Shown here piece by piece: positions 1-64,000 of a DNA stretch of 64,000 bases; within the stretch, counting starts at the first letter, position 1; every line of letters starts with the position of its first letter. The position numbers and the translations under genes are program-made. Origin of the DNA: a phage. The stretch is from the sequence record NC_111505.1; one strand, written 5' to 3'. The notes beneath the pieces are model-generated. The model was not told where the DNA came from, ran no database searches, and saw only the letters and a program-made list of their open reading frames with translations.

Positions 1-409
1 ACGACTCGGACCTGGTGCTTATAGCACGTTGTTGGGAGACGGTCAGACTGGGCGCATCGAGGTGCAAGAGGTTGCAACAATCCGAGGTCGAGATTTTTCT
101 GATCGTTGCATCATCTTAGTTGATGAGTTTCAGTTGACAACCTGTGCAGAGGCTTTGGCAATTGCCACACGGCTTGGTGAGCATGCACAAATGATTTGCA
201 TGGGAGACTTACGACAGAACGATCTTAAAGGCACCTCAGGACTTCAGTGGCTGATCGACTTCGTAACGAGGCACGAAATCAACGGTGTTGGTATCGTAGA
301 TTTTGACGAGCCAGAAGATGTGGTTCGCTCAGGTATTGGTAGACTGTTTGCACTAGGCCTTATGACTGACCGTAATAAAGGTGTGTGGACCCCTGAGGCA
401 GGTTTATAA
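1..409 (+). CDS. phoH: PhoH-like ATPase, C-terminal part (5' end lies upstream of the window)
   Basis: Frame open from window edge (codons from nt 2) to TAA 407-409; ...ILVDEFQ... and ...GTSGL... resemble the C-terminal half of PhoH-family proteins. Confidence 0.6.
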   Translation, partial: RLGPGAYSTLLGDGQTGRIEVQEVATIRGRDFSDRCIILVDEFQLTTCAEALAIATRLGEHAQMICMGDLRQNDLKGTSGLQWLIDFVTRHEINGVGIVDFDEPEDVVRSGIGRLFALGLMTDRNKGVWTPEAGL

Positions 410-421
410 TATATATAGGAG

Positions 422-445
422 AGAGGGTGATATTATTCACCCTCT
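422..445 (+). terminator. Stem-loop after phoH (AGAGGGTGA / TCACCCTCT, 6-nt loop)
   Basis: Perfect 9-bp inverted repeat followed by ATTTA; U-tract weak, so it may be an attenuator or stability element rather than a full terminator. Confidence 0.3.
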
Positions 446-452
446 ATTTAAA

Positions 453-1382
453 ATGCGTTTAGGAGAACAGTTATCACGAGAAGAAGTGTTTATCAAGAAA
501 GCTACTGATAAGCATGGTGACAAGTATGATTACTCCAAAGTTGTATACAAAAACAACACAACACCTGTGAATATAGTGTGCAACAAGTGTGGTACAGTTT
601 TTAGTAAAACTCCTAAGTCTCACCTTATAGGCGCAGGATGCCCAGATTGTAAGAACAGGGAGTTAAGTGAGAGATTCCGAATGTCCAAGGAGGAGTTTGT
701 AAAAAGGGCAACAGAACTGCACAAGGGAAAGTACGACTACTCTCTTGTAAAAAGTTTTTCTAACAGGAACGACATTGTTACTATTATTTGCCCCATCCAC
801 GGAGAGTTCAAGCAGACAGTTGCAAATCATTTATCTGGTGGGTGCTACAAGTGTGGAAAAAGAGCGGCAGCTAAAAAGATGAGGAAGTCTAAAGATAGAT
901 TCATAGAGGATGCTACTCAACTGCACGGAGACATATACGACTATTCAGAAGTGGAGTATGTGAATACCCACACTCCTGTAACCATTATCTGCAAGTCTTG
1001 CGGGTGTAAGTTTCTTCAACAGCCTGCAAACCACCTGTTCGGTAATGGTTGCCCAGAATGCTCTACTTCAGGATTCAGGCAGAGTACTAAAGAGAGCTGT
1101 CTGTACCTTCTTGTTGATGATCTTACCATTCCCACGGTTATAAAAGTTGGGGTGACTATCAATCTACAAAGCAGACTATACAACATAAGAAGGAACACAA
1201 ATTTTCCTGTTCACGTGCTTAAAGTATTTACTTTCGAACAGGGGTGTGCTACCATGCAGCTTGAAAAATTGGTGCATAAAGTCTTTGCAGATCGCAACTG
1301 CCACTTCGAAGGTTTCGACGGGGCAACGGAGTGGTTCTGGTACTCTCATGATATTGTAGGGTTTCTAGAAGACAATTGTTGA
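453..1382 (+). CDS. T5orf172 (GIY-YIG-like) domain protein with three N-terminal Cys-rich zinc-ribbon repeats
   Basis: ATG 453 is in frame with track ORF 381-1382 (track start is GTG); three repeats of KYDYS...C..CG...HL.G.GCP.C; C-terminus ...GFDGATEWF... resembles T5orf172/MUG113-type domain; no clear SD. Confidence 0.5.
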   Translation: MRLGEQLSREEVFIKKATDKHGDKYDYSKVVYKNNTTPVNIVCNKCGTVFSKTPKSHLIGAGCPDCKNRELSERFRMSKEEFVKRATELHKGKYDYSLVKSFSNRNDIVTIICPIHGEFKQTVANHLSGGCYKCGKRAAAKKMRKSKDRFIEDATQLHGDIYDYSEVEYVNTHTPVTIICKSCGCKFLQQPANHLFGNGCPECSTSGFRQSTKESCLYLLVDDLTIPTVIKVGVTINLQSRLYNIRRNTNFPVHVLKVFTFEQGCATMQLEKLVHKVFADRNCHFEGFDGATEWFWYSHDIVGFLEDNC

Positions 1383-1407
1383 CAAACAGATAAGCTTTAG
1401 ATATTAT
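1380..1407 (+). promoter_or_regulatory. Sigma70-like promoter TTGACA-N17-TATTAT
   Basis: TTGACA at about 1379-1384, 17-nt spacer, TATTAT at 1402-1407, just upstream of the SD and ATG at 1438. Confidence 0.55.
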
Positions 1408-1437
1408 TATTGGACAAAACAAGGAGAAGGGCACAGC

Positions 1438-1749
1438 ATGGCTACAATACAAGAGAGACTGAATAAAATATACTGCCTGTTTGTCTATAACGGTGAGACA
1501 ATTTTGGCAAATAAGGGATCCAAGAATGTGTGGACCAAGGACAGTGGTGGTAACATAATCAACTTAGCGTTGCTACGTGAGCGCAGACACAGATTCTTTA
1601 TCGAGTCTCGGATTATTGAAAGCAGTACCTGCTACAGAACAGGCGATAAAGTAATTGTTGACAATGATACGTGGTATGTGGTAGACTGGCAATCACTGAG
1701 CTGTGATGCTTCTGACAATCGTAAGTATTCTATAGTGATTGCTAAATAA
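1438..1749 (+). CDS. hypothetical protein (103 aa)
   Basis: ATG with SD AAGGAGAAGG 8 nt upstream. Confidence 0.6.
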   Translation: MATIQERLNKIYCLFVYNGETILANKGSKNVWTKDSGGNIINLALLRERRHRFFIESRIIESSTCYRTGDKVIVDNDTWYVVDWQSLSCDASDNRKYSIVIAK

Positions 1750-1809
1750 AGGTAAATGTGAATCAGGTTTAAATAAATAGCTTTCAACTTCCAATATTAA
1801 GGATTTCTC

Positions 1810-2859
1810 ATGAATTTAACACCTCGCAGCACCATGGTACACGGCATGAAAGAAAAACAGAACGGTTTCGAACCTATGAGTAATAAAATGTTTGGTATGC
1901 CGGGTGGTATTATGGAAACATACAGCTACCCAACACCTGTTGTTGACCACGTTCTTTATATCGACGATTTGGACGACCTGCAAGATCATATGTCTCGTCT
2001 ACAGACGATCCGTATGGCTCAGCCAGAAGAAAGTATCCGTGTAATCATTAACAGTCCTGGCGGTTGCGTTCACATTGCTATGGCGTATTTGCAGGCATTC
2101 CGTGAGTCTCAGGCAAGCGTTGTTGTACACGCTGAAGGGATGTGCTGCTCGGCAGGAACAATCTTATGGCTGGGTTGCAAAGAACGAACTGTGGCTCCGG
2201 ACACAGAATTTATGTTCCACTACTATCAAGGTGGCACCTATGGTAACGGTGTGAACATGAATACCCAGATCAACTACTGGAAGAAACGTTTTGAACGCCT
2301 GATTGAAAAATACTATGGTGGGGTGTTAACAGAAGATGAGATCGCATCCATCACAGCTGGCGGTGAAGTGTGGTTAGATGGAGAAGAGCTGGCATCTAGA
2401 ACTGGTGCTATCATTCTGGACGATGAAAACATTCAGCGCATTCAGAATGGACAGAAACCGAAAAAGCTTTTGGCAAAAAGTGATGAAGAAGGTGTGCTAG
2501 GCGAAGCAGGCCTGCCAGAGATTCACCAATGCACATCTTTGGACGAGCTGGTTCATGCTGTTGAGTCTGCAAAAGAAAATGGTATGAAAGGTGATGTTCA
2601 CACTGTGTTCCTGAATCTGCAGATGGAGAGTGGTGAGACCGTTAAGATTGCACTGGGTGAGATTACCTCGGAAGATCTGCAGCGATTCTCTGTGGTAGAG
2701 CTTCAGGACATTTTGTCCCAATTGAAAACCACCCTGAACGGAGGCGAAGAAGTTCAGGTGAAAGATAAGACCCGTAAGCGTCTGGTGGACAATATTATTA
2801 AAACAGCAAAAGAGCTCAATGAAAAAATCCTGGGCGCAGGAATTGTCGAAGAAGCTTAA
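1810..2859 (+). CDS. ClpP-like (S14 family) serine protease with C-terminal extension
   Basis: ...VIINSPGG... and ...CCSAGT... resemble ClpP signature regions; ATG with AAGGA 7 nt upstream. Confidence 0.6.
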   Translation: MNLTPRSTMVHGMKEKQNGFEPMSNKMFGMPGGIMETYSYPTPVVDHVLYIDDLDDLQDHMSRLQTIRMAQPEESIRVIINSPGGCVHIAMAYLQAFRESQASVVVHAEGMCCSAGTILWLGCKERTVAPDTEFMFHYYQGGTYGNGVNMNTQINYWKKRFERLIEKYYGGVLTEDEIASITAGGEVWLDGEELASRTGAIILDDENIQRIQNGQKPKKLLAKSDEEGVLGEAGLPEIHQCTSLDELVHAVESAKENGMKGDVHTVFLNLQMESGETVKIALGEITSEDLQRFSVVELQDILSQLKTTLNGGEEVQVKDKTRKRLVDNIIKTAKELNEKILGAGIVEEA

Positions 2860-2870
2860 ACATTAATTCT

Positions 2871-2896
2871 AAAGCCCTCTTCGGAGGGCTTTTATG
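2871..2896 (+). terminator. Rho-independent terminator
   Basis: AAAGCCCTC-TTCG-GAGGGCTTT hairpin followed by TTTAT, directly after the protease stop codon. Confidence 0.7.
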
Positions 2897-2910
2897 ATCT
2901 GGAGATTTGC

Positions 2911-3444
2911 ATGACTTGTGCTAGAAAACCTGATGAACAACGTAACGCTTACGATGAGTATGTGACACCGGAGTGGTGTGCAGAAGGGCTGTATGACCTT
3001 ATTCCGTTCCCAGAAGACTGGACTTACTTAGAGCCTTGCAGGAATAGTGCCTCAGGTGTGTTCTACTCCCGTATGCCGTTAGGATCCGCATGGGGAGAAA
3101 TTCAAGAAGGTGTTGACTATCTGAATACAGAATACAACCATGTTGACTGTATTATCACCAACCCGCCGTACAGCCTGGCTCGTGAGTTTGTGGACAAGGC
3201 GTTGAAAGATGCCGATGTAGTTATTATGCTTTTGCGTCTTAATTTTCTGGAAAGCAAAGCCAGATTTGAATGGTGGCTTGATAATGCACCTACCACTGTG
3301 ATCACAATATCTAAGCGTCCATCATTCCAATCGAATGGCAGAACTGACGGGCAAGCATATGCATATTTTGTGTGGGACAAGAAGAACCGTTTAGACCTGC
3401 CGCCATTTATGTGGTTGGCACCTCCAGAGGTAGACCTGAAATGA
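2911..3444 (+). CDS. DNA N6-adenine (or N4-cytosine) methyltransferase
   Basis: Catalytic ...DCIITNPPY... motif; ATG with GGAG 7 nt upstream. Confidence 0.6.
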   Translation: MTCARKPDEQRNAYDEYVTPEWCAEGLYDLIPFPEDWTYLEPCRNSASGVFYSRMPLGSAWGEIQEGVDYLNTEYNHVDCIITNPPYSLAREFVDKALKDADVVIMLLRLNFLESKARFEWWLDNAPTTVITISKRPSFQSNGRTDGQAYAYFVWDKKNRLDLPPFMWLAPPEVDLK

Positions 3445-3725
3445 AAATGAGTGCTAAGGACAAGTTGCACCAGTTAGCGCTAAAACGTCCTGTAACGCTT
3501 CCTGACGAGCTTAACTCCATTTATGATGCGATTGTAGGGGAGATACAAAATAAAGCGTTAGCAGGCTTTCTGGGATGTGGATTTTCGATAAATCTACCCT
3601 CGCACCTCTCAGACTACTTCCCACACATCGTTGGGGATTTGAGGGCAGGAGGTTTGCAGGTGGATGTTGTTGGCATCTCTCCGGAGAAAAATAACACGGT
3701 TGCCTACTTGACAGTGACCTGGTAG
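3441..3725 (+). CDS. hypothetical protein (94 aa)
   Basis: ATG 3441 overlaps the MTase stop (ATGA coupling); in frame with track ORF 3372-3725. Confidence 0.55.
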   Translation: MKMSAKDKLHQLALKRPVTLPDELNSIYDAIVGEIQNKALAGFLGCGFSINLPSHLSDYFPHIVGDLRAGGLQVDVVGISPEKNNTVAYLTVTW

Positions 3726-3761
3726 TAGTGTATTTTGTTTTCAACAAGAGGGGGGTCATCT

Positions 3762-4001
3762 ATGTATAAGTCATTTTCAATTTACTCAAGACAGGCAAAA
3801 CACTACACGGAGATTCTGATCACTCAGAAAAAGTCTGTAGAAGGTGAGTGGGAATATCATCATAAAATGTTGCGTCCAGACTGGGTTTTTGATAGACTTA
3901 TTGCTATGATCCCTCTTGGAGAAGTATACCCTCTGACAGGTCATAGGGATGCTTGGGATTTAATTGATTACATAGATTCATTTAAGGAGCCCGGTGTATG
4001 A
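3762..4001 (+). CDS. hypothetical protein (79 aa)
   Basis: Track ORF begins at TTG 3735; first ATG at 3762 has SD AGAGGGGGG. Confidence 0.55.
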   Translation: MYKSFSIYSRQAKHYTEILITQKKSVEGEWEYHHKMLRPDWVFDRLIAMIPLGEVYPLTGHRDAWDLIDYIDSFKEPGV

Positions 4002-4396
4002 AGATTGAGATCACTAAAGAAGGTAAGAAAGTGTCTGGCGATTATGCAACAGTAATTCGGGATGTAATGTTTGAAGTAACCCAGATTGGTACGTCTAAGG
4101 TTGGTCAAACGGTAAGTGTGCAAGGTAATATTGCCACAGGTGAAAAGATAATCATCGTGATCAAAGGACAAGACCCTGTGGAAGGAACAGTGGGCCGAGG
4201 AGGCTACCTGTGCATTTCTGAAGAACCGCGTATGCTGGTTGCTGATGACTCCACAGGTAAAAAGCGGGTATGTAACACGGACGAGGTGATGATTATCTAT
4301 CCAGTCAACCCAGATGATCCGGCAACATGGATTGTGGGAAATGAAATCTTCTCTTTAGAAGAGTTATCCTTCCCAGCCCCGCGCTCTGTTCAGTAA
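3998..4396 (+). CDS. hypothetical protein (132 aa)
   Basis: ATG with AAGGAG 8 nt upstream; overlaps previous stop by 4 nt. Confidence 0.6.
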   Translation: MKIEITKEGKKVSGDYATVIRDVMFEVTQIGTSKVGQTVSVQGNIATGEKIIIVIKGQDPVEGTVGRGGYLCISEEPRMLVADDSTGKKRVCNTDEVMIIYPVNPDDPATWIVGNEIFSLEELSFPAPRSVQ

Positions 4397-4435
4397 TAAT
4401 TTATCTTACCAGGGACGGTAGAAGTAGGAGGTAGC

Positions 4436-4669
4436 ATGAAAGTTAAATTTCTTACAGATTTAGGGTACCCTTCCTTGGTTGACTGCGTTGGTAAAATTGT
4501 GGAAGCAAAACGACTATCTGCAAACGATAATGTTGTCATGGTTAAGGGAAAAGATTTACTATCTGCAGGTGCAGAGTCTGGCAGGATCTCTCCTGACTAT
4601 ACGTATTACCTGTCTTTAAGTAATCTACCAGAACGAGGCGGCAAAGGTCTTGAAGTTGTGGAGGAGTGA
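4436..4669 (+). CDS. small acidic protein, MKVK...VEIVE paralog family
   Basis: ATG with AGGAGG SD; N-terminal MKVKFL and C-terminal ...LEVVEE shared with at least 9 other ORFs in the window. Confidence 0.6.
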   Translation: MKVKFLTDLGYPSLVDCVGKIVEAKRLSANDNVVMVKGKDLLSAGAESGRISPDYTYYLSLSNLPERGGKGLEVVEE

Positions 4670-4674
4670 CAGGT

Positions 4675-5193
4675 ATGCTGCTAGTTGATTGGAAAGATTT
4701 TTATGGCGACAAAGACCCGAAAGCATTTATATATAAGCCTTGGAGATACTCAGAAAGTCAAATTGCTGCAATAAACCTTACAGCAAAGCGCCGAAAAATT
4801 ATCGAAAGTAAATATAGATACGCTCAGCTGGTAGCTGGTGTTTCTCCACAGGTAGAGAGTTTTGTGCTTAAACTGTACGAAAAGTTTATGAGTTACGATC
4901 TGTCATTCGTGAAGGTTGGTGATGATTTATCTCCTGGTAACAACGTAACCCGTTGGAAAGTTTCGTGTGACAAAAAACTCCCGATCAGTATTGAGGTGTG
5001 TCGATACTGGGGGTATCATGAGTGTGGATTTTATGACTACCATGATGTGGAAATAAAGCCACGCAATCATCTAAGCGACCCAGAAAAAGATTACTTGAAG
5101 CATGTGATTCTTTCCATGTTTGGAGGGTACATCACAGAGAAAAATAGCGAAGACAGAATATCCTTTCTTAACAGTTTGAACCAAGAGATGTAG
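4675..5193 (+). CDS. hypothetical protein (172 aa)
   Basis: Track start is GTG 4666; ATG 4675 has GGAGGAG 8 nt upstream. Confidence 0.55.
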   Translation: MLLVDWKDFYGDKDPKAFIYKPWRYSESQIAAINLTAKRRKIIESKYRYAQLVAGVSPQVESFVLKLYEKFMSYDLSFVKVGDDLSPGNNVTRWKVSCDKKLPISIEVCRYWGYHECGFYDYHDVEIKPRNHLSDPEKDYLKHVILSMFGGYITEKNSEDRISFLNSLNQEM

Positions 5194-5194
5194 T

Positions 5195-5431
5195 ATGACT
5201 ATAGACACTGTGCTGGTTTGGTATTGCGCATTGACCTTTCTGACAATGGTTGTTTTAGCAACTCTTTGCATCATATCTTGTAGAAAAATTAAGTTTGACG
5301 ACTTTATAACTATAATCACTGCCGCACCTTTTTGGCCTGTCGTTCTCTTCATTGTTGTTATGTGCTTGGTAGATCACTGTAAAACCGTCAGAAAAATGAA
5401 GGAGGCAGATAGGAATGGTAACAGTGACTGA
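5195..5431 (+). CDS. small membrane protein (2 predicted TM helices)
   Basis: ATG 5195; hydrophobic stretches; weak SD. Confidence 0.5.
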   Translation: MTIDTVLVWYCALTFLTMVVLATLCIISCRKIKFDDFITIITAAPFWPVVLFIVVMCLVDHCKTVRKMKEADRNGNSD

Positions 5432-5545
5432 AACTGTTTATACTGTTCTTAGGGAGATTGCATTCTATACAGACCTTAGTTTAGCATCTTCATGGGAAAA
5501 GAGTATGTATTTAAAATGGTGCGTGAAATTAGAGGGGGCCTTCTA

Positions 5546-5665
5546 ATGTTTCAAGCCATGTTTATTGAAATGCTCTCCGGAGTATTATTGCTGGTAGCCA
5601 TTTTGGGTGGTGCGGCGCTAATGTATAATTATCTTGAAAAAGGGGACAGTAATGACAAAAAATAA
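5546..5665 (+). CDS. candidate 39-aa hydrophobic peptide (below track cutoff)
   Basis: ATG with AGAGGGGG SD; MFQAMFIEMLSGVLLLVAILGGAALMYNYLEKGDSNDKK. Confidence 0.3.
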   Translation: MFQAMFIEMLSGVLLLVAILGGAALMYNYLEKGDSNDKK

Positions 5666-5837
5666 ATCCTTAGAACAGGCTGAAAACCTTCTCCACGAGC
5701 TGGTAAAGGAGTGGAAAGTTGAATACTCAGATTTTAATGCAAGAGAGGGGGAAGATTATTGGCCTACGGAGCGTTCAGAAGGAGAGTGGTATCAAGATTT
5801 CATAGAATGGTTATATCAGACGTGCGATGAGGGGTGA
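5652..5837 (+). CDS. hypothetical protein (61 aa)
   Basis: Track start is TTG 5634; ATG 5652 preceded by AAAAAGGGGA. Confidence 0.5.
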   Translation: MTKNKSLEQAENLLHELVKEWKVEYSDFNAREGEDYWPTERSEGEWYQDFIEWLYQTCDEG

Positions 5838-5839
5838 AG

Positions 5840-6295
5840 ATGTTTGTTAAATATGTAAAAACGTGCCTCAACAACCTTGGTAGAGAGCATTGGTACACCT
5901 TGCTTGAAAAAGGAGAAATTTTAACAAAATCTGGAAAGATAACTCTGAGACCATTGGACGATAAAGACCCGTCACTACTTGTCATAGATGATTACGTCAC
6001 AGGTGTGTCGTACGAGGTTTCTGTGGAGAGGTTAATACGCAGATCTGGAGGTCCTTGTGATCGAAGAGAGTATGTTTTCGATTCTGTTACAGAGAAGGAA
6101 GATCCGTCTCTAATGTTTAGGATGGTAATCAGAGATATGAAATCATCTATGAATAGGATCGTGAAGGACATTAAGGAGCCTTTTTGGGTAAAAGTTAAGA
6201 AGTTTTTTGATTCTAAGATTAATATACTCGCCGTTGTGCTAGGCGTAATTCAACTTCTGTTAATTTTGCACTATCTTGAACTGTTGTTCAAGTAG
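5840..6295 (+). CDS. hypothetical protein with C-terminal TM helix
   Basis: Track start is GTG 5834; ATG 5840 preceded by GAGGGG. Confidence 0.55.
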   Translation: MFVKYVKTCLNNLGREHWYTLLEKGEILTKSGKITLRPLDDKDPSLLVIDDYVTGVSYEVSVERLIRRSGGPCDRREYVFDSVTEKEDPSLMFRMVIRDMKSSMNRIVKDIKEPFWVKVKKFFDSKINILAVVLGVIQLLLILHYLELLFK

Positions 6296-6355
6296 TGTGC
6301 AACTAGGCACAAAGGATGTGCCATGATTAAATAAACTAAGAAAGAGGTAGAGAGA

Positions 6356-6703
6356 ATGCCAAAGATTAAGTCGATATTAATGTGGGCAGTTGTTGTAGCT
6401 TTTGTAGGATACTGGACTTGGAAAACTGAATTAAAAGATATCGGATATACCAGTCTTGAGAGCAAGGCATGCATTGGCATAACCGATGCATTCAGGCAAA
6501 ATGCTATGGATCACGAATGTGTCGATGCAGATATAGATGAGAAACTGTCTAAGGACAAGGATTTTTACCATGGTCATGCCTTGCTTGATAGTGGTGACAC
6601 TGTAGAATTCTGGTCGTGGTTCCGTGAAGATGGAACAATAAAGACAGCAGTAAAGATTTCCAACAAAGAGTTAATGCTGTTGCAACAGAAGGAGGTGCAA
6701 TGA
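6356..6703 (+). CDS. hypothetical protein with N-terminal signal/TM segment
   Basis: ATG with AAAGAGG SD; MPKIKSILMWAVVVAFVGYW... Confidence 0.6.
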   Translation: MPKIKSILMWAVVVAFVGYWTWKTELKDIGYTSLESKACIGITDAFRQNAMDHECVDADIDEKLSKDKDFYHGHALLDSGDTVEFWSWFREDGTIKTAVKISNKELMLLQQKEVQ

Positions 6704-6987
6704 TTTGGATATCCTACGCTGATGGCACCATGCTGTATACTGCAGGTACTAGGTATGAAGTTCAGGAGGACGATAAAAAATTTATCGTAAAAACATTTGA
6801 CAAGGACGACAACCTTTTGTTAGAATTGACTTACAAGGTTGGGGAGGTATCTAGCATCCAATTGGATTGCGGTCATAAAGATAACCCGCTCAAGAAACCT
6901 GGGGTAGGTAAAGCTTCAGAAGAACGCCTGTCTCGTATTGCAGAAAGCGTTTCTGCACAAAAATCTAAGAAGGGGACTAGAAAATGA
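6700..6987 (+). CDS. hypothetical protein (95 aa)
   Basis: ATG with AAGGAGG SD; 4-nt overlap with upstream gene. Confidence 0.6.
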   Translation: MIWISYADGTMLYTAGTRYEVQEDDKKFIVKTFDKDDNLLLELTYKVGEVSSIQLDCGHKDNPLKKPGVGKASEERLSRIAESVSAQKSKKGTRK

Positions 6988-7178
6988 AAAACTTACGTTT
7001 TAACACTTATTACTACAACACTTTGAATGATTTGTATTATATTGTTCGAAGTAAAAGTCCTGAAACAGTACTATTCTGCCGCGAACCTTTCAAAGGTGAG
7101 GAAGTAGAGTCTGAAATGAATGTTAGCCATATTACCTCTTTGTTGCTCTCTGGCACAATGGAAGAAGCAATATTCTAA
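6984..7178 (+). CDS. hypothetical protein (64 aa)
   Basis: ATG with AAGGGGA SD; ATGA overlap. Confidence 0.55.
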   Translation: MKNLRFNTYYYNTLNDLYYIVRSKSPETVLFCREPFKGEEVESEMNVSHITSLLLSGTMEEAIF

Positions 7179-7196
7179 ACCGGACGGGAGGGTTTT

Positions 7197-7394
7197 ATGA
7201 AGCACTATTGCCTGTTTGGTAGGATGGGTGTAGATTGTGATTGGGTTTTCTTAAAACTTGTCAGCATCCGAGAGTCAATCCCAGAAGAAGAGCAAGAAAG
7301 TGAGCTGATGGCATGGATCAACTATTACGGCAACACTTTCAGGTATGTCAAAATGGAAGGGCTGCCAAGCGAGGCTGAAGATGAAACTGTTTGA
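7197..7394 (+). CDS. hypothetical protein (65 aa)
   Basis: ATG with GGGAGGG SD. Confidence 0.5.
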   Translation: MKHYCLFGRMGVDCDWVFLKLVSIRESIPEEEQESELMAWINYYGNTFRYVKMEGLPSEAEDETV

Positions 7395-7665
7395 GTGGTT
7401 TAAAAAGTTTAAATACCGAGCCGTTGCTGTATCGAAATGGACCGTCCGCTGGGTGGACGATGGTGGAACACAAATTCCAGGTGATCAGGATACCGGATAC
7501 TGGGTTATGATGGAGAACGGATTTGGGAAAAGGAAGTTTAAATGTGTTGGTGCTCCTACTCTTTTAAATGTTAGAAGTGTGCCAGGGTACAGCACTATGG
7601 TTGTTTGGGAGCTATCCGGTGTTCCTCCTGCCAATGTGCAATATCTGCCAAACCCAGAAAAATAA
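7381..7665 (+). CDS. hypothetical protein (94 aa)
   Basis: In-frame ATG 7381 with GAGG SD chosen over track ATG 7345 to limit overlap with the upstream gene. Confidence 0.5.
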   Translation: MKLFEWFKKFKYRAVAVSKWTVRWVDDGGTQIPGDQDTGYWVMMENGFGKRKFKCVGAPTLLNVRSVPGYSTMVVWELSGVPPANVQYLPNPEK

Positions 7666-7677
7666 AAGGAGAAGATA

Positions 7678-7962
7678 ATGAGCAATGGTGTCAGTAACAG
7701 TGCTGCAGAGTTTAAAGTGATCTGTAAAGGAACTTATTGGATAGTGAAACAGAAGGTGTACCTATTCGGCTTCATACCGTTTTGGCAGAGATTTTGCTGG
7801 GGAGCTAACGAGCTTAAGAGATACGCCACCAAGGCTATGGCACTTATTGGTATAGCTGAATACATTGCTGCCAGGGACAGAGAGGGGAAAACTTGTTACT
7901 ACACTGCTGACGAGATTCGCAACAGTGTTTACGTTCCACAACCGCCCGATGGAGACCGCTGA
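7678..7962 (+). CDS. hypothetical protein (94 aa)
   Basis: ATG with AAAAGGAGAAG SD. Confidence 0.55.
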   Translation: MSNGVSNSAAEFKVICKGTYWIVKQKVYLFGFIPFWQRFCWGANELKRYATKAMALIGIAEYIAARDREGKTCYYTADEIRNSVYVPQPPDGDR

Positions 7963-8195
7963 TGAAAGTGAAAGTTTTAGATTCAAACTTCTATATTGGT
8001 CAAGAGCCTTTAGTTGGAAAAGTGTTTACCGCTGTCCCTAACGAAGATTATCCTGACCTTTTAAAAATAAAGGGTGCAGATCTTATTGCCGCTGGAGCAT
8101 CTCAGGACTGCTTTGACAGTCAGTGGACCTACAACTTTGCCCTAGGGGAGGATGTGGAGATAGTGGAGGACGATCATGAAGGTCAAAATTCTTGA
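7962..8195 (+). CDS. small acidic protein, MKVK...VEIVE paralog family
   Basis: MKVKVLDSNFYIGQ...DVEIVED; paralogous to the adjacent 8176-8430 ORF. Confidence 0.6.
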   Translation: MKVKVLDSNFYIGQEPLVGKVFTAVPNEDYPDLLKIKGADLIAAGASQDCFDSQWTYNFALGEDVEIVEDDHEGQNS

Positions 8196-8430
8196 TTCTA
8201 ACGTCTACTTGGGGCAATCCTTTCTTAAAGGGAAGGTTGTACCTGCGGTGTACTTTGAATGGTTGCCTGACAACGATCCTGTGCGTCAGAAGCATTCCAC
8301 TGTATCACACGGTGTGGTATTTATTCGCGGGTTAGACCTGATCAAAGCTGGTGTCCCCAAGTATTACTTTGGGGAAGAACATTACTATGCCTTCGGTGTA
8401 GGAACAGACGTAGAGATTGTGGAGCGGTAG
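8176..8430 (+). CDS. small acidic protein, MKVK...VEIVE paralog family
   Basis: MKVKILDSNVYLGQ...DVEIVER; ATG with GGAGGA SD. Confidence 0.6.
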   Translation: MKVKILDSNVYLGQSFLKGKVVPAVYFEWLPDNDPVRQKHSTVSHGVVFIRGLDLIKAGVPKYYFGEEHYYAFGVGTDVEIVER

Positions 8431-8431
8431 T

Positions 8432-8830
8432 ATGAAGAACAAGCTTTTCAAAGTAACAATGAAAATTCGCGGAGCTTGGAGCGTAAAGCAAGGACGTATC
8501 CCAGAATTTGAGAAAGACTTCTACGTAGTCTCCACCTCGGAGGAGGCTGCATGCTGGCAGGCTGGCTATGCCTATGCAAGAACCTGGTACGAAGGGTACC
8601 AGACTGGGGGCTATGACGGAGAAATTGTCAGCAAGGGTGTGGAAGAAATTAATGTGTTGACAAGTGAAAAAGTTTTTGTTATAGTGCATCCAGATTCCAG
8701 AGTGAAGCATTACTGGAATGCCAGAACAAAAACTTGGACACCGTTTGCAGATTCTGCTACACCACTTTTAAACCAAAAAGCTCTTGACTCTGCCCCGAGC
8801 TACGGGGTTGTTGAAGAAAAGCTAGACTGA
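8432..8830 (+). CDS. hypothetical protein, paralog of 10646-11041
   Basis: Track start is TTG 8417; ATG 8432 has GGAG SD; shares ...HP.S...YW......WTP... block with the 10646 ORF. Confidence 0.6.
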   Translation: MKNKLFKVTMKIRGAWSVKQGRIPEFEKDFYVVSTSEEAACWQAGYAYARTWYEGYQTGGYDGEIVSKGVEEINVLTSEKVFVIVHPDSRVKHYWNARTKTWTPFADSATPLLNQKALDSAPSYGVVEEKLD

Positions 8831-8847
8831 AACAGTGAGGTGCCACT

Positions 8848-9138
8848 ATGATGGATTTAGTTCTGAATATTGATAACGCAGGAGAGTTTAAAGACGATGG
8901 TGTAACAAGCATTGACCAACCATGCTCTGCCAAGATTGACTCAAAATGGACCCACAAGTTTGACGGAGAGATCTTCGCAAATGATGAGAAGGTTGTAGAT
9001 GCTGCAGCCATTTTGAACGCCCTAGGGTACGACCCTGTGAATTCTTTGATCAAGGATCCTGTTGAGTTTGCAGAGTATGTTCGAAAAATGGCAGATCTTG
9101 CTGTAGATATTTTAGATACTATCGATAATAAGCTGTAA
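8848..9138 (+). CDS. hypothetical acidic protein (96 aa)
   Basis: ATG with GAGG SD. Confidence 0.6.
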   Translation: MMDLVLNIDNAGEFKDDGVTSIDQPCSAKIDSKWTHKFDGEIFANDEKVVDAAAILNALGYDPVNSLIKDPVEFAEYVRKMADLAVDILDTIDNKL

Positions 9139-9144
9139 AAACTG

Positions 9145-9173
9145 TTGACACAACGCTTCAGCTATAGTATTAT
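9145..9173 (+). promoter_or_regulatory. Sigma70-like promoter TTGACA-N17-TATTAT
   Basis: Consensus -35 and near-consensus -10; followed by hairpin AAGAGAGA..TCTCTCTT (9182-9207) and SD AAGGAG. Confidence 0.6.
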
Positions 9174-9267
9174 TGTTTTCAAAGAGAGATGGTTGTTATT
9201 CTCTCTTCCTTAAAAGGAGCACGTTATGCAAATTTAAATCACTGGCAACGTAGAAATCACTGAAGGT

Positions 9268-9543
9268 ATGGTGTCTTTCATTTCCCACAAAATGTCTAAG
9301 CTGGAGCGTTTGCACCCCTCTGCCAACTATGCACGTGTGAGTGTAAAAGTTGAAAATGATCACCAGGAAGTCATGGCTTTTATTTTTGACAATTCTGGGA
9401 AAGAAGTTATCGCCAAAGCTAAAGGTAGCGATGCTTACGAGGCAACTGACCGTATGGTGGATGTTGCAGCACGCCAGTTGGCTAAATGCGGTGGAAAGAA
9501 AGGTAAGGGAAAAGGTAAAGTAAAGATTGACTTTTGGGATTGA
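9268..9543 (+). CDS. hpf: Ribosome hibernation factor (HPF/RaiA, S30AE family)-like, N-terminally disrupted
   Basis: KLE..., V.VKVE, ...G.D.Y.A.D...D.AARQL.K match HPF/RaiA; the homologous frame starts at ATG 9226 after SD AAGGAG but has TAA at codon 4 (9235-9237); track ORF starts at internal Met 9268. Confidence 0.45.
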   Translation: MVSFISHKMSKLERLHPSANYARVSVKVENDHQEVMAFIFDNSGKEVIAKAKGSDAYEATDRMVDVAARQLAKCGGKKGKGKGKVKIDFWD

Positions 9544-9552
9544 GGTGCTACA

Positions 9553-9654
9553 ATGGGTATAATTAAGAAATTAGTCCCAAATGTAGAGATTGCATGCTTT
9601 GAAATTATGTTTGCAATCGCAGTTGTAGTTAATGTGTTAGGTTACGGCTATTAA
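9553..9654 (+). CDS. candidate 33-aa hydrophobic peptide
   Basis: ATG with GAGGTG SD; MGIIKKLVPNVEIACFEIMFAIAVVVNVLGYGY. Confidence 0.3.
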   Translation: MGIIKKLVPNVEIACFEIMFAIAVVVNVLGYGY

Positions 9655-9680
9655 TATCAAATAATTGAGGAGACCTCTAA

Positions 9681-9950
9681 ATGAAAATTAAATTATTCAA
9701 AACTGAGCTGGCAGACAAAAACTGCGGACTGGTTGAAGGCATGATCGTTGAAGCACAACCAGTGGACTACATGAAGGTGGTTCGTGATGCTCTGGGTGAA
9801 GGTTTTGATCTGATGGATCCAGCTCTGCGAGAAGATGTCATCGAGATGGCTAAAAAGCACACACCTGAAGGCTTGGTAGTGTTTGTTGCTCCAGGTAACG
9901 GAGAAGAGTTGATTGTAACTCCTGATGTGTATGAGATTGTAGAAGAGTAA
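9681..9950 (+). CDS. small acidic protein, MKIK...YEIVEE paralog family
   Basis: ATG with GAGGAGA SD; C-terminal ...VYEIVEE. Confidence 0.6.
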   Translation: MKIKLFKTELADKNCGLVEGMIVEAQPVDYMKVVRDALGEGFDLMDPALREDVIEMAKKHTPEGLVVFVAPGNGEELIVTPDVYEIVEE

Positions 9951-10045
9951 TCCTGCTTGGATTAGCATACTTCTCTCAATAAAAAGAAAAGTTTGTAATT
10001 ATTTGTGGGAAAGGAATCCCAATCTCTTACTAGAGGTGATACTAT

Positions 10046-10309
10046 ATGATTGTTTATTTTAAAACTTCAGGTGGATATCCTGATTCTCAAAGCTTGATCG
10101 GAAAAACGTGCACAGCATACTCACCTCTTGATGAGGAGGTAAGCGATATTCTACGAAATATGTATCGGATTGACCCCCAAGAAGCCTTTGATCAAAACCT
10201 TGTATTTGTCAAGGGCTCAGACATGAAGTCTTTGGGAGCATTCCCTGAAGCAGATGATGATGCCGTTTATTCGTTCATGACTCCTTTTGAAGCTATGGTT
10301 GTTGGGTGA
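10046..10309 (+). CDS. small acidic protein (87 aa), related to the paralog family
   Basis: ATG with AGAGGTGA SD. Confidence 0.55.
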   Translation: MIVYFKTSGGYPDSQSLIGKTCTAYSPLDEEVSDILRNMYRIDPQEAFDQNLVFVKGSDMKSLGAFPEADDDAVYSFMTPFEAMVVG

Positions 10310-10313
10310 GAAT

Positions 10314-10646
10314 ATGAAAGTACGCTTTATTGGTGAAACAATTCCTGTGCATCTCCGGTCGCCTGAGGATTCTGCAGATCTTGCATCTCAAAAGGCCAGA
10401 GGGTATGATAAGAAAGTAATCTCAACCGATGTAGAGCTTGAGGCTACCAGTCTGCCTGACCCTGCTGCATTCTTTAATCATTATGGATACTATTTCAGCA
10501 ATCTGATGAATATCGGTGAGCTTGTGTTTATTAGTGGTGGAGAAATAGTTAGCAAGCTTGGCGGCGATCCGGATGTCTTTCATGAAACCTGCCCTTTTGC
10601 ATTTGTGGTAGGTTCAGATGTGGAAGTTATTGAGGAGGTGCGGTAA
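10314..10646 (+). CDS. small acidic protein, ...VEVIEE paralog family
   Basis: Track start is TTG 10287; ATG 10314 with GGGTGAG SD; C-terminal ...DVEVIEEVR. Confidence 0.55.
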   Translation: MKVRFIGETIPVHLRSPEDSADLASQKARGYDKKVISTDVELEATSLPDPAAFFNHYGYYFSNLMNIGELVFISGGEIVSKLGGDPDVFHETCPFAFVVGSDVEVIEEVR

Positions 10647-11041
10647 TGGTAAGTCTATACCGTGTTGAGTATAGCTCAGATACTGTATACAACGTAAGAA
10701 GCAAAGATCGTAGCGGCAGAGTGCAAGAAATGTATGTTCTTGCCGACAGTCCGTTATCTGCAGCGTTTAAGGCAGGAGCTCTTGCATCTCGTTGGAAATT
10801 CGAGGGTGGATCTTTCTATGAAGAAACTCTTGAAGATTCTGTTGTTATTTCTTCTGTAGAGGTTTCAACTGACTACGAAGGGAAAAAGTTCGTAATGCGG
10901 CACCCACACAGCAACATTGCGTACTACTGGGATGTTCTGAACAACGAGTGGACTCCAGATCTTCAGAAGGCCACTGTTCTGACTCCGTTCTTGGCAGATA
11001 AGTTTCCACCAGAAGGTAATTTATCTGCACTGTTTCAGTAA
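10646..11041 (+). CDS. hypothetical protein, paralog of 8432-8830
   Basis: ATG with GAGGAGG SD; shared HP.S...YYW....WTP block. Confidence 0.6.
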   Translation: MVSLYRVEYSSDTVYNVRSKDRSGRVQEMYVLADSPLSAAFKAGALASRWKFEGGSFYEETLEDSVVISSVEVSTDYEGKKFVMRHPHSNIAYYWDVLNNEWTPDLQKATVLTPFLADKFPPEGNLSALFQ

Positions 11042-11059
11042 TTTTATGCCACACAGGTG

Positions 11060-11088
11060 TTGACAACACCAACCCTGTGTGCAATAAT
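11060..11088 (+). promoter_or_regulatory. Sigma70-like promoter (TTGACA-N17-AATAAT) embedded in an 8-bp inverted repeat
   Basis: CACACAGG..TTGACA..CCTGTGTG palindrome overlaps the -35, suggesting an operator. Confidence 0.55.
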
Positions 11089-11120
11089 ACCTTCATCTTA
11101 ACAAGACAGGAGACTGATTA

Positions 11121-11378
11121 ATGAAGATTAAATTGAAAAACCTTGAAACGGCAGAGATTCAGGACGGTGTTGATTTCCGCTCCAAAGATGGCGACATCTT
11201 AGAGGCGAATATCCCGACCTATAAGTTGATTAAAGGTTTTGGCAACGTTCCGGAAGAGGATATTACAGACATTCTTATGATGTTGATCCTTGACGGGACC
11301 GTGTTTGTAGGTGAAGGTGAGAACGCTATTGCAATCCCAAGCCATTTTTATGAAGTAGTTGACGAAGAGGTGCTGTAA
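11121..11378 (+). CDS. small acidic protein, MKIK...YEVVDEE paralog family
   Basis: ATG with AGGAGA SD. Confidence 0.6.
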   Translation: MKIKLKNLETAEIQDGVDFRSKDGDILEANIPTYKLIKGFGNVPEEDITDILMMLILDGTVFVGEGENAIAIPSHFYEVVDEEVL

Positions 11379-11729
11379 ATGAAAGTAGAGATCACAGGTT
11401 TTGATATGAATGTGGTTCCGGAAGATATTTTAGCTAAACTTCCGGAAGGTTTTGGTAACGGTGTTGTGGTGGATGCTGTACCTCCTACCAAAGACATTCT
11501 GCTGCAGTATGGTGTAGCAGAGGAAGATGTCGATAAAGTTCTTACAATGATGGCAATCGACCGTGTTGTCGTTGTTAAAGGTCTTGAAGGTTTTGATGAC
11601 GATCCTCTGATTATTCGTGGTGATGACTATCGCATCATCGACAACGAAGGCCAAGAGTTCTACGAACCTTCTGCTGAAGATGTTCTTAACTTACTACTGG
11701 AAGCAGGCACCGAAGAGGAGGAAGAATAA
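11379..11729 (+). CDS. small acidic protein, paralog family (poly-Glu tail)
   Basis: ATG with GAAGAGG SD; ends ...EAGTEEEEE. Confidence 0.6.
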   Translation: MKVEITGFDMNVVPEDILAKLPEGFGNGVVVDAVPPTKDILLQYGVAEEDVDKVLTMMAIDRVVVVKGLEGFDDDPLIIRGDDYRIIDNEGQEFYEPSAEDVLNLLLEAGTEEEEE

Positions 11730-12058
11730 TGAAAATTGATCCGTTACTGAAGTCTCGTGCAGAAAAAGCATACACTATCAAGCTGACCTCTCTGGTCCCT
11801 ACTTGTCATCCGGATGTAGGTTGGCCTGAAGGCCTGGTAGAGGGGACTGTAACAGCTGCATACCTTCCTAACATCAAATACCTCATGGAGATCTTGGAGA
11901 TGGATGAGGAAACGGCAGAACAGTTCCAGTTAGACATGAAGCAAAGTGGGACTCTGGTTATTCACGGGTGGTATAATACTAAAGATGCAGAAGACCCTTT
12001 GGTAACTTCTAATCTGGCATATGAAATCTTAGGACCTTTGAACCTGGAGGAAGACTAA
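11729..12058 (+). CDS. small acidic protein (109 aa)
   Basis: ATG with GAGGAGGAAG SD; overlapping stop/start. Confidence 0.6.
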   Translation: MKIDPLLKSRAEKAYTIKLTSLVPTCHPDVGWPEGLVEGTVTAAYLPNIKYLMEILEMDEETAEQFQLDMKQSGTLVIHGWYNTKDAEDPLVTSNLAYEILGPLNLEED

Positions 12059-12345
12059 TGAAAGATTTGGTTAAGATCAAGATTAAAGATACCAATGGAG
12101 AACTCAGTCATTTTGGAATTAACGATGGTGACGAGCTGATCGCCCACCTGCCTACCAAGGAAGTTGTAAGCAAGGCTGTTGCAGGAGAAGAAGATGCAAT
12201 GCAGGAGGCAGGTGTTGATGAAAACTATGTAGCCATGTGCATGTGCCGAGATCAGGTTGTTCTGTATAAAGCGTATCGACCAAATGGAGCACCTGAGTGG
12301 CTTGTTTTCCGACCCGAAGGGTATGAAATTTTAGAGACACTATGA
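12058..12345 (+). CDS. small acidic protein, paralog family (...YEILETL)
   Basis: ATG with GGAGGAAG SD. Confidence 0.6.
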   Translation: MKDLVKIKIKDTNGELSHFGINDGDELIAHLPTKEVVSKAVAGEEDAMQEAGVDENYVAMCMCRDQVVLYKAYRPNGAPEWLVFRPEGYEILETL

Positions 12346-12434
12346 TAAATCTTGCCAAGGTTGCAACGGCACTGTTAATTATTTGCTGGGTAGCAACCTT
12401 AACACTATGCCTTGTATTTCATTAAGGGGGCTGT

Positions 12435-12698
12435 ATGAACATCCTGATGTGGGTTGTGGCAGTGGCGTTTGTTGCGTGCCTCTCTTGTTGGGTTGCTGTG
12501 AGGATTTCTATAGCCACTCTTCGGAAATTGGGGTTCTCAGAGTGGGATATTAATATCCTTTCTTTTCGCAACGAGACGATCTCGGCTGCCTTACTGTGCA
12601 AGAAGTTCAAGTGGAAACCTTGGGAGGTCATGAGCTATCTAAGAACAGGAGATATTCCTGAGAGATTTAAAAAAGTTCTTGACGGCGAAGATAAATGA
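12435..12698 (+). CDS. membrane protein (N-terminal TM helix)
   Basis: ATG with AAGGGGG SD; MNILMWVVAVAFVACLSCWVAV... Confidence 0.55.
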   Translation: MNILMWVVAVAFVACLSCWVAVRISIATLRKLGFSEWDINILSFRNETISAALLCKKFKWKPWEVMSYLRTGDIPERFKKVLDGEDK

Positions 12699-12726
12699 TA
12701 GTATAGTTACTAACAAGAGGTGAGGA

Positions 12727-12867
12727 ATGACTGATTTTACTGAAGCTTTAATGATGGCCTTATCCGTTTTAGCGCTATCTGTGTGTTTTGGGGCGTTATT
12801 CACATCTCTGGTTAAAGTTTTACATACCATATTATCACCCAAGGAGCACAGTAATGACGAAGATTGA
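12727..12867 (+). CDS. candidate 46-aa membrane peptide
   Basis: ATG with strong SD AAGAGGTGAGGA; hydrophobic core; below track cutoff. Confidence 0.35.
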   Translation: MTDFTEALMMALSVLALSVCFGALFTSLVKVLHTILSPKEHSNDED

Positions 12868-13105
12868 CTTAAATGCTGGCGACCATGTTGTTGTCAAATG
12901 CATCGGAGATTATCTTGGATTCACAATCGGCAATACTTACGAGGCGGTAGTGGCGAAGGTTTACCATGATAAAGTCCTCAGTCTTGTATTTGACTGCGAT
13001 GATGATGGGGATGACCGATACGTCTGTGAGGTGCTGTCACGAGACGATAGTGAAGACCAGAAATTCCTGGTTATTGAACTGAACGGTATTTTTGTAGAAC
13101 GTTAA
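12854..13105 (+). CDS. hypothetical protein (83 aa)
   Basis: Track start is TTG 12788; ATG 12854 preceded by AAGGAG. Confidence 0.5.
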   Translation: MTKIDLNAGDHVVVKCIGDYLGFTIGNTYEAVVAKVYHDKVLSLVFDCDDDGDDRYVCEVLSRDDSEDQKFLVIELNGIFVER

Positions 13106-13133
13106 TTTAAAACAACATAAGGAGACTCTTACT

Positions 13134-13439
13134 ATGGCTAAATCTAAAGTTGAACTGTTCACCTCTCTTCCTTCTGACACTGCAGAACGTGATCGCCTTC
13201 GCAAAACAATTGAAGAGCTGGTAGAACTTCAGCTTCAGATCAAAGATCTGAAAGATGCTATCAAAGATATCATTCTTGTCGAGAAACAGGATCACCTGTA
13301 CTCTCCTAAGTTTATTAAATCTTTGGTGGCTACCGAATTCGATATCCGCTACGAAGCTGAAAAACGTCGAGCTAAAATCGAAGAAGAGGTTGAGCACATG
13401 TCTGAAGCAGACATTCTGTTCAAACGCTCTGTAGAATAA
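13134..13439 (+). CDS. hypothetical coiled-coil protein (101 aa)
   Basis: ATG with AAGGAGA SD. Confidence 0.6.
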   Translation: MAKSKVELFTSLPSDTAERDRLRKTIEELVELQLQIKDLKDAIKDIILVEKQDHLYSPKFIKSLVATEFDIRYEAEKRRAKIEEEVEHMSEADILFKRSVE

Positions 13440-13443
13440 CGAC

Positions 13444-13472
13444 AAAGAGGGGTTTTGGCCCCTCTTTTTACT
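13444..13472 (+). terminator. Rho-independent terminator
   Basis: AGAGGGG-TTTTGG-CCCCTCT hairpin followed by TTTTTA. Confidence 0.7.
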
Positions 13473-13492
13473 ATCTATGAAGGAGATCAGAG

Positions 13493-13819
13493 ATGCGAAT
13501 GCCGATTACTGTAAAAGAGCTAAATGAACGTGATGCAGGGGGCCTGTGGCCTGCGCGGAAAATACGCTGCGTTTATATGAGAGAGAATCTTGAGCACCTT
13601 GATCAACAGATTGCGGTGGGGGATATTTTCGAAGTTTTCTATTCTAATCGCCGCAACTGGGAAACCATTCAACCTTCAGGTTTTGTTCTTGCCAAACTTG
13701 ATACCGGAGAAGTGATTATCCCTGGGCTGGATATTGTCTTCGAAATTATCCAGGAGTGGGATCCTGATAAGATTAAATATGAAGAGTTATTCGGTGAAGG
13801 TATTATCAAGCCTGTGTGA
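13493..13819 (+). CDS. hypothetical protein (108 aa)
   Basis: ATG with AAGGAGA SD. Confidence 0.6.
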   Translation: MRMPITVKELNERDAGGLWPARKIRCVYMRENLEHLDQQIAVGDIFEVFYSNRRNWETIQPSGFVLAKLDTGEVIIPGLDIVFEIIQEWDPDKIKYEELFGEGIIKPV

Positions 13820-13827
13820 GGTGGATT

Positions 13828-14127
13828 ATGTCTACAGCGACAGCTAAATACTCCTATATGCCAGCAACATCAGCAGAAATAGACTTCAGTTTCGATGTGT
13901 TTCCATTGTTTGAGATAGTTCTGGCATACCCAACAATTCTATCTACTCCTGAATCACTTGTGCCTATTAAGTTGCAGAACGCTATGCATTCCATGCACTA
14001 CAACAATAAATGCAGGCACAGATGGTGTCAGGACGAGGAAAAAGACTTGGACAGTTTGAAAGATTTTGACAGTCACCTTTTGACCCCCTTCAGTTACTCC
14101 AACCTAGACAAGCCATCATGGGTATAG
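13828..14127 (+). CDS. hypothetical protein (99 aa)
   Basis: Track start is GTG 13816; ATG 13828 preceded by GAGGTGG. Confidence 0.55.
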   Translation: MSTATAKYSYMPATSAEIDFSFDVFPLFEIVLAYPTILSTPESLVPIKLQNAMHSMHYNNKCRHRWCQDEEKDLDSLKDFDSHLLTPFSYSNLDKPSWV

Positions 14128-14151
14128 CAAAATATCAAATTTAAGGCACCT

Positions 14152-14180
14152 AGGACGCTCTGTGGCGTCCTTTTCTTTAT
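14152..14180 (+). terminator. Rho-independent terminator
   Basis: AGGACGC-TCTGTG-GCGTCCT hairpin followed by TTTCTTT. Confidence 0.65.
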
Positions 14181-14339
14181 CTGGTGCACGATTGCATACC
14201 TTAGATGGATAATCTTATTACAGAGCGTTTAATGGCGGCCTGTAAACAACTTTCTATTTCGAGCGTAGCGAGAACGCACGTCCGTTTTGACCCAAATCAC
14301 CATACGCTCGGATTTTAACCAACCCTCGCGGCGTTTCTG

Positions 14340-14368
14340 TTGACACATTACCGCTCCTGTGATAGTAT
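14340..14368 (+). promoter_or_regulatory. Sigma70-like promoter TTGACA-N17-TAGTAT
   Basis: The track ORF 14340-14651 'start' is the TTG of this -35 box. Confidence 0.55.
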
Positions 14369-14388
14369 CCTCACATCGTTTGAAGAAT

Positions 14389-14490
14389 ATGGAATACGCA
14401 ATGAAAACATTGTCCGAGGTTTTGGTGGTGATCCTGATGATCATTACGTCCATAGCGGCTGTTGCCGGAATACTCACAGGTGGAACATGA
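14389..14490 (+). CDS. candidate 33-aa hydrophobic peptide
   Basis: MEYAMKTLSEVLVVILMIITSIAAVAGILTGGT downstream of the 14340 promoter; weak SD. Confidence 0.3.
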   Translation: MEYAMKTLSEVLVVILMIITSIAAVAGILTGGT

Positions 14491-14651
14491 CCAACACACA
14501 TGCACCTAAAGAGACATCTGAAGAAGCGACCGCAGAGAAAAACTTCAATTCTGAGGATTCTCTATCTCCGTCCCAGGTGGACCCTGAGGCTAATGACCTG
14601 ACGTGGGAGGACATCATAGCCATCTGGTTCTCTATCATGCCTGAGAACTAA
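14487..14651 (+). CDS. candidate small acidic protein (54 aa)
   Basis: ATG overlaps the previous stop (ATGA); in frame with track ORF 14340-14651; - strand ORF 14229-14501 is an alternative. Confidence 0.3.
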   Translation: MTNTHAPKETSEEATAEKNFNSEDSLSPSQVDPEANDLTWEDIIAIWFSIMPEN

Positions 14652-14795
14652 GAGTTCAGAGGTGGCAGACTATGAAGCACCGAGCCCACATAAGTTTATC
14701 ATGCTAAAGCATGGCCTGAAGAGGCAAACGTATATAAATTCCAGTGCATTGGAACGTATAACCCTGTTCACACTCTCATTTCCAGAGGAGATTTT

Positions 14796-15011
14796 ATGAA
14801 GATAGAAATATTTGGTGGAGCTGACAACACTCGTGGCCTGATTTACCTTGAATTCGATGAATCATACCTGCCAGAGGTGTTAAATATAGACTCTGTTGCT
14901 GAGGCTTTGGGAGTAAACCCTAAAGAACTCCACTCTTGTGCTGAGATCGATGGTTGGGAAGAGACCATGAACATTGATTTCAGTGAAGTAGAGGATGAAC
15001 CGCTGGACTGA
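14796..15011 (+). CDS. small acidic protein, MKIEIF paralog family
   Basis: ATG with AGAGGAGA SD. Confidence 0.55.
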   Translation: MKIEIFGGADNTRGLIYLEFDESYLPEVLNIDSVAEALGVNPKELHSCAEIDGWEETMNIDFSEVEDEPLD

Positions 15012-15359
15012 CACACAATTAGCTGCCAGGCTAAAGTGCTGGAAGCACCTATAACACATCTTTCAACTAAATTTCCTACCACCACAATCACTTACCTCCC
15101 ACACATGACTGTTTGCTTGTTTAGTGAGCAGTCATGCCTTGACATTCTTGCCTATCCTGATAAAATTAAGTTCTTCTCTTTTCTTTTACCGAGTAATTCG
15201 GGTTTTCTGTTCTCTTCGGTTTGAAGGGGTATGGAGATACACCTGAGTGAACAGGGTGAACAACCGAACAGTTGGCTATGGCATTAGCATGGCGAAGCGG
15301 ACGGGTGACGAAAGAGGGGCCGGAGGACACCAGTCACTGCCATATGGTATATGGGTGAT

Positions 15360-15925
15360 AACCTGAAGAGTCTGAATAAGTGTTTAAGTACCAGTCAGAG
15401 GAAAAGGTGAATGGTAGCCGAAGGGGGAGGGGGGTTTCTTGTATCTTTAATTTGTATATTTTATATACACTTGTAAACCAATTTCATCTGAATCTGTTTA
15501 CCACACAAAGTGGATAAAGTCAAATATTCCCTATTAAACTTGAATTATTTATAGAAAATACCACAACACCACTTAAGTCTTTGATTTTACACACAAATCT
15601 TACAAATATCTTACCTCCATATTTAACATACCTGTAACATATTCCATACTCTACCTGCCTGGTCAATTTACCCACCACATTCTCCACATTTTCCCTTCCT
15701 GTACTACCCCTGCCCCGCCGGGAGTCCCGTCATATCTGGCTTTCCAGCAAATATCACACCCACAAATATCATCACCTGAAGAGTGATTCATCCTATAATA
15801 CCTGCCTTACCTGAAGAGCGCTCCATACCCCACGTAAATTTTTTAATTGACCCCCTGCCCCGCCGGAGGGGTTGGCTTTTCCCACACAGGCCTGAAGAGT
15901 CAGCCAGAAATATCTGAAGGGGGTC
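15360..15925. repeat. Dispersed CCTGAAGAG motif (5 copies) plus two CCCTGCCCCGCCGG copies
   Basis: Copies near 15362, 15777, 15812, 15892, 15914; GC-rich direct repeats near 15708 and 15852; irregular spacing as for protein-binding sites. Confidence 0.5.
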
Positions 15926-16096
15926 CAGTTCTGCCACGATTTTGACCTGACCTACAGGAGCGCTGCCAGGCGGACGAAATGGGAATACTTCTCATTCTTA
16001 TAACAATTCTCAAATATCAAGGCAGTGAGGCAAATTAATAGGCGAGGCCGTTCACACAGTGGCGCAACATTTGCAAGCTATTTTGTGTGGATGAAT

Positions 16097-16130
16097 GAGA
16101 ATACTTATCATTGTGAGAATCGTTATCATT
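16097..16130. repeat. Tandem 16-mer GAGAATNNTTATCATT (2 copies, 2-nt spacer)
   Basis: 16097-16112 and 16115-16130; the same 16-mer recurs at 27733-27748 and 27869-27884. Confidence 0.55.
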
Positions 16131-16534
16131 ACGGGCAATTTAACATAATACCCATTATGCGCACCACTGGCGATACATACATGGATTGATAACATGGGTT
16201 ACTGTTTACGCATATAACAATTGTATTTCTTATTATTTGTGGGGGATATAGTTAGCGACCAATAGATTAGATATTAACCTGCAGACTTCTGACCGTCCAG
16301 ACGTCTAAACGCCCACACAACAAGGGTTATACATACACTCCTGAATGTAAACAGGGCAGCAAAAATGCTACCATACCAGATTGTAAATTTTCCATGCAGC
16401 ACTTGACAAAGAGGAGAAAAACTTGTCTGACACAATGTCACACAATATGCCATAATCTGACACCTTATACACTTTCGACACAATAACGACTGTTATTATT
16501 TCATGTTTCATTGTTCACGTGCAGATTGTTCCCA

Positions 16535-16890
16535 CATAGACTGTTTACGCCCGGATAGTTTACACCTTGACAGTTTACACAAAGATGATAAGCCATGACA
16601 TTCGTTTGCATGATAACACCCTTGAGACGAGGGCCATGCTCCCGAGTTTAACAATTAACAAGATAACAATTGACAGGCCGACAATTAACAAGTTAACAAT
16701 ATATGACATAATATAAAAGCAGGGCAACTATTAGCAGATCATAGTTGCCTTGCTTATTATGTCATGATTAACTGAATACAAGGCAACTATGATCTGATCA
16801 ATAGTTTGCAGGCAAACTATCACGGGGGTGATGGTTACTGCTTTTATATTATGTCGCGACTCCGTCGCGCCATGACATTCGTTTGCATAG
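16535..16890. repeat. Cluster of direct repeats and palindromes (operator/iteron-like)
   Basis: Three (C/T)(T/A)GTTTACRC repeats at 16541-16582; CATGACATTCGTTTGCAT twice (16594, 16871); ACAATTAACAAG twice; two palindromes GCAACTAT-N9/10-ATAGTT(T)GC with GATC cores (16724-16748, 16783-16809). Confidence 0.5.
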
Positions 16891-17499
16891 TTGCCTTATT
16901 GTTACAGGTAAAACAATTACATTGTTAACTATTTCTTATCTTTCTCTTAGTCATCTAATGATTCCAGTCAGTATAGTTATGTACAGTAAACATTAGACGA
17001 CTAAAGATTTCTCTGATTATAGTAACCTATCGTGACAATTTCAGACTGTTTACGAAAAATGTTGACACCTGGGCGGGTTTATGTTATGCAGTTTACACGA
17101 ATAATTATTTCATACAGGTATTGACTATTCCGTTATTCTGTGGTTGGAATAAATACTTTGCAGGCTATAGAATGGTGTGCGTACGTGAATTCTGAGATCT
17201 GGCGGCTATAGTTACACCCGATTTTTCGCGCAGAACACGCTTTTTGGTTTGTGTAAGTGTATGACTTATAAAGATTTTTAGTTGTTGACACGGTATTGAA
17301 GATGTGCATCAGGTTAAATTTTGTGCAATAACTGCATTACGTGCAATTTTGGGAGAGAAAACGGGTAAAAATAGCACCGCTACCACACAATGAAAGGTTA
17401 TGCAATAGCTATTTTACATGTATATTTGTACAGTGTGCGGGATTGATGGCTCGTCAATTATTCCACTTGTCAGGTAGGGCCGTTTATGGTATGGGGAAG

Positions 17500-17529
17500 A
17501 GCAGACAAAAAGAAAGGGGCCTAAGCCCC
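17500..17529 (-). terminator. Rho-independent terminator at the end of the - strand transcription unit
   Basis: GGGGC-TTAG-GCCCC hairpin followed on the - strand by TTTCTTTTTGTC. Confidence 0.6.
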
Positions 17530-17549
17530 TTGATAATTCAGTTAAAAAA

Positions 17550-17969
17550 TTATAATGATTCGTATATTTCAAAAATCCGATTTGCCAGGTCGTTACGGTA
17601 GCGGAATTTTTCCTCACGTTTGATCATCAGATCTTTAAAGCCGTATTCTTTAAGCACTTCATTAACTTTATGGCGGCACACCTTCATATTGTCCTGAGCG
17701 TCACCAATAAACCTGTTGCTATGGTGCATGGCTTTAATTTCTTCTTCCAGGACCAGGGCAACTATGCGGACCGGATCAAGCTGATAGGCGGTAACATCCA
17801 TGCGGCATTGTAAACGGCTTTTTACGTCTGCCACCGGATATACTGCAACCTCCTCCCCGTCAACATTGACAATAATTAGTTTACCATCGATTTCGAATCC
17901 TTTCGCCGCCGGACCGTGACAAAAAGCGTTATCAAAGCTATATGCCGGATTATTAGATTTAATGTTCAT
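17550..17969 (-). CDS. hypothetical protein (139 aa)
   Basis: ATG with AAGAGG SD. Confidence 0.6.
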   Translation of the reverse strand: MNIKSNNPAYSFDNAFCHGPAAKGFEIDGKLIIVNVDGEEVAVYPVADVKSRLQCRMDVTAYQLDPVRIVALVLEEEIKAMHHSNRFIGDAQDNMKVCRHKVNEVLKEYGFKDLMIKREEKFRYRNDLANRIFEIYESL

Positions 17970-18112
17970 GGTGTTTTTACCTCTTAGTTAATTTTATTAC
18001 AACTTCTCTTCAAAAAAGAATATAGCAAAACTGCCGATCCCTGTCAACCAGGGATAGCATAATTTTTATGTGATCAAGGGGCTTTATTACCCCCTGACCG
18101 TAACTTGTTGTA

Positions 18113-18376
18113 TTATTTGTTGCTCATCCAGTTTTCCCAAGCTGCATGATAATCTGCCTCACTGCGGCGGATCTCTTCTTGTTCTTCAAGCCGGATCTCT
18201 TCTTCCAGGTACCCAAGGATATCGGATTTTTTGGTCTGGCGTAACATCCAATCATCTTTTTTACGAGTAAAGATCTTGTACGCTTTCTCGCAAACCTCTT
18301 TTTTGCTACCTTTTTGGACTTCAAGAACTTTGTAGGCCATGTACTGAACTAGTTTGAGCTGATCAAGACGTTTCAT
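18113..18376 (-). CDS. hypothetical basic/acidic helical protein (87 aa)
   Basis: ATG with AAAGAGG SD; preferred over overlapping 18124-18324 and + strand 18070-18270 ORFs. Confidence 0.5.
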   Translation of the reverse strand: MKRLDQLKLVQYMAYKVLEVQKGSKKEVCEKAYKIFTRKKDDWMLRQTKKSDILGYLEEEIRLEEQEEIRRSEADYHAAWENWMSNK

Positions 18377-18438
18377 GATGTTTTTACCTCTTTATGCGGT
18401 CCTGGTTAGTGGGCCTTTTGGCCCGTGTCATTATCTTA

Positions 18439-18711
18439 TTACTTACGGCGGCAGAATTCAAGTGTTTTTAATTGATAATCTTCCTCAGCCTGGAGTACGA
18501 CCGCCTCGATCATTTCGTTGGCATTGTTAAAGCCATAACCTTTAGCGAACTCATCCGCGCCACCTTCGTGATCATGTTCTGCGTTCATCGCTTCCACAAA
18601 ATGGAATTCCAAATTGTTGAGGTAGGGGCTTGATGTTCCGTCCTCTTTTTCGATGAGATCCCAAATAGCATTAAAACGTGATTCGACTTCTTGATTAATC
18701 CAGCTTGACAT
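18439..18711 (-). CDS. hypothetical acidic protein (90 aa)
   Basis: ATG with GGAGAGAGGA SD. Confidence 0.6.
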   Translation of the reverse strand: MSSWINQEVESRFNAIWDLIEKEDGTSSPYLNNLEFHFVEAMNAEHDHEGGADEFAKGYGFNNANEMIEAVVLQAEEDYQLKTLEFCRRK

Positions 18712-18765
18712 AGTGTTTTCCTCTCTCCTGGTTGTTGTGTGGGCACTTTTGCCCCTTCAAGATAA

Positions 18766-18794
18766 ATGTTACCTCACCCCATGGCAGATGTCAA
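18766..18794 (-). promoter_or_regulatory. Sigma70-like promoter (TTGACA-N17-TAACAT), - strand
   Basis: Followed by 5' hairpin GGGCA-AAAG-TGCCC and the SD of gene 18439-18711. Confidence 0.5.
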
Positions 18795-18928
18795 CGGTTT
18801 TTATAGTTCTTATATGACAGGCAGGCCCGGTGATTGTCTCCCCCTGTTCCCAAGTGCCGCCCGTTTAATAAGAATAGCAAAAGGGGCCGAACAAGTCAAC
18901 CCCAAAATCAGTACCAAAACACTTTTAT

Positions 18929-19240
18929 TTATACGGTCCGATCATTGGCCTTTGTCCAGGACCTGGCGATCCGTTTCCCGGTCACCTGGAACGGAGGCTG
19001 CATTGTGTGTAATGAGTCCAGAGTAAGGGAGGACCGTTTACGGCGTATCTTCAGGATCGCTAACGTATTGTCCATCTCACGGCCAGGTCCTGGGCGGTAT
19101 GGTGTGCCTCCAGCGTTAAGGTTGATGATCTCATGTATTGAGATCCGGCGTTGTTTTGCTTCCGCATCTTTGAAGATAGCCAGCGGAGGCGCTATGCGTT
19201 GCCGATACCAATCTAAAACGGTTGGCGTAATAGCGATCAT
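18929..19240 (-). CDS. hypothetical protein (103 aa)
   Basis: ATG with GGGGGT SD; overlapping + strand ORFs 18766-19026 and 18834-19289 judged less likely; 12-bp inverted repeats CCAGGACCTGGC / GCCAGGTCCTGG lie inside. Confidence 0.4.
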   Translation of the reverse strand: MIAITPTVLDWYRQRIAPPLAIFKDAEAKQRRISIHEIINLNAGGTPYRPGPGREMDNTLAILKIRRKRSSLTLDSLHTMQPPFQVTGKRIARSWTKANDRTV

Positions 19241-19428
19241 ATTTTACCCCCTATGTAGTCCGGTCGGTTTTTCTCTGTCATACGCTTAAGCAATTCTTGC
19301 ATGTTGCTTATGGCTTGTAGTGTATCCTCTTCAAGGGATGAATCAAGATAATCAGGATCATTCTTCACCTTGCAATGATTATGATAACGCAGTACCGCCA
19401 GTACTTTTTTAACTTCTTCCGCTGTCAT
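19237..19428 (-). CDS. hypothetical protein (63 aa)
   Basis: ATG start; ATGA overlap with downstream gene; weak SD. Confidence 0.4.
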   Translation of the reverse strand: MTAEEVKKVLAVLRYHNHCKVKNDPDYLDSSLEEDTLQAISNMQELLKRMTEKNRPDYIGGKI

Positions 19429-19436
19429 TATCGCGC

Positions 19437-19571
19437 CTAAAACAATGAGTTAATATATAACACCAGATCGCTGACTACCAGGACAACATTAATCAGCACA
19501 TACCTAACCATAAAGGGAAAGATCGCCAACATTGCCGCCACGATCCCCATGGTAATAATTATCTTTCTCAT
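19437..19571 (-). CDS. candidate 44-aa membrane peptide
   Basis: MRKIIITMGIVAAMLAIFPFMV...; ATG 5 nt after the upstream stop; no clear SD. Confidence 0.3.
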   Translation of the reverse strand: MRKIIITMGIVAAMLAIFPFMVRYVLINVVLVVSDLVLYINSLF

Positions 19572-19573
19572 GG

Positions 19574-19858
19574 TTAACGGTTCACGTAAGTTTTCCCGTT
19601 CACGGTTATGGGCAGATCCTCCAGGTCTGGATCTTCTTTAAGGTCGCGAGCAAGCTCACCGCACCGGATACCTTCGAATCCGTAGTACTCTGTTGTGCCG
19701 TCCTTAAAAGTTTTTGCGGCAAGGCATAACCGATAAGTAACACCGATTTGATTGACGGCATGGATATCAGTTAGATCTACCTCTTTTGCCAGCTCTTTAG
19801 CCATTACAGGCGCATTAAGTCCAATAACCAGGGCAACTACTGCGATCATCTTTTTCAT
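19574..19858 (-). CDS. small secreted protein (signal peptide)
   Basis: MKKMIAVVALVIGLNAPVMA then KE...; ATG with AAAGAGGA SD. Confidence 0.6.
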   Translation of the reverse strand: MKKMIAVVALVIGLNAPVMAKELAKEVDLTDIHAVNQIGVTYRLCLAAKTFKDGTTEYYGFEGIRCGELARDLKEDPDLEDLPITVNGKTYVNR

Positions 19859-19947
19859 GTTGTCTATCCTCTTTCTGCTGCGTTTAAGGCGGTCACCGCC
19901 GCCTGTTTATGCTTTGTTAGTTAATGGGGCGTACGGTATAGATTAAA

Positions 19948-20163
19948 CTATGCTGTACGCTCAACTATAACAACGGCTTGAGGGATCTCACCTTCCACCA
20001 CTATCAAGGCTTTTTTCTGCGTGATAGATATCTTTACCCGCTTCAGCGTGGCGGTAAAATCTTTCATTTCGTCACGTGGTGTTTTAGTGCAATACCAGAT
20101 CTCAGGCTTACCTATTTGCAAGCCGCGTAAAAATTCCGTTTTGCCTGTTTTGTTCGTGATCAT
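19948..20163 (-). CDS. hypothetical protein (71 aa)
   Basis: Track start is GTG 20172; ATG 20163 has AAGGTGA SD. Confidence 0.5.
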   Translation of the reverse strand: MITNKTGKTEFLRGLQIGKPEIWYCTKTPRDEMKDFTATLKRVKISITQKKALIVVEGEIPQAVVIVERTA

Positions 20164-20350
20164 TTGTTTCACCTTACCCGATACCGTGGGAAGACAGGAT
20201 CATGTTAGCCATAGTTGCAACCACTCCAACCGATAATGCCATGCCAACTACTACAACCGTGAAAATTTTTTCTAACATGATTCCACCATCATTAATGGGC
20301 GTTGCCTTATTGCCCCGCCCTATGTCGTACACTTTTCTTCTGATCCTCTG

Positions 20351-20614
20351 TTAGCATACGATAGCGATCACGCCGCCACAAATAAAAGGTAAATCAAAAC
20401 GGTCTAACTTGCAAGCTATTTTTAAACGAAAGGTAACATAAAAGAAAAGTTGCAAACAATCGATCATTGTGTTAGCTGTTAAAACGCTGCCAGCATTAAA
20501 CACCACCACGCCCACGGCGTTAAACGTTGCGTTACTCACGAAAGCGAAAAGGCAAGCGATCACGGTGGCGATCATAATGTTGCGTTTTGTCAATCTGTAA
20601 ATGATGTTTTTCAT
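20351..20614 (-). CDS. membrane protein (87 aa, 2-3 TM)
   Basis: ATG start; hydrophobic; preceded by promoter and 5' hairpin GGCGGCA..TGCCGCC. Confidence 0.5.
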   Translation of the reverse strand: MKNIIYRLTKRNIMIATVIACLFAFVSNATFNAVGVVVFNAGSVLTANTMIDCLQLFFYVTFRLKIACKLDRFDLPFICGGVIAIVC

Positions 20615-20654
20615 TCTGTCATGTTGGCGGCATCATTGCCGCCCTACGAAATAC

Positions 20655-20682
20655 ATTCTACCCGATTTGTAATTGTTGTCAA
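20655..20682 (-). promoter_or_regulatory. Sigma70-like promoter (TTGACA-N16-TAGAAT), - strand
   Basis: - strand reads TTGACAacaattacaaatcgggTAGAAT, followed by a stable hairpin then the ATG of 20351-20614. Confidence 0.6.
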
Positions 20683-20683
20683 A

Positions 20684-20878
20684 CTAATTTTTACAAGGAA
20701 TCAGTAAACTTCTTGCTACTGCTTCGCGTAGTCCTTGACTTTTTATCAGATCTATTGTTGCAGGATGGCAAGTAAAAGCCTTTGACCATTTTTGATCCCC
20801 TGGTTTACGGGCAAAAATGTAAACTTCCCCGTCGATTTCATCCCAACGAGTATTGCTTGTTAGTTTTTTAAGCGCCAT
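20684..20878 (-). CDS. hypothetical protein (64 aa)
   Basis: Track start is GTG 20908; ATG 20878 with AAAGGGAA SD. Confidence 0.5.
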   Translation of the reverse strand: MALKKLTSNTRWDEIDGEVYIFARKPGDQKWSKAFTCHPATIDLIKSQGLREAVARSLLIPCKN

Positions 20879-20953
20879 GATGATTTCCCTTTTAGTTGTG
20901 AGCGGCACTATTACCGCCCTATGTGATACATCTTAAACTAATTTAAAACGTTG

Positions 20954-21187
20954 TCAACACTTTTCAAAAAATTTTTCTGCCGTGATATTCTTCCCGGTAG
21001 GGTTCGCTACTTTCAAAATTTTATCATGCACTGGACGCCCAAAAGAATAAGCGCCGTACACAGTGCACCAATAATCGCCGTCAGGCTGTACTATTACCGC
21101 CGCATAGGGTACGCCTTTTTCGTTTTTGCTGACAAAATAGATCACATTGCCATTAATAGCCTCAGCGCGTTTAATTTGTTCCATCAT
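20954..21187 (-). CDS. hypothetical protein (77 aa)
   Basis: ATG with GGTGA SD. Confidence 0.55.
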   Translation of the reverse strand: MMEQIKRAEAINGNVIYFVSKNEKGVPYAAVIVQPDGDYWCTVYGAYSFGRPVHDKILKVANPTGKNITAEKFFEKC

Positions 21188-21250
21188 GATGATTCACCTA
21201 TCTTTATTTTTTCATAGTTTCAGGAGGGGCCTTTTTCGGCCCCGCCAGGC

Positions 21251-21535
21251 TTATTTATTGATGGCGTGCAGCGGGAAAGGTACGCCAGGTTGATAGATAA
21301 CTTTTACAACCTCATCAGGGCAAAAGAAGTTACAAAATTCACCCTGATAAGCCTCATCCTCTTTTAATTCTTCATCAACATACTGGAAAAAGTAGTCGAT
21401 GCTTGGATAATCCTGACCGGGATTATAGTCAACCATTGTCAGGACCAGTTCAAGATCGTTGCGTAGTATATGCATACCCGCTTTTAAGTATTTTGCTTCC
21501 ATTTCTACTACATCGCCAACGGTAACAATAGCCAT
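21251..21535 (-). CDS. hypothetical acidic protein (94 aa)
   Basis: ATG with TAGGAG SD. Confidence 0.6.
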   Translation of the reverse strand: MAIVTVGDVVEMEAKYLKAGMHILRNDLELVLTMVDYNPGQDYPSIDYFFQYVDEELKEDEAYQGEFCNFFCPDEVVKVIYQPGVPFPLHAINK

Positions 21536-21736
21536 GATTTTAACTCCTATCTATCCGGTTAATGATTGGGGGCCGCCCCCCCTGACACGTCCTATTATCC
21601 ATATTGTAGGGCTTGATGCAAGTACTTTTTAAATTTTTTTAAGCGCCTTGTGGGCCGCTGTAACGCTAAAATAATAAAGGCCATGCAACCGCATAGCCTT
21701 TATGTGATTATATCGCTGCAGGCCCTGCCAGGGGCC

Positions 21737-22087
21737 TTATTTTGCATTCTTTCCTATATTTCCGCCACGGTACCAGCGTTTACGGTGAAAATGGTAATAA
21801 TCACCGTCGGCATTGAACATCAAATGATTTTCAATAACCAGCTTACGAAGGTGTGCCGGATCTTGTTCCATTCTTGCCAGATTCCGGCGGCTGTTACGTA
21901 GGCGGATAAATTCCATATTCAGGCCGTTGATTGCAGTATGGATGTCAAAGTAACCACCTTTGAGACGTTCACGCATAGCGTTAAGCTCGACACGGTATAC
22001 AGATTTCTCACAAATCAAGGTATTAGCCAGGGCGCGGACCTGGGCAAGGGGGTTAAGCTCGTTAAGGTAATATAGTTTGACTTTCAT
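21737..22087 (-). CDS. hypothetical basic protein (116 aa)
   Basis: ATG with AGGTGA SD; followed on the - strand by hairpins (21721-21736, 21677-21705). Confidence 0.6.
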   Translation of the reverse strand: MKVKLYYLNELNPLAQVRALANTLICEKSVYRVELNAMRERLKGGYFDIHTAINGLNMEFIRLRNSRRNLARMEQDPAHLRKLVIENHLMFNADGDYYHFHRKRWYRGGNIGKNAK

Positions 22088-22104
22088 AAAATCACCTGCT
22101 GAAA

Positions 22105-22410
22105 CTAGTTTGAGAAAACATCGTTCACAATAGCGATCACAATGCCGTTCACTTTGTCACGGTCAACAATGCACAAATCACCATAGATCATGTGGTAGTC
22201 TGGATGATCTTTCACAGAATAGTCAATAAGTGTTTTCTTGTCGTCCAGCTTCGTAACTTCCATTCTCATAACGATATGAGAATCATCAAAGGTATTATTC
22301 CGAAAAGTCATAGCCTGACCACCTAGGCATCCAGTGATCTCGACTTCCACACCGTCTACGATCTGACCATCAAAGAAATAAAGATTATTGGCGGGTATGA
22401 ACATGATCAT
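22105..22410 (-). CDS. hypothetical protein (101 aa)
   Basis: ATG with AAAAAGGAG SD. Confidence 0.6.
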   Translation of the reverse strand: MIMFIPANNLYFFDGQIVDGVEVEITGCLGGQAMTFRNNTFDDSHIVMRMEVTKLDDKKTLIDYSVKDHPDYHMIYGDLCIVDRDKVNGIVIAIVNDVFSN

Positions 22411-22448
22411 TGCTCCTTTTTGCGCTGATTATTTTAGCAGGGTTTAAA

Positions 22449-22498
22449 TTTACTTTATTGATGGCCCTGGAGTCAAGGCCATCTAAAAATAAATTTTA
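22449..22498. repeat. 45-bp intergenic cassette copy 1 (promoter-like TTGACT..TAAATT around a 7-bp-stem hairpin)
   Basis: TTTACTTTATTGATGGCCCTGGAGTCAAGGCCATCTAAAAATAAA; sits directly 3' of the - strand stop codon. Confidence 0.6.
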
Positions 22499-22696
22499 CA
22501 GGCCTACAATCTCTTTGATTCGTTTAACTGCTGCCTCAGCGCCTTGGGGGTAGAAATTATGGTAACCGATCACGCGAGTGATACTAATCGCCGTTTGATG
22601 ATCTTCATAATCGCCCTTGAAGATTTCTTGACCGTCAATCAGCACGGCAATTTTTTCTTCTTTTTTGAAGTTAATAACGCGGATATTGTTGCTCAT
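22496..22696 (-). CDS. hypothetical protein (66 aa)
   Basis: ATG with AAAGGAGAAA SD. Confidence 0.6.
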   Translation of the reverse strand: MSNNIRVINFKKEEKIAVLIDGQEIFKGDYEDHQTAISITRVIGYHNFYPQGAEAAVKRIKEIVGL

Positions 22697-22836
22697 TTTG
22701 TTTCTCCTTTCTGGTTTTTGTGTTGGTGGGGATTAGCTCCCCGTTGATTGTCATTATCCACATTCCGGACCGGATTGCAACACCCCGGAAGAAAATTTTT
22801 TTAAAAAGATAAGCCCCCATGATCGGGGGCCGTTCT

Positions 22837-22956
22837 TAGTTACTTACTGCGATAAAGTACATCCCTACGCCTAGCAATATTTCAAGGGCGATGATCTCAA
22901 GCCATACCATAACCCGGCGCACCTTATCGGTGCGGGGCTTATCCTTGGGTGTCATC
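22837..22956 (-). CDS. candidate 39-aa membrane peptide
   Basis: MTPKDKPRTDKVRRVMVWLEIIALEILLGVGMYFIAVSN; SD GGGGGAG; followed by terminator-like hairpin CCCCCG-ATCAT-GGGGG plus U-tract (about 22795-22830). Confidence 0.3.
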
Positions 22957-22975
22957 GTCTCCCCCTTTCCTCCTG

Positions 22976-23197
22976 TTAGTAGTGACGTGGTTTACAATGG
23001 TCCCCAGGAGTACTATCGCCACGCACATTACGAGAAAAATTATTTCTTCCGTTGTTCGGTCCATTATTATAAAAGTCCTCAAGATCAGGCCTAAAAGTAA
23101 ATCCTTCGTTATTGAATCCGTCACGCCAGGCGGCTGGCTTCAAATCTTCACTAAATGGATTAATTAACGTGGCATTATTTAAACGGCTGGCCCACAT
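22976..23197 (-). CDS. hypothetical Asn/Gly-rich protein (73 aa)
   Basis: Track start is TTG 23215; ATG 23197 with GAGAGGAA SD. Confidence 0.45.
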   Translation of the reverse strand: MWASRLNNATLINPFSEDLKPAAWRDGFNNEGFTFRPDLEDFYNNGPNNGRNNFSRNVRGDSTPGDHCKPRHY

Positions 23198-23546
23198 ATT
23201 TTCTATTCCTCTCAAATAAGCGATCCGCCTCAGTTAAACAAATCTCATGGGCGTGATCTCTGGTTTTAGCCTCATCGAAAACCTGTTGCGCAAGGCTGCA
23301 ACGTAGGGAGATCGGGAGATCACTATAATAGGCGTTGACAAACGTTTGAGCGTCGTACAGGTCTGAAAATACTTCACCCTTTCTATTATTCCCCTTGTCA
23401 ACAATTGCAAGGATAATTAATACAATAGTTGCAACCACCCCCAGGAAAATAGATATAATAAACCATAAAAAGGCGGATCTTCCCATCTTGCCAGCGATCC
23501 AGGCGTTAAATAAGGCGACCAACACAGCCAAAATAATAAATTCCAT
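23175..23546 (-). CDS. membrane protein (2 TM) with soluble C-terminal domain
   Basis: Track start is TTG 23579; ATG 23546 with AAAAGAGG SD. Confidence 0.55.
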   Translation of the reverse strand: MEFIILAVLVALFNAWIAGKMGRSAFLWFIISIFLGVVATIVLIILAIVDKGNNRKGEVFSDLYDAQTFVNAYYSDLPISLRCSLAQQVFDEAKTRDHAHEICLTEADRLFERNRKYVGQPFK

Positions 23547-23610
23547 TCTATGTACCTCTTTTGCAGTTCTTATCAACAATAAGGCGGCAAATATGCCGCC
23601 TGCTACCTGA

Positions 23611-23991
23611 TTAAAAATTATCGCCGTAAATCTTTCCGCTTTCTACCCATACCACCACGCGAGGCATACTATCCCACACGTCTTGTTTTAGATTGAGCGC
23701 GTGCAATTCTTCGGTGGTGCTCATACCGGGCACGGGCTGATTGTATACTGCAAAACGACCGCCTGCATAATCATAGGCCAGGGTTAAATCACACTGGATC
23801 ATCTTTTTGATCATGGCATTAAGCATGGCGTTAGCCGCATATTGATCACGTTTTAAAGGCAACTCTTTGATTAGTTTGCGATAGTTTTCGATATGGTCGC
23901 ACACTGTTTCACGCGGAAGATCTTTCATATCTTCACGGAATGTGACCAGGTTAAACATAACGGTGTCAATAGCCTTGGTGGTGTTTTTCAT
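23611..23991 (-). CDS. hypothetical protein (126 aa)
   Basis: ATG with AGAGGA SD. Confidence 0.6.
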   Translation of the reverse strand: MKNTTKAIDTVMFNLVTFREDMKDLPRETVCDHIENYRKLIKELPLKRDQYAANAMLNAMIKKMIQCDLTLAYDYAGGRFAVYNQPVPGMSTTEELHALNLKQDVWDSMPRVVVWVESGKIYGDNF

Positions 23992-24074
23992 GATGTTATC
24001 CTCTATGTTTTGTGTTGGGGCAAACGTCTTGCCCCTTGAGTTTTAATATAGCAGGTTTTTAGGTTATTGCAACA

Positions 24075-24326
24075 CTATTTTTTTTTTAAATTATTGTGGC
24101 GCAAAATGTTTAAAATCTCCTCAACGTCATCAACACGGCGGCAATTTTTAAACGCTACCAATTGCCCCATGATTTTAATCACTGGGCGGCCTTGCCAGTG
24201 CCCCTGAAGAAAGCGCGCTTTGACTTTATCGGTGGAACTATCACGCCACCAGATAGCTTTATTGTTGCAGTAGTAAAAATTATTCAGGATAACATCAACT
24301 TTATCAAAATTTTTTAATTTGCGCAT
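24075..24326 (-). CDS. hypothetical basic protein (83 aa)
   Basis: ATG with AAAGGAG SD. Confidence 0.6.
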   Translation of the reverse strand: MRKLKNFDKVDVILNNFYYCNNKAIWWRDSSTDKVKARFLQGHWQGRPVIKIMGQLVAFKNCRRVDDVEEILNILRHNNLKKK

Positions 24327-24546
24327 GGCGTTTACTCCTTTCTCTCTTTGATGTGGTTAGTATAGCTAATCTGTTGACGATGTCAATGATATTTTTAACG
24401 CTATAAAACGGCCCTGAGCGATGTTTTCAGGTTAAAGGGGGGCGATTGCATAGGTGGGGGCCTTTTTTGGCGCTTACGGGGCCAACCAGGGGCGCTATTA
24501 GTAGGATAGAAATAAAAAGCCCCGCACAATGGCGGGGCGTTGGTTG

Positions 24547-24744
24547 TTATTTGTCTTTATGGCGGTATCGTTCTGCCTGTCGTTCACGTTCCAAAAGTAG
24601 GCCGGGCAATTTACGATCATAATGATTCCGCCAGATCTTCCCAAACCTTTTTGGCTTATTCAGTTTATTGTTGCGCTGTCGGCGTTCTGGCAGCTCTTCG
24701 GAATCATGAGGGCGCTTTACAATTTTCTCGAAATTAATTTTCAT
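24547..24744 (-). CDS. small highly basic (Arg/Lys-rich) protein (65 aa)
   Basis: Track start is TTG 24768; ATG 24744 with AAGGGGGAA SD; + strand ORF 24540-24737 rejected. Confidence 0.5.
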   Translation of the reverse strand: MKINFEKIVKRPHDSEELPERRQRNNKLNKPKRFGKIWRNHYDRKLPGLLLERERQAERYRHKDK

Positions 24745-25087
24745 ATATTCCCCCCTTGTTAACCTCAATATTGGCCTGAATAGCCCGGATACGGCGCTTT
24801 ATAACTTCCTGATCTGTGTGGTCGTATCCCCAAAAGTCAACAATTTTTGCGCCCCCCGCCTCCAGGCGGTATAGTGTTTCCTGCATTTTGTAAGCCGGGA
24901 TCGGTCGCGGTGTTACTTGGTCACCTTCTTTATTTTTATACTTTATAATATAATCTTCGTTATCGTTGAATGTCCAAAATGGATATTCTGCAAGGGCGGT
25001 ACTTCCTCTTTCCTTTTTATCCTGGATCTTGTTTACAATTAAAGCCGTAGCAATAGCGCCAATAATAAAACTAGTCCCGCTGATCAT
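24734..25087 (-). CDS. membrane-anchored protein (N-terminal TM, 117 aa)
   Basis: Track start is GTG 25093; ATG 25087 with AAAGGAGAAAG SD. Confidence 0.55.
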   Translation of the reverse strand: MISGTSFIIGAIATALIVNKIQDKKERGSTALAEYPFWTFNDNEDYIIKYKNKEGDQVTPRPIPAYKMQETLYRLEAGGAKIVDFWGYDHTDQEVIKRRIRAIQANIEVNKGGIYEN

Positions 25088-25163
25088 GTGCACTTTCTCC
25101 TTTCATGGTGTTAATAAATTATCTTTATAGATGGCCCTGCAACCAGGACCACCGAAAAAATAA

Positions 25164-25409
25164 CTATTTCACAATGCCTACAAAACAGATCCCGCCTTCA
25201 CCTATGTAAGCAACATCGGTAACTTTATAATTTGTCAAGATCTGTTTATTTAGTTCATTAATAAAATCGGTCATTGCGTTGGTGTGGTTGTCTTCCATGT
25301 CTAGGGAATAGTCCCAGGTGTAGACCTTTTTACGTCCGAAGCCTTTTACCATGATACGGGCGCTTTTGGTGTTGGTGGGCGCATAATATTTTGTGATTAG
25401 TGCTGCCAT
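25164..25409 (-). CDS. hypothetical protein (81 aa)
   Basis: ATG with TGAGGAG SD. Confidence 0.6.
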   Translation of the reverse strand: MAALITKYYAPTNTKSARIMVKGFGRKKVYTWDYSLDMEDNHTNAMTDFINELNKQILTNYKVTDVAYIGEGGICFVGIVK

Positions 25410-25450
25410 GGGTTTTAACTCCTCATTAGTTCAGTGTTAACAGTGTAAAG

Positions 25451-25500
25451 TTTACTTTATTGATGGCCCTGGAGTCAAGGCCATCTAAAAATAAATTTTA
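25451..25500. repeat. 45-bp intergenic cassette copy 2
   Basis: Near-identical to 22449-22498 and 26073-26120; a degenerate partial copy lies at about 25121-25140. Confidence 0.6.
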
Positions 25501-25839
25501 CTCGTTTTCTTCCAGCTCTGAAAGCTCCTCTTTCACTTCTTCCAGCTCTGTCTGCAATTCCTGGTATTCTTCATCGTCCTCAATATCCAGGCTGTCGATG
25601 TAGTCGCTAAATCCGCAGCGGTAAGCGATAGGATCTAACTCCTTGAGGATACGCGACGGAAGAAAAGAAATGTTACCGATCATAATTTCGCCGTGAATCT
25701 CGTCTAACCATTCATCATAGTTTTCGTCGTACTTGTCCTCGTCGATTTCAAAGTTATCGATCTTGTTCTCAAGATCTGCGATCTGTTTTTTCAGCGCGGC
25801 GATCTGCATAGCTTTTTCTGCGGCGGTCATAGTAGTCAT
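25498..25839 (-). CDS. acidic coiled-coil protein (113 aa)
   Basis: ATG with AAAAAGGAGAAAA SD. Confidence 0.6.
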   Translation of the reverse strand: MTTMTAAEKAMQIAALKKQIADLENKIDNFEIDEDKYDENYDEWLDEIHGEIMIGNISFLPSRILKELDPIAYRCGFSDYIDSLDIEDDEEYQELQTELEEVKEELSELEENE

Positions 25840-25917
25840 GGTGTTTTCTCCTTTTTGTGTTTTGGGAAGTTTTCCCGTTTACGTGTTTAAGTATACCGAT
25901 TTAGGTTAACTTGTCAA

Positions 25918-26037
25918 TTAAAAATTTAAGAAAAATTTTGCAAAACTGTTGGCGCTACTCATTAACATTTGCGCCAGGATGTAACCGACAACGCAAACGA
26001 TAATAGTTACCTTTGTGTATTGGCGTGTAGTGCTCAT
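25918..26037 (-). CDS. candidate 39-aa membrane peptide
   Basis: MSTTRQYTKVTIIVCVVGYILAQMLMSSANSFAKFFLNF; SD AAAAAGGGGG; immediately downstream of cassette copy 3. Confidence 0.3.
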   Translation of the reverse strand: MSTTRQYTKVTIIVCVVGYILAQMLMSSANSFAKFFLNF

Positions 26038-26072
26038 CTTAAAGCCCCCTTTTTTCGCTTAGTTGAGACTAG

Positions 26073-26120
26073 TTTACTTTATTGATGGCCCTGGAGTCAA
26101 GGCCATCTAAAAATAAACTT
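26073..26120. repeat. 45-bp intergenic cassette copy 3
   Basis: AGTTTACTTTATTGATGGCCCTGGAGTCAAGGCCATCTAAAAATAAA directly 3' of the stop of 26119-26523. Confidence 0.6.
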
Positions 26121-26523
26121 AATAAGTTTTCAGTACTTTCCCGTCCAACCTGTCAAGCTGGATCTCAATAGCTGCAGAAAACCTATTGTACACCACGTCG
26201 CCCATAGAATCCAACCAATCTATGACGTTATATACCTGCTCTTTATTCTTACAGGTCCGGATCCGTTTCATGATGTAAGCCGGATCAATATTGGTACTCT
26301 CGTTGGTGTTCCCCTGTACCTGGTTTGCTGTATTAGTTACATCTTTAATGGCCTTTACCACCACCTGGAAGGGCTTTAAGGTGCCTTTTGCGTTCATCTC
26401 ACGCGCTTTTGCGGCGCGGTTGTTATATGTTACACAACGGCGGCAAATGTTGATCAAATGCATGTCAATAATTTTTTCATCGTTTGCCAACTCGTTCATG
26501 ATGCGGCGTACGTTCTTATTCAT
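26119..26523 (-). CDS. hypothetical protein (134 aa)
   Basis: ATG with AAAGGAAAAAG SD. Confidence 0.6.
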   Translation of the reverse strand: MNKNVRRIMNELANDEKIIDMHLINICRRCVTYNNRAAKAREMNAKGTLKPFQVVVKAIKDVTNTANQVQGNTNESTNIDPAYIMKRIRTCKNKEQVYNVIDWLDSMGDVVYNRFSAAIEIQLDRLDGKVLKTY

Positions 26524-26605
26524 GATCTTTTTCCTTTGTTCTGGCGGGAGACATTCCCGCCTTTTGTGCCTAGTTTACTTGAATTTTGCAGCGTGTCAAT
26601 GATTT

Positions 26606-27004
26606 TTATTCGTGGGCACATGTCACAATGTGCTTTTTATAGCCCAGGCGGTCAGCAAGTGCCGCCAAAAACTCTTCTTCGTAGATCCAGCCGTCGGCAG
26701 TGATCCCCATAGTATTTAATGCGCTCTCAAGTGCTGCGTTGGCTTTATCATAACCGTGACCGCTCGCCTTGCCGCCAGTATAGCCGTACTTATTGTTCTT
26801 GTTGTCGTGTATCCAAAAAACGCAGTAGTAAGTGTTCCCGCTGGCGGCGGCATAATACCGGATCTCAGCTACTTCGTGCAAATTATTGTCATCGTCCAGG
26901 CCCACCAGATTATAAGCCTTGTAAAATCCACGATCACGGCGGCAGTTCTTGACATCAGAAAAAGAAAAGTCCGCATTATCAAAATTAAAGGTAGTGGTTT
27001 TCAT
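26606..27004 (-). CDS. hypothetical protein (132 aa)
   Basis: ATG with AAGAGGA SD. Confidence 0.6.
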   Translation of the reverse strand: MKTTTFNFDNADFSFSDVKNCRRDRGFYKAYNLVGLDDDNNLHEVAEIRYYAAASGNTYYCVFWIHDNKNNKYGYTGGKASGHGYDKANAALESALNTMGITADGWIYEEEFLAALADRLGYKKHIVTCAHE

Positions 27005-27016
27005 GATTTTATCCTC

Positions 27017-27265
27017 TTAGTGTCTTTTGTGGTTTTTAGTGTAGTTGGTGTCAGGCCGTATGTCAATATTATTTTTATTAAACCAGTGGTTGATCTGGCC
27101 TTTTGTCAGGGCGCAACGATTAAGCTGTTGCCGGGTATAGCTCTGACCACGACGGAATTTATAAAGGCCTTGCCCGTTGTTGATGGTTACATCCACCCGG
27201 CAAACCATTTGATCGGTGACCGCCCGGTGAGTGTTGCGACGTACTTTAATTCCGTAGGCGTTCAT
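27017..27265 (-). CDS. hypothetical basic protein (82 aa)
   Basis: ATG with GAGAGAGGA SD. Confidence 0.6.
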   Translation of the reverse strand: MNAYGIKVRRNTHRAVTDQMVCRVDVTINNGQGLYKFRRGQSYTRQQLNRCALTKGQINHWFNKNNIDIRPDTNYTKNHKRH

Positions 27266-27352
27266 GATTTTTTATCCTCTCTCTGTTAATTGGTGTGGTG
27301 TTGTTCACCTTGCGAGGATAAGAATAACAAGAACTGTCCGAGCTGTCAACCA

Positions 27353-27529
27353 TTAGTTAAAATTATTTTTTGGGCAGAACTCTCCAGCCGCCGCCCCTGA
27401 CAGGTTAACCATCATTTTTTCGTACTCTTCTTTATGTTCCAACGCTCCCGCCATAGCCTTTTCAACCAGGGGGATAGCCTCAGCGTCATTAATAGCTACA
27501 TTTTCCAGGGGGATCCTATTACCTTTCAT
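27353..27529 (-). CDS. candidate 58-aa protein
   Basis: ATG with strong SD AAGAGGAGG; MKGNRIPLENVAINDAEAIPLVEKAMAGALEHKEEYEKMM...; below track cutoff. Confidence 0.35.
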   Translation of the reverse strand: MKGNRIPLENVAINDAEAIPLVEKAMAGALEHKEEYEKMMVNLSGAAAGEFCPKNNFN

Positions 27530-27594
27530 TTTTGTACCTCCTCTTCAATTGTTACTATCCTATAGCATAGGCCCACCAGGCTGGCCCCGCCAGG

Positions 27595-27623
27595 TTGCAG
27601 CGGTTAGCGCATCAGGTTAGAAT
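27595..27623 (+). promoter_or_regulatory. Sigma70-like promoter (TTGCAG-N17-TAGAAT), + strand, followed by T10 run
   Basis: First of two tandem rightward promoters facing an ORF-free region. Confidence 0.5.
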
Positions 27624-27642
27624 TTTTTTTTTTTGAAAAGTG

Positions 27643-27671
27643 TTGACAGCGGCCCCGCCAGGTGGCACAAT
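27643..27671 (+). promoter_or_regulatory. Sigma70-like promoter (TTGACA-N17-CACAAT), + strand
   Basis: Consensus -35; weaker -10; directly upstream of structured element copy 1. Confidence 0.4.
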
Positions 27672-27675
27672 ATAC

Positions 27676-27750
27676 ATATCGAAAGGACGGCAGGCACCGG
27701 TGACGGGGGAGACAACCACCGGGGATGGGCGCTGCATGAAATGAGAACGA
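27676..27750 (+). ncRNA. Candidate small structured RNA / repeated element, copy 1
   Basis: No ORF; internal CCGGTG..CACCGG stem; conserved blocks GGGAGACAAYCACCGGGGRTG and GAGAAYGATTATCATT shared with copy 2. Confidence 0.25.
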
Positions 27751-27819
27751 TTATCATTATCGTCTAAAAATTTATGCAAAAACTTCTTGCTTTCTTTGTC
27801 CTGTGTGATACTATAATAA

Positions 27820-27886
27820 CAAGCCGGGGCAGTAGGGGCCGGGAGACAATCACCGGGGGTGCCCGTTATTCTGCAAACGAGAATGA
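27820..27886 (+). ncRNA. Candidate small structured RNA / repeated element, copy 2
   Basis: Preceded by promoter-like TTGCTT..TATAAT (27787-27817); same conserved blocks as copy 1. Confidence 0.25.
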
Positions 27887-28009
27887 TTATCATTCAAAAT
27901 TCTAAATGATAACTTTTCGCATTTCATAAATTTAGTTAGCATGCTAATTACCTACCGTGACAATTCTATATAAAATAATACCTCCTAAAATATTCCCATA
28001 TAGAAATTT

Positions 28010-28185
28010 TAAAAATCCATTTCTGAAAACGAAAAATCGATTTCGTCCCCAAAAATTTCAGGTCGAGCGCCGGAACGATTCCCAGAAAATCTGATTCAGA
28101 AAACGAAAAACAGATCGAGTACCGAAAAATTTATCGAGAAAAATTTTCAGAAAATTCAATCTTTGAAACGAAAAACAGATCGAGT
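28010..28185. repeat. AT-rich iteron array (3 copies of GAAAACGAAAAACAGATCGAGTAC-like 23-mer with GATC cores)
   Basis: Copies at about 28019, 28094, 28160 (66-75 bp spacing); flanking ATCCATTT repeats at 28011, 28371, 28391, 28453. Confidence 0.45.
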
Positions 28186-28518
28186 ACTGAGAGAGAGATG
28201 TATCAAAACTTACTGATAATAATTAACTTATTGTCATAAAAGGCCGAAGGTAAGTTGGGAAAGTTCTGGTAGAAGGGTGAGAGTGTGTGCGGAAAATCTG
28301 GAACGGTGATTTGAAGTACGGTGCGAATGATAGAATGAGCAGCGCAGCTTATCGCGCCTGTATTGAAAAAATCCATTTTAGTTTTCGATCCATTTTCTGA
28401 TTTTCTAAGGATTTCCAAATATCTGCAAATATCTGATAAATAAGGGAAAATCCATTACATATTTTCCCTCATCGCCTAAAATTTTTATAATTTTAAAATA
28501 AATACTACCATAAATATC

Positions 28519-29163
28519 TTAAATAAATTTCACCAATGTTATAGTCTCCTTATTATTTTTCAAATCATTCTCAAGGATAGTTATTGCACGTTTAATGGCG
28601 AACAGCCAAATCTCATCTTTGTTTTTAATAGCCTGAAGTTTCATCTCCTCAAGTTTCATTTCTTGCCACACCTTGTGTGCTGTCTGTGGATCATCGAAAT
28701 GACCGCCATGAACAATTTTTCCATCTCGATGACAATGCACGAGATACTTGTTTACATCTTTTCTAAGTGTCACACCCAAAGGTAAATCCCCTCGTGCTGC
28801 CTGTCTTATGCCAAATAAGGTGTTTATTTGTGGTGGGACAAACATACATGTTTCTGGGGAGTATATTCTGTTTCCAGGGATTTTCAGATCTTTGTCAAGA
28901 GTGAACTTCTTAGAGTCTCTTTTCCACTCTTGTGTATCCATCCATTTCCAGAATTCTGAGAACAACCACCAATCTTCTACAACTTCACAACCTGTATGGT
29001 ACTTTGAGTTATCGCCGTAGCACCTCTGGAATAATGCTTTCCATGTAGCGTAGTGGGGTTCTGGTACTCTCTTACCATTAATAGATTGGTACATTGGGAC
29101 TTTGTCTTTTAAATCGTTTACTCCACGACCACATACTTTTCTGTCTTTAACAGGTATTCCCAT
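28519..29163 (-). CDS. AP2-type DNA-binding domain protein, putative free-standing (HNH-like) homing endonuclease
   Basis: ...GVTLRKDVNKYLVHCHRDGKIVHGGHFDDPQTAHKVWQE... resembles AP2 domains of phage HNH homing endonucleases; track start is TTG 29166, ATG 29163 with AAAGGAGGG SD. Confidence 0.45.
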   Translation of the reverse strand: MGIPVKDRKVCGRGVNDLKDKVPMYQSINGKRVPEPHYATWKALFQRCYGDNSKYHTGCEVVEDWWLFSEFWKWMDTQEWKRDSKKFTLDKDLKIPGNRIYSPETCMFVPPQINTLFGIRQAARGDLPLGVTLRKDVNKYLVHCHRDGKIVHGGHFDDPQTAHKVWQEMKLEEMKLQAIKNKDEIWLFAIKRAITILENDLKNNKETITLVKFI

Positions 29164-29488
29164 CAATCCCTCCTTTTCCTTTGTACATGCGTAGAGGTAT
29201 AGTTTTTATAACATTCCATCTCCCCAACCCTTCCCAGTTCCAGTTGTGGGCGTGATACCCAGTTATGCATGCACTGCTGGAGTGATCATAGGCATAGGAG
29301 AACGCTATGCGTAACAGATGAGGCCAGTCTTTCCACGGCTGTGGTCCGTAAGCCTTTCTCCAACACCGACACAAACTAAATGTCTCAAGAATAGGCAGGA
29401 TAACAAATCCATACACCACCACCAAGATGATCAGCGCAATGATTGTCAGGAATACATACCCTGCAGTTGAAATGATGATCTCTGTCAT
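29147..29488 (-). CDS. membrane protein (N-terminal TM helix)
   Basis: ATG with GGGGAGG SD. Confidence 0.55.
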   Translation of the reverse strand: MTEIIISTAGYVFLTIIALIILVVVYGFVILPILETFSLCRCWRKAYGPQPWKDWPHLLRIAFSYAYDHSSSACITGYHAHNWNWEGLGRWNVIKTIPLRMYKGKGGIDGNTC

Positions 29489-29679
29489 TTGTCCTCCCCT
29501 TTACGAATATAGATGTGTGAGCCTGCCTGTATATAAATTTCTCGACCATCTTCTGCAAAAATATGGAATACACGGTCACCTTCGTATTCAATACGGGATA
29601 TCTTCATAACGGTCTTCCCACCCGGAATGCGGATCTCATCGCCTACAGCAATGTTCCATGCAGATTTAAGCTTAAACAT
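29485..29679 (-). CDS. hypothetical protein (64 aa)
   Basis: Track start is GTG 29685; ATG 29679 with AAAGGAGGG SD. Confidence 0.55.
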   Translation of the reverse strand: MFKLKSAWNIAVGDEIRIPGGKTVMKISRIEYEGDRVFHIFAEDGREIYIQAGSHIYIRKGEDK

Positions 29680-29917
29680 CAGCACCCTCCTTTGGTAGCT
29701 TGAACTCTGGCATAGCCATATACGCTACAACAGGGTTGTGATCAAAGTAGAACTGACCATTAATTACCCCAGTTTTGTGCACATAGCCACCAGATCCTGC
29801 AAGAACAACCTCGCAAGCTCCGAAATCTACATTGCCATTCTTGTCAGCCATGGCTACGATATACTTTCCGAGAGGCATGTTTTCAACGCCGTCTACGAAT
29901 GTCCACCCTTTGTTCAT
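29672..29917 (-). CDS. hypothetical protein (81 aa)
   Basis: ATG with CAGGAGA SD. Confidence 0.55.
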   Translation of the reverse strand: MNKGWTFVDGVENMPLGKYIVAMADKNGNVDFGACEVVLAGSGGYVHKTGVINGQFYFDHNPVVAYMAMPEFKLPKEGADV

Positions 29918-29937
29918 ACTTTATCTCCTGCACTTTC

Positions 29938-30270
29938 TTAAGGTAACCAGTAAACAATCTCGCCTTTCAGCTTCATGTCGTTTCCAACATAAATTTCCCA
30001 GCCATCCATCTTAGCAACTGTAGGCCCAAAGTCATCCGCACCCCTTACCTCTTTCCAGGCTCCGTAGTCAGGTTGCCAGATATAGAATCCACCTTCTTTG
30101 TCCCATGCTCCGTACACTACGTTTAACAGGTTTCCCATTGCAACAATGGTGGGCCGTGGGAATAATACATCTACAGATGCGCCACAATTTCGGGTATCTT
30201 TTAAGTTGCAATCCCAAAAGATGTCTGCCAGTGTGGCGGCGATAGCTTTACGTCTTTCCAATGTTACCAT
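29938..30270 (-). CDS. hypothetical protein (110 aa)
   Basis: ATG start; weak SD. Confidence 0.5.
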   Translation of the reverse strand: MVTLERRKAIAATLADIFWDCNLKDTRNCGASVDVLFPRPTIVAMGNLLNVVYGAWDKEGGFYIWQPDYGAWKEVRGADDFGPTVAKMDGWEIYVGNDMKLKGEIVYWLP

Positions 30271-30280
30271 GGCACGATAC

Positions 30281-30472
30281 TCACTTGTTGTTAATAAGTT
30301 CTAAAACTTTCTGTCTTACTTTGTCAAGGTCTGTTGATTCAAAAACTGTGCGATATCCCCAACTTTGCCCATAGGAGTGACTGCAATCTCCGTAGCACCA
30401 TTGCTCAATTTGATAGTATTCAAGGAAGGGGTGCTGTCTAACTATGATGCCATCCCGGTTAAAAATTACCAT
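30281..30472 (-). CDS. hypothetical protein (63 aa)
   Basis: ATG start; weak SD. Confidence 0.45.
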   Translation of the reverse strand: MVIFNRDGIIVRQHPFLEYYQIEQWCYGDCSHSYGQSWGYRTVFESTDLDKVRQKVLELINNK

Positions 30473-30535
30473 AATACGTCGCTCTCTGTTAGTCTGTGCG
30501 TATATTATACACTGTAGTTTTCAGATGTCAATCTT

Positions 30536-30787
30536 TTACAGGTTACTCCAGTATACTCGGCATTTACATTTCGGGCAATGAGGCTCTTTTATGTAATAAC
30601 CATCAGTCTTTGGAACACTTTTTGGTGCAGTTTTAAGATTGTACCGAGTAAAACACCGGAAGCAGGTTACCTCTCCAACCTGTTGATCGTTTATCCACGC
30701 GCCAGAGTAAAGCTCTCTCTCTTGTTTCTCATAATTCTCTCCCAAATCCTCTGCAATCTTATACCAAAATCTCCAGCCAGAAAGCAC
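30536..30787 (-). CDS. zinc-ribbon protein (CxxC...CPKC)
   Basis: Track ORF starts at GTG with no SD; may be the frameshifted continuation of the 30756-30929 ORF. Confidence 0.35.
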   Translation of the reverse strand: MLSGWRFWYKIAEDLGENYEKQERELYSGAWINDQQVGEVTCFRCFTRYNLKTAPKSVPKTDGYYIKEPHCPKCKCRVYWSNL

Positions 30788-30929
30788 ACGGGAACACTTT
30801 GATGATTGAATCTTTACCTGGTTCAGCAGTTCTTTTTCCGTAGGGTAGGTAGAAATACCCTCCTGCAGATTCGAACACAGCCCCTTCGGTTGTATCTATC
30901 ACAGCCAGAATTAAGATTTTAGTCTCCAT
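30756..30929 (-). CDS. candidate 57-aa protein
   Basis: ATG with GAGAGAGGGAG SD; ends in a different frame inside the start of 30536-30787. Confidence 0.3.
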
Positions 30930-30982
30930 AGTGCTCCCTCTCTCAATCGTTGTGGTGACTATACCATCTCAAAAACCCGCTG

Positions 30983-31480
30983 TCAACACTTTTTGTACTC
31001 CACCACGATAATATTCATATCAAAAGTGGCAAGGTTAATAACGTCCTCTACGTGCTCCCACTTCAAACCGCCTATGCCGCACCCGATCTTAGGGATGTAG
31101 AATGGTAAAGTCGATCCACTGAATACCTCATTGACTAGCTCAAAGCCTTTCAGGATTGAGAAATATTCAGCATTAGGTCCTGGGTAGAACTGAGTATACA
31201 GATTGATTCCGTAGACAATACCTCTCGGAGATAAGTGCTCCCATCGGGAGAACGCACCCAGTTTACTTAGGCAACCGTGTCTGGTCTCTTTGTCAGCTGC
31301 CAATGCTTGAGGGAACTCACGGGCAATCTGTTTTGCTATCCCCTTACCCATTGTGTGGAAGCAGTTACAACCGTGGATCAGGTGACCAGCACCGCTCTTA
31401 AAAAGGGAGATTAAATCTCCCTCTACAGTATCAATAATCACGGTATGCCAGCTCCTCTTCCGCAATTTCAAAAAACTCAT
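30983..31480 (-). CDS. Macrodomain protein (TARG1/OARD1/DarG-like ADP-ribosyl hydrolase fold)
   Basis: ...VEGDLISLFKSGAGHLIHGCNCFHTMGKGIAKQIAREFP... matches the TARG1-type motif; start uncertain (track GTG 31540; ATG at 31522 or 31480). Confidence 0.5.
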   Translation of the reverse strand: MSFLKLRKRSWHTVIIDTVEGDLISLFKSGAGHLIHGCNCFHTMGKGIAKQIAREFPQALAADKETRHGCLSKLGAFSRWEHLSPRGIVYGINLYTQFYPGPNAEYFSILKGFELVNEVFSGSTLPFYIPKIGCGIGGLKWEHVEDVINLATFDMNIIVVEYKKC

Positions 31481-31856
31481 CCCAACCTTGTGGCATATTT
31501 GAGTTGCCGAAGTGGCTTTCATAGTAAAGGTTCTCACCACTCGGAAGATAGAAATCTGTTACCTCGTAGAATCCACAATCGTCGCACTCACCTTCTTCAA
31601 ACTTGGCCTCAACCTTGATACCGAGGAAGGTGAAAAGTTTATGGATATCTTCAGTTTCGAACTCCCAGTGAATGTTGTTTTCCGCATCGGTGTAGAACTG
31701 GATCAGCAGACCATTGTCCAGTTTACCAAAATACTCTGTGAAGTAACTTCCTTCCCAGAAATCTTTATGACAAATAATATCCATGCGTTTGCCCATAATA
31801 ATGGTGTGAGCGTTTTGGGCATCGTCACGAATCAGTTTTGGCATTTCATAGGTCAT
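31431..31856 (-). CDS. hypothetical acidic protein (141 aa)
   Basis: ATG with CCGGAGAA SD. Confidence 0.5.
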   Translation of the reverse strand: MTYEMPKLIRDDAQNAHTIIMGKRMDIICHKDFWEGSYFTEYFGKLDNGLLIQFYTDAENNIHWEFETEDIHKLFTFLGIKVEAKFEEGECDDCGFYEVTDFYLPSGENLYYESHFGNSNMPQGWDEFFEIAEEELAYRDY

Positions 31857-31924
31857 CTTAGTTCTCCGGGTTCAACAGGTGGTGGCGCTACAGGAAGATC
31901 ATAAAACATGGCTATCACATCCTC

Positions 31925-32122
31925 TTACACAGGAATTGCTTCAAATAGACCGTTATCTATACCGTCCTTCAGATAGAGATTATATTCTATGTCGGTATCT
32001 GTATAAAGGGCAGCATCCAGCATTCTATCTGTGAGTCCATCCATCGGGTGGAGAAACCACCACCCACGCCGGTCAAAGTAACAGCCTGGTGCATCTTCTC
32101 TTACACGGATTCGATAAATCAT
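31925..32122 (-). CDS. hypothetical protein (65 aa)
   Basis: ATG with CAGGAGG SD. Confidence 0.5.
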   Translation of the reverse strand: MIYRIRVREDAPGCYFDRRGWWFLHPMDGLTDRMLDAALYTDTDIEYNLYLKDGIDNGLFEAIPV

Positions 32123-32218
32123 GGGCAGTGGCCTCCTGTTAGTTATACATCCCAGTTTTCTTCGTTCATCACGTCCTCCCGTTCTATGAAGTTATAATTG
32201 CACACCTTTCAACCTGTG

Positions 32219-32635
32219 TCAACAGAAAACTTCAACAAATTCTTCCACAGTTTTAATGTCGTGGGAAAAAGGTTTACGGCTATAACGGGCAATAGCACTA
32301 TCAATCATCGCCCGGTACTCCAAATCTTCAGAATATTTCATGAAGCATTGTAGCGTCTCTGGACAGATAGCTAAATAGCTCCACCACCCCTCTTCAGATT
32401 GGTAGTCGAATCCCATACTCTCCAACCATGAAGCATATACACCTGCACCTTCCAGCCAGTGAGTATTTTCATCAAGAAACTTGTTAACAGTCATGTGAGC
32501 TTCTAAGCATTTATCCAGCTCTTTTCCGTTAACCAGCCACGCACTGACAGTGGCGCATCCAAAGTCCACAGATTGAGTTGATAGATTGTATTGGTCATAG
32601 TTCTCAGGTTTAACAATGATATCTTCTAATGTCAT
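32219..32635 (-). CDS. hypothetical protein (138 aa)
   Basis: ATG with AAAGAGG SD; first gene after the SSB terminator. Confidence 0.6.
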   Translation of the reverse strand: MTLEDIIVKPENYDQYNLSTQSVDFGCATVSAWLVNGKELDKCLEAHMTVNKFLDENTHWLEGAGVYASWLESMGFDYQSEEGWWSYLAICPETLQCFMKYSEDLEYRAMIDSAIARYSRKPFSHDIKTVEEFVEVFC

Positions 32636-32649
32636 TTTTCAGGCCTCTT

Positions 32650-32682
32650 TATACAAAAATGCCCCACCCTTTCGGGTAGGGC
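32650..32682 (-). terminator. Rho-independent terminator (- strand)
   Basis: GCCCTACCC-GAAA-GGGTGGGGC followed by ATTTTTGT; near-identical copy at 44054-44086. Confidence 0.65.
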
Positions 32683-32697
32683 TATGTTAACTAGATG

Positions 32698-33924
32698 TTA
32701 AAAAGGTATGTCATCACAGAACTCGTACTGTGCCGGATTCTGATCCATCGGGTCATCTCCGTCATCATCTACAGGAGGGGCGTCTACAGTGTTTTGCTGT
32801 GGAGTGACTTCCTGTTTGGCAGCTTGAGGTTCTTGATGCTCAGTAGTCCCAGCACCATTCTTGATCCAATCATACAACGGTTCAGCAAGATTAGTCAAGA
32901 CATCTTTTGCCTCTGCAGTAATTGCTGCTGCAAAATCATCAACTTTCGTTTTCTTGTCAATACGGCGACAAGCGTTCAATACCGCATTACCAACACTGGC
33001 ACCTACTTCATCTTCAGTTCGATTGGTGGCTTGAGCGTACTCTTTCTTAAGCTCGATGGTGACCACGTGCAATGTTTTAGCCACATCTAAAGGGCTGTCA
33101 ACCTTGAATCCGCGATCTAGGATGATCTGCAACGCATTAATGCTGTGCCCCGTCTCTACACCAATAGGGTCGTAAGAGGATTTACGCTTTCCACCAGAAC
33201 CTTGAGTACCGTTCTCTGCTTTAGGCGGGTAGGCCTTGAAGCCGCTGATAATATTCCCGGTGTCTTTGTCAACAATAGCTGCAACACGACCGCCAACCAC
33301 CAGGTCTTTAAGCTGCTCATCAGAGACAACCATAGCACCTTCGCCAATCTTGTGGTCATTGACAGTAACCACGTTACCAACAATCTGAGTCACATCCCCA
33401 TAGATGCGTAAAACGTCCTGATTGGCATTCTGCTGGGGTTTCTGCTTCTGGCCTTGTGATTGTGTGCCTTGTTGCTGTTTTTGTTGCTGTGGAGCTGCTG
33501 GAGCCTCTCCTGCCCCCAGCTTAACCATTTTAGCCAATGAGCCTTTGTAGTAGGTCTTACCGTTATGCTCATTTGCCTTTAAAGGAATATTTACGATCCA
33601 TCCTGGCGTTACTGTTTCCCACTTGTCATCAATTTTAACAGAGACGGAATCTTGATGACCAGGTTTGAGCAATTTATCACCCATGCTGATCCAAACTTCT
33701 TCACCACCTTGAAGTAGGTTATCAGAAGAATCCAGTTCAGAAATCAGTAAGGAGATGGTGTGACTGGACTCGATTTTCTTACCTTGCCACACAGTGGTTT
33801 TAATACCTGTTGTAGGATCAGCACCTTTGATAGGTTTGATGCTGACACGTTTAATCATACCGTGAGCCAGTAAAACAGTTTCACGCGGATTCATCGGGTT
33901 GGCAAATTGTTGAATAACGCTCAT
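32698..33924 (-). CDS. ssb: Single-stranded DNA-binding protein (SSB-like, acidic C-terminal tail ...DDIPF)
   Basis: C-terminus DQNPAQYEFCDDIPF resembles the bacterial SSB tail; Gln/Gly-rich linker; ATG 33924 with AAGGAG SD chosen over the upstream extension to 34071. Confidence 0.55.
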   Translation of the reverse strand: MSVIQQFANPMNPRETVLLAHGMIKRVSIKPIKGADPTTGIKTTVWQGKKIESSHTISLLISELDSSDNLLQGGEEVWISMGDKLLKPGHQDSVSVKIDDKWETVTPGWIVNIPLKANEHNGKTYYKGSLAKMVKLGAGEAPAAPQQQKQQQGTQSQGQKQKPQQNANQDVLRIYGDVTQIVGNVVTVNDHKIGEGAMVVSDEQLKDLVVGGRVAAIVDKDTGNIISGFKAYPPKAENGTQGSGGKRKSSYDPIGVETGHSINALQIILDRGFKVDSPLDVAKTLHVVTIELKKEYAQATNRTEDEVGASVGNAVLNACRRIDKKTKVDDFAAAITAEAKDVLTNLAEPLYDWIKNGAGTTEHQEPQAAKQEVTPQQNTVDAPPVDDDGDDPMDQNPAQYEFCDDIPF

Positions 33925-34289
33925 TATTTGTCTCCTTGTTCTTCGTTGGTGTTTGCTGTGTGTGCAAACCCTGCTTGAATTAATTTGTCTTGCACTTGAG
34001 CCAACAGGCCCATTGCAAAACTTGTCGTCCCAGAAAGGGCCATTAGCATATCTCGTTGCTGAGCTACCCAACCTAAGGCATAATCCAAACGACGATATTT
34101 TTCTTCTTCGCGCAGAGCCTGAAATAATTGTTCAGCCTCTGGTTGTTGTGTGAGCTCCTGAAGTCTCCCCATGAAAGAAGAAAGCACTAGCAGAAGAGAC
34201 ACTTGATCTTTACTTAACCCTAAGAAAAATTCTTGAGGTTGTTCTTGCTCGTTCATCGCAACCGACGTTTGATCGTTCATTTGTTCCAT
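33924..34289 (-). CDS. hypothetical Gln-rich helical protein (121 aa)
   Basis: ATG with CGGAGA SD; stop overlaps the ssb start (TAATG). Confidence 0.55.
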   Translation of the reverse strand: MEQMNDQTSVAMNEQEQPQEFFLGLSKDQVSLLLVLSSFMGRLQELTQQPEAEQLFQALREEEKYRRLDYALGWVAQQRDMLMALSGTTSFAMGLLAQVQDKLIQAGFAHTANTNEEQGDK

Positions 34290-34372
34290 TATGGAATCTC
34301 CGATTTTATTTGAACAACATAGAAGGAGACACTATTTTAGCATCTCCTTCTGCAAATTACAATAGGTATTTG

Positions 34373-34618
34373 TTAGCCAATCACTTCAAAAGTTCCCCAA
34401 TTCCCGTCCAGCAGGCAGGTGATCGGATCACCATCATCGTCAATTATTTCAAAGTTTTCAACATCCAGAGTATGGTCATCGAACACAATACTTTTGTCAC
34501 CACCGCCAGAAACAACAGTGTATTCCTTACCTTGAGTCAAGTTTTGACACCCTTTGCCACCAAAACCCACTTCAACACAACGTACTTTCTGTCCTGCGCG
34601 AGCAACTACTTCAGTCAT
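34373..34618 (-). CDS. hypothetical protein (81 aa)
   Basis: ATG with CAGGAGA SD. Confidence 0.6.
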   Translation of the reverse strand: MTEVVARAGQKVRCVEVGFGGKGCQNLTQGKEYTVVSGGGDKSIVFDDHTLDVENFEIIDDDGDPITCLLDGNWGTFEVIG

Positions 34619-34635
34619 CTTAAGGTCTCCTGATA

Positions 34636-34938
34636 TTAATCGTCAAGTTCAAAATAGATTTTAACAGCTTCGTCGAAGATTGGAATCCCGATGTTGTTGA
34701 TAAGCTGCCAAACTACCATATCTTTTCCTGGATCTGGGAGAATGTCAACCTTTCTCCATGCGCTGTAGATCCAGTTTGGACCACCTTCTGCGCTAACTGG
34801 AAGATTTTCACCAGCTTCCTGCAGATACTTATACAGCAAAAGATATTCTGGGTACTCTAGAACACTATCCTCTGTGGTATACAGTAGTTCACGGTATACT
34901 TTCAGGAACCCTTCTGGTGTAATGTTTTCAGTCTTCAT
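34636..34938 (-). CDS. hypothetical protein (100 aa)
   Basis: In-frame ATG 34938 with CAGGAGAAG SD preferred over track ATG 34956. Confidence 0.55.
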   Translation of the reverse strand: MKTENITPEGFLKVYRELLYTTEDSVLEYPEYLLLYKYLQEAGENLPVSAEGGPNWIYSAWRKVDILPDPGKDMVVWQLINNIGIPIFDEAVKIYFELDD

Positions 34939-35329
34939 TTGCTGCTTCTCCTGCATTCATCAGATCTGCCATAGCGTCACCCACGAATAGGACAACCACG
35001 TCGTTGACAGCGTCAGCATCATCTTTATTAATGTTGCTGAATTTGGGGCACACTGCAATGACCATATATACCCCGTTGCCCAACTGAACAGTGCGTGTAG
35101 TGCACATCAGTGTGGTGTTTGTGCCTTCTTTAAAGGCAAATCCTTGCAGACGTTCTTCCAGAGAGTCGCCTGTTGATTTCAACAAGGCAAGATCGCCCAA
35201 TGCGTAGGTAGTGTCCTCATAGGTCAGTCCAGAGGTCAGTGTTGCCTTTCCATCAGAAACTATAATAACCCCATCGGCACCGTCAAGCTCGGAGGCTTCA
35301 AAGATATTGATATCCCAAATGTTTTTCAT
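34928..35329 (-). CDS. hypothetical protein (133 aa)
   Basis: Track start is GTG 35332; ATG 35329; ATGA overlap with upstream gene. Confidence 0.55.
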   Translation of the reverse strand: MKNIWDINIFEASELDGADGVIIVSDGKATLTSGLTYEDTTYALGDLALLKSTGDSLEERLQGFAFKEGTNTTLMCTTRTVQLGNGVYMVIAVCPKFSNINKDDADAVNDVVVLFVGDAMADLMNAGEAANED

Positions 35330-35601
35330 CACTCTGCCTCATCATCTAAGTAATCATCAAGAGAGGTGAAGATTTCACCGAAGTATTCTAAGATTTCTAG
35401 CTCGCGTGTGGTGCAGCAAACATAATCTCCCTGGTCGTCCTTGATAGTAGCCTCTTTACCCAGCACATCCACTTCAAATTCGTCGTTCAACAGGACGGCC
35501 CCTGTGTAAACTTTGTCAGCTGTGCAGTCCCGAAAAGCAGAGTCCTTTTCCAGATAGTCTGGCTTAACCTTGGCTTTAATTCGTTGATATTGTTTGGTCA
35601 T
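35329..35601 (-). CDS. small Cys-containing protein, RDCT...KDDxGD paralog (with 35665-35919)
   Basis: Track start is TTG 35661; ATG 35601 with AAAGGGGA SD aligns with the start of the paralog. Confidence 0.5.
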   Translation of the reverse strand: MTKQYQRIKAKVKPDYLEKDSAFRDCTADKVYTGAVLLNDEFEVDVLGKEATIKDDQGDYVCCTTRELEILEYFGEIFTSLDDYLDDEAE

Positions 35602-35664
35602 TGCTGTGGTCCCCTTTCGTTTTGATAGGGCCATTATATTAGGCCCCATCACTGTTGTCAAGTA

Positions 35665-35919
35665 TTAATGTTCAGGTTTTACAAAAACTACTTCATTAAC
35701 AGTGCACCAGACAGAGTCTCCTTCATCATCTTTAAAGGTAAGGCACTGGGCTGAGTTTTCCAGCTCATCAATCTCTTCTTGTGATAAAGGGGCCCCTTCT
35801 TCCAGAAGGGCTTTTACCAGAGGGTTCTCACAAAACTCTGCTTCATAAATTGCACCGACTGTGCAATCCCTCAAAGCCCGGTCATTTGCAACACATTCTG
35901 GCTTCAAAGTAATTTTCAT
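35665..35919 (-). CDS. small Cys-containing protein, RDCT...KDDEGD paralog
   Basis: ATG with TAAGGAGA SD. Confidence 0.6.
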   Translation of the reverse strand: MKITLKPECVANDRALRDCTVGAIYEAEFCENPLVKALLEEGAPLSQEEIDELENSAQCLTFKDDEGDSVWCTVNEVVFVKPEH

Positions 35920-35995
35920 CTTGGCAGTCTCCTTAGTTATTTAAAAATCAACGCTCTGTTTGTGTGAAGCATCTTATACCTAATCTTACTTCTTG

Positions 35996-36367
35996 TCAAT
36001 GACTATTTTCAATCATCCACACAGGGTCTAGGTAAATTTGTTGGCGTTTTGCCCAATGACAAACTTCATTGTACATCTGAATCTCTTTGTCCGTCAGTTC
36101 ACGAATAGGCTCATCTATACCCTCATTTTTGTGGTAATCCCATTCGGCATCGATTTCCCACAACCATGACTTACGATCTTCACGTTTACGCACACAGAAG
36201 TCCCCAGGACGGCCTGCCAGTGCATTTAAGAACTCGTTCTCCGCTCGCTCCTGGAGAATACTAAGGAGCAAAACGTTGGAGCATGACCGCAAAATATGCT
36301 TCAGCTCACAATCATCGATCTCAACTTCAATACGTTGCTTGACTGTGTGGGTACCTTTTACTAACAT
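35996..36367 (-). CDS. hypothetical protein (123 aa)
   Basis: Track start is TTG 36394; ATG 36367 with AGAGGAGG SD. Confidence 0.5.
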   Translation of the reverse strand: MLVKGTHTVKQRIEVEIDDCELKHILRSCSNVLLLSILQERAENEFLNALAGRPGDFCVRKREDRKSWLWEIDAEWDYHKNEGIDEPIRELTDKEIQMYNEVCHWAKRQQIYLDPVWMIENSH

Positions 36368-36377
36368 TCTGCCTCCT

Positions 36378-36572
36378 CTAGACAAACTCTGCAAGGGTTG
36401 TGTTGTTCACTGCACCGCAGTAGATGGAATACCCCAACCCATTATGGTGCAGAAACCACGGCACACCTTGGTCATCCTTCACGTATACATCTCCATTTTC
36501 CGTAAAGGGCCAATACTCCTCTCCGAGGGTAAAATACCTACTCATACCTTCAGCCAGATACTTTACTTTCAT
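36378..36572 (-). CDS. small protein, KDDxGxxWF paralog family
   Basis: ATG with GAAGAGGA SD; ...VKDDQGVPWFLHHNGLGYSIYCG. Confidence 0.6.
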   Translation of the reverse strand: MKVKYLAEGMSRYFTLGEEYWPFTENGDVYVKDDQGVPWFLHHNGLGYSIYCGAVNNTTLAEFV

Positions 36573-36796
36573 AGATCCTCTTCAACAGCTACAAACTTGG
36601 CAAGTAGGGTGGTTCCATAGATATGATACTCACCATTTGCCAGATGGGAGATAAACCAGGCAACACCTTCCTCGTCTTCGATCATATTGTTCCTGCGATC
36701 CTTATCGTAGTAAACCTTGTAGACCTTACCTTCTTCAAAGAATGACAGGTCTGTCATCTTTTCTTCTACAAACGTCGCTTTAACCAAAGTTGTCAT
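36569..36796 (-). CDS. small protein, KDDxGxxWF paralog family
   Basis: ATG with AAGGAGG SD; ...EDEEGVAWFISHLANGEYHIYG. Confidence 0.6.
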   Translation of the reverse strand: MTTLVKATFVEEKMTDLSFFEEGKVYKVYYDKDRRNNMIEDEEGVAWFISHLANGEYHIYGTTLLAKFVAVEEDL

Positions 36797-37077
36797 TGAT
36801 CTGCCTCCTTCTTGTTGAGCCGGAACACTGCAATAATAGCATTTCCAAGATGCAGTGTCAAATCATTTCCCAGATACCATAACATTCCACGGTCATCTTT
36901 AATGAAAGGGTAACAATCCGGTGCCTTCCAGACATTATACACTTTGCCGACCTGAAAGAAATCAGGCCCTGTTGGAATTTTAGTACCTGGCCACACTTGA
37001 GACACCTGAACGCACTCTACCTGCATAATAACAGGAATAGTCATGGAGGTAAATGTTTTTGTCGGTTCTACTACCAT
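36793..37077 (-). CDS. small protein, KDDxGxxWY paralog family
   Basis: Track start is GTG 37167; ATG 37077 with GAGAGGAGA SD; ...IKDDRGMLWYLGNDLT. Confidence 0.5.
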   Translation of the reverse strand: MVVEPTKTFTSMTIPVIMQVECVQVSQVWPGTKIPTGPDFFQVGKVYNVWKAPDCYPFIKDDRGMLWYLGNDLTLHLGNAIIAVFRLNKKEADQ

Positions 37078-37126
37078 AAAAGTCTCCTCTCTATCTAACA
37101 ACACTTCCGTGTGTTGATAGTTTACA

Positions 37127-37480
37127 TTAGTGACAATCGCCCCAGTTACGACCACACAAGTATTCACCTGTGATCTGGAACGGAACGCCCATCATTTTAG
37201 AAGCTTGCCAGAAGCAATGCACCACCATTTCACCCACAGGGCTCCAGATAAGTTCAAGCTTTCCGTCATCGTTCAGAATAGGATCGTACACCGTGTTTCC
37301 GTCTCTGTCAACCACTTCGTTTCCGTTCTCATCCTTGCGTGCCTTTTTGTACTTATGACCGTCAAACACATGAAGTTTGGCCTCCTGTTCTGCCTTAAAT
37401 GCTTCCAGTTCTTCAATTGTGTCGAAGGTGTACACAGTCTTATACTTAGGCGTGTCAGGGACTTGAAGTTGGTACTCATC
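37127..37480 (-). CDS. DNA polymerase I-family (family A), 3' exon (motif C HDE to C-terminal ...NWGDCH)
   Basis: Frame begins DEYQLQ... directly after the intron's terminal G; ends with a family-A-like C-terminus (...NWGDCH); no independent SD or ATG (track 'M' is TTG). Confidence 0.6.
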   Translation of the reverse strand, partial: DEYQLQVPDTPKYKTVYTFDTIEELEAFKAEQEAKLHVFDGHKYKKARKDENGNEVVDRDGNTVYDPILNDDGKLELIWSPVGEMVVHCFWQASKMMGVPFQITGEYLCGRNWGDCH

Positions 37481-37756
37481 CAATAGTTCAGGTAGGTCGT
37501 TAAGCTACCCCGCACCATTACGTGCATAGCCATACGTTTTCACGTAGGATCGGACCATCTCATATTCCTATGATAAGCAACCACAGGAATCCTCCCATTT
37601 CGACCGCACTTGCTGGTCTACTTCCTTTCGGAATGGCCTCTGAGCGTTCGCTCTTTTGAGCGCTTCGTTGCGGATTACCTTGCCATAAGGTTTAGGCTTC
37701 CCGCAGTTAAAGAGGTTATTCGACATAGATTACTCTATGAAGCCACAATGTTATTT
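37481..37756 (-). mobile_element. ORF-less group I intron (IA2-like) interrupting the DNA polymerase gene at motif C
   Basis: 276 nt between pol ORF stop and 3' exon; 5' exon ends ...CAU (U), intron ends ...CUAUUG (G); GUGG near intron 5' end can pair with exon CCAU (P1, G-U at splice site); 3' part ...GGGGUAGCUUAACGACCUACCUGAACUAUUG resembles the T4 td intron 3' end as I recall it. Confidence 0.65.
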
Positions 37757-40700
37757 ATGGTAATAAATAATACGACGAACACCTTCATCGTACCACCCAC
37801 GCTTCACCATTTGGTGGTGCATGAGTATCCCAACTAAGTCACACAACGATGCACCACCATTTTGTTGGTATGCATTAAGTAAAGAGTGTTTAGATCGAGT
37901 CCAGATGGCATGACCATCAAAAGAGTAGATAAACTTCTTACCTGTTGCTTCCCAGAATTTCTCCAGATCCTCTTTGCGCCCCTTAAGACCAGGGTTGGCA
38001 TCCCAAAGCGCATCGATTACCTTTTGCCCTAACTCTGGGGAGATATCCAGCATGTCTGCAACTTTATCTTTTTGTGCCCCGTACATAACACCGTACGTGA
38101 CAGGCTTACCATCGTTACGGGAAATCTCCTTGCCTGCTACAGAAGAGTAAGCTTTGGCGTTATTACAGTTACCGCACACTGCCACTTTACCATTCCTTCT
38201 CACAATGATTGCTCCAGAAGGGACGGTAACGCAATAAACCAAAGAACCACTCACCTCGACAGACTCTTTAGATAGTGTCAGCAACCCTGCTCTCTGTTTG
38301 CTACCAATCGTGATTCTGTGCTGTACGGAACGACCTTTTTTGTGAATCGCCACCGTATTATTCCGTAAACCACACTGAGTAGCCAGCGCAGACACAACCT
38401 CTACAGATTTCTTCCTGCACTCGGCCTGAGAGTAGTAGGCAACTTTTCCACCTTCGGAAGATACCCACCCGTCCCAGTTAGATAAAGAAGCTATAAACAG
38501 GTTTTTAGATTCTTTATCAAGGTCCATCAGGTTGTAGGTGAAATCCTTATTGCTGTCCAAAAACTCAAATACCCAGGACGGAACGTGGAATTGGAACCTT
38601 CTCGCCAGTAAGCCCCCTTTTGTGGTTTTCCCGCCCTGCTCTACATAACTAAGGCTTAGAGCAGAAAAAGTATCTAAAAGCGTTGCAACTTTTCTGCCCT
38701 TCCCGACCTGAATCCTGCACACGATGCTGCCGTCCTTATTTGTATGCAAGTGTCCATCATCGTGAATAGCAATAAGCAAATTAATCTGGGCAGGAGATAA
38801 GGTTGTATTCCCATAAAACTCTGCCGCATGGATAAACCTTCTTCCTGAATTAGACCCTTTACCTGCTTTCAGGTCTTTTGCCAAATCTTCAAACAATTTA
38901 TTGCTTCTGTGATCCACGGTCAGCATCCTGTGTTGATCTGTAACCATAAAATCCACACCGCTGTTGTGGAAATGATACATATCCCCACAATAACCACGCT
39001 TAACGTAATTTAATGGTGTAACAAGGTTCATCGACGAGGTGTTGTGATCGTACTGGAACACTTGTGTTCCCGGATCAAGATCTTCAAACCTCACCCACCC
39101 TTTCTCCGTGAGAATTTGTGTATCTCCTGAATAACAGTGTGCATCGCCGTTACTTACAACATCATAATACAAGCCGTTGTCGAACTCAAAGGCACCCCAA
39201 GCCCCGATAAGCTGCTCTAAGTTGGACCCGTCAATACCGATCTCAAAGTATCCTGGAGGAACGCCCCACAGACTACGCATCTCTTTACCCATAACCACTT
39301 TAGGAGATGGTTTAGGCATGTTTGCACAAATACTGTGTTTCTGTCTGGAAGTGTTTGTCAATCCAGAACTTTTAGCAGGAAGCTTGTGGTCAATCTTCAG
39401 ACGTGGATGATTAAGAAGACCAGTATCAACCTTATCCTCCTTGATTGGATCAAGTACCGATCTACGGTTTCGCAAGGATAACCACAAGACGATATCTTTA
39501 GCCATCTCTCCGTTCAACTTTTCAAGATTCGGACATAGGTGTCCAAACGTATCTTTCAGTTGCGGAGAAGTAATAAGCGCTCTGGCTTTTCTACGTATCT
39601 TCCCAAACACTTCCTTTTTAATCCTTTCTGAGTTAGGGAAGCTTCGGAACTTGTGCACGGTTGTCTGAAACTTAGCATCAGTTTTGTTCCAGAAGTTGAT
39701 AATTAGGTCACAATACTCTGACTCTAAAAGCTCGTCCATATATGCATATACTCGTGCATCAACATCAGCATCAGGCAGAGCTTTCTTCTTGCTGTCCTTG
39801 GTTACATCTTTAGTTCTCCACATTGTTGGGAGCCAACCAGCGCTGATCAAATATCGCTTAATATCGTCCTGGTTGCTGATCTTCATAGGTATCTTGCAGT
39901 CAGGCATCCGCTTCTGCTGCAGATCACTTATTGCCTGATCCATTAGTTCTTTAGGTAAAGGATGTGGTGTCGAGGTACCTTTAATATACCCCCTTAAGAA
40001 ATCAGCCATCTTATCGGGGTCTTTGCAGCCCATCTCTTCACACCATTTTATCCCCATTTTGCTGACATCTCCTGTGGAGGTAAAGGCTCGCTTAGGTGGG
40101 GCTTTGAATTCTAAAGCACTCATGTCCACAGGATAGCCAAGCTTGTCTTTTAACCATTTCCAACCGTTATTAGAGATTGTCCCATCTTGGTTAAACGGCT
40201 TTTCAGGGAACTTAGGCCGCTGAGACATTGATAGCTCTTTTAGAGGAAGTTGTGGTTCAACACGATCAGCGATCTCTTTCATCCACGCATCGCAGCGGTC
40301 ACGTAAAGCAATAGCCCCATCTATGTCGAAATACACACCCTGTCGAGCCTGCAGCTCCATCAGGAAATGCTGCAGCATGCCTCGGCGTAATGCATTCTTC
40401 CAGGTGATCTTCTTGAAGCCTTTCGGCTTCTCTTTGGCAGGATCGTACATAAAGTTCTGCATGTCAGATTTGCCGTAGAATACACCTTTTGATTCTGCTA
40501 CCAACTCCTTCCAGAGCAACTCCTGGATGATAACGTCCTCGAACACACGATCCACATACTTCCACAGCGGAAGCTCACGCCAGTCATCGATTTGAACTTT
40601 CTGGTTACCAAGGGCATAGCCCCATGCCATAAGGCCATGAGGCCCAACAGGTTGCATTTTCTTGGTAACTGGATTGAATACTGCGTCCGGACAACCTTTT

Positions 40701-41149
40701 GGCAAAGGGCGGTCAGGCCACAAGATTCGACTCATCGCCAACGTATCAAATAGATTAACTTGGTGGTCGTTGATAGTCCCCATGCATTTAGGATCACGGA
40801 ACATATCAAAATGAACACCGGATAATCTTTCCATCAGCATAAAGTCATAGCTGTAGCAGTTATGACAGTTCAAAGCCGTAGGTGACCAGTCTGAATTGCC
40901 TGTAAGCCAGCCTTCCAACTCTGAAAAATCTGCTATGCGAGCCTCAAAATCTTTATAAAGAGTTTTCTTTGCCAGAATAAAGTTCTTAGCCTTTTCTACA
41001 TCCTCTTCAGAGTAGTGTGTGCGGTCATTTAGAGGAAGGAACAGCATAAAACGGTTCTTATTCAGCTCTTTAAACAAACCGCAGTGATAATAAAGATCTG
41101 GATCTTCCAAAAGCCCGGAGGCCTCCAAGTCGAACGACCACATGCTCAT
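37757..41149 (-). CDS. DNA polymerase I-family (family A), 5' exon including 3'-5' exonuclease domain and an in-frame intein
   Basis: FDLEASGL (Exo I), motif A ...IGIDGSNLEQLI..., motif B ...KPVTYGVMYGAQ...; ATG 41149 with AGGAGA SD; ORF stops (...IIYYHK*) exactly where motif C is expected. Confidence 0.8.
38168..39136 (-). mobile_element. Intein (323 aa) with LAGLIDADG-like homing endonuclease domain, between pol motifs A and B
   Basis: Insert begins CYSGDTQIL (Hint block A), contains TDQH (block B), LLIAIHDDG and FIASLSNWDG (dodecapeptide-like), ends ...VAVCGN followed by +1 Cys; motif A and B are about 370 aa apart instead of about 45. Confidence 0.7.
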
Positions 41150-41207
41150 ATACAGTTCTCCTTAAAGGGGAGGCGGTTGTACTACCCCTCCCACTCTTGG
41201 TTAAACA

Positions 41208-43286
41208 TTAAAAAGGTGTTTCATCATCCTCAAAACCAGGGACCTGGTCAGAGGATGGATCATCGTACTGGAGGTCTTCCTGCGTGTCAACAGGCTTAAC
41301 AGTAGGAGTTACAACCTTATCAGCCACAACCTTGCCCATAGGTGTTTCTACAACTGCATGCTCCTGATCCTCAAACATAGCCTGAGGTCTCCAAACAACC
41401 TCCCCACCTTCTCCGTCTGTAAACATTTGCATTTCTTTGTCCCAGTACCAATTACTGGCATCATGGAACTTACCTGTGTGCGGGTCCATAACCAAAGTGT
41501 CAGCAATACCTAGAGTTTTTGCTGGACGGTTTTTAAGACCTACCAGACGGACACGTCCACGAGAACGATCCACCATTTCTTCGGCCTCGACACCTATGAC
41601 TACCCAACTCAACTGTTCAAGCCCCGCCGATCCTCGCAAATTCTCTTTTCGCACAGGATACCAGAAAGGTAACGGGTTACCATCCTTGTCCTTAGGAGGC
41701 ACAATCTCTGTACGTTTGAGGTGAGCGATCACCAAGATAAACACGTTAAACTGCTTACAAAACGCAGCCAGCTGAGTCATAGCCATGTCCAGTTCTTTTC
41801 GCTCATCCTTAACATTAAGCCCTGAAATTACCATGGACAGGTGATCCAGCACAATATAACGGCAATGGTACAGGCAAACCATTTGCTTAAGCTTGGTAAT
41901 CAACTCATCCACCGGAATAGACCCGAAATGTTTGAACACTTTGATTTTTCCAGCTTTTGCCCATGATTGGTGAATCTCTGCGTGTTCTTGATCAGTTAAA
42001 AACTGGCTAGGATCTTCAACAAACTCTTTAACATCAAACCCTAACTGGTTTGCATACAAGGAGTTAATTGCTTCCTCTGGGTCCTCCTCAAGATGGATCA
42101 TACATAGACGATCATCCTCTTCATAGTCATCAGCCTTCGGGCATGTCGGGTCCATTAGGTATCTTGCAATACAGTGTTCCAGTTTTTTAGCTACGGTTGT
42201 TTTACCACCACCTGATGGACCTGTAAGCATTACTAGTGTCCCTTTGTGCAAGCCTTTTAGCATTTTTTGCAGTTTTGGGAACTCTGCGCTGATATCTACC
42301 CCGTTGGAAGTCTTTTTCCGCAAAGACTCGATAGAGAAGTCTTCTAAATCCGACACCGCATCAGGCACATATTTAACAGGATGCCGGAACATGTTGACAA
42401 TATCTTCCAGCTTTTTAGCCTTCAGCATGTCTCGGATATCTTTTACACCGTCAGGGTCATTTACTTCACCAGGGTATTCTACGTGGTAAACGTTATCAGC
42501 CATCAAAAATGCTGCGATATTGTGCGTGGCCTCAACACCTTTAATGACGTGTTTTTGCTTCTCTACCTCGTTAGCTGCATCGTTATCCATTGCCAGCACA
42601 ACTGTTCCATAGCTACGGATAAACTTCTCATTGTTTGCAAAAGTATCTACTGCGTTTGCACATCCACAGTTAATTCCAACAAAAGGTAGGCAGGGTTTTC
42701 CTGCCAGATCACCACCGTTTATAACTGCGTCGATCCCGTCCTGGACCTCTTTAGCCCACTGCTTCACCTTTGCCGGGGCTTTAGCGTTGGTGAGAATCCC
42801 TTTTACCTGTATCTGATATGCAGCCTGCCATGCTGCAATAACATCGCCTTCCCCCTCACAAACGTTAATTTGCTTACGGTTGTTGGAAGATGCACACAGC
42901 TTTTGCCCAAACATCTGGGAGTTGGCCTTTACTATGCCAACAACGGAGAAATGGCCCCTTTGCTCTTTAGGAATCGTCCAGTCACGCTTTTTGAAACCGG
43001 ACAGATTTCCGTAGCGGTCGTAATATGGGAAATATGTTGCAGTGACTGTCACACCGTCTTCTTGGGATAATGCTGATCGCACACCAAAATATTGTGCAGC
43101 CATCAGACCGATATTTTGTTGTGGGACAGGGACAATTTTAGTATTTTCTAAAACAGTCTCTACAGTTTCAACTTCTTTTTCATCACGATAGTCTCGTTTC
43201 ACACTTCCCCCACTTTTATACTTAGTTGCTTTCGGGTTTGGCTCACCGAAACGGTTGTATGCAGATGCCATGAATTTACTTCCCAT
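41208..43286 (-). CDS. Primase-helicase (T7 gp4-like: Toprim primase + DnaB-family helicase)
   Basis: Toprim ...VCEGEGD... and ...MDNDAAN...; Walker A GPSGGGKTT; Walker B ...YIVLDHLS...; ATG with AAGGAG SD. Confidence 0.8.
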   Translation of the reverse strand: MGSKFMASAYNRFGEPNPKATKYKSGGSVKRDYRDEKEVETVETVLENTKIVPVPQQNIGLMAAQYFGVRSALSQEDGVTVTATYFPYYDRYGNLSGFKKRDWTIPKEQRGHFSVVGIVKANSQMFGQKLCASSNNRKQINVCEGEGDVIAAWQAAYQIQVKGILTNAKAPAKVKQWAKEVQDGIDAVINGGDLAGKPCLPFVGINCGCANAVDTFANNEKFIRSYGTVVLAMDNDAANEVEKQKHVIKGVEATHNIAAFLMADNVYHVEYPGEVNDPDGVKDIRDMLKAKKLEDIVNMFRHPVKYVPDAVSDLEDFSIESLRKKTSNGVDISAEFPKLQKMLKGLHKGTLVMLTGPSGGGKTTVAKKLEHCIARYLMDPTCPKADDYEEDDRLCMIHLEEDPEEAINSLYANQLGFDVKEFVEDPSQFLTDQEHAEIHQSWAKAGKIKVFKHFGSIPVDELITKLKQMVCLYHCRYIVLDHLSMVISGLNVKDERKELDMAMTQLAAFCKQFNVFILVIAHLKRTEIVPPKDKDGNPLPFWYPVRKENLRGSAGLEQLSWVVIGVEAEEMVDRSRGRVRLVGLKNRPAKTLGIADTLVMDPHTGKFHDASNWYWDKEMQMFTDGEGGEVVWRPQAMFEDQEHAVVETPMGKVVADKVVTPTVKPVDTQEDLQYDDPSSDQVPGFEDDETPF

Positions 43287-44040
43287 TAATTCTGCTCCTT
43301 ACTACAGGCTCGTTTGCTAAGAATACAGCTTTTGCCCAGCCACGTGGTGTGAGGCTTCGAATCATCTTCGTTCTTGCACTCTTTCCACCCAGCTTGGTGT
43401 GTTGCATGGAATACCCGCTAACCACGTCAACTATTTGCGGGACAGGTTTTGTGGCGGGAATTATAAATCCATTACCTATCCAGCCGCAAGTTATTTTTGG
43501 ATAGGCATCACGTGGGGCTATAAATTCAGGAAACCATGGGTTTACATCATCTTCTGGTAAATAACCGCCATAATCCGAAGGATGAAAACGATAATCAGGT
43601 TTACGCCACAGTGTGGACATAACCCCTACAGGGTTCTCTACATGCCACGGGCAATCATAAATCTCTCCCAACTCTTCTGCAACCCGAGCATCTTTTACAG
43701 CATTAATTTGGATCAGAGGATCCTTAGCCAGCTTTTTCTTAAAATGTGCAGCGCCTGATACCGCTAAATGCGTGCACGGAGGAAATGCAAGAATAAAGTC
43801 TGGAGCGGGGTACATGCAAAAAGTTTCCTGAGGGAACCATGGATCAATCCAATAATCCACATAGTGAATATTGGGATGATCGGTTATCACCTCTGCATAG
43901 CTACCGTGGTCAGCACCTTCTGCATTAAAGCACAGGCACAGATATCCAGCTTTTGCCCAGTCAATGACTGCACCACCAGACCCGTCAAATAGACTCCACA
44001 CAACACCTTTGTGGTGGTGTTCTTTGTAGATAAATTTCAA
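43276..44040 (-). CDS. DNA (cytosine-5)-methyltransferase-like protein
   Basis: Motif I ...LFDGSGG..., motif IV-like ...FPPC..., motif VI-like ...HVENPVG...; start placed at TTG 44040 (SD AGGAGA 7 nt upstream) because the track GTG 44070 lies inside the terminator hairpin. Confidence 0.5.
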   Translation of the reverse strand: MKFIYKEHHHKGVVWSLFDGSGGAVIDWAKAGYLCLCFNAEGADHGSYAEVITDHPNIHYVDYWIDPWFPQETFCMYPAPDFILAFPPCTHLAVSGAAHFKKKLAKDPLIQINAVKDARVAEELGEIYDCPWHVENPVGVMSTLWRKPDYRFHPSDYGGYLPEDDVNPWFPEFIAPRDAYPKITCGWIGNGFIIPATKPVPQIVDVVSGYSMQHTKLGGKSARTKMIRSLTPRGWAKAVFLANEPVVRSRINGK

Positions 44041-44053
44041 TTTGCTGTCTCCT

Positions 44054-44086
44054 GATGCAAAAAGCCCCACCCTTTCGGGCAGGGCC
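44054..44086 (-). terminator. Rho-independent terminator (- strand)
   Basis: GCCCTGCCC-GAAA-GGGTGGGGC followed by TTTTTGC; twin of 32650-32682. Confidence 0.65.
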
Positions 44087-44091
44087 TAGTG

Positions 44092-44574
44092 TTAAACCCG
44101 GATACCTATTGTATACTCGGTAGATACCAATGTCAAATCTAAATTTAAAATTTCTTGCATCTCATAATATGCGTCCAGGGTGAGATACATTTCTCCATCC
44201 TTTTCTACATACTTGTCAAGGTGTTTGAGGCACTTTGGATAGCTATCAAGAGCAGCCTTTAGGCACTCAAACTCTGTGCTGTTGATAAATCCTTCCATCT
44301 TGGCTACCCGTTCTGGAGTAACGATAGCGCTGTAGTGAGATTTAGCTTCCTGAATGCAATGGGTCCAAGCATCGACTTTCTCTTCGAAAAGTCCGAAGAA
44401 CTTCTTCTTGGTGAGCTTCAGATTCTTTAAGTGCTTAAGCACTCGGTTGCCGATCACAGACACATCACGAAACTTAAGGATCACTTTGTCAATATCCTCG
44501 CGGCCTATTTTCACAAAGCAAGCCTCACACATTTCAGGAGAGGCATAGCCTACCTTCCACATAAAATCTGACAT
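44092..44574 (-). CDS. hypothetical protein (160 aa)
   Basis: ATG with AAGGGGAG SD. Confidence 0.6.
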   Translation of the reverse strand: MSDFMWKVGYASPEMCEACFVKIGREDIDKVILKFRDVSVIGNRVLKHLKNLKLTKKKFFGLFEEKVDAWTHCIQEAKSHYSAIVTPERVAKMEGFINSTEFECLKAALDSYPKCLKHLDKYVEKDGEMYLTLDAYYEMQEILNLDLTLVSTEYTIGIRV

Positions 44575-44586
44575 AACACTCTCCCC

Positions 44587-44982
44587 TTATTCCTGAAAAG
44601 CAACGATATCATATGCACTTGCAGACGATCCTGGTGAAGCGTGACTCCAGTCTAGGTCATCAGAGTAGTCAGCATACTGTGCACCGCTACGTAGCTTGTA
44701 TTTTACCCACTTACCTGGTACAGGGTTTTCACCACCTTCCCATGCTTCCCAACACTCTGGCAGGCCATCCTGAGAGTAGTCGTCCACCTCACTAATAATC
44801 TTAGGGTTTGGCACCAAGATTCCTGCTGGTTCTTCCTTCTTAGCAAGTGTCCACACAATGTATGTGTCTGAACAGGAGCATGTCAATAAAGTATACCCGC
44901 TATTCAGAACTTCTGCAAGCTCTTTTTCAGCATCTTCCAATTTGGTTAAGTGGTATTGGATAATCTTCACATCCGTAATCAT
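44587..44982 (-). CDS. hypothetical protein (131 aa)
   Basis: ATG with GTAGGAGG SD. Confidence 0.6.
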   Translation of the reverse strand: MITDVKIIQYHLTKLEDAEKELAEVLNSGYTLLTCSCSDTYIVWTLAKKEEPAGILVPNPKIISEVDDYSQDGLPECWEAWEGGENPVPGKWVKYKLRSGAQYADYSDDLDWSHASPGSSASAYDIVAFQE

Positions 44983-45284
44983 TAGAATCCTCCTACTTCT
45001 TCAGCAAATGCTGCTGCTGTTGTCGCTGCATCCAGATATGATTCTAGTTCACGGGCTGCACGTTTGTAAATAGAGTGTCGCAGATCGTTCGGGAGTTGGT
45101 GAAAGTCCACCTCTTCTCCGTTGTGATAAACATGTAAATCGGTAATCTGTCTAAATCCATAATAATCAACATCAGAATCGCGGCACTCCGGATCTGGCAA
45201 CTGGACAACTGCCTGAGCTTCTACAGTGAGCATATCGTCAAGTTCGAAATCGATTTCAAAAGTGTATGGTTTGTAACGCTTCAT
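44982..45284 (-). CDS. hypothetical acidic protein (100 aa)
   Basis: ATG with GAGGAG SD; TAATG overlap downstream. Confidence 0.6.
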   Translation of the reverse strand: MKRYKPYTFEIDFELDDMLTVEAQAVVQLPDPECRDSDVDYYGFRQITDLHVYHNGEEVDFHQLPNDLRHSIYKRAARELESYLDAATTAAAFAEEVGGF

Positions 45285-45344
45285 CGTTTGGTGCTCTCCT
45301 CAGTTTTGTGGGGAGGAGTTCCTCCCCTTTATGCTCACATCTTA

Positions 45345-45683
45345 CTACTGAAGGTCTTCAGAGTCAAGCTCAAAAAGAATCAAACTGTGCATGTTTGCAG
45401 AGAGCTCAACACACTCCGCAACGACAAGGGTCTGATAGTAAGGTTCAGCACCCTCGATGTCTTCGTTAAAATCCACAACAAGGTAGTCACCTTTGTTAAA
45501 GGTGTATTTGTCAGATGTAAACGCAAACCCTGCCCAGTCCCCTACAGGGTCTTTATCGATCACCTTTGTTAGCAGGAGGTCTTTTTCACGAGATCTTTTA
45601 GTAAAATCGTGAATCACAACAGCCTTCTCTTCAGGATTTGGATTTCCACACACGTAGTTAACTATATTTCTCCACAAACTCAT
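45345..45683 (-). CDS. hypothetical protein (112 aa)
   Basis: ATG with AAAGGGGGA SD; ATGA overlap with the helicase gene. Confidence 0.6.
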   Translation of the reverse strand: MSLWRNIVNYVCGNPNPEEKAVVIHDFTKRSREKDLLLTKVIDKDPVGDWAGFAFTSDKYTFNKGDYLVVDFNEDIEGAEPYYQTLVVAECVELSANMHSLILFELDSEDLQ

Positions 45684-47050
45684 ACGTCCCCCTTTTCTGC
45701 TCTAGTTTCAAAATCTTTCCTGACTTTCTCGTCTAAGCCAGGGAAAGTTGTATTATAAAACTCTACGACTCGCGGGTCAACAATAATATCCACCTCTCTT
45801 AATGGACGCAACAAGTTTATTCCCTGTATCGTCTTAACCCGACTCAAGGCAACATACGTCATTCCTGGAGAGAAAGCTCCGTTCTTTCCAAGGTCCAGGT
45901 TGTAACAATCTAGCGTAAGTCCTTGACTTTTATGCGATGTTACTGCGTACCCCGATTTCAAAGGGAGTTGCTCATAAGACCCGATCACAACCCTCTCTAT
46001 GAACTTCTCCATCTTCCTTTCGGCAATATTGTACCTCTGGGAAGGTTTGTACTCGTTATTCTCCCACAATCTCGGCTCAATTTCAACCTGTGTCCCGTCT
46101 TCTAGCTCAACTACCACGGATTTAGTCTTGAATTTTACCACTGTGGCACGTGTCCCGTTGACATAATACGGAACTTTGTGAGTAGGGTCAACATCGTTTG
46201 AGGTTATCATAACCTTCATCCCTATCTTCAGCCTCATTTCCTGCTCCACAGGCAGTGTGGAAGGGAACTTACCCTTCATTTTACCAATGTAGGTCTTCTC
46301 TGGGGCCTGGATGGCATCATAGAAACGTCTGTTCACCTCCTCTGCTTGCTTATTGGTGGCGCAGATAGTCAAGGCATCTGTTGGGACACCGCCATGATAG
46401 CAACGAGTGTTAAGCTCTGCTACAACCTCTTTTATGCGACGACCTTCACGAACACAGTTCAACATTGTGGCGAAGCGAACAGATTCCTGACGGAACTGGT
46501 CTACTAAGGCTATATTGTGAAGATTAAGATCCTCCCAAGATTCTGTATAGCAACACAAATCTGTGTGGTAGAAGTTGAAGTAGGCTTCTTTCTCCATGGA
46601 AGAGACAACTGGAGGTGCTTGGTAGAAATCTCCAAACAATAACACCTGAATGCCTCCGAAAGGTTTGTCATTTTTCCGAAGAAAGCGGAGTTTTCTGTCC
46701 ATCTCTATGAACTTGTCAGCACGGATCATAGAGATTTCATCGATAATTAGGATGGTAAATGCCTTGCTTTTCAGAGGCTTTGCTGTTTTTGCCCTTATTG
46801 CTGTCCAGTCTGACTCCATGCTCACACCTGCGGCAAGATCGAAAGTTCGGTGTGCTGTTGCTCCATTAACGTTTAAAGCGGCTACCCCTGTCGGGGCAAC
46901 CGTTATGCAAGAGTCTCCATACATGGACTGGATCATGTTGATAAGATATGTCTTCCCGGTTCCACCAGGTCCACTTACGAAGACATTCTCACCACTCATG
47001 ATTGCAACAAGGGCAGCATCTGTGCCTACATCGTACTGCCCTTTCTCCAT
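45680..47050 (-). CDS. SF1B DNA helicase (Dda/RecD/Pif1-like)
   Basis: Walker A ...VSGPGGTGKTY...; ...IIDEISMI... (Walker B); ATG with GAGGAGG SD. Confidence 0.75.
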   Translation of the reverse strand: MEKGQYDVGTDAALVAIMSGENVFVSGPGGTGKTYLINMIQSMYGDSCITVAPTGVAALNVNGATAHRTFDLAAGVSMESDWTAIRAKTAKPLKSKAFTILIIDEISMIRADKFIEMDRKLRFLRKNDKPFGGIQVLLFGDFYQAPPVVSSMEKEAYFNFYHTDLCCYTESWEDLNLHNIALVDQFRQESVRFATMLNCVREGRRIKEVVAELNTRCYHGGVPTDALTICATNKQAEEVNRRFYDAIQAPEKTYIGKMKGKFPSTLPVEQEMRLKIGMKVMITSNDVDPTHKVPYYVNGTRATVVKFKTKSVVVELEDGTQVEIEPRLWENNEYKPSQRYNIAERKMEKFIERVVIGSYEQLPLKSGYAVTSHKSQGLTLDCYNLDLGKNGAFSPGMTYVALSRVKTIQGINLLRPLREVDIIVDPRVVEFYNTTFPGLDEKVRKDFETRAEKGDV

Positions 47051-48255
47051 TACGCCTCCTCGTAGATAATGTCGATAGTGTTGCCGTCGCGGTCAACCAC
47101 GTACTCGATTGGGTCCCCATCTTTGCGCGATTCTGGAGCTACTACGATTTCGTAGCGGCATGCACGGCACTTAGCGCTGTTGTGTTGGTAAGGTACACTG
47201 ACTACATCAGCAGGGTCAACCATAACCGTCATCACAGTGCCGTAGCTCTTTGCATACTCTTTGCTGGCACAGTGCAGGCCATAAGAGCATGCAGCTTCCG
47301 GATCATCCTCTACAAAGTTACGAGGCATGGATACAAAAGCGCCCTGGTATTGTGGGACTTTACCACTGTGCCAATCCACCCACTTGTCGCCGTTAAACTG
47401 AACCCCTTTGTAGCAAATGATTCGACCATCTTCTGCAATCTGAATGTCATTTGCCTGCATAAAGTCGTAGAGCATGTTTACAGATTTTGCAGACGGATTG
47501 CGTAACAGGCGAACTAGGAATTTCACATAGCGGTCATCCAGTGTTCCATCTGCATAATCTTTCTCAATTTTCTTTGCAATAGTAGATCGCATCTCCACAC
47601 CGTAGTAGTAGAGCTTACCATCTTTCATGATCAGGTTGTCTGCCAGTGTAGTGAACTCATTCTTGCGTTCCAGCCAGACAAGGATTTCACCAATTGCCTC
47701 GTCATATTCCTGAACAGAGATATGGTCGAAGACTTTCTGGTAAACTTCCTCACTTTCGCTGCGGCGAATTTCAAAAATACCTTCGTTGCAAGTGATCTGC
47801 AAGAGTTCCCCACAAATAACTACCAGAGGCTCGATGCTTCGAGTCTGTTGCTGAGACACACTGCTCACCACCTCCAGAACCGGATCTTTGACTTCTACCG
47901 AAGGCTCTTCTGACTTGATTGCTACTCCAGTGAACCCCACACCGTGAACAACGCACAGCGGGTATACCACTCCCCAGCGTTTAAAGGACTCCTCCCCTAA
48001 ATCCAAGATCATGGCGTACTTGCCGTTGTCTTCCAGCCCATATCGGAATAAACGGGCCTCTTCGCGGGTTTCAAAATCCTCACGGGTGTAACAAACGCTG
48101 TCACGGTCAGGGTCGAACACCTCTGGGGCACCTACTGCCAGTGTCCAGGTTGTGTTACCTTTCTCAATGGCGCATGTGAAACCCTTCTTCTCAAGTTCTG
48201 CACGGCGGTCTCGTGCTTCTTTACGGGTTTTGAAATGTTCGTAGATGAAAATCAT
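47050..48255 (-). CDS. rIIB: rIIB-like protein
   Basis: C-terminal blocks ...NPSAKSVNMLYDFMQANDIQIAEDG..., ...MPRNFVEDDPEAACSYGLHCASKEY..., ...DPADVVSVPY... resemble T4 RIIB as I recall it; adjacent to rIIA-like gene; ATG with TAAGGAGA SD. Confidence 0.45.
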   Translation of the reverse strand: MIFIYEHFKTRKEARDRRAELEKKGFTCAIEKGNTTWTLAVGAPEVFDPDRDSVCYTREDFETREEARLFRYGLEDNGKYAMILDLGEESFKRWGVVYPLCVVHGVGFTGVAIKSEEPSVEVKDPVLEVVSSVSQQQTRSIEPLVVICGELLQITCNEGIFEIRRSESEEVYQKVFDHISVQEYDEAIGEILVWLERKNEFTTLADNLIMKDGKLYYYGVEMRSTIAKKIEKDYADGTLDDRYVKFLVRLLRNPSAKSVNMLYDFMQANDIQIAEDGRIICYKGVQFNGDKWVDWHSGKVPQYQGAFVSMPRNFVEDDPEAACSYGLHCASKEYAKSYGTVMTVMVDPADVVSVPYQHNSAKCRACRYEIVVAPESRKDGDPIEYVVDRDGNTIDIIYEEA

Positions 48256-48265
48256 CTTGGTCTCC

Positions 48266-50248
48266 TTATTTGATGTTATTCTTTGTATCGATCAGTTCAC
48301 GGTATTCAATCATAGCAGGGGTGTCCCAATATTTCAAGCCTACATGCTTTAAAAGTGGATATTTCTTTTCCAATCTCGCAATATAGGCCTTCCCGCACTT
48401 AACTCGGTTGGCGATTAAGACTTTGGCACGATGATTCAGCTCACCGTACTTCCACGTGGTGCTACCTTCCCACTTGTGGAAATGTGGCCGATAATTTCCA
48501 AAATCCTGCATGGGTATAATTTTACCTAACTGTCTGTACAGGCTGTCATATGAAGTTTCATTTGCTGCGCGAGTCAGTAAGAATTTCCAAGCATCCTCTT
48601 TCAACAAATGTTCCACATTCTTCTCTGTAACATATTGGCAATCAGGATCAGTCCAAAGCAGACGAGATTCCGACACCAGGTACAGATCTTCCCCTTCAGG
48701 AATCTGGAGTGCCGCACGCACACGGTCATAATCTTGCTGGTAGATGTTACTCATCTGCCCTAGCCAACAACTTCCGCGTTGGATATCCCCCTCATACGGT
48801 ATGCAGTGCTTAATCTTCCTGAACTCTGCCTTAGTAATACGCTCACGCCGGAAGTAACCATCCTTCTCAAGTTTTTTAACCCAATAACCGGGCTCATAAC
48901 GAGTTTTTGTTTCACCTTTCTTCACAGGTCGGCGAGGAAGCTCTGATAACAATTTGACCGTATCTGCAAAGAACGGATGGTGTGCCACTTCTTTAAACTC
49001 TTTTACCAGATCCGTGTTCCGGCAATAGAAAACGTTGCGTCCGGTGATCTCGCTTAAGTAGTTACACTTATTTCGGTTATATTTACCGTCTCCGTCGTTA
49101 AATACTAGATAGACTCCTCGTAAGAATTCTACCTTTCCGTAACAAGCGTATCCTATGCGGCTTTTATTTAAGCCGCCTGCGAAGATCTCACAGTCCCCTA
49201 AATTCCCTAGTCCTGTTTCTTCCCACCGGTCATACATAAAATTCTTACCGAAGATGTGCCCGAACACTCCACTGTTCTTCATCATCTCGCGTGCTTCTGA
49301 GGATGTTTTTGCTGTCTCCAGTTCCGCAACAACTTCTGCTCCACGAAGACGGATACCTTCTTTGACAAAAGCTTCCAAACGCTCTTGGAATCCACCATCA
49401 TCGTGACCTTCTATGGTCCATTCACGTCCTGGGTTAATATTGCAGTCTCCGATAGGGATCTCTACACAAATTGCAGGATAATCTGTTAGTGTTTCCAGGA
49501 ACTTAGAACGGTAAGGTTGGTGACCCATTACCACACGACTCTCGTCAGAGCTGGTATAGCCCTTCAGGATGGTCATCTTCCAACCATCTTTTTCATAATA
49601 ATACTGCGCCTCTACTTTGTCTCCCTCCAGCATCTTGCTCGTCATCGGATCGGTGACAGTGAACGGAAATTTTGCATAGCGTAGACATGATGCAATAGCG
49701 GTGCGATATTTCAGAACATGCTCTTTCTTAACATGAAACTGAACTTTTACTCCATTGTGCTCTTCAGTCTTCCGCTCACGGATCTTGGTGACATTTGGGA
49801 TACCCTGGTCCAAGAACAATAGGTATGTGCTTTCCACACCATTGTGCACACTGATTACATCGAAAGTGTCCACCATGCTGAACGGGGCCTTTGAACCAAC
49901 ACCTTTATTGCCTACCAGATCGTTGCTGTTGCGCTTGGTTGACTCGCCGAGGTTCATGAAAGTGTTGCGGACCATCTCTTCTGACATACCGAGGCCAACG
50001 TCCTGCACAAAGAAGTATGGTTCAAGATCTGTAGGGGAGTGAATGATGATCGGAACATCACCACGTCCAGACTCAACATGAGAGTCCACAGCATTGAAGA
50101 TTGGTTCACGGCAGCTTGCCAGCACCTTATCTTCATAAATCCCTTTAATGATTAACCCAAAAGTTTCTTTGTTCAGAGAAATTGATCCCCTTGTTACCTC
50201 CAAATTCCCAGTTAGCACTGCTTTAGTTTCATTACTGTTTACAATCAT
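48266..50248 (-). CDS. rIIA: rIIA-like protein with N-terminal GHKL (histidine kinase-like) ATPase domain
   Basis: N-box-like ...REPIFNAVDS..., G1 ...VQDVGLGMS..., G2 ...GNKGVGSKA...; 660 aa; ATG with AAGGAG SD. Confidence 0.5.
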   Translation of the reverse strand: MIVNSNETKAVLTGNLEVTRGSISLNKETFGLIIKGIYEDKVLASCREPIFNAVDSHVESGRGDVPIIIHSPTDLEPYFFVQDVGLGMSEEMVRNTFMNLGESTKRNSNDLVGNKGVGSKAPFSMVDTFDVISVHNGVESTYLLFLDQGIPNVTKIRERKTEEHNGVKVQFHVKKEHVLKYRTAIASCLRYAKFPFTVTDPMTSKMLEGDKVEAQYYYEKDGWKMTILKGYTSSDESRVVMGHQPYRSKFLETLTDYPAICVEIPIGDCNINPGREWTIEGHDDGGFQERLEAFVKEGIRLRGAEVVAELETAKTSSEAREMMKNSGVFGHIFGKNFMYDRWEETGLGNLGDCEIFAGGLNKSRIGYACYGKVEFLRGVYLVFNDGDGKYNRNKCNYLSEITGRNVFYCRNTDLVKEFKEVAHHPFFADTVKLLSELPRRPVKKGETKTRYEPGYWVKKLEKDGYFRRERITKAEFRKIKHCIPYEGDIQRGSCWLGQMSNIYQQDYDRVRAALQIPEGEDLYLVSESRLLWTDPDCQYVTEKNVEHLLKEDAWKFLLTRAANETSYDSLYRQLGKIIPMQDFGNYRPHFHKWEGSTTWKYGELNHRAKVLIANRVKCGKAYIARLEKKYPLLKHVGLKYWDTPAMIEYRELIDTKNNIK

Positions 50249-50745
50249 TTATTGCGCTCCTTGTAGTAGATATGACTCCCGAATTGAGCTGTCCTCTGCA
50301 TCTTTTTTGCCCATTTCGGTCGTACTTTTGTTGTATGATAGTGTGTTGCTCCACCTGTTATATCCATAGCCATGTATGCAACATGGTTGTTATTATAGAC
50401 CTTTAGAAGCATCTTTGCAAGACTTTTAGCGTGATCCCATGAATCTTTTTCTGTCACCTTAAAAGTTTTGCCGTGGTTTGTCCACGAAAACTGGTTAGGT
50501 TGGTAGACAATCTTTCTTATAGTGTCTGGGTACTTAGGGTGAGATTTCCTGTTTAGTGTGGCAAACCCAGATGCCAACATACCCATCGTGCCATCTCCTC
50601 TGGCTTCCCTGTAGATATTGCATGCCAGAATGTTCTCCTTAGTATCCGATGGCTTGCAGGTGTGATATACTTTTTGTTTTGGTGCTGCAACAACAGGCAG
50701 CGATAAAAATGCGCTCAAAATAATAGCAAAGATTTTAATTTTCAC
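50245..50745 (-). CDS. Secreted SleB-type cell-wall hydrolase-like protein
   Basis: Signal peptide KIKIFAIILSAFLSLPVVAAP; ...ACNIYREARGDG... resembles the SleB/CwlJ hydrolase family; apparent GTG start with TTGGAG SD. Confidence 0.55.
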   Translation of the reverse strand: MKIKIFAIILSAFLSLPVVAAPKQKVYHTCKPSDTKENILACNIYREARGDGTMGMLASGFATLNRKSHPKYPDTIRKIVYQPNQFSWTNHGKTFKVTEKDSWDHAKSLAKMLLKVYNNNHVAYMAMDITGGATHYHTTKVRPKWAKKMQRTAQFGSHIYYKERNK

Positions 50746-50751
50746 AATAAC

Positions 50752-50781
50752 TCCAAATAGAAAATCCCCGCCGAAGCGGGG
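50752..50781 (-). terminator. Rho-independent terminator (- strand)
   Basis: CCCCGC-TTCG-GCGGGG followed by ATTTTCTATTT. Confidence 0.6.
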
Positions 50782-50794
50782 GTGGTCTTAGAAA

Positions 50795-51175
50795 TTAGTC
50801 GTAGTGTGCCAAAATCTCTCCATCGTTGCAAGTTCCCTCTACGAAGTTGTGAAGATTCATGCACTCGTCTTGGTAGAAGAATTTACCGCTTTTCAGCCGT
50901 AGACCAAACAACTCCGCATCTCCACGATGGCAAGCCTCTACAAGTTCATAGATTTCATACGGTAACTCTCCATCGTCATGGAAGAACCCCGCTTTATCGT
51001 TGACATAGATGAAGAAATAGTCACTGCTGTCGCAAGCGTCTAATATTTTAAACCAGATTTCATCTACATCTTTTTCTCTGATATCGATCACGCAAGTGGA
51101 GCTGCATTCGTACTCCTTCTCCGGCTCCTCGGTCAATACCACCAGGTAGTTTCCCCGCTTACCTACTTTAGCCAT
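50795..51175 (-). CDS. hypothetical acidic protein (126 aa)
   Basis: ATG with TGAGGAGG SD. Confidence 0.6.
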   Translation of the reverse strand: MAKVGKRGNYLVVLTEEPEKEYECSSTCVIDIREKDVDEIWFKILDACDSSDYFFIYVNDKAGFFHDDGELPYEIYELVEACHRGDAELFGLRLKSGKFFYQDECMNLHNFVEGTCNDGEILAHYD

Positions 51176-51184
51176 ACAACCTCC

Positions 51185-52369
51185 TCAAGCTTTAGCTAAA
51201 ATGGCGCTAAACTCTTCACCAAACTCTTTTACAATCTTCATCAGGTTTGGGTATGCTTTGATCAGCTGAGCAACGATCTTGTCCCGGCCTTTACCAATAA
51301 GTAAGGCATTTCCTAGGGCGTTGGGTTTCATCATCGCCATAAAGACTGAGAATACAAAGTCTCGGTTCTCATCCTTGAAATTTTCCCAAAGGAAATCAAG
51401 GAAGTTTGCCACGCAGCTAACAAGATCTTCGTCTGAGACACTTGCATTTTCCATCATATTCCGAATAGCAATACAACCTTCAGACCCAAGAATCCACAAA
51501 ATATCTGGCTGCTTAGGACCTACATACTCTTTGCAACCCCCTGCCATAATCCGACCGATTTCTGGCAAGTTTCGTTTCTTGGTGTGGTAGGTCCAGATTT
51601 CTACCGCTGCAGTGTGACCAATAGCACCTTGCAGAAGAACACGAGCCATAGCGTCAGAAATAATACCGCTGTCAAAATCGTGCAGGATGTCAGATGCAGC
51701 AACCCAAGATCGCGGTGTAGCAAAAGATGGACAATTAATCTCAGCCATAGCCTCATAATTATCGATAGCTGATGGAACTCTTTTCAGATATCCAATTACA
51801 GAGGAATGCACACCATTAAGGAATGCGTAGTCCTCAATAAATACCTCTGCACTGCTTGTAACTTCTACAATGATAAAGCGGTTAGCCAGAGGGGCTTCGA
51901 GCGCTGAAAGAACAGCACCATCCGTAGCACGGTTACCTGCAGCTACAAAAACAGAGCCCTTAGGAAATGCATAGGTGCCGCACTTGTGGTCGAGCATAAT
52001 TTGCATTGCAACCTTCTGCAGGTAGTTATCTGCATGAGTAAGCTCATCCAGAAAGATAATTCCGCTCCAGTCCGAGTCTGCAGGCCAAAATTCTGGAATT
52101 GCAAACACTGTGCGTGTAGTTCCATCTGCCTCTACAGGGATAGGTAGTCCAGACAAGTCAGCAGGATCTTTATCTGACAGCCGCACGTCAACCAGGTTGT
52201 CATCTCGCTCACCGAACATATTATCAGCAATCTGCTTCATCACCTGGCTCTTCCCCACACCCATCGGTCCTAAAATCAGGACAGATCGGTTATGACGCTG
52301 GGCAAATTGAATAATAGCTGGCAACTCGCGGACAGTGATTTGACCACTTTCGAATACGTTTCTTGACAT
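51185..52369 (-). CDS. AAA+ ATPase (MoxR/CobS/NorQ-like, AAA_5 type)
   Basis: Walker A ...ILGPMGVGKSQV..., Walker B ...GIIFLDELTHA...; ATG with AGAGGA SD. Confidence 0.7.
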   Translation of the reverse strand: MSRNVFESGQITVRELPAIIQFAQRHNRSVLILGPMGVGKSQVMKQIADNMFGERDDNLVDVRLSDKDPADLSGLPIPVEADGTTRTVFAIPEFWPADSDWSGIIFLDELTHADNYLQKVAMQIMLDHKCGTYAFPKGSVFVAAGNRATDGAVLSALEAPLANRFIIVEVTSSAEVFIEDYAFLNGVHSSVIGYLKRVPSAIDNYEAMAEINCPSFATPRSWVAASDILHDFDSGIISDAMARVLLQGAIGHTAAVEIWTYHTKKRNLPEIGRIMAGGCKEYVGPKQPDILWILGSEGCIAIRNMMENASVSDEDLVSCVANFLDFLWENFKDENRDFVFSVFMAMMKPNALGNALLIGKGRDKIVAQLIKAYPNLMKIVKEFGEEFSAILAKA

Positions 52370-52638
52370 TAGTAAAAGTCCTCTACTTGTGTGTAAGTGT
52401 TTTCAAAGTTTTCCAAAACAGACATCACATCGGATCTGTCAATATCATACGCAACTCTCCAGCCATATGCAACCCTTTCTGCTGTTGCCTCTTCTGGATC
52501 TAGTCGTCTGCTGGCATGAAAGAGTGTTGGAGTACACTTTCTTGCTTGCCCTCTAACTTTCCCATAATAATATCTGTGAATATCTTTGTCAAAATTTAAT
52601 TCTTTTTCTGCACGAAGTTCGTACTGCTGGTATAACAT
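52369..52638 (-). CDS. hypothetical protein (89 aa)
   Basis: ATG with TAAGGAG SD; TAATG overlap with the AAA+ gene. Confidence 0.6.
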   Translation of the reverse strand: MLYQQYELRAEKELNFDKDIHRYYYGKVRGQARKCTPTLFHASRRLDPEEATAERVAYGWRVAYDIDRSDVMSVLENFENTYTQVEDFY

Positions 52639-52682
52639 CTCTACTGCTCCTTAAGCAGCATCCTTGCCGCCATCCCTACCCA

Positions 52683-53063
52683 CTAAAATGCAGTCCGAAT
52701 CCAGACAAGGTTCTTATCTGCCCAATCATAAAGGCAAGTCATTGCACTATTGAATTGCTCACACGGAGGGTAATCTTCTTCCATCCGGCGCATAGCGGAT
52801 CCTTGTGGGTATAACTCCAGTGCTGCAAACCACGCATCGTAGTCATCCACGGTGTCGAAGTAGTATACAACATCCTCCAACTCAGGATCGAACTTTGAAC
52901 TATCAGGATCCAGTTGTTCAGGGAACTTGGAGCGTAACTTGCCAGCCACAATACTTGCCAACTCGCTAACATGCTTGTTGTCCCACTCTACCAGTTTCCC
53001 GTCTTCAGTTATGCGTCCTAACCACTGATCATGAAGGTCAACTGTTGTCTTCCACTGGGCCAT
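52683..53063 (-). CDS. hypothetical acidic protein (126 aa)
   Basis: ATG with AAGAGGTAG SD. Confidence 0.6.
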   Translation of the reverse strand: MAQWKTTVDLHDQWLGRITEDGKLVEWDNKHVSELASIVAGKLRSKFPEQLDPDSSKFDPELEDVVYYFDTVDDYDAWFAALELYPQGSAMRRMEEDYPPCEQFNSAMTCLYDWADKNLVWIRTAF

Positions 53064-53065
53064 TA

Positions 53066-53323
53066 TCAGTCTACCTCTTCTTCTCGTTGCAGTTCAAGAT
53101 ACCCATAGGTCTGGATATCTTCAAGGGTGTGGAACTCCCCATCTGCAGCTAAGGCACGGACAACCTGGCATAGAGTTTTATAAGGTACTTTCTCCAAACC
53201 CAGATTCAGCGCAGGAAAAACCTTATCTAAGTCAACAAAATATACAAACTGTAGCTCACCAGTTTCAAAAGGCGTATCTTCGATAAACATCTTCTCGGCA
53301 TTAGTCAAGATCTGCACTTTCAT
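53066..53323 (-). CDS. hypothetical protein (85 aa)
   Basis: ATG with AGAGGGGG SD. Confidence 0.6.
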   Translation of the reverse strand: MKVQILTNAEKMFIEDTPFETGELQFVYFVDLDKVFPALNLGLEKVPYKTLCQVVRALAADGEFHTLEDIQTYGYLELQREEEVD

Positions 53324-53553
53324 TCTTCTACCCCCTCTTCTTTTTCTTCAGCATTAGTTTCAGTGCTACCCCACTCTGGAGTTTCCACCTCGACAGTAAA
53401 CTCACGCACTACACGGTAATTGCCCATGAAGCGCTCCACTTCTTCAAGGCTTATGGAGAGGCCATTGGCAACCAAGTCTGCAGCACCCTTCTCTACCAGG
53501 TAGTCCAGATTGGCTTCCAAGGCTTCAGGCTCAAACCCTGTCAATGCAATCAT
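53320..53553 (-). CDS. hypothetical acidic protein (77 aa)
   Basis: Track start is TTG 53592; ATG 53553 with AAGGGGAGGG SD. Confidence 0.5.
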   Translation of the reverse strand: MIALTGFEPEALEANLDYLVEKGAADLVANGLSISLEEVERFMGNYRVVREFTVEVETPEWGSTETNAEEKEEGVEE

Positions 53554-53678
53554 ATAACCCTCCCCTTCATCAAGGAGGGCAATACAGCCCAACTGATTTT
53601 CTTTAAAAAGCAGTGACCATCACTATTGATTGGTTGCTCATTGCAGTAAATAGCTGCACGATAAGTAACTTTAGACAT
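53550..53678 (-). CDS. candidate 42-aa protein
   Basis: ATG with strong SD TAAGGAGG; ATGA overlap with downstream gene. Confidence 0.3.
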   Translation of the reverse strand: MSKVTYRAAIYCNEQPINSDGHCFLKKISWAVLPSLMKGRVI

Positions 53679-53690
53679 TGGTAGGCCTCC

Positions 53691-53963
53691 TTAGGCAACT
53701 GTCATTTTACATTCTTGAAATTTTAACACAAGACGGTGATTGTGTCTAGTGTCTAAAAAGATTTTTTCAACCATCAGGCACACGGTATAACCGTCCGTCT
53801 TGTTGACAACAAAATCCCCAGGGTGAGGGAGAATGTCTCTGGGGTTGGGGAAACATAACCCGCTCAAGAAGGCATCATCGGTGGTGGACTTGATGGATTT
53901 CCACACACTATCTGCCTGAACATTCTCACCAACATAATATACACTACCACATACCTTCATCAT
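53691..53963 (-). CDS. hypothetical protein (90 aa)
   Basis: Track start is TTG 53969; ATG 53963 with CGGAGA SD. Confidence 0.5.
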   Translation of the reverse strand: MMKVCGSVYYVGENVQADSVWKSIKSTTDDAFLSGLCFPNPRDILPHPGDFVVNKTDGYTVCLMVEKIFLDTRHNHRLVLKFQECKMTVA

Positions 53964-53965
53964 AG

Positions 53966-54864
53966 TCAAATCTCCGCGTAAATTAAACTGGAATCAGTAT
54001 ACTTCTTTAACGGGTAAATATCCTGTCCATAGATGCCGTCATTAAACACCTCATCTACCCAAAGGCTACACTTATATCCCATCATCTCTAAAACACCCAT
54101 CTCTTCTTCGGTAAACTTATCACCGCTCTTGCAAGATGTCAACACCTCATTCTGTACTCTTGCTACCTCGAAGCGGTTATTGGCAATATCACTATTGGCA
54201 ATCAAATACTCACCTAAAGGGTGTGCAGCATTAAAGATGCACAGTGGACGGTTGACGTAATAGTCCCCCGGTGTATAAAAATTGTTGAGATCCTTCACCA
54301 GAACATTCTTATCAGTCACTTCATTTATAACATCATGCATATCACACATCTTTATATGTTTGAGGATTCCATCCCCCATCACAAAATAAAAACTTGCTGA
54401 GACACTCTCGGCATAGATCTTACTAGATCCATTGTAGTTGTATTTTACGCGAATGCTTACAGGGGTTTTGCCTGTCGCGTTAGCCATCATCCAAAGGAAC
54501 GGAAGTTCAAACTTCTCCTCTGAGGAAACAAAAGGTGAAGTTGCCAGAGATCGGAAACCACCAGAGAAGTTGAAAGTTACAGAGCCGCTCCGGCGATATG
54601 ATACCGCATATTCTACTTTTATATCGACATAGCCGTTGGAGTAAGTGTGGCCTCCATTATCCAGATATGTCCACTTATCAGATCCGGATACCAACCTACG
54701 CTCAATCACCTTCATTACTACAGGAATTAGCGGGTTGGTACAAACCGATTTTGAAGTAGCTTTATCATCCAAAGCCTCGTAAATTGCAGAAAGGATATCG
54801 CCTGCTGAGAGATTGGTTGTGATATCTTGTTTCCACCGAGTGCTAAAGCTGTTAAGATTTGCCA
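53966..54864 (-). CDS. hypothetical protein (299 aa)
   Basis: Track start is GTG 54907; ATG 54864 with CAGGAG SD; first gene downstream of the - strand promoter. Confidence 0.55.
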
Positions 54865-54905
54865 TGATTAAGTGCTCCTGTGTTCGTTTTCTTTCGAATG
54901 GGTGC

Positions 54906-54934
54906 ACTATATCGTGGATTTAGAGTAAAGTCAA
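54906..54934 (-). promoter_or_regulatory. Sigma70-like promoter (TTGACT-N17-TATAGT), - strand
   Basis: Back-to-back with the + strand promoter in a divergent control region. Confidence 0.5.
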
Positions 54935-54947
54935 CACGTTTTTGAGG

Positions 54948-54976
54948 TTGACATCTGTTGAGGCACTTGATAAGAT
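54948..54976 (+). promoter_or_regulatory. Sigma70-like promoter (TTGACA-N17-TAAGAT), + strand
   Basis: The track ORF 54942 'start' is a TTG overlapping this -35; the real gene starts at ATG 55008. Confidence 0.55.
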
Positions 54977-55007
54977 TTCTTCACCTACAGAGCACAAGAG
55001 ACAACTC

Positions 55008-55997
55008 ATGAATCTTGAAAAATATTATACACCAGAAGAGTTAGAGCGCCTGCTCAAAAAATACAGACGCAAACAAAATAATGCACGGAAACGAGATATA
55101 GAGTTCAACCTGTCATGGGAAGAATACCTCCTATTTGGTAAAAAACTTTTAGGAGAGGGGGTGTGCGACTATACCCTTATACCTTTCGACATGCACACAG
55201 ATGAAAACGGACTGGGAAATCCTTTCTACCCCTCCCTAGAGCGGATAGATGATGAAGGTCCTTATGCTGTTGATAATTGTTGTGTGGTGGGATTGAGATG
55301 CAACTCTCTAAAGGACTGTCTGGTAGATAAAAAGACCGCAGTCTTGATTAAAGACAAAACTGATCGAAAAATTGTCCAGCAGATGATGCTCCACCTGAGC
55401 GAAGAGCGTATGGAGAAATTGAAAGGTGATTACACTTTTGAAGATTTCATCTTGCAATATGGAACGGAAGAGGATAAACTGGCACTCTTTGACGAAGAAT
55501 GGGAGGAAGATATGTCACCAATGCAGGATTTTAAAAACTTCATGGCTAATCGTGGAGCCAACAAGCACATTTCTGACATCGTAAATGAGCCTGTAACAGA
55601 AGAGATTGAAGAAATGATGCAACAGGATCACGAAGAGGAAAAAGAGCCTCAAAAGGTCGAAGAAGAGCTTACAGAAGAGGTTCCTGCACTGCCTGACGAT
55701 GTTGAGATTGCTAAAGCCTATACTTTCTATTGCCAGACGTTCTACGATGCAGGCATGAAAGTCGATCTGTCATTCAGCCAATTTAAGAGCACGTACATTC
55801 GAAAATGCTGTGCTTTAACTGGCGAGCGTTTCGGGGCCGGACTTAAACCGTTATTAGTGACCGACTGGAATAAAGGTTTCACCAAAGGTAACTTTATGGT
55901 AGTATCTCCGATCATGGAGAAGGCTATGACAGACCTTATGAAGACCACTCGCATGACAATGACCGAGTTGGCTGGTATTTTCAAGCACGTTAAATAA
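55008..55997 (+). CDS. Protein with two degenerate HNH-endonuclease-like repeats
   Basis: ...ARKRDIEFNLSWEEY...PSLERIDDEGPYAVDNCCVVGLRCNSLK... resembles phage HNH_3-type domains but lacks the full Cys/His set; acidic central linker. Confidence 0.5.
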   Translation: MNLEKYYTPEELERLLKKYRRKQNNARKRDIEFNLSWEEYLLFGKKLLGEGVCDYTLIPFDMHTDENGLGNPFYPSLERIDDEGPYAVDNCCVVGLRCNSLKDCLVDKKTAVLIKDKTDRKIVQQMMLHLSEERMEKLKGDYTFEDFILQYGTEEDKLALFDEEWEEDMSPMQDFKNFMANRGANKHISDIVNEPVTEEIEEMMQQDHEEEKEPQKVEEELTEEVPALPDDVEIAKAYTFYCQTFYDAGMKVDLSFSQFKSTYIRKCCALTGERFGAGLKPLLVTDWNKGFTKGNFMVVSPIMEKAMTDLMKTTRMTMTELAGIFKHVK

Positions 55998-56030
55998 TGA
56001 CAGGGGCCAATGGCCCCTTCTGGAGTTTTA

Positions 56031-57491
56031 ATGGATAGCAGAAGTTCAGAAATCATTGCCGCACAAAAAGATGACGCCTTGCGAATGCTGCAGGCAGCAC
56101 GTATGTATCTTCTTGAAAAACTGCCGTTTTATGGCACACTGTTGTCAGGGTTGCAGTTCGTAGAAAACCACACATGGTGCTCCACCATGGCAACAGATCA
56201 TAAACGCATTTATTACAGTCCTGAGTTCGTTATGGGATTGGCTGATGAGCGCAAAACCATTCTTGAGGCATCTTTAACTGACAAGCAGTTTGAGATGGCT
56301 GAGGTTTTCTATTCCCCCAAATCTGTGAAAGAGGTGGCATTTCTTCTATCACATGAGGTGGGGCATATTATCTGTGATCATCTGGTCCGTGGCAAAAGCT
56401 TTGAGCCGGAACTGTTCAATATTGCCTGTGATCATGTTATCAACACAGGTCTTGTGGTTGACTTTAGCAAGCCCCCTTGTGTTTTCTTCCCGAAGGGGAA
56501 AAGCACTACGTTTGTAAAAGGTAAGCCTTTTGGCTTTTTAGCTAGTTGCTACTGTGACATGAGGTTCCATGGATGGATTGCTGAGAACGTCTATGCTGTT
56601 CTTGATAAGCAAAGAGATCAGAATAGCGGTAAAAGTAAGAACGGTAAAGGCGAGAACTCTCAAGGAGATAAACGACAAACCGATGATCACATGAGTGGTA
56701 ACGGTGGCACTAGTGATGATCTTGGAAAGGCTATGGGGTATGATCAGCCACAGCCAGTGATCAGTCAATCTGATAAAGATCAAGCCATGCAGGACTCTGG
56801 TGACATGTTGGAAGCAGCAATGCAGGCTTCCGGAGGTAGTTGCCCTGAGGCTGTGCGCGAGTTTGTCAAAAACAGAGGTAAGCCTGTAATCAATTATATA
56901 GACATCATTAAGCAACGTATGTTGTCCAAACGAAAGGCTGAACTAACCTACAGAAAACCAGGTCGCCGATCTGGGTCTTTGACCAGCACAATGCGAAAAG
57001 TTGGAGCTATAAACAAGAATCAGCACGTTGTTGTTCCTGGCCGTAATCCGGAAAACACTATAGATATTGTGGTGGCTTTAGACGTTTCTGGGTCGATCTC
57101 GCAAAGAACTTTAAAGAAAATGTTCAATGAGATCACTGGGTTGTGCAATCTGTATAAAGAGTTCAAGGTTACGATGTTCTGTTGGTCAACTGAGGTTGGA
57201 GAGGTTAAAGTATACACTCGCGGGAACATCGACGAGATGATCAACTATGAGGTCCACTCAACATGGGGAACAACAGCCGCTTGCGTGTTCGAGTATCTGG
57301 ACGCTAACATACCAAATGCAAAAGATGTCATCGTCCTGACCGACCTATACTTTGAGCATAACTTTGAACAAAAGGCTGTTGACAACAAGTGGAAAAAGTA
57401 CGATACTTTATGGGTTCTCACCGAAGGGTATAATAAAAATTATATCCCTAGCTTTGGGAAAACTGTAGAATTGATCGAGTACGCTAAATAA
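56031..57491 (+). CDS. von Willebrand factor A (vWA) domain protein with N-terminal HExxH metallopeptidase-like motif
   Basis: ...SHEVGHIICDH... (HExxH); MIDAS ...VVALDVSGSIS...; ATG 56031 with GGAG SD preferred over track ATG 56010, which follows hairpin GGGGCC-AAT-GGCCCC. Confidence 0.65.
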   Translation: MDSRSSEIIAAQKDDALRMLQAARMYLLEKLPFYGTLLSGLQFVENHTWCSTMATDHKRIYYSPEFVMGLADERKTILEASLTDKQFEMAEVFYSPKSVKEVAFLLSHEVGHIICDHLVRGKSFEPELFNIACDHVINTGLVVDFSKPPCVFFPKGKSTTFVKGKPFGFLASCYCDMRFHGWIAENVYAVLDKQRDQNSGKSKNGKGENSQGDKRQTDDHMSGNGGTSDDLGKAMGYDQPQPVISQSDKDQAMQDSGDMLEAAMQASGGSCPEAVREFVKNRGKPVINYIDIIKQRMLSKRKAELTYRKPGRRSGSLTSTMRKVGAINKNQHVVVPGRNPENTIDIVVALDVSGSISQRTLKKMFNEITGLCNLYKEFKVTMFCWSTEVGEVKVYTRGNIDEMINYEVHSTWGTTAACVFEYLDANIPNAKDVIVLTDLYFEHNFEQKAVDNKWKKYDTLWVLTEGYNKNYIPSFGKTVELIEYAK

Positions 57492-57506
57492 GAGAGGATG
57501 TTATTT

Positions 57507-57767
57507 ATGGCAACAGAAGTAGTAATTAAAGCTGAACGCCCAGTTAAAAAAGCTATCAACACGTTTCCTGTAGGAACTATTGTGAGCATGATTACAGAGT
57601 CAGGTCGTGTATCTACACTGCTAATCGTGAAATCTGCATGCTCATCTTGTGTGTGGGCATATGATCTTGACGAGAAAGAACTGAAAGATTTTGTTGGAGA
57701 GCTGAAAGCAACAGAACTTGACGCTCGTATCGAAGTATTTGGTGAAACTATGGAGGAAGAGCAATGA
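57507..57767 (+). CDS. hypothetical protein (86 aa)
   Basis: ATG 57507 with AAGAGAGG SD 9 nt upstream, preferred over track ATG 57498. Confidence 0.5.
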   Translation: MATEVVIKAERPVKKAINTFPVGTIVSMITESGRVSTLLIVKSACSSCVWAYDLDEKELKDFVGELKATELDARIEVFGETMEEEQ

Positions 57768-58027
57768 CCACAAAAATCACCATTGCAGAACCGAAAGCTA
57801 ACACGCAGCCTATCGAAAAGTTTAAATGCGGTGAGGTGGTAACATTCACACCTGACAATGAAGATGCCAAGATTTTCGCCATGGTTACAGCCGAGTGGAT
57901 GTGTGACAACACCACACAGGTTCTGCGTTTTGACACCTATCTTACAGATGAAATCAGGAACGACAAGATCGTGACTGGTGTAGATACTGAGATTGTTTTC
58001 TACAAGAGCTTCGTGGAGGGTTTCTAA
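57764..58027 (+). CDS. hypothetical protein (87 aa)
   Basis: ATG with GGAGGAAGAG SD; ATGA overlap. Confidence 0.6.
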   Translation: MTTKITIAEPKANTQPIEKFKCGEVVTFTPDNEDAKIFAMVTAEWMCDNTTQVLRFDTYLTDEIRNDKIVTGVDTEIVFYKSFVEGF

Positions 58028-58028
58028 T

Positions 58029-58265
58029 ATGGCAAGAATTCGTAAATTGTTCAACAATCAAACTGTGAAAGATTTTGAACCCGGAGAGATTCTGTATGTT
58101 CATGATGCAGATGACGAAGGAGAAGATCTTGTTATGCTACTAGGGCATGCTGCTGAGGACGGATGCATCCAGGCTGTTTTTCTTGAAACAGCTATGGTGC
58201 ACTGGATAGAGCTGGACCTGAAAGCACGAAAACCTAAAGCAGAGATCCTGATTTACGAAGATTAA
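58029..58265 (+). CDS. hypothetical acidic protein (78 aa)
   Basis: Track start 57993 is upstream; ATG 58029 with GGAGGG SD. Confidence 0.55.
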   Translation: MARIRKLFNNQTVKDFEPGEILYVHDADDEGEDLVMLLGHAAEDGCIQAVFLETAMVHWIELDLKARKPKAEILIYED

Positions 58266-58281
58266 CAAAAAGGAGAGAGCA

Positions 58282-58731
58282 GTGTTGAGCAAACGTGAAT
58301 GCGACAGCATTAGCCTAAATTCTTATAAGAAACAATGGTTTGGGGTAGAAGTTTGCCGACTACGGCTCGGCTCCTACCTGAACTTCGTTTATTACGAGAG
58401 TGACAGTCGTATCGTTTCTTATGAAGTGTTTTACACTAAGAACACCTTCGAGCTGCGACGTAAGGTGGATGGCGGGAGAGCTACCACTCAGAATAACTGG
58501 GAAACTATTCTGCCTCCAGATGTTATAGGAAGCCCCCTGAATGTATCTGAAGATGAAAATCTTATGGTTCATGCTATGATGGGACTTGACAGCTTAGAGC
58601 TGGCGATCTATGATATGTCCATCGAAGCGGTTAAGCTGGACTACATCGAAAACACCTTAGAGGAAGGTATCAAGAAGTTTCTCGGTGAGAAATTGAAAGC
58701 CCACTTTCATAAGGAGCTATACCTGTTATGA
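58282..58731 (+). CDS. hypothetical protein (149 aa)
   Basis: GTG start with AAAAGGAGAGAG SD 8 nt upstream. Confidence 0.5.
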   Translation: MLSKRECDSISLNSYKKQWFGVEVCRLRLGSYLNFVYYESDSRIVSYEVFYTKNTFELRRKVDGGRATTQNNWETILPPDVIGSPLNVSEDENLMVHAMMGLDSLELAIYDMSIEAVKLDYIENTLEEGIKKFLGEKLKAHFHKELYLL

Positions 58732-58973
58732 AGACCCGTAAAGAACGTAACAAGATTTTACCTTGTGCTCTCGAACACATGATGAAGTGCAGATCTATCT
58801 GGCACTCTGCCAAGGAGGGGCAGCATGTGGTTGTAGTTAGTGATAATGCCAACCCATTCGGTGATTATGTCACCATGATGACTCCATATATCCGCGACGG
58901 TGTTGTGGAAGTGGTTCCTTATAGCGGTCTGCATGAGAGGCATTTTGAAAGCACTTTGTTAGTGGAGCTATAA
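58728..58973 (+). CDS. hypothetical protein (81 aa)
   Basis: ATG overlapping upstream stop (ATGA). Confidence 0.55.
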   Translation: MKTRKERNKILPCALEHMMKCRSIWHSAKEGQHVVVVSDNANPFGDYVTMMTPYIRDGVVEVVPYSGLHERHFESTLLVEL

Positions 58974-58975
58974 TC

Positions 58976-59542
58976 ATGGCGGTCAATGTGGCTTACAACA
59001 CAGGAAAGCTTGACAGAGATATTGGGTGTCTTGTCCTTTCAGATACAGAAGAGTATTGGGGTTATGGGCTGCTGTCAGACCCACACCCTAGCAACCTTGT
59101 ATCAACAGTGCTATATCGCTACGACCCTGTACCAACGGTGCACGACAAAGATATTCACGACCTTAGGGTAAAGTGTCTGGAAGATCTTCTGAACAATGGC
59201 TGCAACGATCTGCAGGTAGCCAAGGAGAAGCTTACAAACATCCACAAGGAGGAAGTGATGAGCACCCTCAGTAAGAGGTCAGTGCACAAAAAGATGATGC
59301 TGAACTTTGCAATGGGTATCTACATGGACGGATATAAAGGTGGGGATCCGATCCTCAAACTTCGCTGCCCAACACTGTGGGAAAGAGTGGTTGACAGTAA
59401 GGACGGTACTGCTCTTCTTGAGCTCCACACTTCGGGTTGGATATGGAGGTATGTGGACGGATACCCTCTGTGGGCATGTGGGGCTGGGGAGTTTGTTGAC
59501 AGACCTAGCGCGGTGGTGGACTTGCTATTGCAATTTGAATAA
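58976..59542 (+). CDS. hypothetical protein (188 aa)
   Basis: ATG with GTGGAG SD. Confidence 0.6.
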   Translation: MAVNVAYNTGKLDRDIGCLVLSDTEEYWGYGLLSDPHPSNLVSTVLYRYDPVPTVHDKDIHDLRVKCLEDLLNNGCNDLQVAKEKLTNIHKEEVMSTLSKRSVHKKMMLNFAMGIYMDGYKGGDPILKLRCPTLWERVVDSKDGTALLELHTSGWIWRYVDGYPLWACGAGEFVDRPSAVVDLLLQFE

Positions 59543-59597
59543 AGAGTTAGTTATAAGGTATTCATGCACCTATCAACAATAAACAGGAGAGACTGAG

Positions 59598-59873
59598 ATG
59601 ACGAAAGAAGAGGCCGACGTATTAGACTTTGCATCAGAAGCCACACAGGAGGCTTTGGTGTTAGCGTGGAAAATGAACCAGCGTGCTGCAGAATGCAACC
59701 GCCGCATCAATGAGATTCTTGGCATGCCTATGTATGATTTCACCATGCATGCCGGAGAGATTCCTGAGCTTACTGCTGAAATGGCGGATCTTGACAACAA
59801 GATCGATATTATCCTGAAGACAGCGGAAACAACTCACCAAACCGCCCGTAAATTTATCAACGAGAAGGTGTGA
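59598..59873 (+). CDS. hypothetical helical protein (91 aa)
   Basis: ATG with ACAGGAGAGA SD. Confidence 0.6.
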   Translation: MTKEEADVLDFASEATQEALVLAWKMNQRAAECNRRINEILGMPMYDFTMHAGEIPELTAEMADLDNKIDIILKTAETTHQTARKFINEKV

Positions 59874-59875
59874 AT

Positions 59876-60349
59876 ATGGACTACAGCTACTGCGGGGAAG
59901 AAGTACCTTTTAACTACAGCAATCTTACCACGAGCAATCCATATGAGACTCGCCACGGCACACACATCATTGCTATTGACTTTGATGGAACGTTTAATGC
60001 AAGCCCTTTCATCTTCTCCCGCCTTATCAAGGACCTGAAGAAGGAGGGGTGGACAGTCTATCTTGTGACTTTTCGGTTCATCACTCAAGACAACGTGGAC
60101 ATCGAATACTGGCGCAAGGAGTTAGATGTTGGAGTGTTTTATACTGGAGGTGTTCAGAAGGCCGCTTATCTGGCGCAGTTTGATATCTACCCAGACATCT
60201 GGGTTGATGATTCTCCAGCTTGCATTCCAGCCAAGAATCAGTTAGAGTTTGCAATGAAGGAAATTGAGTATAAGTCTGACGCTAAGCGTAACGGATGGCC
60301 CTTTATTATTGAAGATTACCCAGATCCTGAACCGGAGAAAGAGCCATGA
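59876..60349 (+). CDS. HAD-superfamily phosphatase-like protein
   Basis: Motif I ...IIAIDFDGTF... (DxDGT) and motif IV-like ...DIWVDDSP...; track start is GTG 59870, ATG 59876 with AAGGTG SD. Confidence 0.45.
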   Translation: MDYSYCGEEVPFNYSNLTTSNPYETRHGTHIIAIDFDGTFNASPFIFSRLIKDLKKEGWTVYLVTFRFITQDNVDIEYWRKELDVGVFYTGGVQKAAYLAQFDIYPDIWVDDSPACIPAKNQLEFAMKEIEYKSDAKRNGWPFIIEDYPDPEPEKEP

Positions 60350-60516
60350 AACGAAGATACCATTACTTGATGTGGAAGTTATACCATGGTGCTGCTAAAG
60401 CTTATCGCGCCGTGTTTGGTAATGACAATCACTACATTATGTTACACCTTACCGCCATTAAGCATCACAATGAGTGGATTCGTGCAATCGTAATAGGTGA
60501 CAAAGACTTTAAGTAA
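60346..60516 (+). CDS. candidate 56-aa basic protein
   Basis: ATG with CCGGAGAAAGAG SD; ATGA overlap with upstream gene; below track cutoff. Confidence 0.35.
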   Translation: MKRRYHYLMWKLYHGAAKAYRAVFGNDNHYIMLHLTAIKHHNEWIRAIVIGDKDFK

Positions 60517-60567
60517 GGTATGCCTCAAAAACGTAATAGTGTGGATTTCTAAATGGAGACTGATTAA

Positions 60568-60948
60568 ATGTGCAAGTGTAAATCCTATAATTGGAAAGTT
60601 AAAGGTGCCAAGCATCCAAATGTTATCGTTGATGTGCCTAAAAAGCTCCGTGACTGCAAAAAACGTGTGTGCCTTGATAAGTGCATGGCTAAGCCTATCA
60701 TGAGTCTATGGGCGGCAGGATTGAAAACTATAAACTGCTGCTGTGGTCATAACAAAGATGCTCCAAGCATCATTATCCCAGAGGATGCAGACCCTAAAGC
60801 TTATGCCAAAATACTGACCCGCTACCCCAGCACCTTTCTGATCGGAAAATGGTGTCACGATGAACTTCAATGGTGGATAGCATACGGCAGCATAGGTACT
60901 GCTGTTGGCTTTCCAGCTTTGTCAGAGCGCTACGTCAAAGTGTCATAA
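60568..60948 (+). CDS. Cys-rich protein (126 aa), putative metal-binding
   Basis: ATG with TGGAGA SD; multiple CxxC-like pairs. Confidence 0.55.
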   Translation: MCKCKSYNWKVKGAKHPNVIVDVPKKLRDCKKRVCLDKCMAKPIMSLWAAGLKTINCCCGHNKDAPSIIIPEDADPKAYAKILTRYPSTFLIGKWCHDELQWWIAYGSIGTAVGFPALSERYVKVS

Positions 60949-61052
60949 TCGATTTTAAGGCCTCAAACGAGGCCTGTGCCTTCATAAACTTCCTACCTAT
61001 GTGCGATTACCCTTCTGAATAAAATACCCTCTCAAATTGCTTAAAATTAAGC

Positions 61053-61081
61053 TTGACACTAACACCAGATTTATATATGAT
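61053..61081 (+). promoter_or_regulatory. Sigma70-like promoter (TTGACA-N17-TATGAT), + strand
   Basis: The track ORF 61037 'start' (TTG) lies just upstream; the real gene starts at ATG 61112. Confidence 0.5.
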
Positions 61082-61111
61082 TATCTCACCAACCCAACAG
61101 AGGAGATTGTC

Positions 61112-61519
61112 ATGGATAATCTTGCAAGTGTAAACGTAGAAATTGTTAAACTAAAGTTCTTGGGCTTTCGAGACCCTAATTCTCTAACAGCTATACTGAT
61201 GGATACCCACTTCACACCGGGGAAAGAGTACACTGCCTTCCGTTATACTCACGGAGATCACGAATCGGCCTATAGTGTGAATACAAACCTCGGTGAGGGA
61301 TATTTCATCAGAGATATCACAGATCACTTGTGGGGTATGTGGGAATTGGTGGGAGAAGAGAATAAATCCCTTCCCAAAGAGATTTGGGTGCACACCTTCC
61401 ACACAGGGAAGTTTGGTGGAACGGAGCATAAATCTATCCACTATGATGAAGGAAGTGCCATCAAGCAACAAGCTGTGCTTGGCGGATCTGTAGAAAAATT
61501 TGTTAAATGCGAGGACTGA
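61112..61519 (+). CDS. hypothetical protein (135 aa)
   Basis: ATG with ACAGAGGAGA SD. Confidence 0.5.
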   Translation: MDNLASVNVEIVKLKFLGFRDPNSLTAILMDTHFTPGKEYTAFRYTHGDHESAYSVNTNLGEGYFIRDITDHLWGMWELVGEENKSLPKEIWVHTFHTGKFGGTEHKSIHYDEGSAIKQQAVLGGSVEKFVKCED

Positions 61520-61522
61520 GAA

Positions 61523-61723
61523 ATGGCTGATTTTTGTAAAGATTGCTCTGAAGAGTTGTTTGGCTTTGACTGCAAAGATTTGGAAGGTCTGATCACTGAG
61601 GATCAGTGGAAGGAAGGCTATGCAGCACCTGTTATTTGTGAAGGTTGTGGCTATACCTATGTTGACCATAAAGGTAAGCGCGTCAAGCCGTCTGAAGATG
61701 GGGCATGTTGGGAGTATTACTAA
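61523..61723 (+). CDS. small zinc-ribbon protein (CxxC...CxxC)
   Basis: ATG with GAGGA SD; MADFCKDCSEE...CEGCGY. Confidence 0.55.
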   Translation: MADFCKDCSEELFGFDCKDLEGLITEDQWKEGYAAPVICEGCGYTYVDHKGKRVKPSEDGACWEYY

Positions 61724-61730
61724 CTATAAA

Positions 61731-61760
61731 AAGAAAGGGGCCGTTTGGCCCCTTTTTTAT
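61731..61760. terminator. Bidirectional Rho-independent terminator between convergent genes
   Basis: AAAGAAA-GGGGCC-GTTT-GGCCCC-TTTTTTA: GC hairpin flanked by A-run and T-run. Confidence 0.75.
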
Positions 61761-61771
61761 TTACCCCCTTG

Positions 61772-63967
61772 TTAACGAGAAAAGGTTGCGTAGGCTTCTA
61801 GACGATACTGCTGGTCACCAGGGAACATAACACCTATAGAGGCTGTCCCTAGAATCCTGCCTTCCTTTCCAGACTCCATTCTGAACCCTACCCATCCTGA
61901 ACTCCTTGCAGCATCGATGTTGTCTCTATACCCGAAAGTGGCAAGATCGTCAACACCAGCCCCAAACAGCAACTGAAGCTGACTTCTCGGAAGCCCTATA
62001 ATTTCAGGAATATACGCACCAAAGTACACCATCTGCCCTACCTTAGGACCGCTGCCGTACTCCATCGGCTTGCTTGTAGAGAAAGTCTTCATACCAGAAG
62101 TCCCTGCCGGATTAGGATATGCCCCGTTTGTTGCTGTACCTATCCACATTCTCCACTGTGGTGCCATCTGTTTGACAGTAAAAGATGTTGAAGACGTTTT
62201 GCGCCCTGCATCATCTGTAACTACAAACTTTATAGTGACATTCCCAGTAGCTTTAAATGTTACCAGCCCTGTGGTAGCATCCACTGTTGCAATGTTGGTA
62301 TTACTACTTTCCCAAGTCTTTCTGATTCCTGGCACATTGGAAGGGGTAATAGAAGGTTCCTGCATCTGCAGTTTACCACCTACAATCCCTATCCCGTTTC
62401 CTGGATTATACAACGCACCAACCTCGTCTACAATGTTACCTGCCTTGAGGCTGTACTTTTTAGAGAAGTTGTAAGTGCCGTTATATGTGTGTGTCCCTGA
62501 GAAGGTTACATCTGCTTTTCCGTAAGAGATGCAAACCAAAGCATACTTCCTGTCAGGCAACGGTGCCCCAGTTTCTGGGTGAGTTTTACCCACCTGAAAC
62601 ACACTCGGGTCAGTGGAGTCTTGGCTATCACTAACTGAGTTTGGGCCACCCATCAGTTGTGACAAGCAATTCCTTACCCATGTCCAGTTATTATCGCTGG
62701 AGAAGTCCACAGTTAAATCAAACACAACCCACTCATTTGGCTTCCACACAGGTGTTGCAATGGACTTGCCTACACCGCCTCCTTGGAGTGTTGCCGACTG
62801 TTCAGTGATCAGGGCCGCGTAGGCCAGAGTTCCTAAACTCAGAGTTTGGCTTGCTGTCCTCACTACCTTAGAATCAGCATCTGTGAAGTTGTTGATGATC
62901 TGGAATGTGCCATAAGTGTTTTTACAGGTAATTCTGGCGTTCAGCGTGTCAATCTTCCTCACATCTGCCATAGCAGTGTTAGACACAGAGAAGTCAGAAG
63001 CTTTAGCTGAGTTTGCCGCAACAGCAGGATCAACGTTAAGAGTTGCGTTGAACTGACAAGCTGGGGTAACCAGCAGCTTGTTATCACCTATTTGCTTCCA
63101 TGAAACACTTTGAACAGGGAGATTCCATTTAATACCTGAGAAAACTTTAGCAACCCTTGGCCCCAGAGCTCCAGTCCTGGTGTCTTTACAGCACATGGAC
63201 ATGGTGATCGTTGACGGAGTGGCCTGACCAAACAATTGCTGTGCTTTTGCAGAGGACATGGTGTAGAAATTGTCCTTAACAAACTCATCAGCCGCCAATG
63301 ATCCGTCAGATCTCCACCATTGCACCTGGTACCCTGTCTTATCCCAGCCACCGACCTGCTTCAGGTCCTCCCAGGAGATTTCCAGATCCCCAGTGGTAGG
63401 GTTGATTGCAGCAGTTCCTGGTGTTCCAGAGGACCATAATGGGATATCGAACCATGCTGGTTTAACAGATTGTACTGCGTTCGGTCCTATTGCAGCAGCA
63501 AGTTGCTGACCCATCAACACACGAGAATCTTTTACCAAGCCCCATTCAATCATGGACCCAGAGTAGCCTTCTTTCTTATAGGCCGAAGATCCGTTCAAAT
63601 GGATAAGCCTGCTGCAGTCGAAACCATACGCCCCGCCACCGTTAGGATCTGCAAAGTTAGTTATGATTCTATCCCTTATATTTTTCCATGCCCTGCCTCC
63701 AATCTCGTAGTCATGGTCATAACATCTCTGCAGCGTTGTCCAGCAAATGATTGCCATTCTTCTGCCACCAGTAAACCCGAAAGCGCCGTCATTCAACTCT
63801 TTCCACAGATAGCAGTTAGTTGCCCACATAGCTCTGTGGATATTGAACCAGTTTATAGACTTAGCAGAATTGTCCCACTGAGTTCCCGGTAATTCAGGCC
63901 ACACTGCATTAACCAACATGTCTTCTGTTCCTGCATCAACTAAGAACCCTCTCACCTTTTTACCCAT
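61772..63967 (-). CDS. Large structural-type protein with Ig-like (Big_2-type) domain; possible tail fibre or decoration protein
   Basis: 731 aa; ...IATVDATTGLVTFKATGNVTIKFVVTDDAGRKTSSTSFTV... resembles bacterial Ig-like domain; ATG start; functional class is a guess. Confidence 0.5.
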   Translation of the reverse strand: MGKKVRGFLVDAGTEDMLVNAVWPELPGTQWDNSAKSINWFNIHRAMWATNCYLWKELNDGAFGFTGGRRMAIICWTTLQRCYDHDYEIGGRAWKNIRDRIITNFADPNGGGAYGFDCSRLIHLNGSSAYKKEGYSGSMIEWGLVKDSRVLMGQQLAAAIGPNAVQSVKPAWFDIPLWSSGTPGTAAINPTTGDLEISWEDLKQVGGWDKTGYQVQWWRSDGSLAADEFVKDNFYTMSSAKAQQLFGQATPSTITMSMCCKDTRTGALGPRVAKVFSGIKWNLPVQSVSWKQIGDNKLLVTPACQFNATLNVDPAVAANSAKASDFSVSNTAMADVRKIDTLNARITCKNTYGTFQIINNFTDADSKVVRTASQTLSLGTLAYAALITEQSATLQGGGVGKSIATPVWKPNEWVVFDLTVDFSSDNNWTWVRNCLSQLMGGPNSVSDSQDSTDPSVFQVGKTHPETGAPLPDRKYALVCISYGKADVTFSGTHTYNGTYNFSKKYSLKAGNIVDEVGALYNPGNGIGIVGGKLQMQEPSITPSNVPGIRKTWESSNTNIATVDATTGLVTFKATGNVTIKFVVTDDAGRKTSSTSFTVKQMAPQWRMWIGTATNGAYPNPAGTSGMKTFSTSKPMEYGSGPKVGQMVYFGAYIPEIIGLPRSQLQLLFGAGVDDLATFGYRDNIDAARSSGWVGFRMESGKEGRILGTASIGVMFPGDQQYRLEAYATFSR

Positions 63968-64000
63968 ACCTGCCCTGTCTTTAGCAATCCAATTGCCAAA

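Follow-up and report, generated by a model that had tools for sequence, protein, structure and literature searches.

The locus analyzed here raises two questions, i.e., what is encoded by a 309-amino acid open reading frame (ORF) located directly behind phoH in the genome of an Escherichia coli phage, and how this ORF came to lie there.

Organization of the locus

The window (i.e., the whole analyzed stretch of 64,000 nucleotides from sequence record NC_111505.1) belongs to an rV5/FV3-like E. coli myovirus of the genus Vequintavirus, as judged from a megablast search with its positions 1-6000, which matched 122 phage records. Nearly all of these were assigned to Escherichia Vequintavirus or were mislabelled 'Campylobacter phage' records of the same genus. 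The latter (MG065655.1, MG065659.1, and other records, including C2, C5, and A147; UNVERIFIED) are Vequintavirus genomes; the mislabelled 'Campylobacter jejuni' phage records are 90-98% identical to E. coli phages, and the Campylobacter host labels are likely wrong. Within and around the 309-aa ORF, the following features were distinguished:

1..409 (+): 3' part of phoH, nuclease-linked allele; the window starts within this gene
422..445 (+): terminator-like stem-loop 3' of phoH, 9 bp, with a weak T tract (RNA fold)
453..1382 (+): putative free-standing homing endonuclease gene of the T5orf172 family, 309 aa (Pfam, PHROGs)
1379..1407 (+): TTGACA-17-TATTAT, strong sigma-70-like promoter belonging to the downstream gene (promoter scan, 11 of 12 matches)
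1438..1749 (+): conserved 103-aa backbone gene, outside the mobile block (located directly after phoH in FV3)

The upstream ORF fragment (positions 2-406) was recognized as the C-terminal part of PhoH (Pfam PhoH, E 1.2e-17), in agreement with the earlier note on this DNA, which had placed the gene next to phoH. The stem-loop that follows has a folding energy of -17.1 kcal/mol (z -2.9), and the alignment revealed a similar hairpin in FV3. The nuclease ORF begins with ATG, 8 nt 3' of this stem-loop, and ends with TGA; there is no obvious Shine-Dalgarno sequence ahead of the ATG outside the stem. The use of an alternative GTG start at position 381 would add 24 aa and overlap the phoH stop codon, and 309 aa is the length found in all five full-length copies of the gene as well as in the database cluster P0001.

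On the other side, the stop codon of the nuclease gene falls inside the -35 hexamer of the downstream promoter. As this promoter is also present in FV3 (alignment), it represents pre-existing backbone sequence, and so do, therefore, the last codons of the nuclease gene. The promoter is followed by the 103-aa gene, for which the Pfam search gave no match, and then by a gene of a ClpP-like protease. The 103-aa ORF is labelled 'PhoH-like protein' in phages navn and SophiaRose and 'hypothetical' in FV3; the 'PhoH-like' label is probably a transfer error, which makes phoH look split. We considered whether the nuclease gene splits phoH, as the 'PhoH-like protein (x2)' annotations would have it, and rejected this, since phoH is complete upstream and the second ORF has no similarity to PhoH.

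Presence and absence of the nuclease gene in Vequintavirus genomes

Among the 122 Vequintavirus records matching the region, the gene is carried by five full genomes and one fragment, and it is absent from FV3, rV5, and approximately 95% of the records. In FV3 and most of the 122 records the similarity to the window starts only at position 1364, and the gene order in FV3 is phoH followed directly by the 103-aa gene. A three-way alignment showed an insertion of ~921 bp, with the phoH hairpin on one side and the downstream promoter on the other. The site is precise and lies outside any intron or intein, and the insertion forms a presence/absence polymorphism among close relatives. Judged from these alignments, the gene is a mobile insertion.

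Zinc-finger repeats

The protein is composed of three N-terminal repeats and a C-terminal domain:

474..656 (+): zinc-finger repeat 1, aa 8-68, CxxC...CxxC (Pfam, ligands, alignment, model)
681..860 (+): zinc-finger repeat 2, aa 77-136, CxxH...CxxC (Pfam, ligands, alignment, model)
885..1067 (+): zinc-finger repeat 3, aa 145-205, CxxC...CxxC (Pfam, ligands, alignment, model)
1089..1379 (+): T5orf172/GIY-YIG-superfamily nuclease domain, aa 213-309 (Y218, K231-x-G233, R241, E271, E293)

The tandem repeats, which the earlier note had given as ~60 aa long, are real and have a period of ~68 aa (the YDYS motif is located at residues 25, 94, and 162). Local alignments of the repeat pairs scored 99-174 against a shuffle mean of ~23 (z = 15.5, 21.4, and 32.6), and none of 1000 shuffles reached these scores. 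The repeats share 45-55% amino acid and 51-55% nucleotide identity. The Cys/His module is likewise triplicated, as had been proposed, with four potential zinc ligands in every repeat: C43xxC46 ... C63xxC66 in the first, C113xxH116 ... C131xxC134 in the second, and C180xxC183 ... C200xxC203 in the third.

The assignment of these modules to zinc ribbons was not sustained. The zinc-ribbon profiles scored below threshold (Zn_Ribbon_TF, 13.9 bits vs. 29; zinc_ribbon_6, 11.7 bits vs. 27), and the repeats matched Pfam DUF4379, named 'probable treble clef zinc finger' (41.1 bits, curated cut-off 24.5), and DUF723 (27.4 bits, curated cut-off 20.9), with a weak match to CapR (E 0.45). In an AlphaFold2 model built on a 12-sequence alignment, each repeat is predicted to fold into a helix, a beta-hairpin, and a short helix; in all three of them, this metal-free model places the first ligand pair at the turn of the hairpin and the second where the following helix begins, which argues for a treble-clef layout rather than a zinc ribbon. 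The model has a mean pLDDT of 81 and a low pTM of 0.37, the latter being expected because the beads fold independently and are joined by flexible linkers. In a sequence search of the PDB with the whole protein, the sole match was a marginal one to the zinc finger of ribosomal eL37 (E 0.068), and the NCBIfam search gave no meaningful match. The repeats are predicted to bind zinc, and the fingers would presumably bind DNA.

T5orf172 nuclease domain

The proposed C-terminal T5orf172-like domain was found by Pfam (PF10544) at aa 226-301 with 37.3 bits against a cut-off of 20 (E 4.1e-9), and the sister model MUG113 gave 32.7 bits against 22.3 (E 1.1e-7). The protein also matched PHROG 681 (phrog_681, 'endonuclease') with an E-value of 3.7e-66. 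T5orf172 belongs to the GIY-YIG superfamily (PMC8263062). Of the two models for which an HMM search had been suggested, the canonical GIY-YIG profile (PF01541) was not listed even at E-values of up to 1 in the Pfam search. Among the structural matches of the AlphaFold2 model, GIY-YIG nucleases were the best, in line with the alpha/beta fold of GIY-YIG, but with weak scores.

An alignment of the domain with ICP1 Odn (Gp88), ICP1 ORF121 (gp122), and five database homologs showed that Y218, K231-V-G233, R241, E271, and E293 are conserved. In this alignment E271 is the counterpart of E180 of Odn, the same catalytic Glu position as E75 of I-TevI, and no nuclease-core residue has been lost. Odn actively cleaves DNA, and the E180A mutation abolishes this cleavage in vitro and in vivo (PMC8263062). 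Family membership and the intact core residues point to a nuclease.

The earlier note had left the choice between a nuclease and a DNA-binding regulator. The first reading appears to be right, and the second is less likely because the nuclease-core residues are intact. A regulator of this kind would bind specific DNA sequences through its zinc fingers, as CapR does, with a non-catalytic T5orf172 domain. Such proteins have precedents, as the CapR protein of PLE is described as a domesticated endonuclease relative acting as a repressor (PMC8096241; PMC10448857), and I-TevI doubles as an autorepressor (PMC8263062); the weak CapR match mentioned above would also fit. However, the T5orf172 domain is complete, with the Tyr, Lys-x-Gly, Arg, and both Glu residues conserved, and the gene is dispensable in most relatives, which makes this explanation very improbable.

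Family, abundance, and existing copies

The earlier view of the repeat architecture as unusual has to be reversed. Among T5orf172 homing endonucleases, 200 of 229 (87%) carry CapR, DUF723, or DUF4379/4397 zinc-finger domains, and many bear several tandem fingers, described by Barth, Dunham & Seed (2023) as 'beads on a string'; in the authors' proposal, target specificity depends on the repeats acting together, and the repeats evolve through recombination (PMC10448857). Repeated zinc fingers followed by T5orf172 are thus the standard architecture of the family. In a search of 5.8 billion proteins, more than 7,600 relatives were found at E-values below 1e-10, many of them 450-540 aa in size, i.e., longer than the 309-aa protein, and many having more than its three repeats. 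A tblastn search indicated relatives in 913 phage records (Vibrio, Salmonella, Klebsiella, Escherichia, and others), including the ICP1 'tcgB putative homing endonuclease'. The gene is an ordinary member of a published and very abundant phage homing endonuclease family, and hence of an already known kind.

Copies ~98% identical to the gene are present in six GenBank records (SophiaRose, navn, phiWec191, C2, C5, and one fragment), of which the SophiaRose copy is annotated as 'putative GIY-YIG nuclease family protein'. A tblastn search with the protein found no paralog elsewhere in the 64-kb window. The ORF is intact in all five compared copies, i.e., of full length and free of frameshifts and stop codons. 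Between the window and the other copies, 8 codons differ synonymously and 6-7 non-synonymously, and such small numbers do not suffice to prove purifying selection.

These data bear on the possibility of an inactive or decaying homing endonuclease, whose ORF would still be intact but whose cutting activity would have been lost, so that it would hitch-hike in genomes invaded once. The similar numbers of synonymous and non-synonymous differences would agree with decay, as would the lack of an obvious Shine-Dalgarno sequence and the variable position adjoining the conserved Glu (L270I in SophiaRose). Against this stand the five intact copies, the retention of every conserved core residue, and the 98.4% identity of the block in two backbones (see below), which indicates recent movement; we regard decay as unlikely. 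The free-standing homing endonuclease is, on present sequence evidence, probably active.

The linked phoH allele and transfer of the block

In a sensitive blastn search, positions 1-452 of the window (the 3' part of phoH) matched only the six nuclease-carrying records. The linked 3' allele is ~55% identical at the nucleotide level to the usual Vequintavirus phoH. Comparison of SophiaRose with FV3 placed the beginning of the divergence within the gene: up to phoH codon ~48 the sequences are for the most part 96-100% identical (92% in the final 50-nt window), whereas past this codon the identity amounts to 46-74% per 50 nt for the remaining gene, and the PhoH proteins are ~52% identical over the divergent part. 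No donor of this allele was found in IMG/VR, and the next best protein in the 5.8-billion-protein collection was 52% identical.

The block composed of the phoH 3' part and the nuclease gene is 98.3-98.5% identical between the window and SophiaRose, navn, phiWec191, and C2. Beyond the block, the identity of the same carriers to the window amounts to 93.4% over the next 1.6 kb and ~83% over the subsequent 2.5 kb. The downstream backbone of the window is FV3-like (97.6% identity over 6 kb), though FV3 is devoid of the nuclease gene. Informative sites define the border between the two types of sequence:

1393..1400 (no strand): right-hand recombination junction (informative sites)

All 10 informative sites up to position 1392 are of the SophiaRose type, and ~85 of the 96 sites from 1401 to 3000 are of the FV3 type; the crossover at 1393-1400 is therefore located 11-18 nt past the nuclease stop codon. 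The ~98.4% identity of the block on divergent backbones, together with this sharp junction, indicates that the block moved between two Vequintavirus lineages. Homing endonuclease genes have been described at boundaries of genetic exchange (PMC10448857), and, as far as the informative sites tell, the location of the nuclease gene at the edge of an exchanged segment is the same pattern.

The closest relative outside the genus (P0067, encoded by an unrelated metagenomic phage) is 46% identical overall, with a much higher likeness across the T5orf172 domain than across the repeats. Its gene starts ~50 nt past the end of a PhoH-like ORF (two ENA contigs, 1.2-1.4 kb). Adjacency to phoH as a general trait of the family was considered and rejected, as phoH was present within 5 kb at none of the 59 IMG/VR loci with relatives. 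Because P0067 also adjoins PhoH, this adjacency seems to be a trait of the nuclease lineage shared by P0067 and the window protein, not of the whole family.

Proposed mechanism

We interpret the ORF as a free-standing T5orf172-family homing endonuclease gene which homes via cleavage on the phoH side, and we assign to this reading a probability of about 0.75. The three N-terminal treble-clef-type zinc-finger modules, arranged like beads on a string, would jointly recognize a long DNA site, and the C-terminal T5orf172 domain, which forms a branch within the GIY-YIG superfamily, would cut close by. During mixed infection, the enzyme would cut the allele without the nuclease gene in a related Vequintavirus, within or beside phoH, the break would be repaired by recombination with the nuclease-carrying genome, and the repair would copy into the recipient both the nuclease gene and the adjoining, cleavage-resistant phoH 3' allele. 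Accordingly worded, the target would lie in or near phoH, and homing, not ordinary recombination, is taken to have moved the block, although homologous recombination of co-infecting phages could have produced the same block transfer without any action of the nuclease.

A more specific version, in which the nuclease cuts the common phoH allele and thereby drives replacement of ~80% of the gene by a divergent allele (~52% aa identity), is a tentative suggestion, rather doubtful as it stands. P0067, as a second phoH-adjoining nuclease, fits a phoH-cutting enzyme.

The nuclease might also have been domesticated or weaponized in the manner of Odn and kept to cut co-infecting Vequintaviruses or phage satellites. 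The intact core residues would suit such a role, Odn itself combines T5orf172 with a DNA-binding module and acts as a phage anti-satellite nuclease (PMC8263062), and PADLOC gave weak matches to the candidate defence family PDC-S57 (E 1.4e-4). However, the gene occurs in only ~5% of the sister phages, and its location at an intergenic insertion site of the classic type, with co-transfer of a flanking allele, is a signature of homing, not of a conserved accessory function. Moreover, its binding modules are the generic zinc fingers of the family and not a domain captured from a target element. A retained weapon is thus improbable, even if cutting of competitors and homing are not mutually exclusive.

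Other putative mobile elements and mosaicism

Further putative mobile elements were distinguished in the window and its relatives. A group I intron (positions 37531-37766, - strand; Rfam RF00028, full-length model, 64.7 bits vs. a gathering score of 50) is located between the two - strand DNA polymerase ORFs, 37127..37483 and 37751..41149. At this site, a 644-bp segment of FV3 and SophiaRose contains an HNH endonuclease gene; because ~70 bp replaces this segment in the window, the window intron appears to be endonuclease-less.

The polymerase ORF 37751..41149 contains an in-frame insertion of ~1 kb (~38140-39137, - strand), which is absent from FV3 and SophiaRose. It starts with 'CYSGDTQILTEKGW', ends with '...VAVCGN|C', and contains the LAGLIDADG-like motifs 'LIAIHDDGH' and 'SNWDGW'. 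The Pfam model Hint_2 matched it below threshold (E 1.1e-4), and PDB entry 6zgq (AceL NrdHF intein) matched with E 2.4e-5. Judged from these motifs and matches, the insertion is probably an intein with a homing endonuclease and an unusual Gly-Asn C-terminal junction. DNA polymerase introns with HNH genes, as well as LAGLIDADG inteins, have been documented in the subfamily (PMC7344957).

Upstream of the point corresponding to the window start, SophiaRose (L001, 234-1394) has a second 'GIY-YIG nuclease family' gene (386 aa), which is flanked by two fragments bearing the annotation anaerobic NTP reductase (nrdD); in FV3, a different HNH gene adjoins nrdD.

Segments 17537-18106, 18882-19465, 21747-22091, and 28423-29181 of the window have no FV3 counterpart (blastn), the first of them containing a 139-aa ORF (17550..17969, - strand) without a Pfam match. 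Reciprocally, a 1.3-kb adenine methyltransferase gene of FV3 (L065, 42620-43963) is absent at window position ~45300. These differences are further mosaicism of accessory regions. In FV3 (L065, 14329-16595), ~2.3 kb corresponding to window positions ~15000-17500 is without an annotated gene. ARAGORN found no tRNA genes in the window (1-64000).

Significance

The fitting label for the gene is T5orf172-family free-standing homing endonuclease, instead of 'hypothetical protein', and the 'PhoH-like' name of the downstream 103-aa ORF should be dropped. Beyond correct annotation the case carries little weight and implies no new biology. According to a published idea, boundaries of genetic exchange between phages are marked by nuclease genes, and the locus illustrates this cleanly in nature: the junction is sharp, lying within 20 nt of the stop codon, and a divergent phoH allele was transferred along with the nuclease gene. 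As an E. coli phage system, the locus could be convenient for locating the target site of a T5orf172 enzyme and for resolving its specificity finger by finger. If the phoH-cutting version were true, it would be a natural case in which a homing endonuclease brought in a foreign allele of a conserved auxiliary gene despite a large sequence divergence.

Comparison with known systems

The closest parallel is provided by the T5orf172 homing endonucleases of ICP1 (ORF121/gp122 and tcgB; PMC10448857), which likewise consist of a CapR/DUF723/DUF4379 finger array followed by a C-terminal T5orf172 domain, and whose genes are likewise free-standing, adjoin a conserved phage gene, and lie where a recombination block ends. 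The window protein, with its three repeats, is only ~26% identical to the ICP1 proteins, and its neighbor is phoH, whereas the systems of PMC10448857 adjoin a capsid, terminase, or RNR gene.

With Odn of ICP1 (Gp88; PMC8263062), the window protein shares the T5orf172 catalytic domain, the conserved Arg, and the essential Glu (E180, corresponding to E271). Odn is an anti-satellite weapon which binds DNA through a RepA_N domain acquired from the PLE satellite (PMC8263062); unlike Odn, the window protein has generic zinc-finger repeats, and the pattern of its gene in the phage population is that of a homing element.

In T4 SegA-G and the intron-encoded I-TevI, the nuclease is N-terminal, the reverse of the domain order found here, where, unlike in the canonical GIY-YIG family (I-TevI/Seg type), the nuclease domain is located at the C-terminus. 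The binding modules of I-TevI also differ, being a zinc finger, a minor-groove helix, and a helix-turn-helix, as opposed to the repeated, predicted treble-clef fingers of the window protein. Finally, CapR of the Vibrio cholerae PLE satellite contains a related CxxC...CxC zinc-finger DNA-binding module (PMC10448857); it is described as a repressor and not as a nuclease (PMC8096241), whereas the window protein keeps an intact nuclease domain.

Follow-up and report, generated by a model that had tools for sequence, protein, structure and literature searches.

Two paralogous families of small proteins with a predicted SH3-like barrel fold in a putative early block of an rV5-like Escherichia coli phage

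The block of small genes described here, which lies within a 64 kb window (the whole stretch of DNA that was analysed) of an rV5-like E. coli phage, encodes two paralogous families of five members each, and both families are predicted to form SH3-like barrels. The initial annotation had proposed a single family of at least ten small acidic proteins; profile comparisons instead resolved group A, consisting of the genes that start at positions 4436, 7962, 8176, 10046 and 10314, and group B, consisting of those that start at 9681, 11121, 11379, 11729 and 12058. Nine of the ten ORFs listed originally are true members, whereas the ORF at 14796 was excluded and the group B gene at 11729-12058 had been overlooked; beyond the resulting ten, no further family members were found in the 64 kb window. 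The ten listed ORFs were all located on the + strand at the positions assigned to them, and 7962 and 8176 do overlap, by 20 nt. Every one of the ten starts with ATG and has a ribosome-binding site of the GGAG/GAGG type; in FV3, rV5 and Bas54/MaxBurger their counterparts are annotated as encoding a 'hypothetical protein'. A dN/dS of 0.02-0.19, obtained for all ten group A and group B genes across related phages, reflects purifying selection and indicates that these genes are maintained as proteins.

The division into two families is based on an all-versus-all hhalign comparison of 36 gene profiles from the block (630 pairs), in which the 16 highest-scoring pairs all fell within group A, within group B or between the paralogues 8432 and 10646, with values of 99.5-69% within group A and 88-23% within group B as compared to a background of at most 21% for unrelated genes. 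The suggestion that the resemblance might be compositional only is thereby refuted within each group. A profile assembled from 27 representatives outside the genus, without any Vequintavirus sequence, recovered 4436, 7962, 8176, 10046 and 10314 at 99.6, 99.6, 99.1, 96.5 and 96.6%, respectively, while all non-A genes of the block scored 6.7% or less. For group B, seven of the ten possible pairs were among the top 16 of 630 (88, 86, 49, 44, 38, 27 and 23.5%), and the group B HMM matched all five genes at E values of 1e-25 to 1e-35, and no other match in the window reached an E value below 1.9; membership rests on this network of links, a shared alignment and a confident joint model, the individual links being weak. 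The paralogues are mutually 20-45% identical. The ORF at 14796..15011 (+ strand, bas54_0135) encodes an acidic protein of 71 aa with a PHROG of its own, phrog_12108, and gave at most 5% in hhalign to any gene of either group and 0.2-2.8% to the group profiles, with a maximum of 2.6% against group A.

All group A genes are on the + strand. The first, 4436..4669 (77 aa; rV5 gp122, bas54_0166; phrog_5009, E 8.5e-36), has a dN/dS of 0.05-0.12 and is the copy closest to a lambdoid-prophage homologue (P0032, 49% identity), its orthologue being the only group A copy retained in a distant relative (L016). It is followed by the overlapping pair 7962..8195 (77 aa; rV5 gp135, bas54_0159), the group A protein that was modelled, and 8176..8430 (84 aa; rV5 gp136, bas54_0158; phrog_5009, E 4e-27). 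The latter is a divergent allele, with 78-80% amino acid identity to FV3, rV5 and Aya and a dS of 0.6-1.6, in contrast to the 93-98% identity of its neighbours, and in one relative (L003) its orthologue is broken into two ORFs. The gene at 10046..10309 (87 aa; rV5 gp142), whose product is 100% identical to bas54_0152, has an insert between strands 2 and 3, while that at 10314..10646 (110 aa; rV5 gp143, bas54_0151) carries a long insert and gave 93.6% against 8176 in hhalign. The group B genes, likewise on the + strand, begin with 9681..9950 (89 aa; rV5 gp141, bas54_0153; group B HMM E 4e-25), which represents the branch most like group A and gave 49% against 12058 and 23.5% against 11121. The remaining four form the B operon, of which 11121..11378 (85 aa; rV5 gp145, bas54_0149) is the first gene and encodes the modelled group B protein. 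The next gene, 11379..11729 (116 aa; rV5 gp146, bas54_0148), specifies an acidic C-terminal tail and a net charge of -22, and gave 87.9% against 11121 and 86% against its neighbour 11729..12058 (109 aa; rV5 gp147, bas54_0147; group B HMM E 1.8e-28). The last, 12058..12345 (95 aa; bas54_0146; group B HMM E 4.7e-30), is represented by two pieces, gp148/gp149, in the rV5 record and gave 44% against 11379 and 38% against 11729.

The same proteins are represented in PHROGs by phrog_5009 (4436, 7962 and 8176), 13920, 13661, 11868, 12359, 12155, 12457 and 12794, to which every member matched at E 1e-27 to 1e-75; there they are distributed over eight separate families with no function given and their paralogy unrecorded, whereas profile-profile analysis merges them into two. 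With 45 representative clusters in a set of 1.84 billion proteins, group A is a rare phage domain; it is also mobile, and occurs in phages of the T4-like, Jersey-like and lambdoid types as well. In these unrelated phages it is single-copy and always situated amid small accessory ORFs: in the T4-like Merlin it lies between gp32 and frd, in phiEap-2 it adjoins the exonuclease, and in lambdoid prophages and MagusPhagus it separates antiterminator Q from the holin. Tandem two- or threefold fusions also occur (P0100, P0105 and P0126). Among the relatives of the present phage the copy number ranges from five A and five B genes, through five A (one of them broken) and five B, to one A and four B.

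AlphaFold models of both groups are five-stranded SH3-like barrels with a pLDDT of about 90, and they share fold and strand order, with a variable insert at the same loop. The consensus of group A reads MKVKLLxxGGYxG...GKVVxA...VxIxGxELIxAGA...YxF...EIVEE; across 73 sequences, Tyr11, Gly38, Leu41, Gly45, Tyr57 and Phe59 (7962 numbering) show 80-98% conservation. The five paralogues of the window all have Gly38 and Gly45, and M1, Tyr11, Gly38 and Gly45 do not vary in a 37-sequence alignment. That of group B reads MK[IV]x[LI]...GxhhxAxxPT...EE...M...GxVV...YEI. None of the ten genes gave an SH3, KOW or Tudor match in Pfam, even with E values up to 1, and neither group matched Pfam or any solved structure, the SH3 resemblance being at the level of the fold only. 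The sequence signal that might join the two groups is borderline: the merged groups gave 12-19% against each other in hhalign, and the 9681 sub-family profile reached 46-62% against group A over N-terminal residues 1-28 (the strand1-strand2 region) only. Group B genes against A profiles scored 0.3-6.7%, and when the A HMM was run on 932 window ORFs the two best non-A matches were both group B genes, at E about 3.

The view of these proteins as expanded families of an early block was supported, and sigma70-type promoters lie directly upstream. The B operon (11121-12345) is preceded by a site at 11060..11088 (+ strand; TTGACA-17-AATAAT, extended -10, 11/12 matches), located where rV5 has its annotated promoter P150. 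A second promoter at 9145..9173 (+ strand; 11/12 matches), equivalent to rV5 P144, lies upstream of a hibernation-factor gene and of 9681, 10046, 10314 and 10646, and another sigma70-type site (9527-9563; 10/12 matches) is located directly upstream of 9681. As these promoters are of the host type, both families are presumably transcribed early, a timing read from the promoters only. An arrangement of two group A genes followed by a non-member occurs twice: 7962/8176 precede 8432..8830 (+ strand; 132 aa; bas54_0157), and 10046/10314 precede 10646..11041 (+ strand; 131 aa; bas54_0150, 98% identical), the two non-members being phrog_7379 paralogues of each other (blastp 1e-9; hhalign 96.6%).

Published Tn-seq data provide an experimental view of these genes, as HIDEN-SEQ was applied to phage Bas54 on K-12 and on the UPEC clinical isolate CFE311 (bioRxiv 10.1101/2025.11.20.689424), and the window proteins are 92-100% identical to their ten Bas54 orthologues (80% for 8176). 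On K-12 all ten orthologues were non-essential or 'intermediate', the latter applying to bas54_0151-0153, and bas54_0150 was non-essential with 25/25 TA sites hit (bioRxiv 10.1101/2025.11.20.689424). On CFE311, mean insertions in bas54_0152 (10046) fell from 142 to 0.0 (log2FC -7.16, q=0), bas54_0151 (10314) had zero counts (log2FC -6.17, q=0) and bas54_0150 (10646) fell from 108 to 0.0 (log2FC -6.77, q=0), while bas54_0157 (8432) was reduced at log2FC -2.14 (q=0) (bioRxiv 10.1101/2025.11.20.689424). The other eight family members, 0146-0149, 0153, 0158, 0159 and 0166, showed no significant phenotype on CFE311, with log2FC values of -2.78 for bas54_0153 (9681; not significant), +0.06 for bas54_0148 (11379), -0.30 for bas54_0158 and +0.98 for bas54_0159 (bioRxiv 10.1101/2025.11.20.689424); four of these eight make up the B operon. 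Two validated anti-DS-28 genes, bas54_0063 (MoxR ATPase; -7.23) and bas54_0140 (-5.48), were depleted on the same host (bioRxiv 10.1101/2025.11.20.689424), and bas54_0140 corresponds to window positions 13816-14127, in the same block as the families. Like these two genes, the orthologues of 10046, 10314 and 10646 can be lost on K-12 but not on CFE311, where their depletion is complete and equally strong. The two anti-DS-28 genes, which come from the same phage genus, bear no sequence relationship to groups A and B. For the 10046-10314-10646 operon, if for no other, the Bas54 orthologues show a requirement confined to certain hosts.

The reading that we favour, with moderate confidence, is that both families consist of binding proteins that are made early and target a host protein, with a host-specific accessory or counter-defence role. 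Members of both families would be small soluble cytoplasmic proteins in which the SH3-like five-stranded beta-barrel acts as a stand-alone protein-binding module, each barrel binding and then neutralising or redirecting a specific host protein, most probably a part of the anti-phage immunity that differs between strains, and gene duplication would have diversified the range of targets. Candidate binding surfaces in group A may be the conserved long strand1-strand2 loop, in which Tyr11 is invariant, and the helix/loop G-x-[DE]-L-I-x-A-G-A that follows strand 3. For group B, this purpose may be served by the helical insert that separates strands 2 and 3. Host-takeover or anti-defence factors had been proposed initially, and a host-specific accessory or counter-defence role fits the CFE311 depletion of the 10046 and 10314 orthologues together with bas54_0150. 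The absence of a phenotype on that host for the other eight members, which may do the same job on other hosts, counts against it. The requirement on CFE311 need not mean immunity, since a metabolic or physiological difference between the hosts could be the cause, and gene-wide dN/dS gives no sign of an arms race, which counts against the favoured reading.

The phenotype may also belong to 10646 alone, a possibility that we regard as unlikely, in which case the family proteins would have no conditional role and would be low-impact accessory or regulatory products, such as chaperone-like partners or nucleic-acid-binding KOW/Tudor-like modules. The genes 10046, 10314 and 10646 are co-directional and the stop codon of 10314 overlaps the start of 10646, so that polarity or lost coupling could leave only 10646 required; in addition, both phrog_7379 paralogues are depleted on CFE311, whereas the group A pair beside bas54_0157 is not. 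Polarity is not general in this data set, however, as depletion is absent from 0062/0064, 0141 (-0.32) and 0154 (+0.26), all immediately preceding genes that are conditionally required, the latter two values arguing against strong polarity, and the strongest depletion within the operon was that of 0152, although one whole gene separates it from 0150. KOW- and Tudor-type barrels do occur among the structural matches, but the median net charges of the homologues, -6 for group A and -11 for group B, argue against nucleic-acid binding.

A general takeover function, equally unlikely in our view, would have these proteins inhibit or redirect conserved machinery (RNA polymerase, nucleoid proteins, the ribosome or division) in every host, with redundancy masking the effect of single genes in Tn-seq. 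Their location behind sigma70 promoters, in a block that also holds nucleotide-metabolism genes, a ClpP-like protease and a ribosome hibernation factor, would suit such a role, as would the 'intermediate' rather than fully dispensable status of bas54_0151-0153 on K-12, and five-fold paralogy could supply the redundancy. Paralogues of such low mutual identity are nonetheless unlikely to be functionally redundant, the strongest phenotype is strain-specific rather than general, and the sporadic, mobile occurrence of the group A domain across unrelated phages, together with the loss of copies down to one in relatives, is the pattern of accessory genes and not of core takeover. A more far-reaching reading, which we consider somewhat more doubtful than either alternative, would unite groups A and B as branches of a single SH3-like superfamily, ancient and specific to phages, whose members are modular binders for immune evasion. 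In this reading the repeated gene triplets encode three-component counter-defence complexes, the duplicates of which would target different variants of an E. coli defence system that CFE311 carries.

DNA mimicry, in which acidic surfaces copy the DNA backbone and thereby block restriction or other DNA-binding defence proteins, had been offered as an example of such a function and is very unlikely. The acidic character ascribed to the proteins holds for eight of the ten (pI 4.05-4.6, net charge -8 to -22), and all group B homologues are negatively charged, but 4436 (pI 5.4, net -1) and 8176 (pI 6.8, net 0) are near-neutral. Ocr, ArdA, Arn and T7 gp5.9 are small and acidic like most group A and group B proteins, yet their folds differ from the compact barrel predicted here, and PDB sequence and structure searches with both groups matched no DNA-mimic anti-restriction protein. 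That the ORFs are unrelated ORFans with a merely compositional or positional resemblance (an MK[VI]K start and an acidic C-terminus) is extremely improbable, for although similarity between the two groups is statistically weak and an MKIE start is shared by the unrelated neighbours 3998 and 14796, the leading profile pairs respect the groups, the independent outside-only profile recovers every group A gene, the group B alignment retains Gly24 and Tyr77 across ten lineages, and confident models give one fold for both.

Vequintaviruses find wide use in therapy and biocontrol as phages of broad host range, and roughly two thirds of their genes lack annotation. Ten 'hypothetical proteins' can now be assigned to two defined fold families with an experimental handle, and three adjacent genes, two of them from group A, match the behaviour of validated anti-defence genes in a published genome-wide screen. 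If the counter-defence reading is true, the SH3-like barrel joins the folds that serve as anti-defence scaffolds, the spread of the group A domain among T4-like, Jersey-like and lambdoid phages is explained and the CFE311 determinant becomes findable; should 10646 alone account for the phenotype, the families stay ordinary accessory ORFs.

Compared with other SH3-like small beta-barrels, namely eukaryotic SH3, Spt5 KOW, PsaE, the retroviral integrase C-terminal domain and the PhnA-like C-terminal domain, sequence identity is 4-25%; group A differs from these by its own motifs (Tyr11, G-x-[DE]-L-I-x-A-G-A and Tyr57-x-Phe59) and group B by a two-helix insert. Large virulent phages have multigene sets of small early accessory proteins, such as the T4 internal proteins and anti-restriction factors, the T5 pre-early genes and the SPO1 host-takeover module, for which no sequence or structural link to groups A and B was found. 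As in groups A and B, the proteins of these sets are small, often acidic, individually dispensable and clustered behind host-type promoters, but they are mostly unrelated to one another, unlike the five-fold paralogue families of one fold described here.

The stretch derives from a Vequintavirus, an E. coli myophage of the rV5/FV3 type, and its positions 4000-15100 share 96% identity with phages HMD-6, SYGMH1 and FV3, at least 80% of this interval being covered by each of 114 phage records. The genes considered here are named by their start coordinates on the plus strand and comprise group A (4436, 7962, 8176, 10046 and 10314) and group B (9681, 11121, 11379, 11729 and 12058). They sit in a plus strand block of approximately 35 small genes, on the upstream side of which are encoded an anaerobic ribonucleotide reductase, PhoH, a ClpP-like protease and a DNA methyltransferase. 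The ten ORFs of the initial annotation were all present as described, correspond to hypothetical proteins in the annotation of FV3, rV5 and Bas54 (phage MaxBurger, MZ501093), and each begins with ATG behind a ribosome-binding site of the GGAG/GAGG type. Nei-Gojobori dN/dS ratios against FV3, rV5 and Aya, the most divergent Vequintavirus, were used where dS was informative and lay between 0.02 and 0.19 in every member, neighbouring genes spanning the same range, which indicates that the A and B genes are maintained as proteins; gene-wide dN/dS against these three phages revealed purifying selection only and no arms-race signature. Gene 8176 (8176-8430) represents a mosaic allele replacement, with 78-80% protein identity to FV3, rV5 and Aya at a dS of 0.6-1.6 as against 93-98% identity for its neighbours, and further mosaic stretches were observed at 4666-5431 and 6984-7962, where genes 4666, 5195, 6984, 7345 and 7678 are FV3-type alleles with only 50-76% identity to rV5 and Aya.

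The initial annotation had proposed one family of at least ten small acidic paralogs, of which the paralogy proved to be real, but the members constitute two families of five, 14796 having been wrongly included and 11729, a group B member, missed. All-vs-all BLASTP linked the group A proteins at E values of 1e-17 to 4e-3 and those of group B weakly, at E 0.02-0.3. Orthologue profiles of 36 block genes, assembled from FV3, the divergent syntenic relative L003 and 90 database homologues, were compared by hhalign in 630 pairs, the top 16 of which were exclusively intra-A, intra-B or the pair 8432/10646 (96.6%). Values within group A ranged from 99.5 to 69%, while the group B pairs among these 16 scored 88, 86, 49, 44, 38, 27 and 23.5%, and the best pair in the unrelated-gene background reached 21% over 8 residues. 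A group A profile devoid of Vequintavirus sequences (27 full-length outside representatives) recovered all five A genes at 96.5-99.6% and other block genes at no more than 6.7%. Alignment of 16 group B sequences was coherent, with Gly24, Ala29, Pro32 and Tyr77 conserved, and the corresponding HMM scored its members at E 1e-25 to 1e-35, all other window ORFs staying at E 1.9 or above; at the sequence level, the link network, this alignment and the HMM scores together support group B as a family. Profile comparisons ruled out 14796 (hhalign at most 5%) and 3998, both starting MKIE, as additional members, and a six-frame scan of the whole 64 kb detected no further A or B copies.

Merged A and merged B profiles matched at 12-19%, over the N-terminal strand 1-strand 2 region, and the 9681 sub-family, when enlarged with homologues P0133-P0142, matched group A at 46-62% over 28 residues, while, of 932 window ORFs searched with the A HMM, the two that scored best outside group A were B genes at E ~3. 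As neither merged profiles, enlarged profiles nor the 9681 sub-family ever gave a significant A-B link, a single family was rejected as a demonstrated fact. AlphaFold2 was run on the family alignments, with 7962 modelled for group A and 11121 for group B (pLDDT of 89.8 and 89.4, respectively), and both models are five-stranded barrels in which strand 1 (residues 2-5) is followed by a long loop, strand 2, a variable insert and strands 3, 4 and 5. The A model carries a G-x-[DE]-L-I-x-A-G-A motif in a short helix after strand 3, and in the B model strands 2 and 3 are separated by an insert of two helices, at the position of the sequence inserts in A genes 10046 and 10314. We conclude that A and B are two families with the same predicted SH3-like fold, for which a common ancestry is plausible.

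A Pfam scan of the ten proteins and six neighbours yielded no meaningful match, neither family profile matched a PDB sequence below E 0.1, and the ten genes are spread over eight PHROGs families of unassigned function. Vequintavirus orthologues of at least 84% identity were the only matches when 7962 and 11379 were compared by tblastn with 50,697 phage records, and almost all matches of the A and B alignments in word-indexed searches were orthologues. When the A profile HMM was searched exhaustively against 1.84 billion representative proteins, 45 clusters were identified at E<=1e-3. As a phage domain, group A is rare and mobile. It is present as a single copy between gp32 and frd of the T4-like Citrobacter phage Merlin, next to the exonuclease gene in the Jersey-like phiEap-2, in several Proteus, Aeromonas, Pantoea and Pseudomonas phages, and, as P0032, in the antiterminator Q-holin interval of lambdoid E. 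coli prophages (L005-L007, 10001-10228) and of MagusPhagus (3501-3728). P0032, which stands for a cluster of 309 sequences and is 49% identical to 4436, lies there in an accessory-gene region of lambdoid phages, which shows that the domain has spread horizontally between virulent and temperate phages. In every case outside Vequintavirus the A copy is surrounded by small unannotated ORFs. The domain is also found in tandem fusions of two and three domains, for which Pfam gave no informative partner domains; the contigs of P0100 and P0130, at 1.4-2.3 kb, were of insufficient length for gene context to be informative, and P0118 was a spurious Ig-repeat match. Group B is known from Vequintavirinae-like contigs, one of which carries the relatives P0133-P0142, and from one confident structural match (BFVD) in Vibrio phage Vc1; the exhaustive HMM search covered group A, and the wider occurrence of group B is less fully charted.

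Copy number shifts with divergence between relatives. The window and Bas54 each hold five A genes, five B genes and two copies of a non-family gene X, as compared to five A (one broken), five B and one X in L003, one A, four B and one X in the distant relative L016, and a single A in other phage types. In the rV5 record (9526-9796) the 12058 orthologue is broken into gp148 and gp149, and in L003 the 8176 orthologue is split in two ORFs (8114-8400) and that of 8432 is absent; neither paralogues nor duplications are mentioned in the paper on the rV5 genome. The X genes, 8432-8830 and 10646-11041 (plus strand), are a third paralogue pair of ~131 aa (phrog_7379). Each directly follows a group A pair, and this repeated A-A-X order looks like an old segmental duplication.

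Strong sigma70-type promoters were located at 9145 and 11060 (11/12 matches each), coinciding with the annotated rV5 promoters P144 and P150, respectively, and a further such site at 9527 (10/12 matches). With P150 directly in front of them, the four adjacent B genes (11121-12345) form one operon, and from the sigma70-type promoters we infer that the A and B genes are expressed early. A RaiA/HPF-type ribosome hibernation factor homologue (9268-9543, plus strand), non-essential in Bas54, lies amid the paralogues directly behind the 9145 promoter.

Saturated transposon sequencing of Bas54 has been described in the HIDEN-SEQ preprint (bioRxiv 10.1101/2025.11.20.689424), and gene-by-gene orthology with the window was 92-100% identity (80% for 8176). 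In K-12 all ten orthologues were non-essential, with bas54_0151, 0152 and 0153 classed as 'intermediate'. On the uropathogenic strain CFE311, as compared to K-12, insertions in 0152 (10046), 0151 (10314) and 0150 (10646) fell to zero (log2FC of -7.16, -6.17 and -6.77; q=0 each), an effect size like that of 0063 (-7.23) and 0140 (-5.48), both of which were validated by clean deletions as needed against the CFE311 DS-28 defence system (bioRxiv 10.1101/2025.11.20.689424). The other X paralogue, 0157 (8432), was depleted (-2.14, q=0), 0153 (9681) not significantly so (-2.78), and A genes 0158, 0159 and 0166 and the B operon 0146-0149 were unaffected; the authors neither deleted nor discussed 0150-0152 (bioRxiv 10.1101/2025.11.20.689424). 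In Extended Data Table 8 of that preprint, S6 (K-12 vs CFE303) repeats the command B54_2_311 and the closing rows of S7 (CFE311), so that the supplement in its stored form seems to lack the CFE303 resampling table; owing to this shared console command and closing rows the data were treated as CFE311, which the behaviour of 0140 and 0063 also fits. The CFE311 requirement may lie with 10646 alone, as the stop codon of 10314 overlaps the start of 10646, but polarity appears weak in general, since insertions directly upstream of other required genes were undepleted (0141, -0.32; 0154, +0.26; 0062 and 0064, ~0) (bioRxiv 10.1101/2025.11.20.689424). The window gene at 13816-14127 (plus strand, same block) is 92% identical to bas54_0140, belongs to phrog_12072 and has no Pfam match.

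Next to the block, ~15012-17400 comprises ~2.3 kb without annotated genes, flanked by oppositely oriented gene blocks and coinciding with a GC-skew sign change. It contains three iteron-like repeats at 15 nt spacing (16651-16700; ACAATTAACAAGnTAACAAT) and two perfect 18-nt inverted repeats (16705-16722/16838-16855 and 16735-16752/16779-16796), and gave no tRNA or Rfam match. As its Bas54 equivalent tolerated zero transposon insertions (bioRxiv 10.1101/2025.11.20.689424), this region is a candidate replication origin or other essential cis element.

The evidence best supports reading the A and B proteins as soluble SH3-like binding modules that are made early, can each be dispensed with singly, and serve host-specific accessory functions, most likely counter-defence. 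This reading draws on their acidic charge and purifying selection, on sporadic, mobile occurrence in accessory regions of unrelated phages, on copy-number turnover with occasional pseudogenisation, and on the strain-specific need for one A-A-X operon. Duplication would have diversified their targets, and in the conditionally required operon the A proteins would bind and inhibit an immune protein. The acidic charge argues against nucleic-acid binding. An accessory or counter-defence role is plausible for a subset of these genes, but the DNA mimicry proposed initially is unsupported, as both models show compact barrels, two members (4436 and 8176) are close to neutral, and no considered mimic was among the structural or sequence matches. 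The strain-specific A-A-X requirement offers a directly testable lead, and both families represent uncharacterised new examples of the small early proteins with accessory roles that are familiar from large virulent phages.

Follow-up and report, generated by a model that had tools for sequence, protein, structure and literature searches.

Members of the HPF family sit in the decoding channel of the 30S subunit of vacant ribosomes, and a phage gene of this family that carries a stop at its fourth codon raises the question of whether the factor has been lost, whether it is still produced by an unusual route, or whether the stop exists only in the deposited sequence. The locus lies in a stretch of 64,000 nucleotides of phage record NC_111505.1, referred to here as the window. 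A sequence-only reading had placed a consensus promoter, a hairpin and a Shine–Dalgarno sequence ahead of an ATG at 9226, followed by a frame interrupted by TAA at 9235-9237 and otherwise continuing to 9543 with a Lys/Gly-rich tail, and it had named sequencing error, a recent pseudogene, and reinitiation or readthrough yielding a ribosome hibernation factor as possible explanations. All of these coordinates hold, and translation confirms the Lys/Gly-rich tail on an otherwise intact frame. The explanation favoured here, and considered rather probable, is a genuine null allele in which a single private G-to-T change at 9235 (GAA, Glu4, to TAA) inactivates the HPF gene. The features of the locus are the following.

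9145-9173, plus strand: sigma70-type early promoter (TTGACA at 9145-9150, 17-nt spacer, TATTAT at 9168-9173), matching the consensus at 11 of 12 positions
9183-9189 with 9200-9206, plus strand: 5'-terminal stem-loop of the transcript (AGAGAGA / UCUCUCU, 7 bp, 10-nt loop)
9214-9219, plus strand: Shine–Dalgarno sequence AAGGAG, -7.9 kcal/mol against the anti-Shine–Dalgarno sequence at the 16S 3' end, 5-6 nt before ATG 9226
9226-9237, plus strand: mini-ORF of three codons translated as sequenced (Met-Gln-Ile-stop), from direct reading and translation
9235-9237, plus strand: premature ochre codon TAA at codon 4, with a private T at 9235 where relatives have G, giving GAA (Glu)
9238-9543, plus strand: rest of the HPF-family frame, codons 5-105 and TGA (9541-9543), intact and equal to the FV3-type protein
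9268-9543, plus strand: longest open frame in the ORF listing, 91 aa from Met15, the sole in-frame restart candidate
9493-9540, plus strand: Lys/Gly-rich C-terminal tail, residues 90-105, GKKGKGKGKVKIDFWD
9553-9654, plus strand: conserved 33-aa gene of the same early-gene array, distinct from HPF (full-length match to PHROG 15151)

The orthologous promoter is annotated as P144 (sigma70-type) in the rV5 record, and the site is conserved in all relatives. The stem-loop at 9183-9206 is present in the MFE fold and in the centroid fold alike and may have a role in mRNA stability. In rV5/FV3-type alleles, AGAGGG / CCCTCT takes the place of the window stem, so that pairing is retained through changes on both sides, but the support from covariation is limited because only two stem allele types occur. 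Downstream, the 33-aa gene has its own Shine–Dalgarno sequence (-6.9 kcal/mol), and promoter-like sites are found at 9527-9563. A few other assemblies show variation or a frameshift in the C-terminal tail of the HPF protein (P0003). Moreover, T9235 converts ATTGAAAT into the 8-bp palindrome ATTTAAAT at 9232-9239, the recognition sequence of SwaI, a site that the G allele lacks; this is probably a coincidence.

Megablast assigns the window to the FV3-like Vequintavirus group, i.e., rV5-like myophages of E. coli, with approximately 96% identity to FV3, SYGMH1, and EPFV3-03/2025; the window's own sequence is not part of the phage collection searched. Orthologs of the HPF locus include rV5 gp139/ORF144 (ABI79209 / YP_002003641) and FV3 ORF136, and the protein matches PHROG 12469 over residues 1-105 of 105 (236.6 bits). 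The genes flanking it are the same in SYGMH1, rV5, EduardKellenberger, FV3, EPFV3, WM, and 10 long contigs; these neighbours are small early genes, the order of which is conserved as in rV5, SYGMH1, and the BASEL phages. When codon 4 is taken as Glu, the proteins of FV3, EPFV3-03/2025, and VB-EcoM-WM are 100% identical to that of the window. At the nucleotide level, the window gene is a mosaic, the 5' half being identical to alleles of the SYGMH1 type and the 3' half to those of the FV3 type, while the window as a whole contains no homologs of SYGMH1_39 (adenine methyltransferase), SYGMH1_58 (endonuclease VII), or SYGMH1_79. This mosaicism, together with gene content, points to frequent recombination among co-circulating Vequintaviruses.

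The gene is not new. Its annotation differs from record to record, appearing as ‘sigma 54 modulation factor’, ‘RaiA’, or ‘ribosome hibernation factor’, and the name ‘RaiA’ in many of these records is a label at the level of the family that does not imply orthology. The phage HPF has already been described by Mizuno et al. (2019, Nat Commun 10:752; PMC6375957), who listed it in rV5, FV3, and related phages. When rV5 HPF was expressed in E. coli, that is, outside infection, it was present in the lysate and absent from salt-washed 70S and 100S ribosomes, and the formation of 100S particles was unaffected; the peptides GSDAYEATDR and VENDHQEVMAFIFDNSGK of the protein were seen in that work (PMC6375957). 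A search of the functional literature on phage HPF after 2019 returned nothing beyond this study.

Membership of the family is well established by profile searches. If Glu is placed at codon 4, Pfam Ribosomal_S30AE (PF02482), the profile whose use was proposed in the sequence-only reading, gives 48.3 bits (cutoff 23.7), and NCBIfam TIGR00741 gives 45.9 (cutoff 40.9). These scores bear out the proposed HPF/RaiA homology of a frame with a stop at codon 4. The 91-aa ORF alone still exceeds the Pfam cutoff with 37.3 bits, the loss of the N-terminal residues up to Met15 costing 11 bits. The best-scoring model is NF007780, the equivalog of the E. coli-type short HPF, where the score of 55.8 bits stays under the cutoff of 125, while NF007654, the RaiA/YfiA equivalog, gives 17.6 bits (cutoff 158). 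Since both scores fall below the equivalog cutoffs, the phage protein is strictly an ortholog of neither HPF nor RaiA. The nearest solved sequence is that of E. coli HPF (2rql, E = 5.5e-12), which aligns end to end, residues 1-89 on 1-89, in agreement with the collinearity claimed earlier. The fold was modelled with AF2 on the rV5 ortholog from a 19-sequence alignment, the model thus representing the full-length protein and not the truncated product of the window. It has a mean pLDDT of 83 and a β-α-β-β-β-α fold (β1 2-7, α1 13-29, β2 33-43, β3 46-55, β4 60-67, α2 70-89), followed by a predicted disordered tail at residues 92-105 (pLDDT <50). Foldseek returned V. cholerae HPF 4hei (TM 0.94) and E. 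coli HPF, both in 6h4n, a structure of the 100S ribosome, and in 2rql, as the best matches, with TM values of 0.86-0.94. By profile and by fold, the phage protein is a member of the HPF/YfiA family.

The segment that contains the stop is the one that the family keeps most constant. The motif MQIxITG.NxExT is common across the HPF family, and the two phage HPF lineages agree best in their N-terminal 16 residues, of which 15 are identical (against 64% identity overall; P0004). A word-indexed protein search found 5 clusters only, and an exhaustive HMMER search gave 22 matches at E ≤ 1e-3, among which a single other cluster exceeds 50% identity (P0004, 65%). No closer cellular donor was found in this exhaustive search, in which cellular relatives show 45% identity or less.

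The comparison with related phage genomes, also proposed in the sequence-only reading, gives a uniform result, with GAA in every relative examined and a stop that is private to the window. An 86-nt query spanning codon 4 retrieved 87 phage records without a single exact match, the best differing by one mismatch. Codon 4 is GAA in all 20 independent records or contigs that were read base by base, and among the fetched loci GAA occurs 26 times and TAA once; SYGMH1, rV5, EduardKellenberger, FV3, EPFV3, and WM all carry GAA. Three independent assemblies (L015, L016, and L018, from ERR2855864, ENA ERZ28599095 scaffold_14, and SRR34436968) match the window gene at every one of its 318 nt but position 10, where they have G. 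A metagenome scan added two contigs, both with GAA, and an exact look-up of the upstream-neighbour protein led to long contigs from 12 further samples, each with an intact gene, called at 105 aa in all but one of them and at 104 aa in L029. Overall, the gene is intact in more than 100 orthologs, the relatives with an intact copy numbering roughly 130, and pN/pS is 0.044 among 11 distinct intact alleles, which indicates strong purifying selection. An exact-pattern scan of IMG/VR around codon 4 yielded zero matches, and an exact look-up of the 91-aa product, performed to find other genomes with TAA, returned two short contigs only. These independent Logan contigs (L011 and L012, from ERR3179225 and SRR27536176) both start exactly at the Met15 ATG (window position 9268) and, therefore, are uninformative on codon 4; downstream of this start, L012 is 99.3% identical to the window.

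Since all relatives carry GAA and the gene is under strong purifying selection, the TAA is either a private, very recent G>T change or a miscall, and the two alternatives of sequencing error and recent pseudogene named at the outset both stand, the lesion being one private base in a gene otherwise 100% identical to three assemblies. If the base call or the consensus were wrong, the phage would truly carry GAA and make the normal 105-aa protein, with TAA found in the deposited sequence only, a reading that we regard as possible but on the unlikely side. It agrees with the one-base difference from three otherwise identical alleles and with the integrity of the gene in every relative under such selection, given which a natural null allele would be unexpected a priori. 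It also agrees with two further private lesions of the window. At 53320-53678 (minus strand), a conserved 118-aa hypothetical gene, the homolog of SYGMH1_28, is split into ORFs of 42 and 90 aa by a frameshift in a homopolymer, the coding-strand run at 53605-53609 being T5 instead of T6; the longer run is found in 59 of 59 phage records and 10 of 10 contigs, where the gene is intact, and a change in homopolymer length is a typical type of error. At 14649 (plus strand; gene at about 14487-14672), a second private GAA-to-TAA change, again G>T, affects codon 55 of a 62-aa hypothetical protein, the SYGMH1_94 homolog, and trims only the last 8 residues. Both lesions may point to a small number of consensus errors, and an error stays plausible in view of three private disruptive lesions within 64 kb and of the roughly 130 relatives in which the gene is intact. 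Against it stands the behaviour of the remaining private differences. When the window was compared with 32 relative loci, 159 clean private sites were obtained, 97 synonymous, 32 missense, 2 nonsense, and 28 noncoding; 74% of the private changes are synonymous, whereas about 25% would be expected for random errors. Moreover, a private length is seen in just 1 of the 416 homopolymer runs that could be compared, and neither these runs nor the classes of private sites support an error-prone long-read or homopolymer-biased assembly. Substitution errors are rare in a finished consensus, and direct reading places 9235 outside homopolymers longer than 3 and outside Dam (GATC) and Dcm (CCWGG) motifs. 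As judged from the sequence, the private differences are mostly genuine divergence filtered by selection and not random error. Of the 124 annotated proteins of SYGMH1, the window has 103 in intact, full-length form, and the sole early nonsense codon is that of HPF. The assembly is generally accurate, and a real mutation is therefore favoured. As a separate observation, private plus-strand G>T changes at 9235, 11753, 13037, and 14649, within 9.2-14.7 kb, are non-synonymous in 4 of 4 cases, while private changes elsewhere are mostly synonymous transitions; these four sites may be recent, unfiltered mutations in a small cluster, or they may be artefactual.

Under the favoured explanation of a genuine null allele, the consensus sigma70 promoter would remain available to the host RNA polymerase and ribosomes would still have a strong Shine–Dalgarno sequence and AUG 9226 on which to load, but translation would end after Met-Gln-Ile and no significant functional factor would be made. 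An open reading frame for the whole HPF domain is not present, with TAA coming after 3 codons and the longest ORF being without β1. Most likely, the mutation is genuine and very recent and has been tolerated as HPF would be accessory under the conditions of propagation. The dispensability of HPF is plausible in view of the negative ribosome result obtained with rV5 HPF (PMC6375957) and of the altered forms found in other assemblies (P0003, P0005, and the 104-aa call in L029).

If the TAA is real, a hibernation-factor-like protein could in principle still be made, either by a restart at AUG 9268, giving 91 aa, or by readthrough or suppression of the ochre codon, giving the full-length protein, but we judge this quite improbable. 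The downstream frame is fully intact, the 91-aa ORF passes the Pfam cutoff, AUG 9268 lies only 31 nt past the stop, lacI of E. coli and rIIB of T4 offer classical examples of restarts behind an early nonsense codon, and rV5-like phages have a tRNA-Tyr that is one anticodon change short of an ochre suppressor. An intact frame is expected anyway, however, because the mutation is so recent, with zero other differences from L015, L016, and L018. The Shine–Dalgarno sequence of AUG 9268 reaches -3.5 kcal/mol at a spacing of 0-1 nt, against -7.9 kcal/mol at 5 nt for AUG 9226, and, according to the model, the Met15 product would be without β1 (residues 2-7), one of the four strands of the sheet, and would also lack the beginning of α1; a stable fold of this product is doubtful because the missing segment is the most conserved of the family. 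The stop is also absent from every relative, and E. coli terminates at UAA more efficiently than at the other stop codons. A non-AUG restart at AUC 9238 was considered and rejected, since its Shine–Dalgarno sequence would be 17 nt off, AUC being a very poor initiator codon. The tRNAs of rV5 are six (Arg, Tyr, Thr, Met, Pro, and Ser) and include no suppressor (PMC3606486); no tRNA genes were found within the 64-kb window, the rV5-like tRNA cluster lying outside it. The absence of the stop in relatives, the weak and misplaced Shine–Dalgarno sequence, and the loss of β1 thus all weigh against the proposal of the sequence-only reading that reinitiation or readthrough gives a working factor. A real TAA combined with a working ribosome-binding protein, be it the 91-aa form lacking β1 or a full-length form made by an ochre-suppressing variant of the phage tRNA-Tyr encoded outside the window, is accordingly given a very slim chance, whereas a more modest version, namely that the phage is a naturally HPF-null but viable Vequintavirus, near-isogenic to relatives that are HPF-positive (L016 and L018), is more likely. 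Finally, the stop might be a conserved regulatory feature that controls HPF expression by readthrough, frameshifting, or a leader peptide. The strong upstream promoter and Shine–Dalgarno sequence and the A/T-rich context AAAUUUAAAU are all that agrees with such programmed recoding, which merits next to no credence and is excluded because the stop is not conserved, occurring in no relative, with GAA in all other sequences examined. The HPF frame is the zero frame and, thus, frameshifting cannot restore HPF; a frameshift rescue is likewise rejected on direct reading, in which the +1 frame reaches TAG within a few codons. No conserved structure was found downstream of the stop, where the z-score of the fold is -0.04.

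The case is one of either an ordinary knockout specific to this strain or a wrong base call and not of a new mechanism of translation, and it matters little in itself, since it concerns a published phage gene with a private one-base lesion or error. Nevertheless, gene callers would annotate the 91-aa ORF (9268-9543) as ‘ribosome hibernation factor / RaiA’, and the genome should not be counted as HPF-competent unless base 9235 is checked. If the mutation is real and the isolate viable, HPF would be dispensable for propagation, consistent with the negative ribosome-binding result for the rV5 protein, and the phage would offer a natural knockout in which the role of phage HPF could be probed, e.g., in stationary-phase hosts.

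Several further features were noticed elsewhere in the window. The ORF of a family A DNA polymerase (37751-41149, minus strand) encodes 1132 aa, against 809 aa in SYGMH1, and carries an in-frame insertion of 323 aa after residue 671 (about 38165-39136), which starts with CYSGDTQILT, ends with VCGN, and is followed by Cys. This insertion is probably an intein with a homing-endonuclease-like middle, and it scores 23.1 bits on Pfam Hint_2, under the cutoff of 28.4. Right at the 3' end of this ORF, Rfam places a group I intron (RF00028; 37531-37766, minus strand; 64.7 bits against a gathering score of 50), after which comes a 118-aa ORF (37127-37483, minus strand) that is probably the second exon of the polymerase, since some relatives have a single polymerase of 925 aa; in that case, the polymerase gene would contain a group I intron in addition to an intein. 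In addition, a stretch of 2.5 kb free of ORFs is located at about 15000-17500, where the genes switch from rightward to leftward, and the corresponding stretch is ORF-free in the rV5 paper too. It includes three iteron-like repeats of ACAATTAACAAG.TAACAAT with 15-nt spacing (16651-16700), nested perfect inverted repeats of 18 nt (16705-16855), and duplicated 20-mers, along with a dip in GC content and a local change in GC skew. No Rfam family reaches the gathering score in this stretch, which is possibly a replication origin.

Among known systems, the closest are the rV5 gp139/ORF144 and FV3 ORF136 genes, which share with the window gene the promoter, the 5' hairpin, the Shine–Dalgarno sequence, the neighbours, and the length of 105 codons; with codon 4 as Glu, the window protein is 98% identical to that of rV5 and 100% identical to that of FV3. 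They differ in codon 4 itself, GAA in both phages and TAA in the window, which as sequenced encodes no full-length product. The early ochre mutants of lacI and T4 rIIB that support restarts resemble the present case in having an early nonsense codon with an in-frame AUG no more than about 30 nt behind it, but here the Shine–Dalgarno context is poor and the lost N-terminus is a core β-strand and not a dispensable segment.

E. coli RaiA/YfiA (protein Y; 4v8i, 1n3g) belongs to the same Pfam family and shares the fold and a C-terminal extension past the core domain, which in YfiA blocks the binding of RMF. However, its sequence similarity to the phage protein is much weaker (NF007654 17.6 vs 158; E = 0.35 in the PDB search), and the phage tail is basic and Gly-rich and not YfiA-like. 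The E. coli short HPF (YhbH; 2rql, 4v8h, 6h4n) is a better counterpart, collinear over residues 1-89 with about 40% identity and with the same β-α-β-β-β-α fold (TM 0.86-0.90 to the rV5 ortholog model), and by homology the 30S decoding channel would be the expected binding site of the phage protein. Unlike the phage protein, E. coli HPF has no equivalent of the 16-residue Lys/Gly-rich tail and, unlike E. coli HPF, the rV5 protein was missing from the ribosome fractions and left 100S formation unaltered (PMC6375957).
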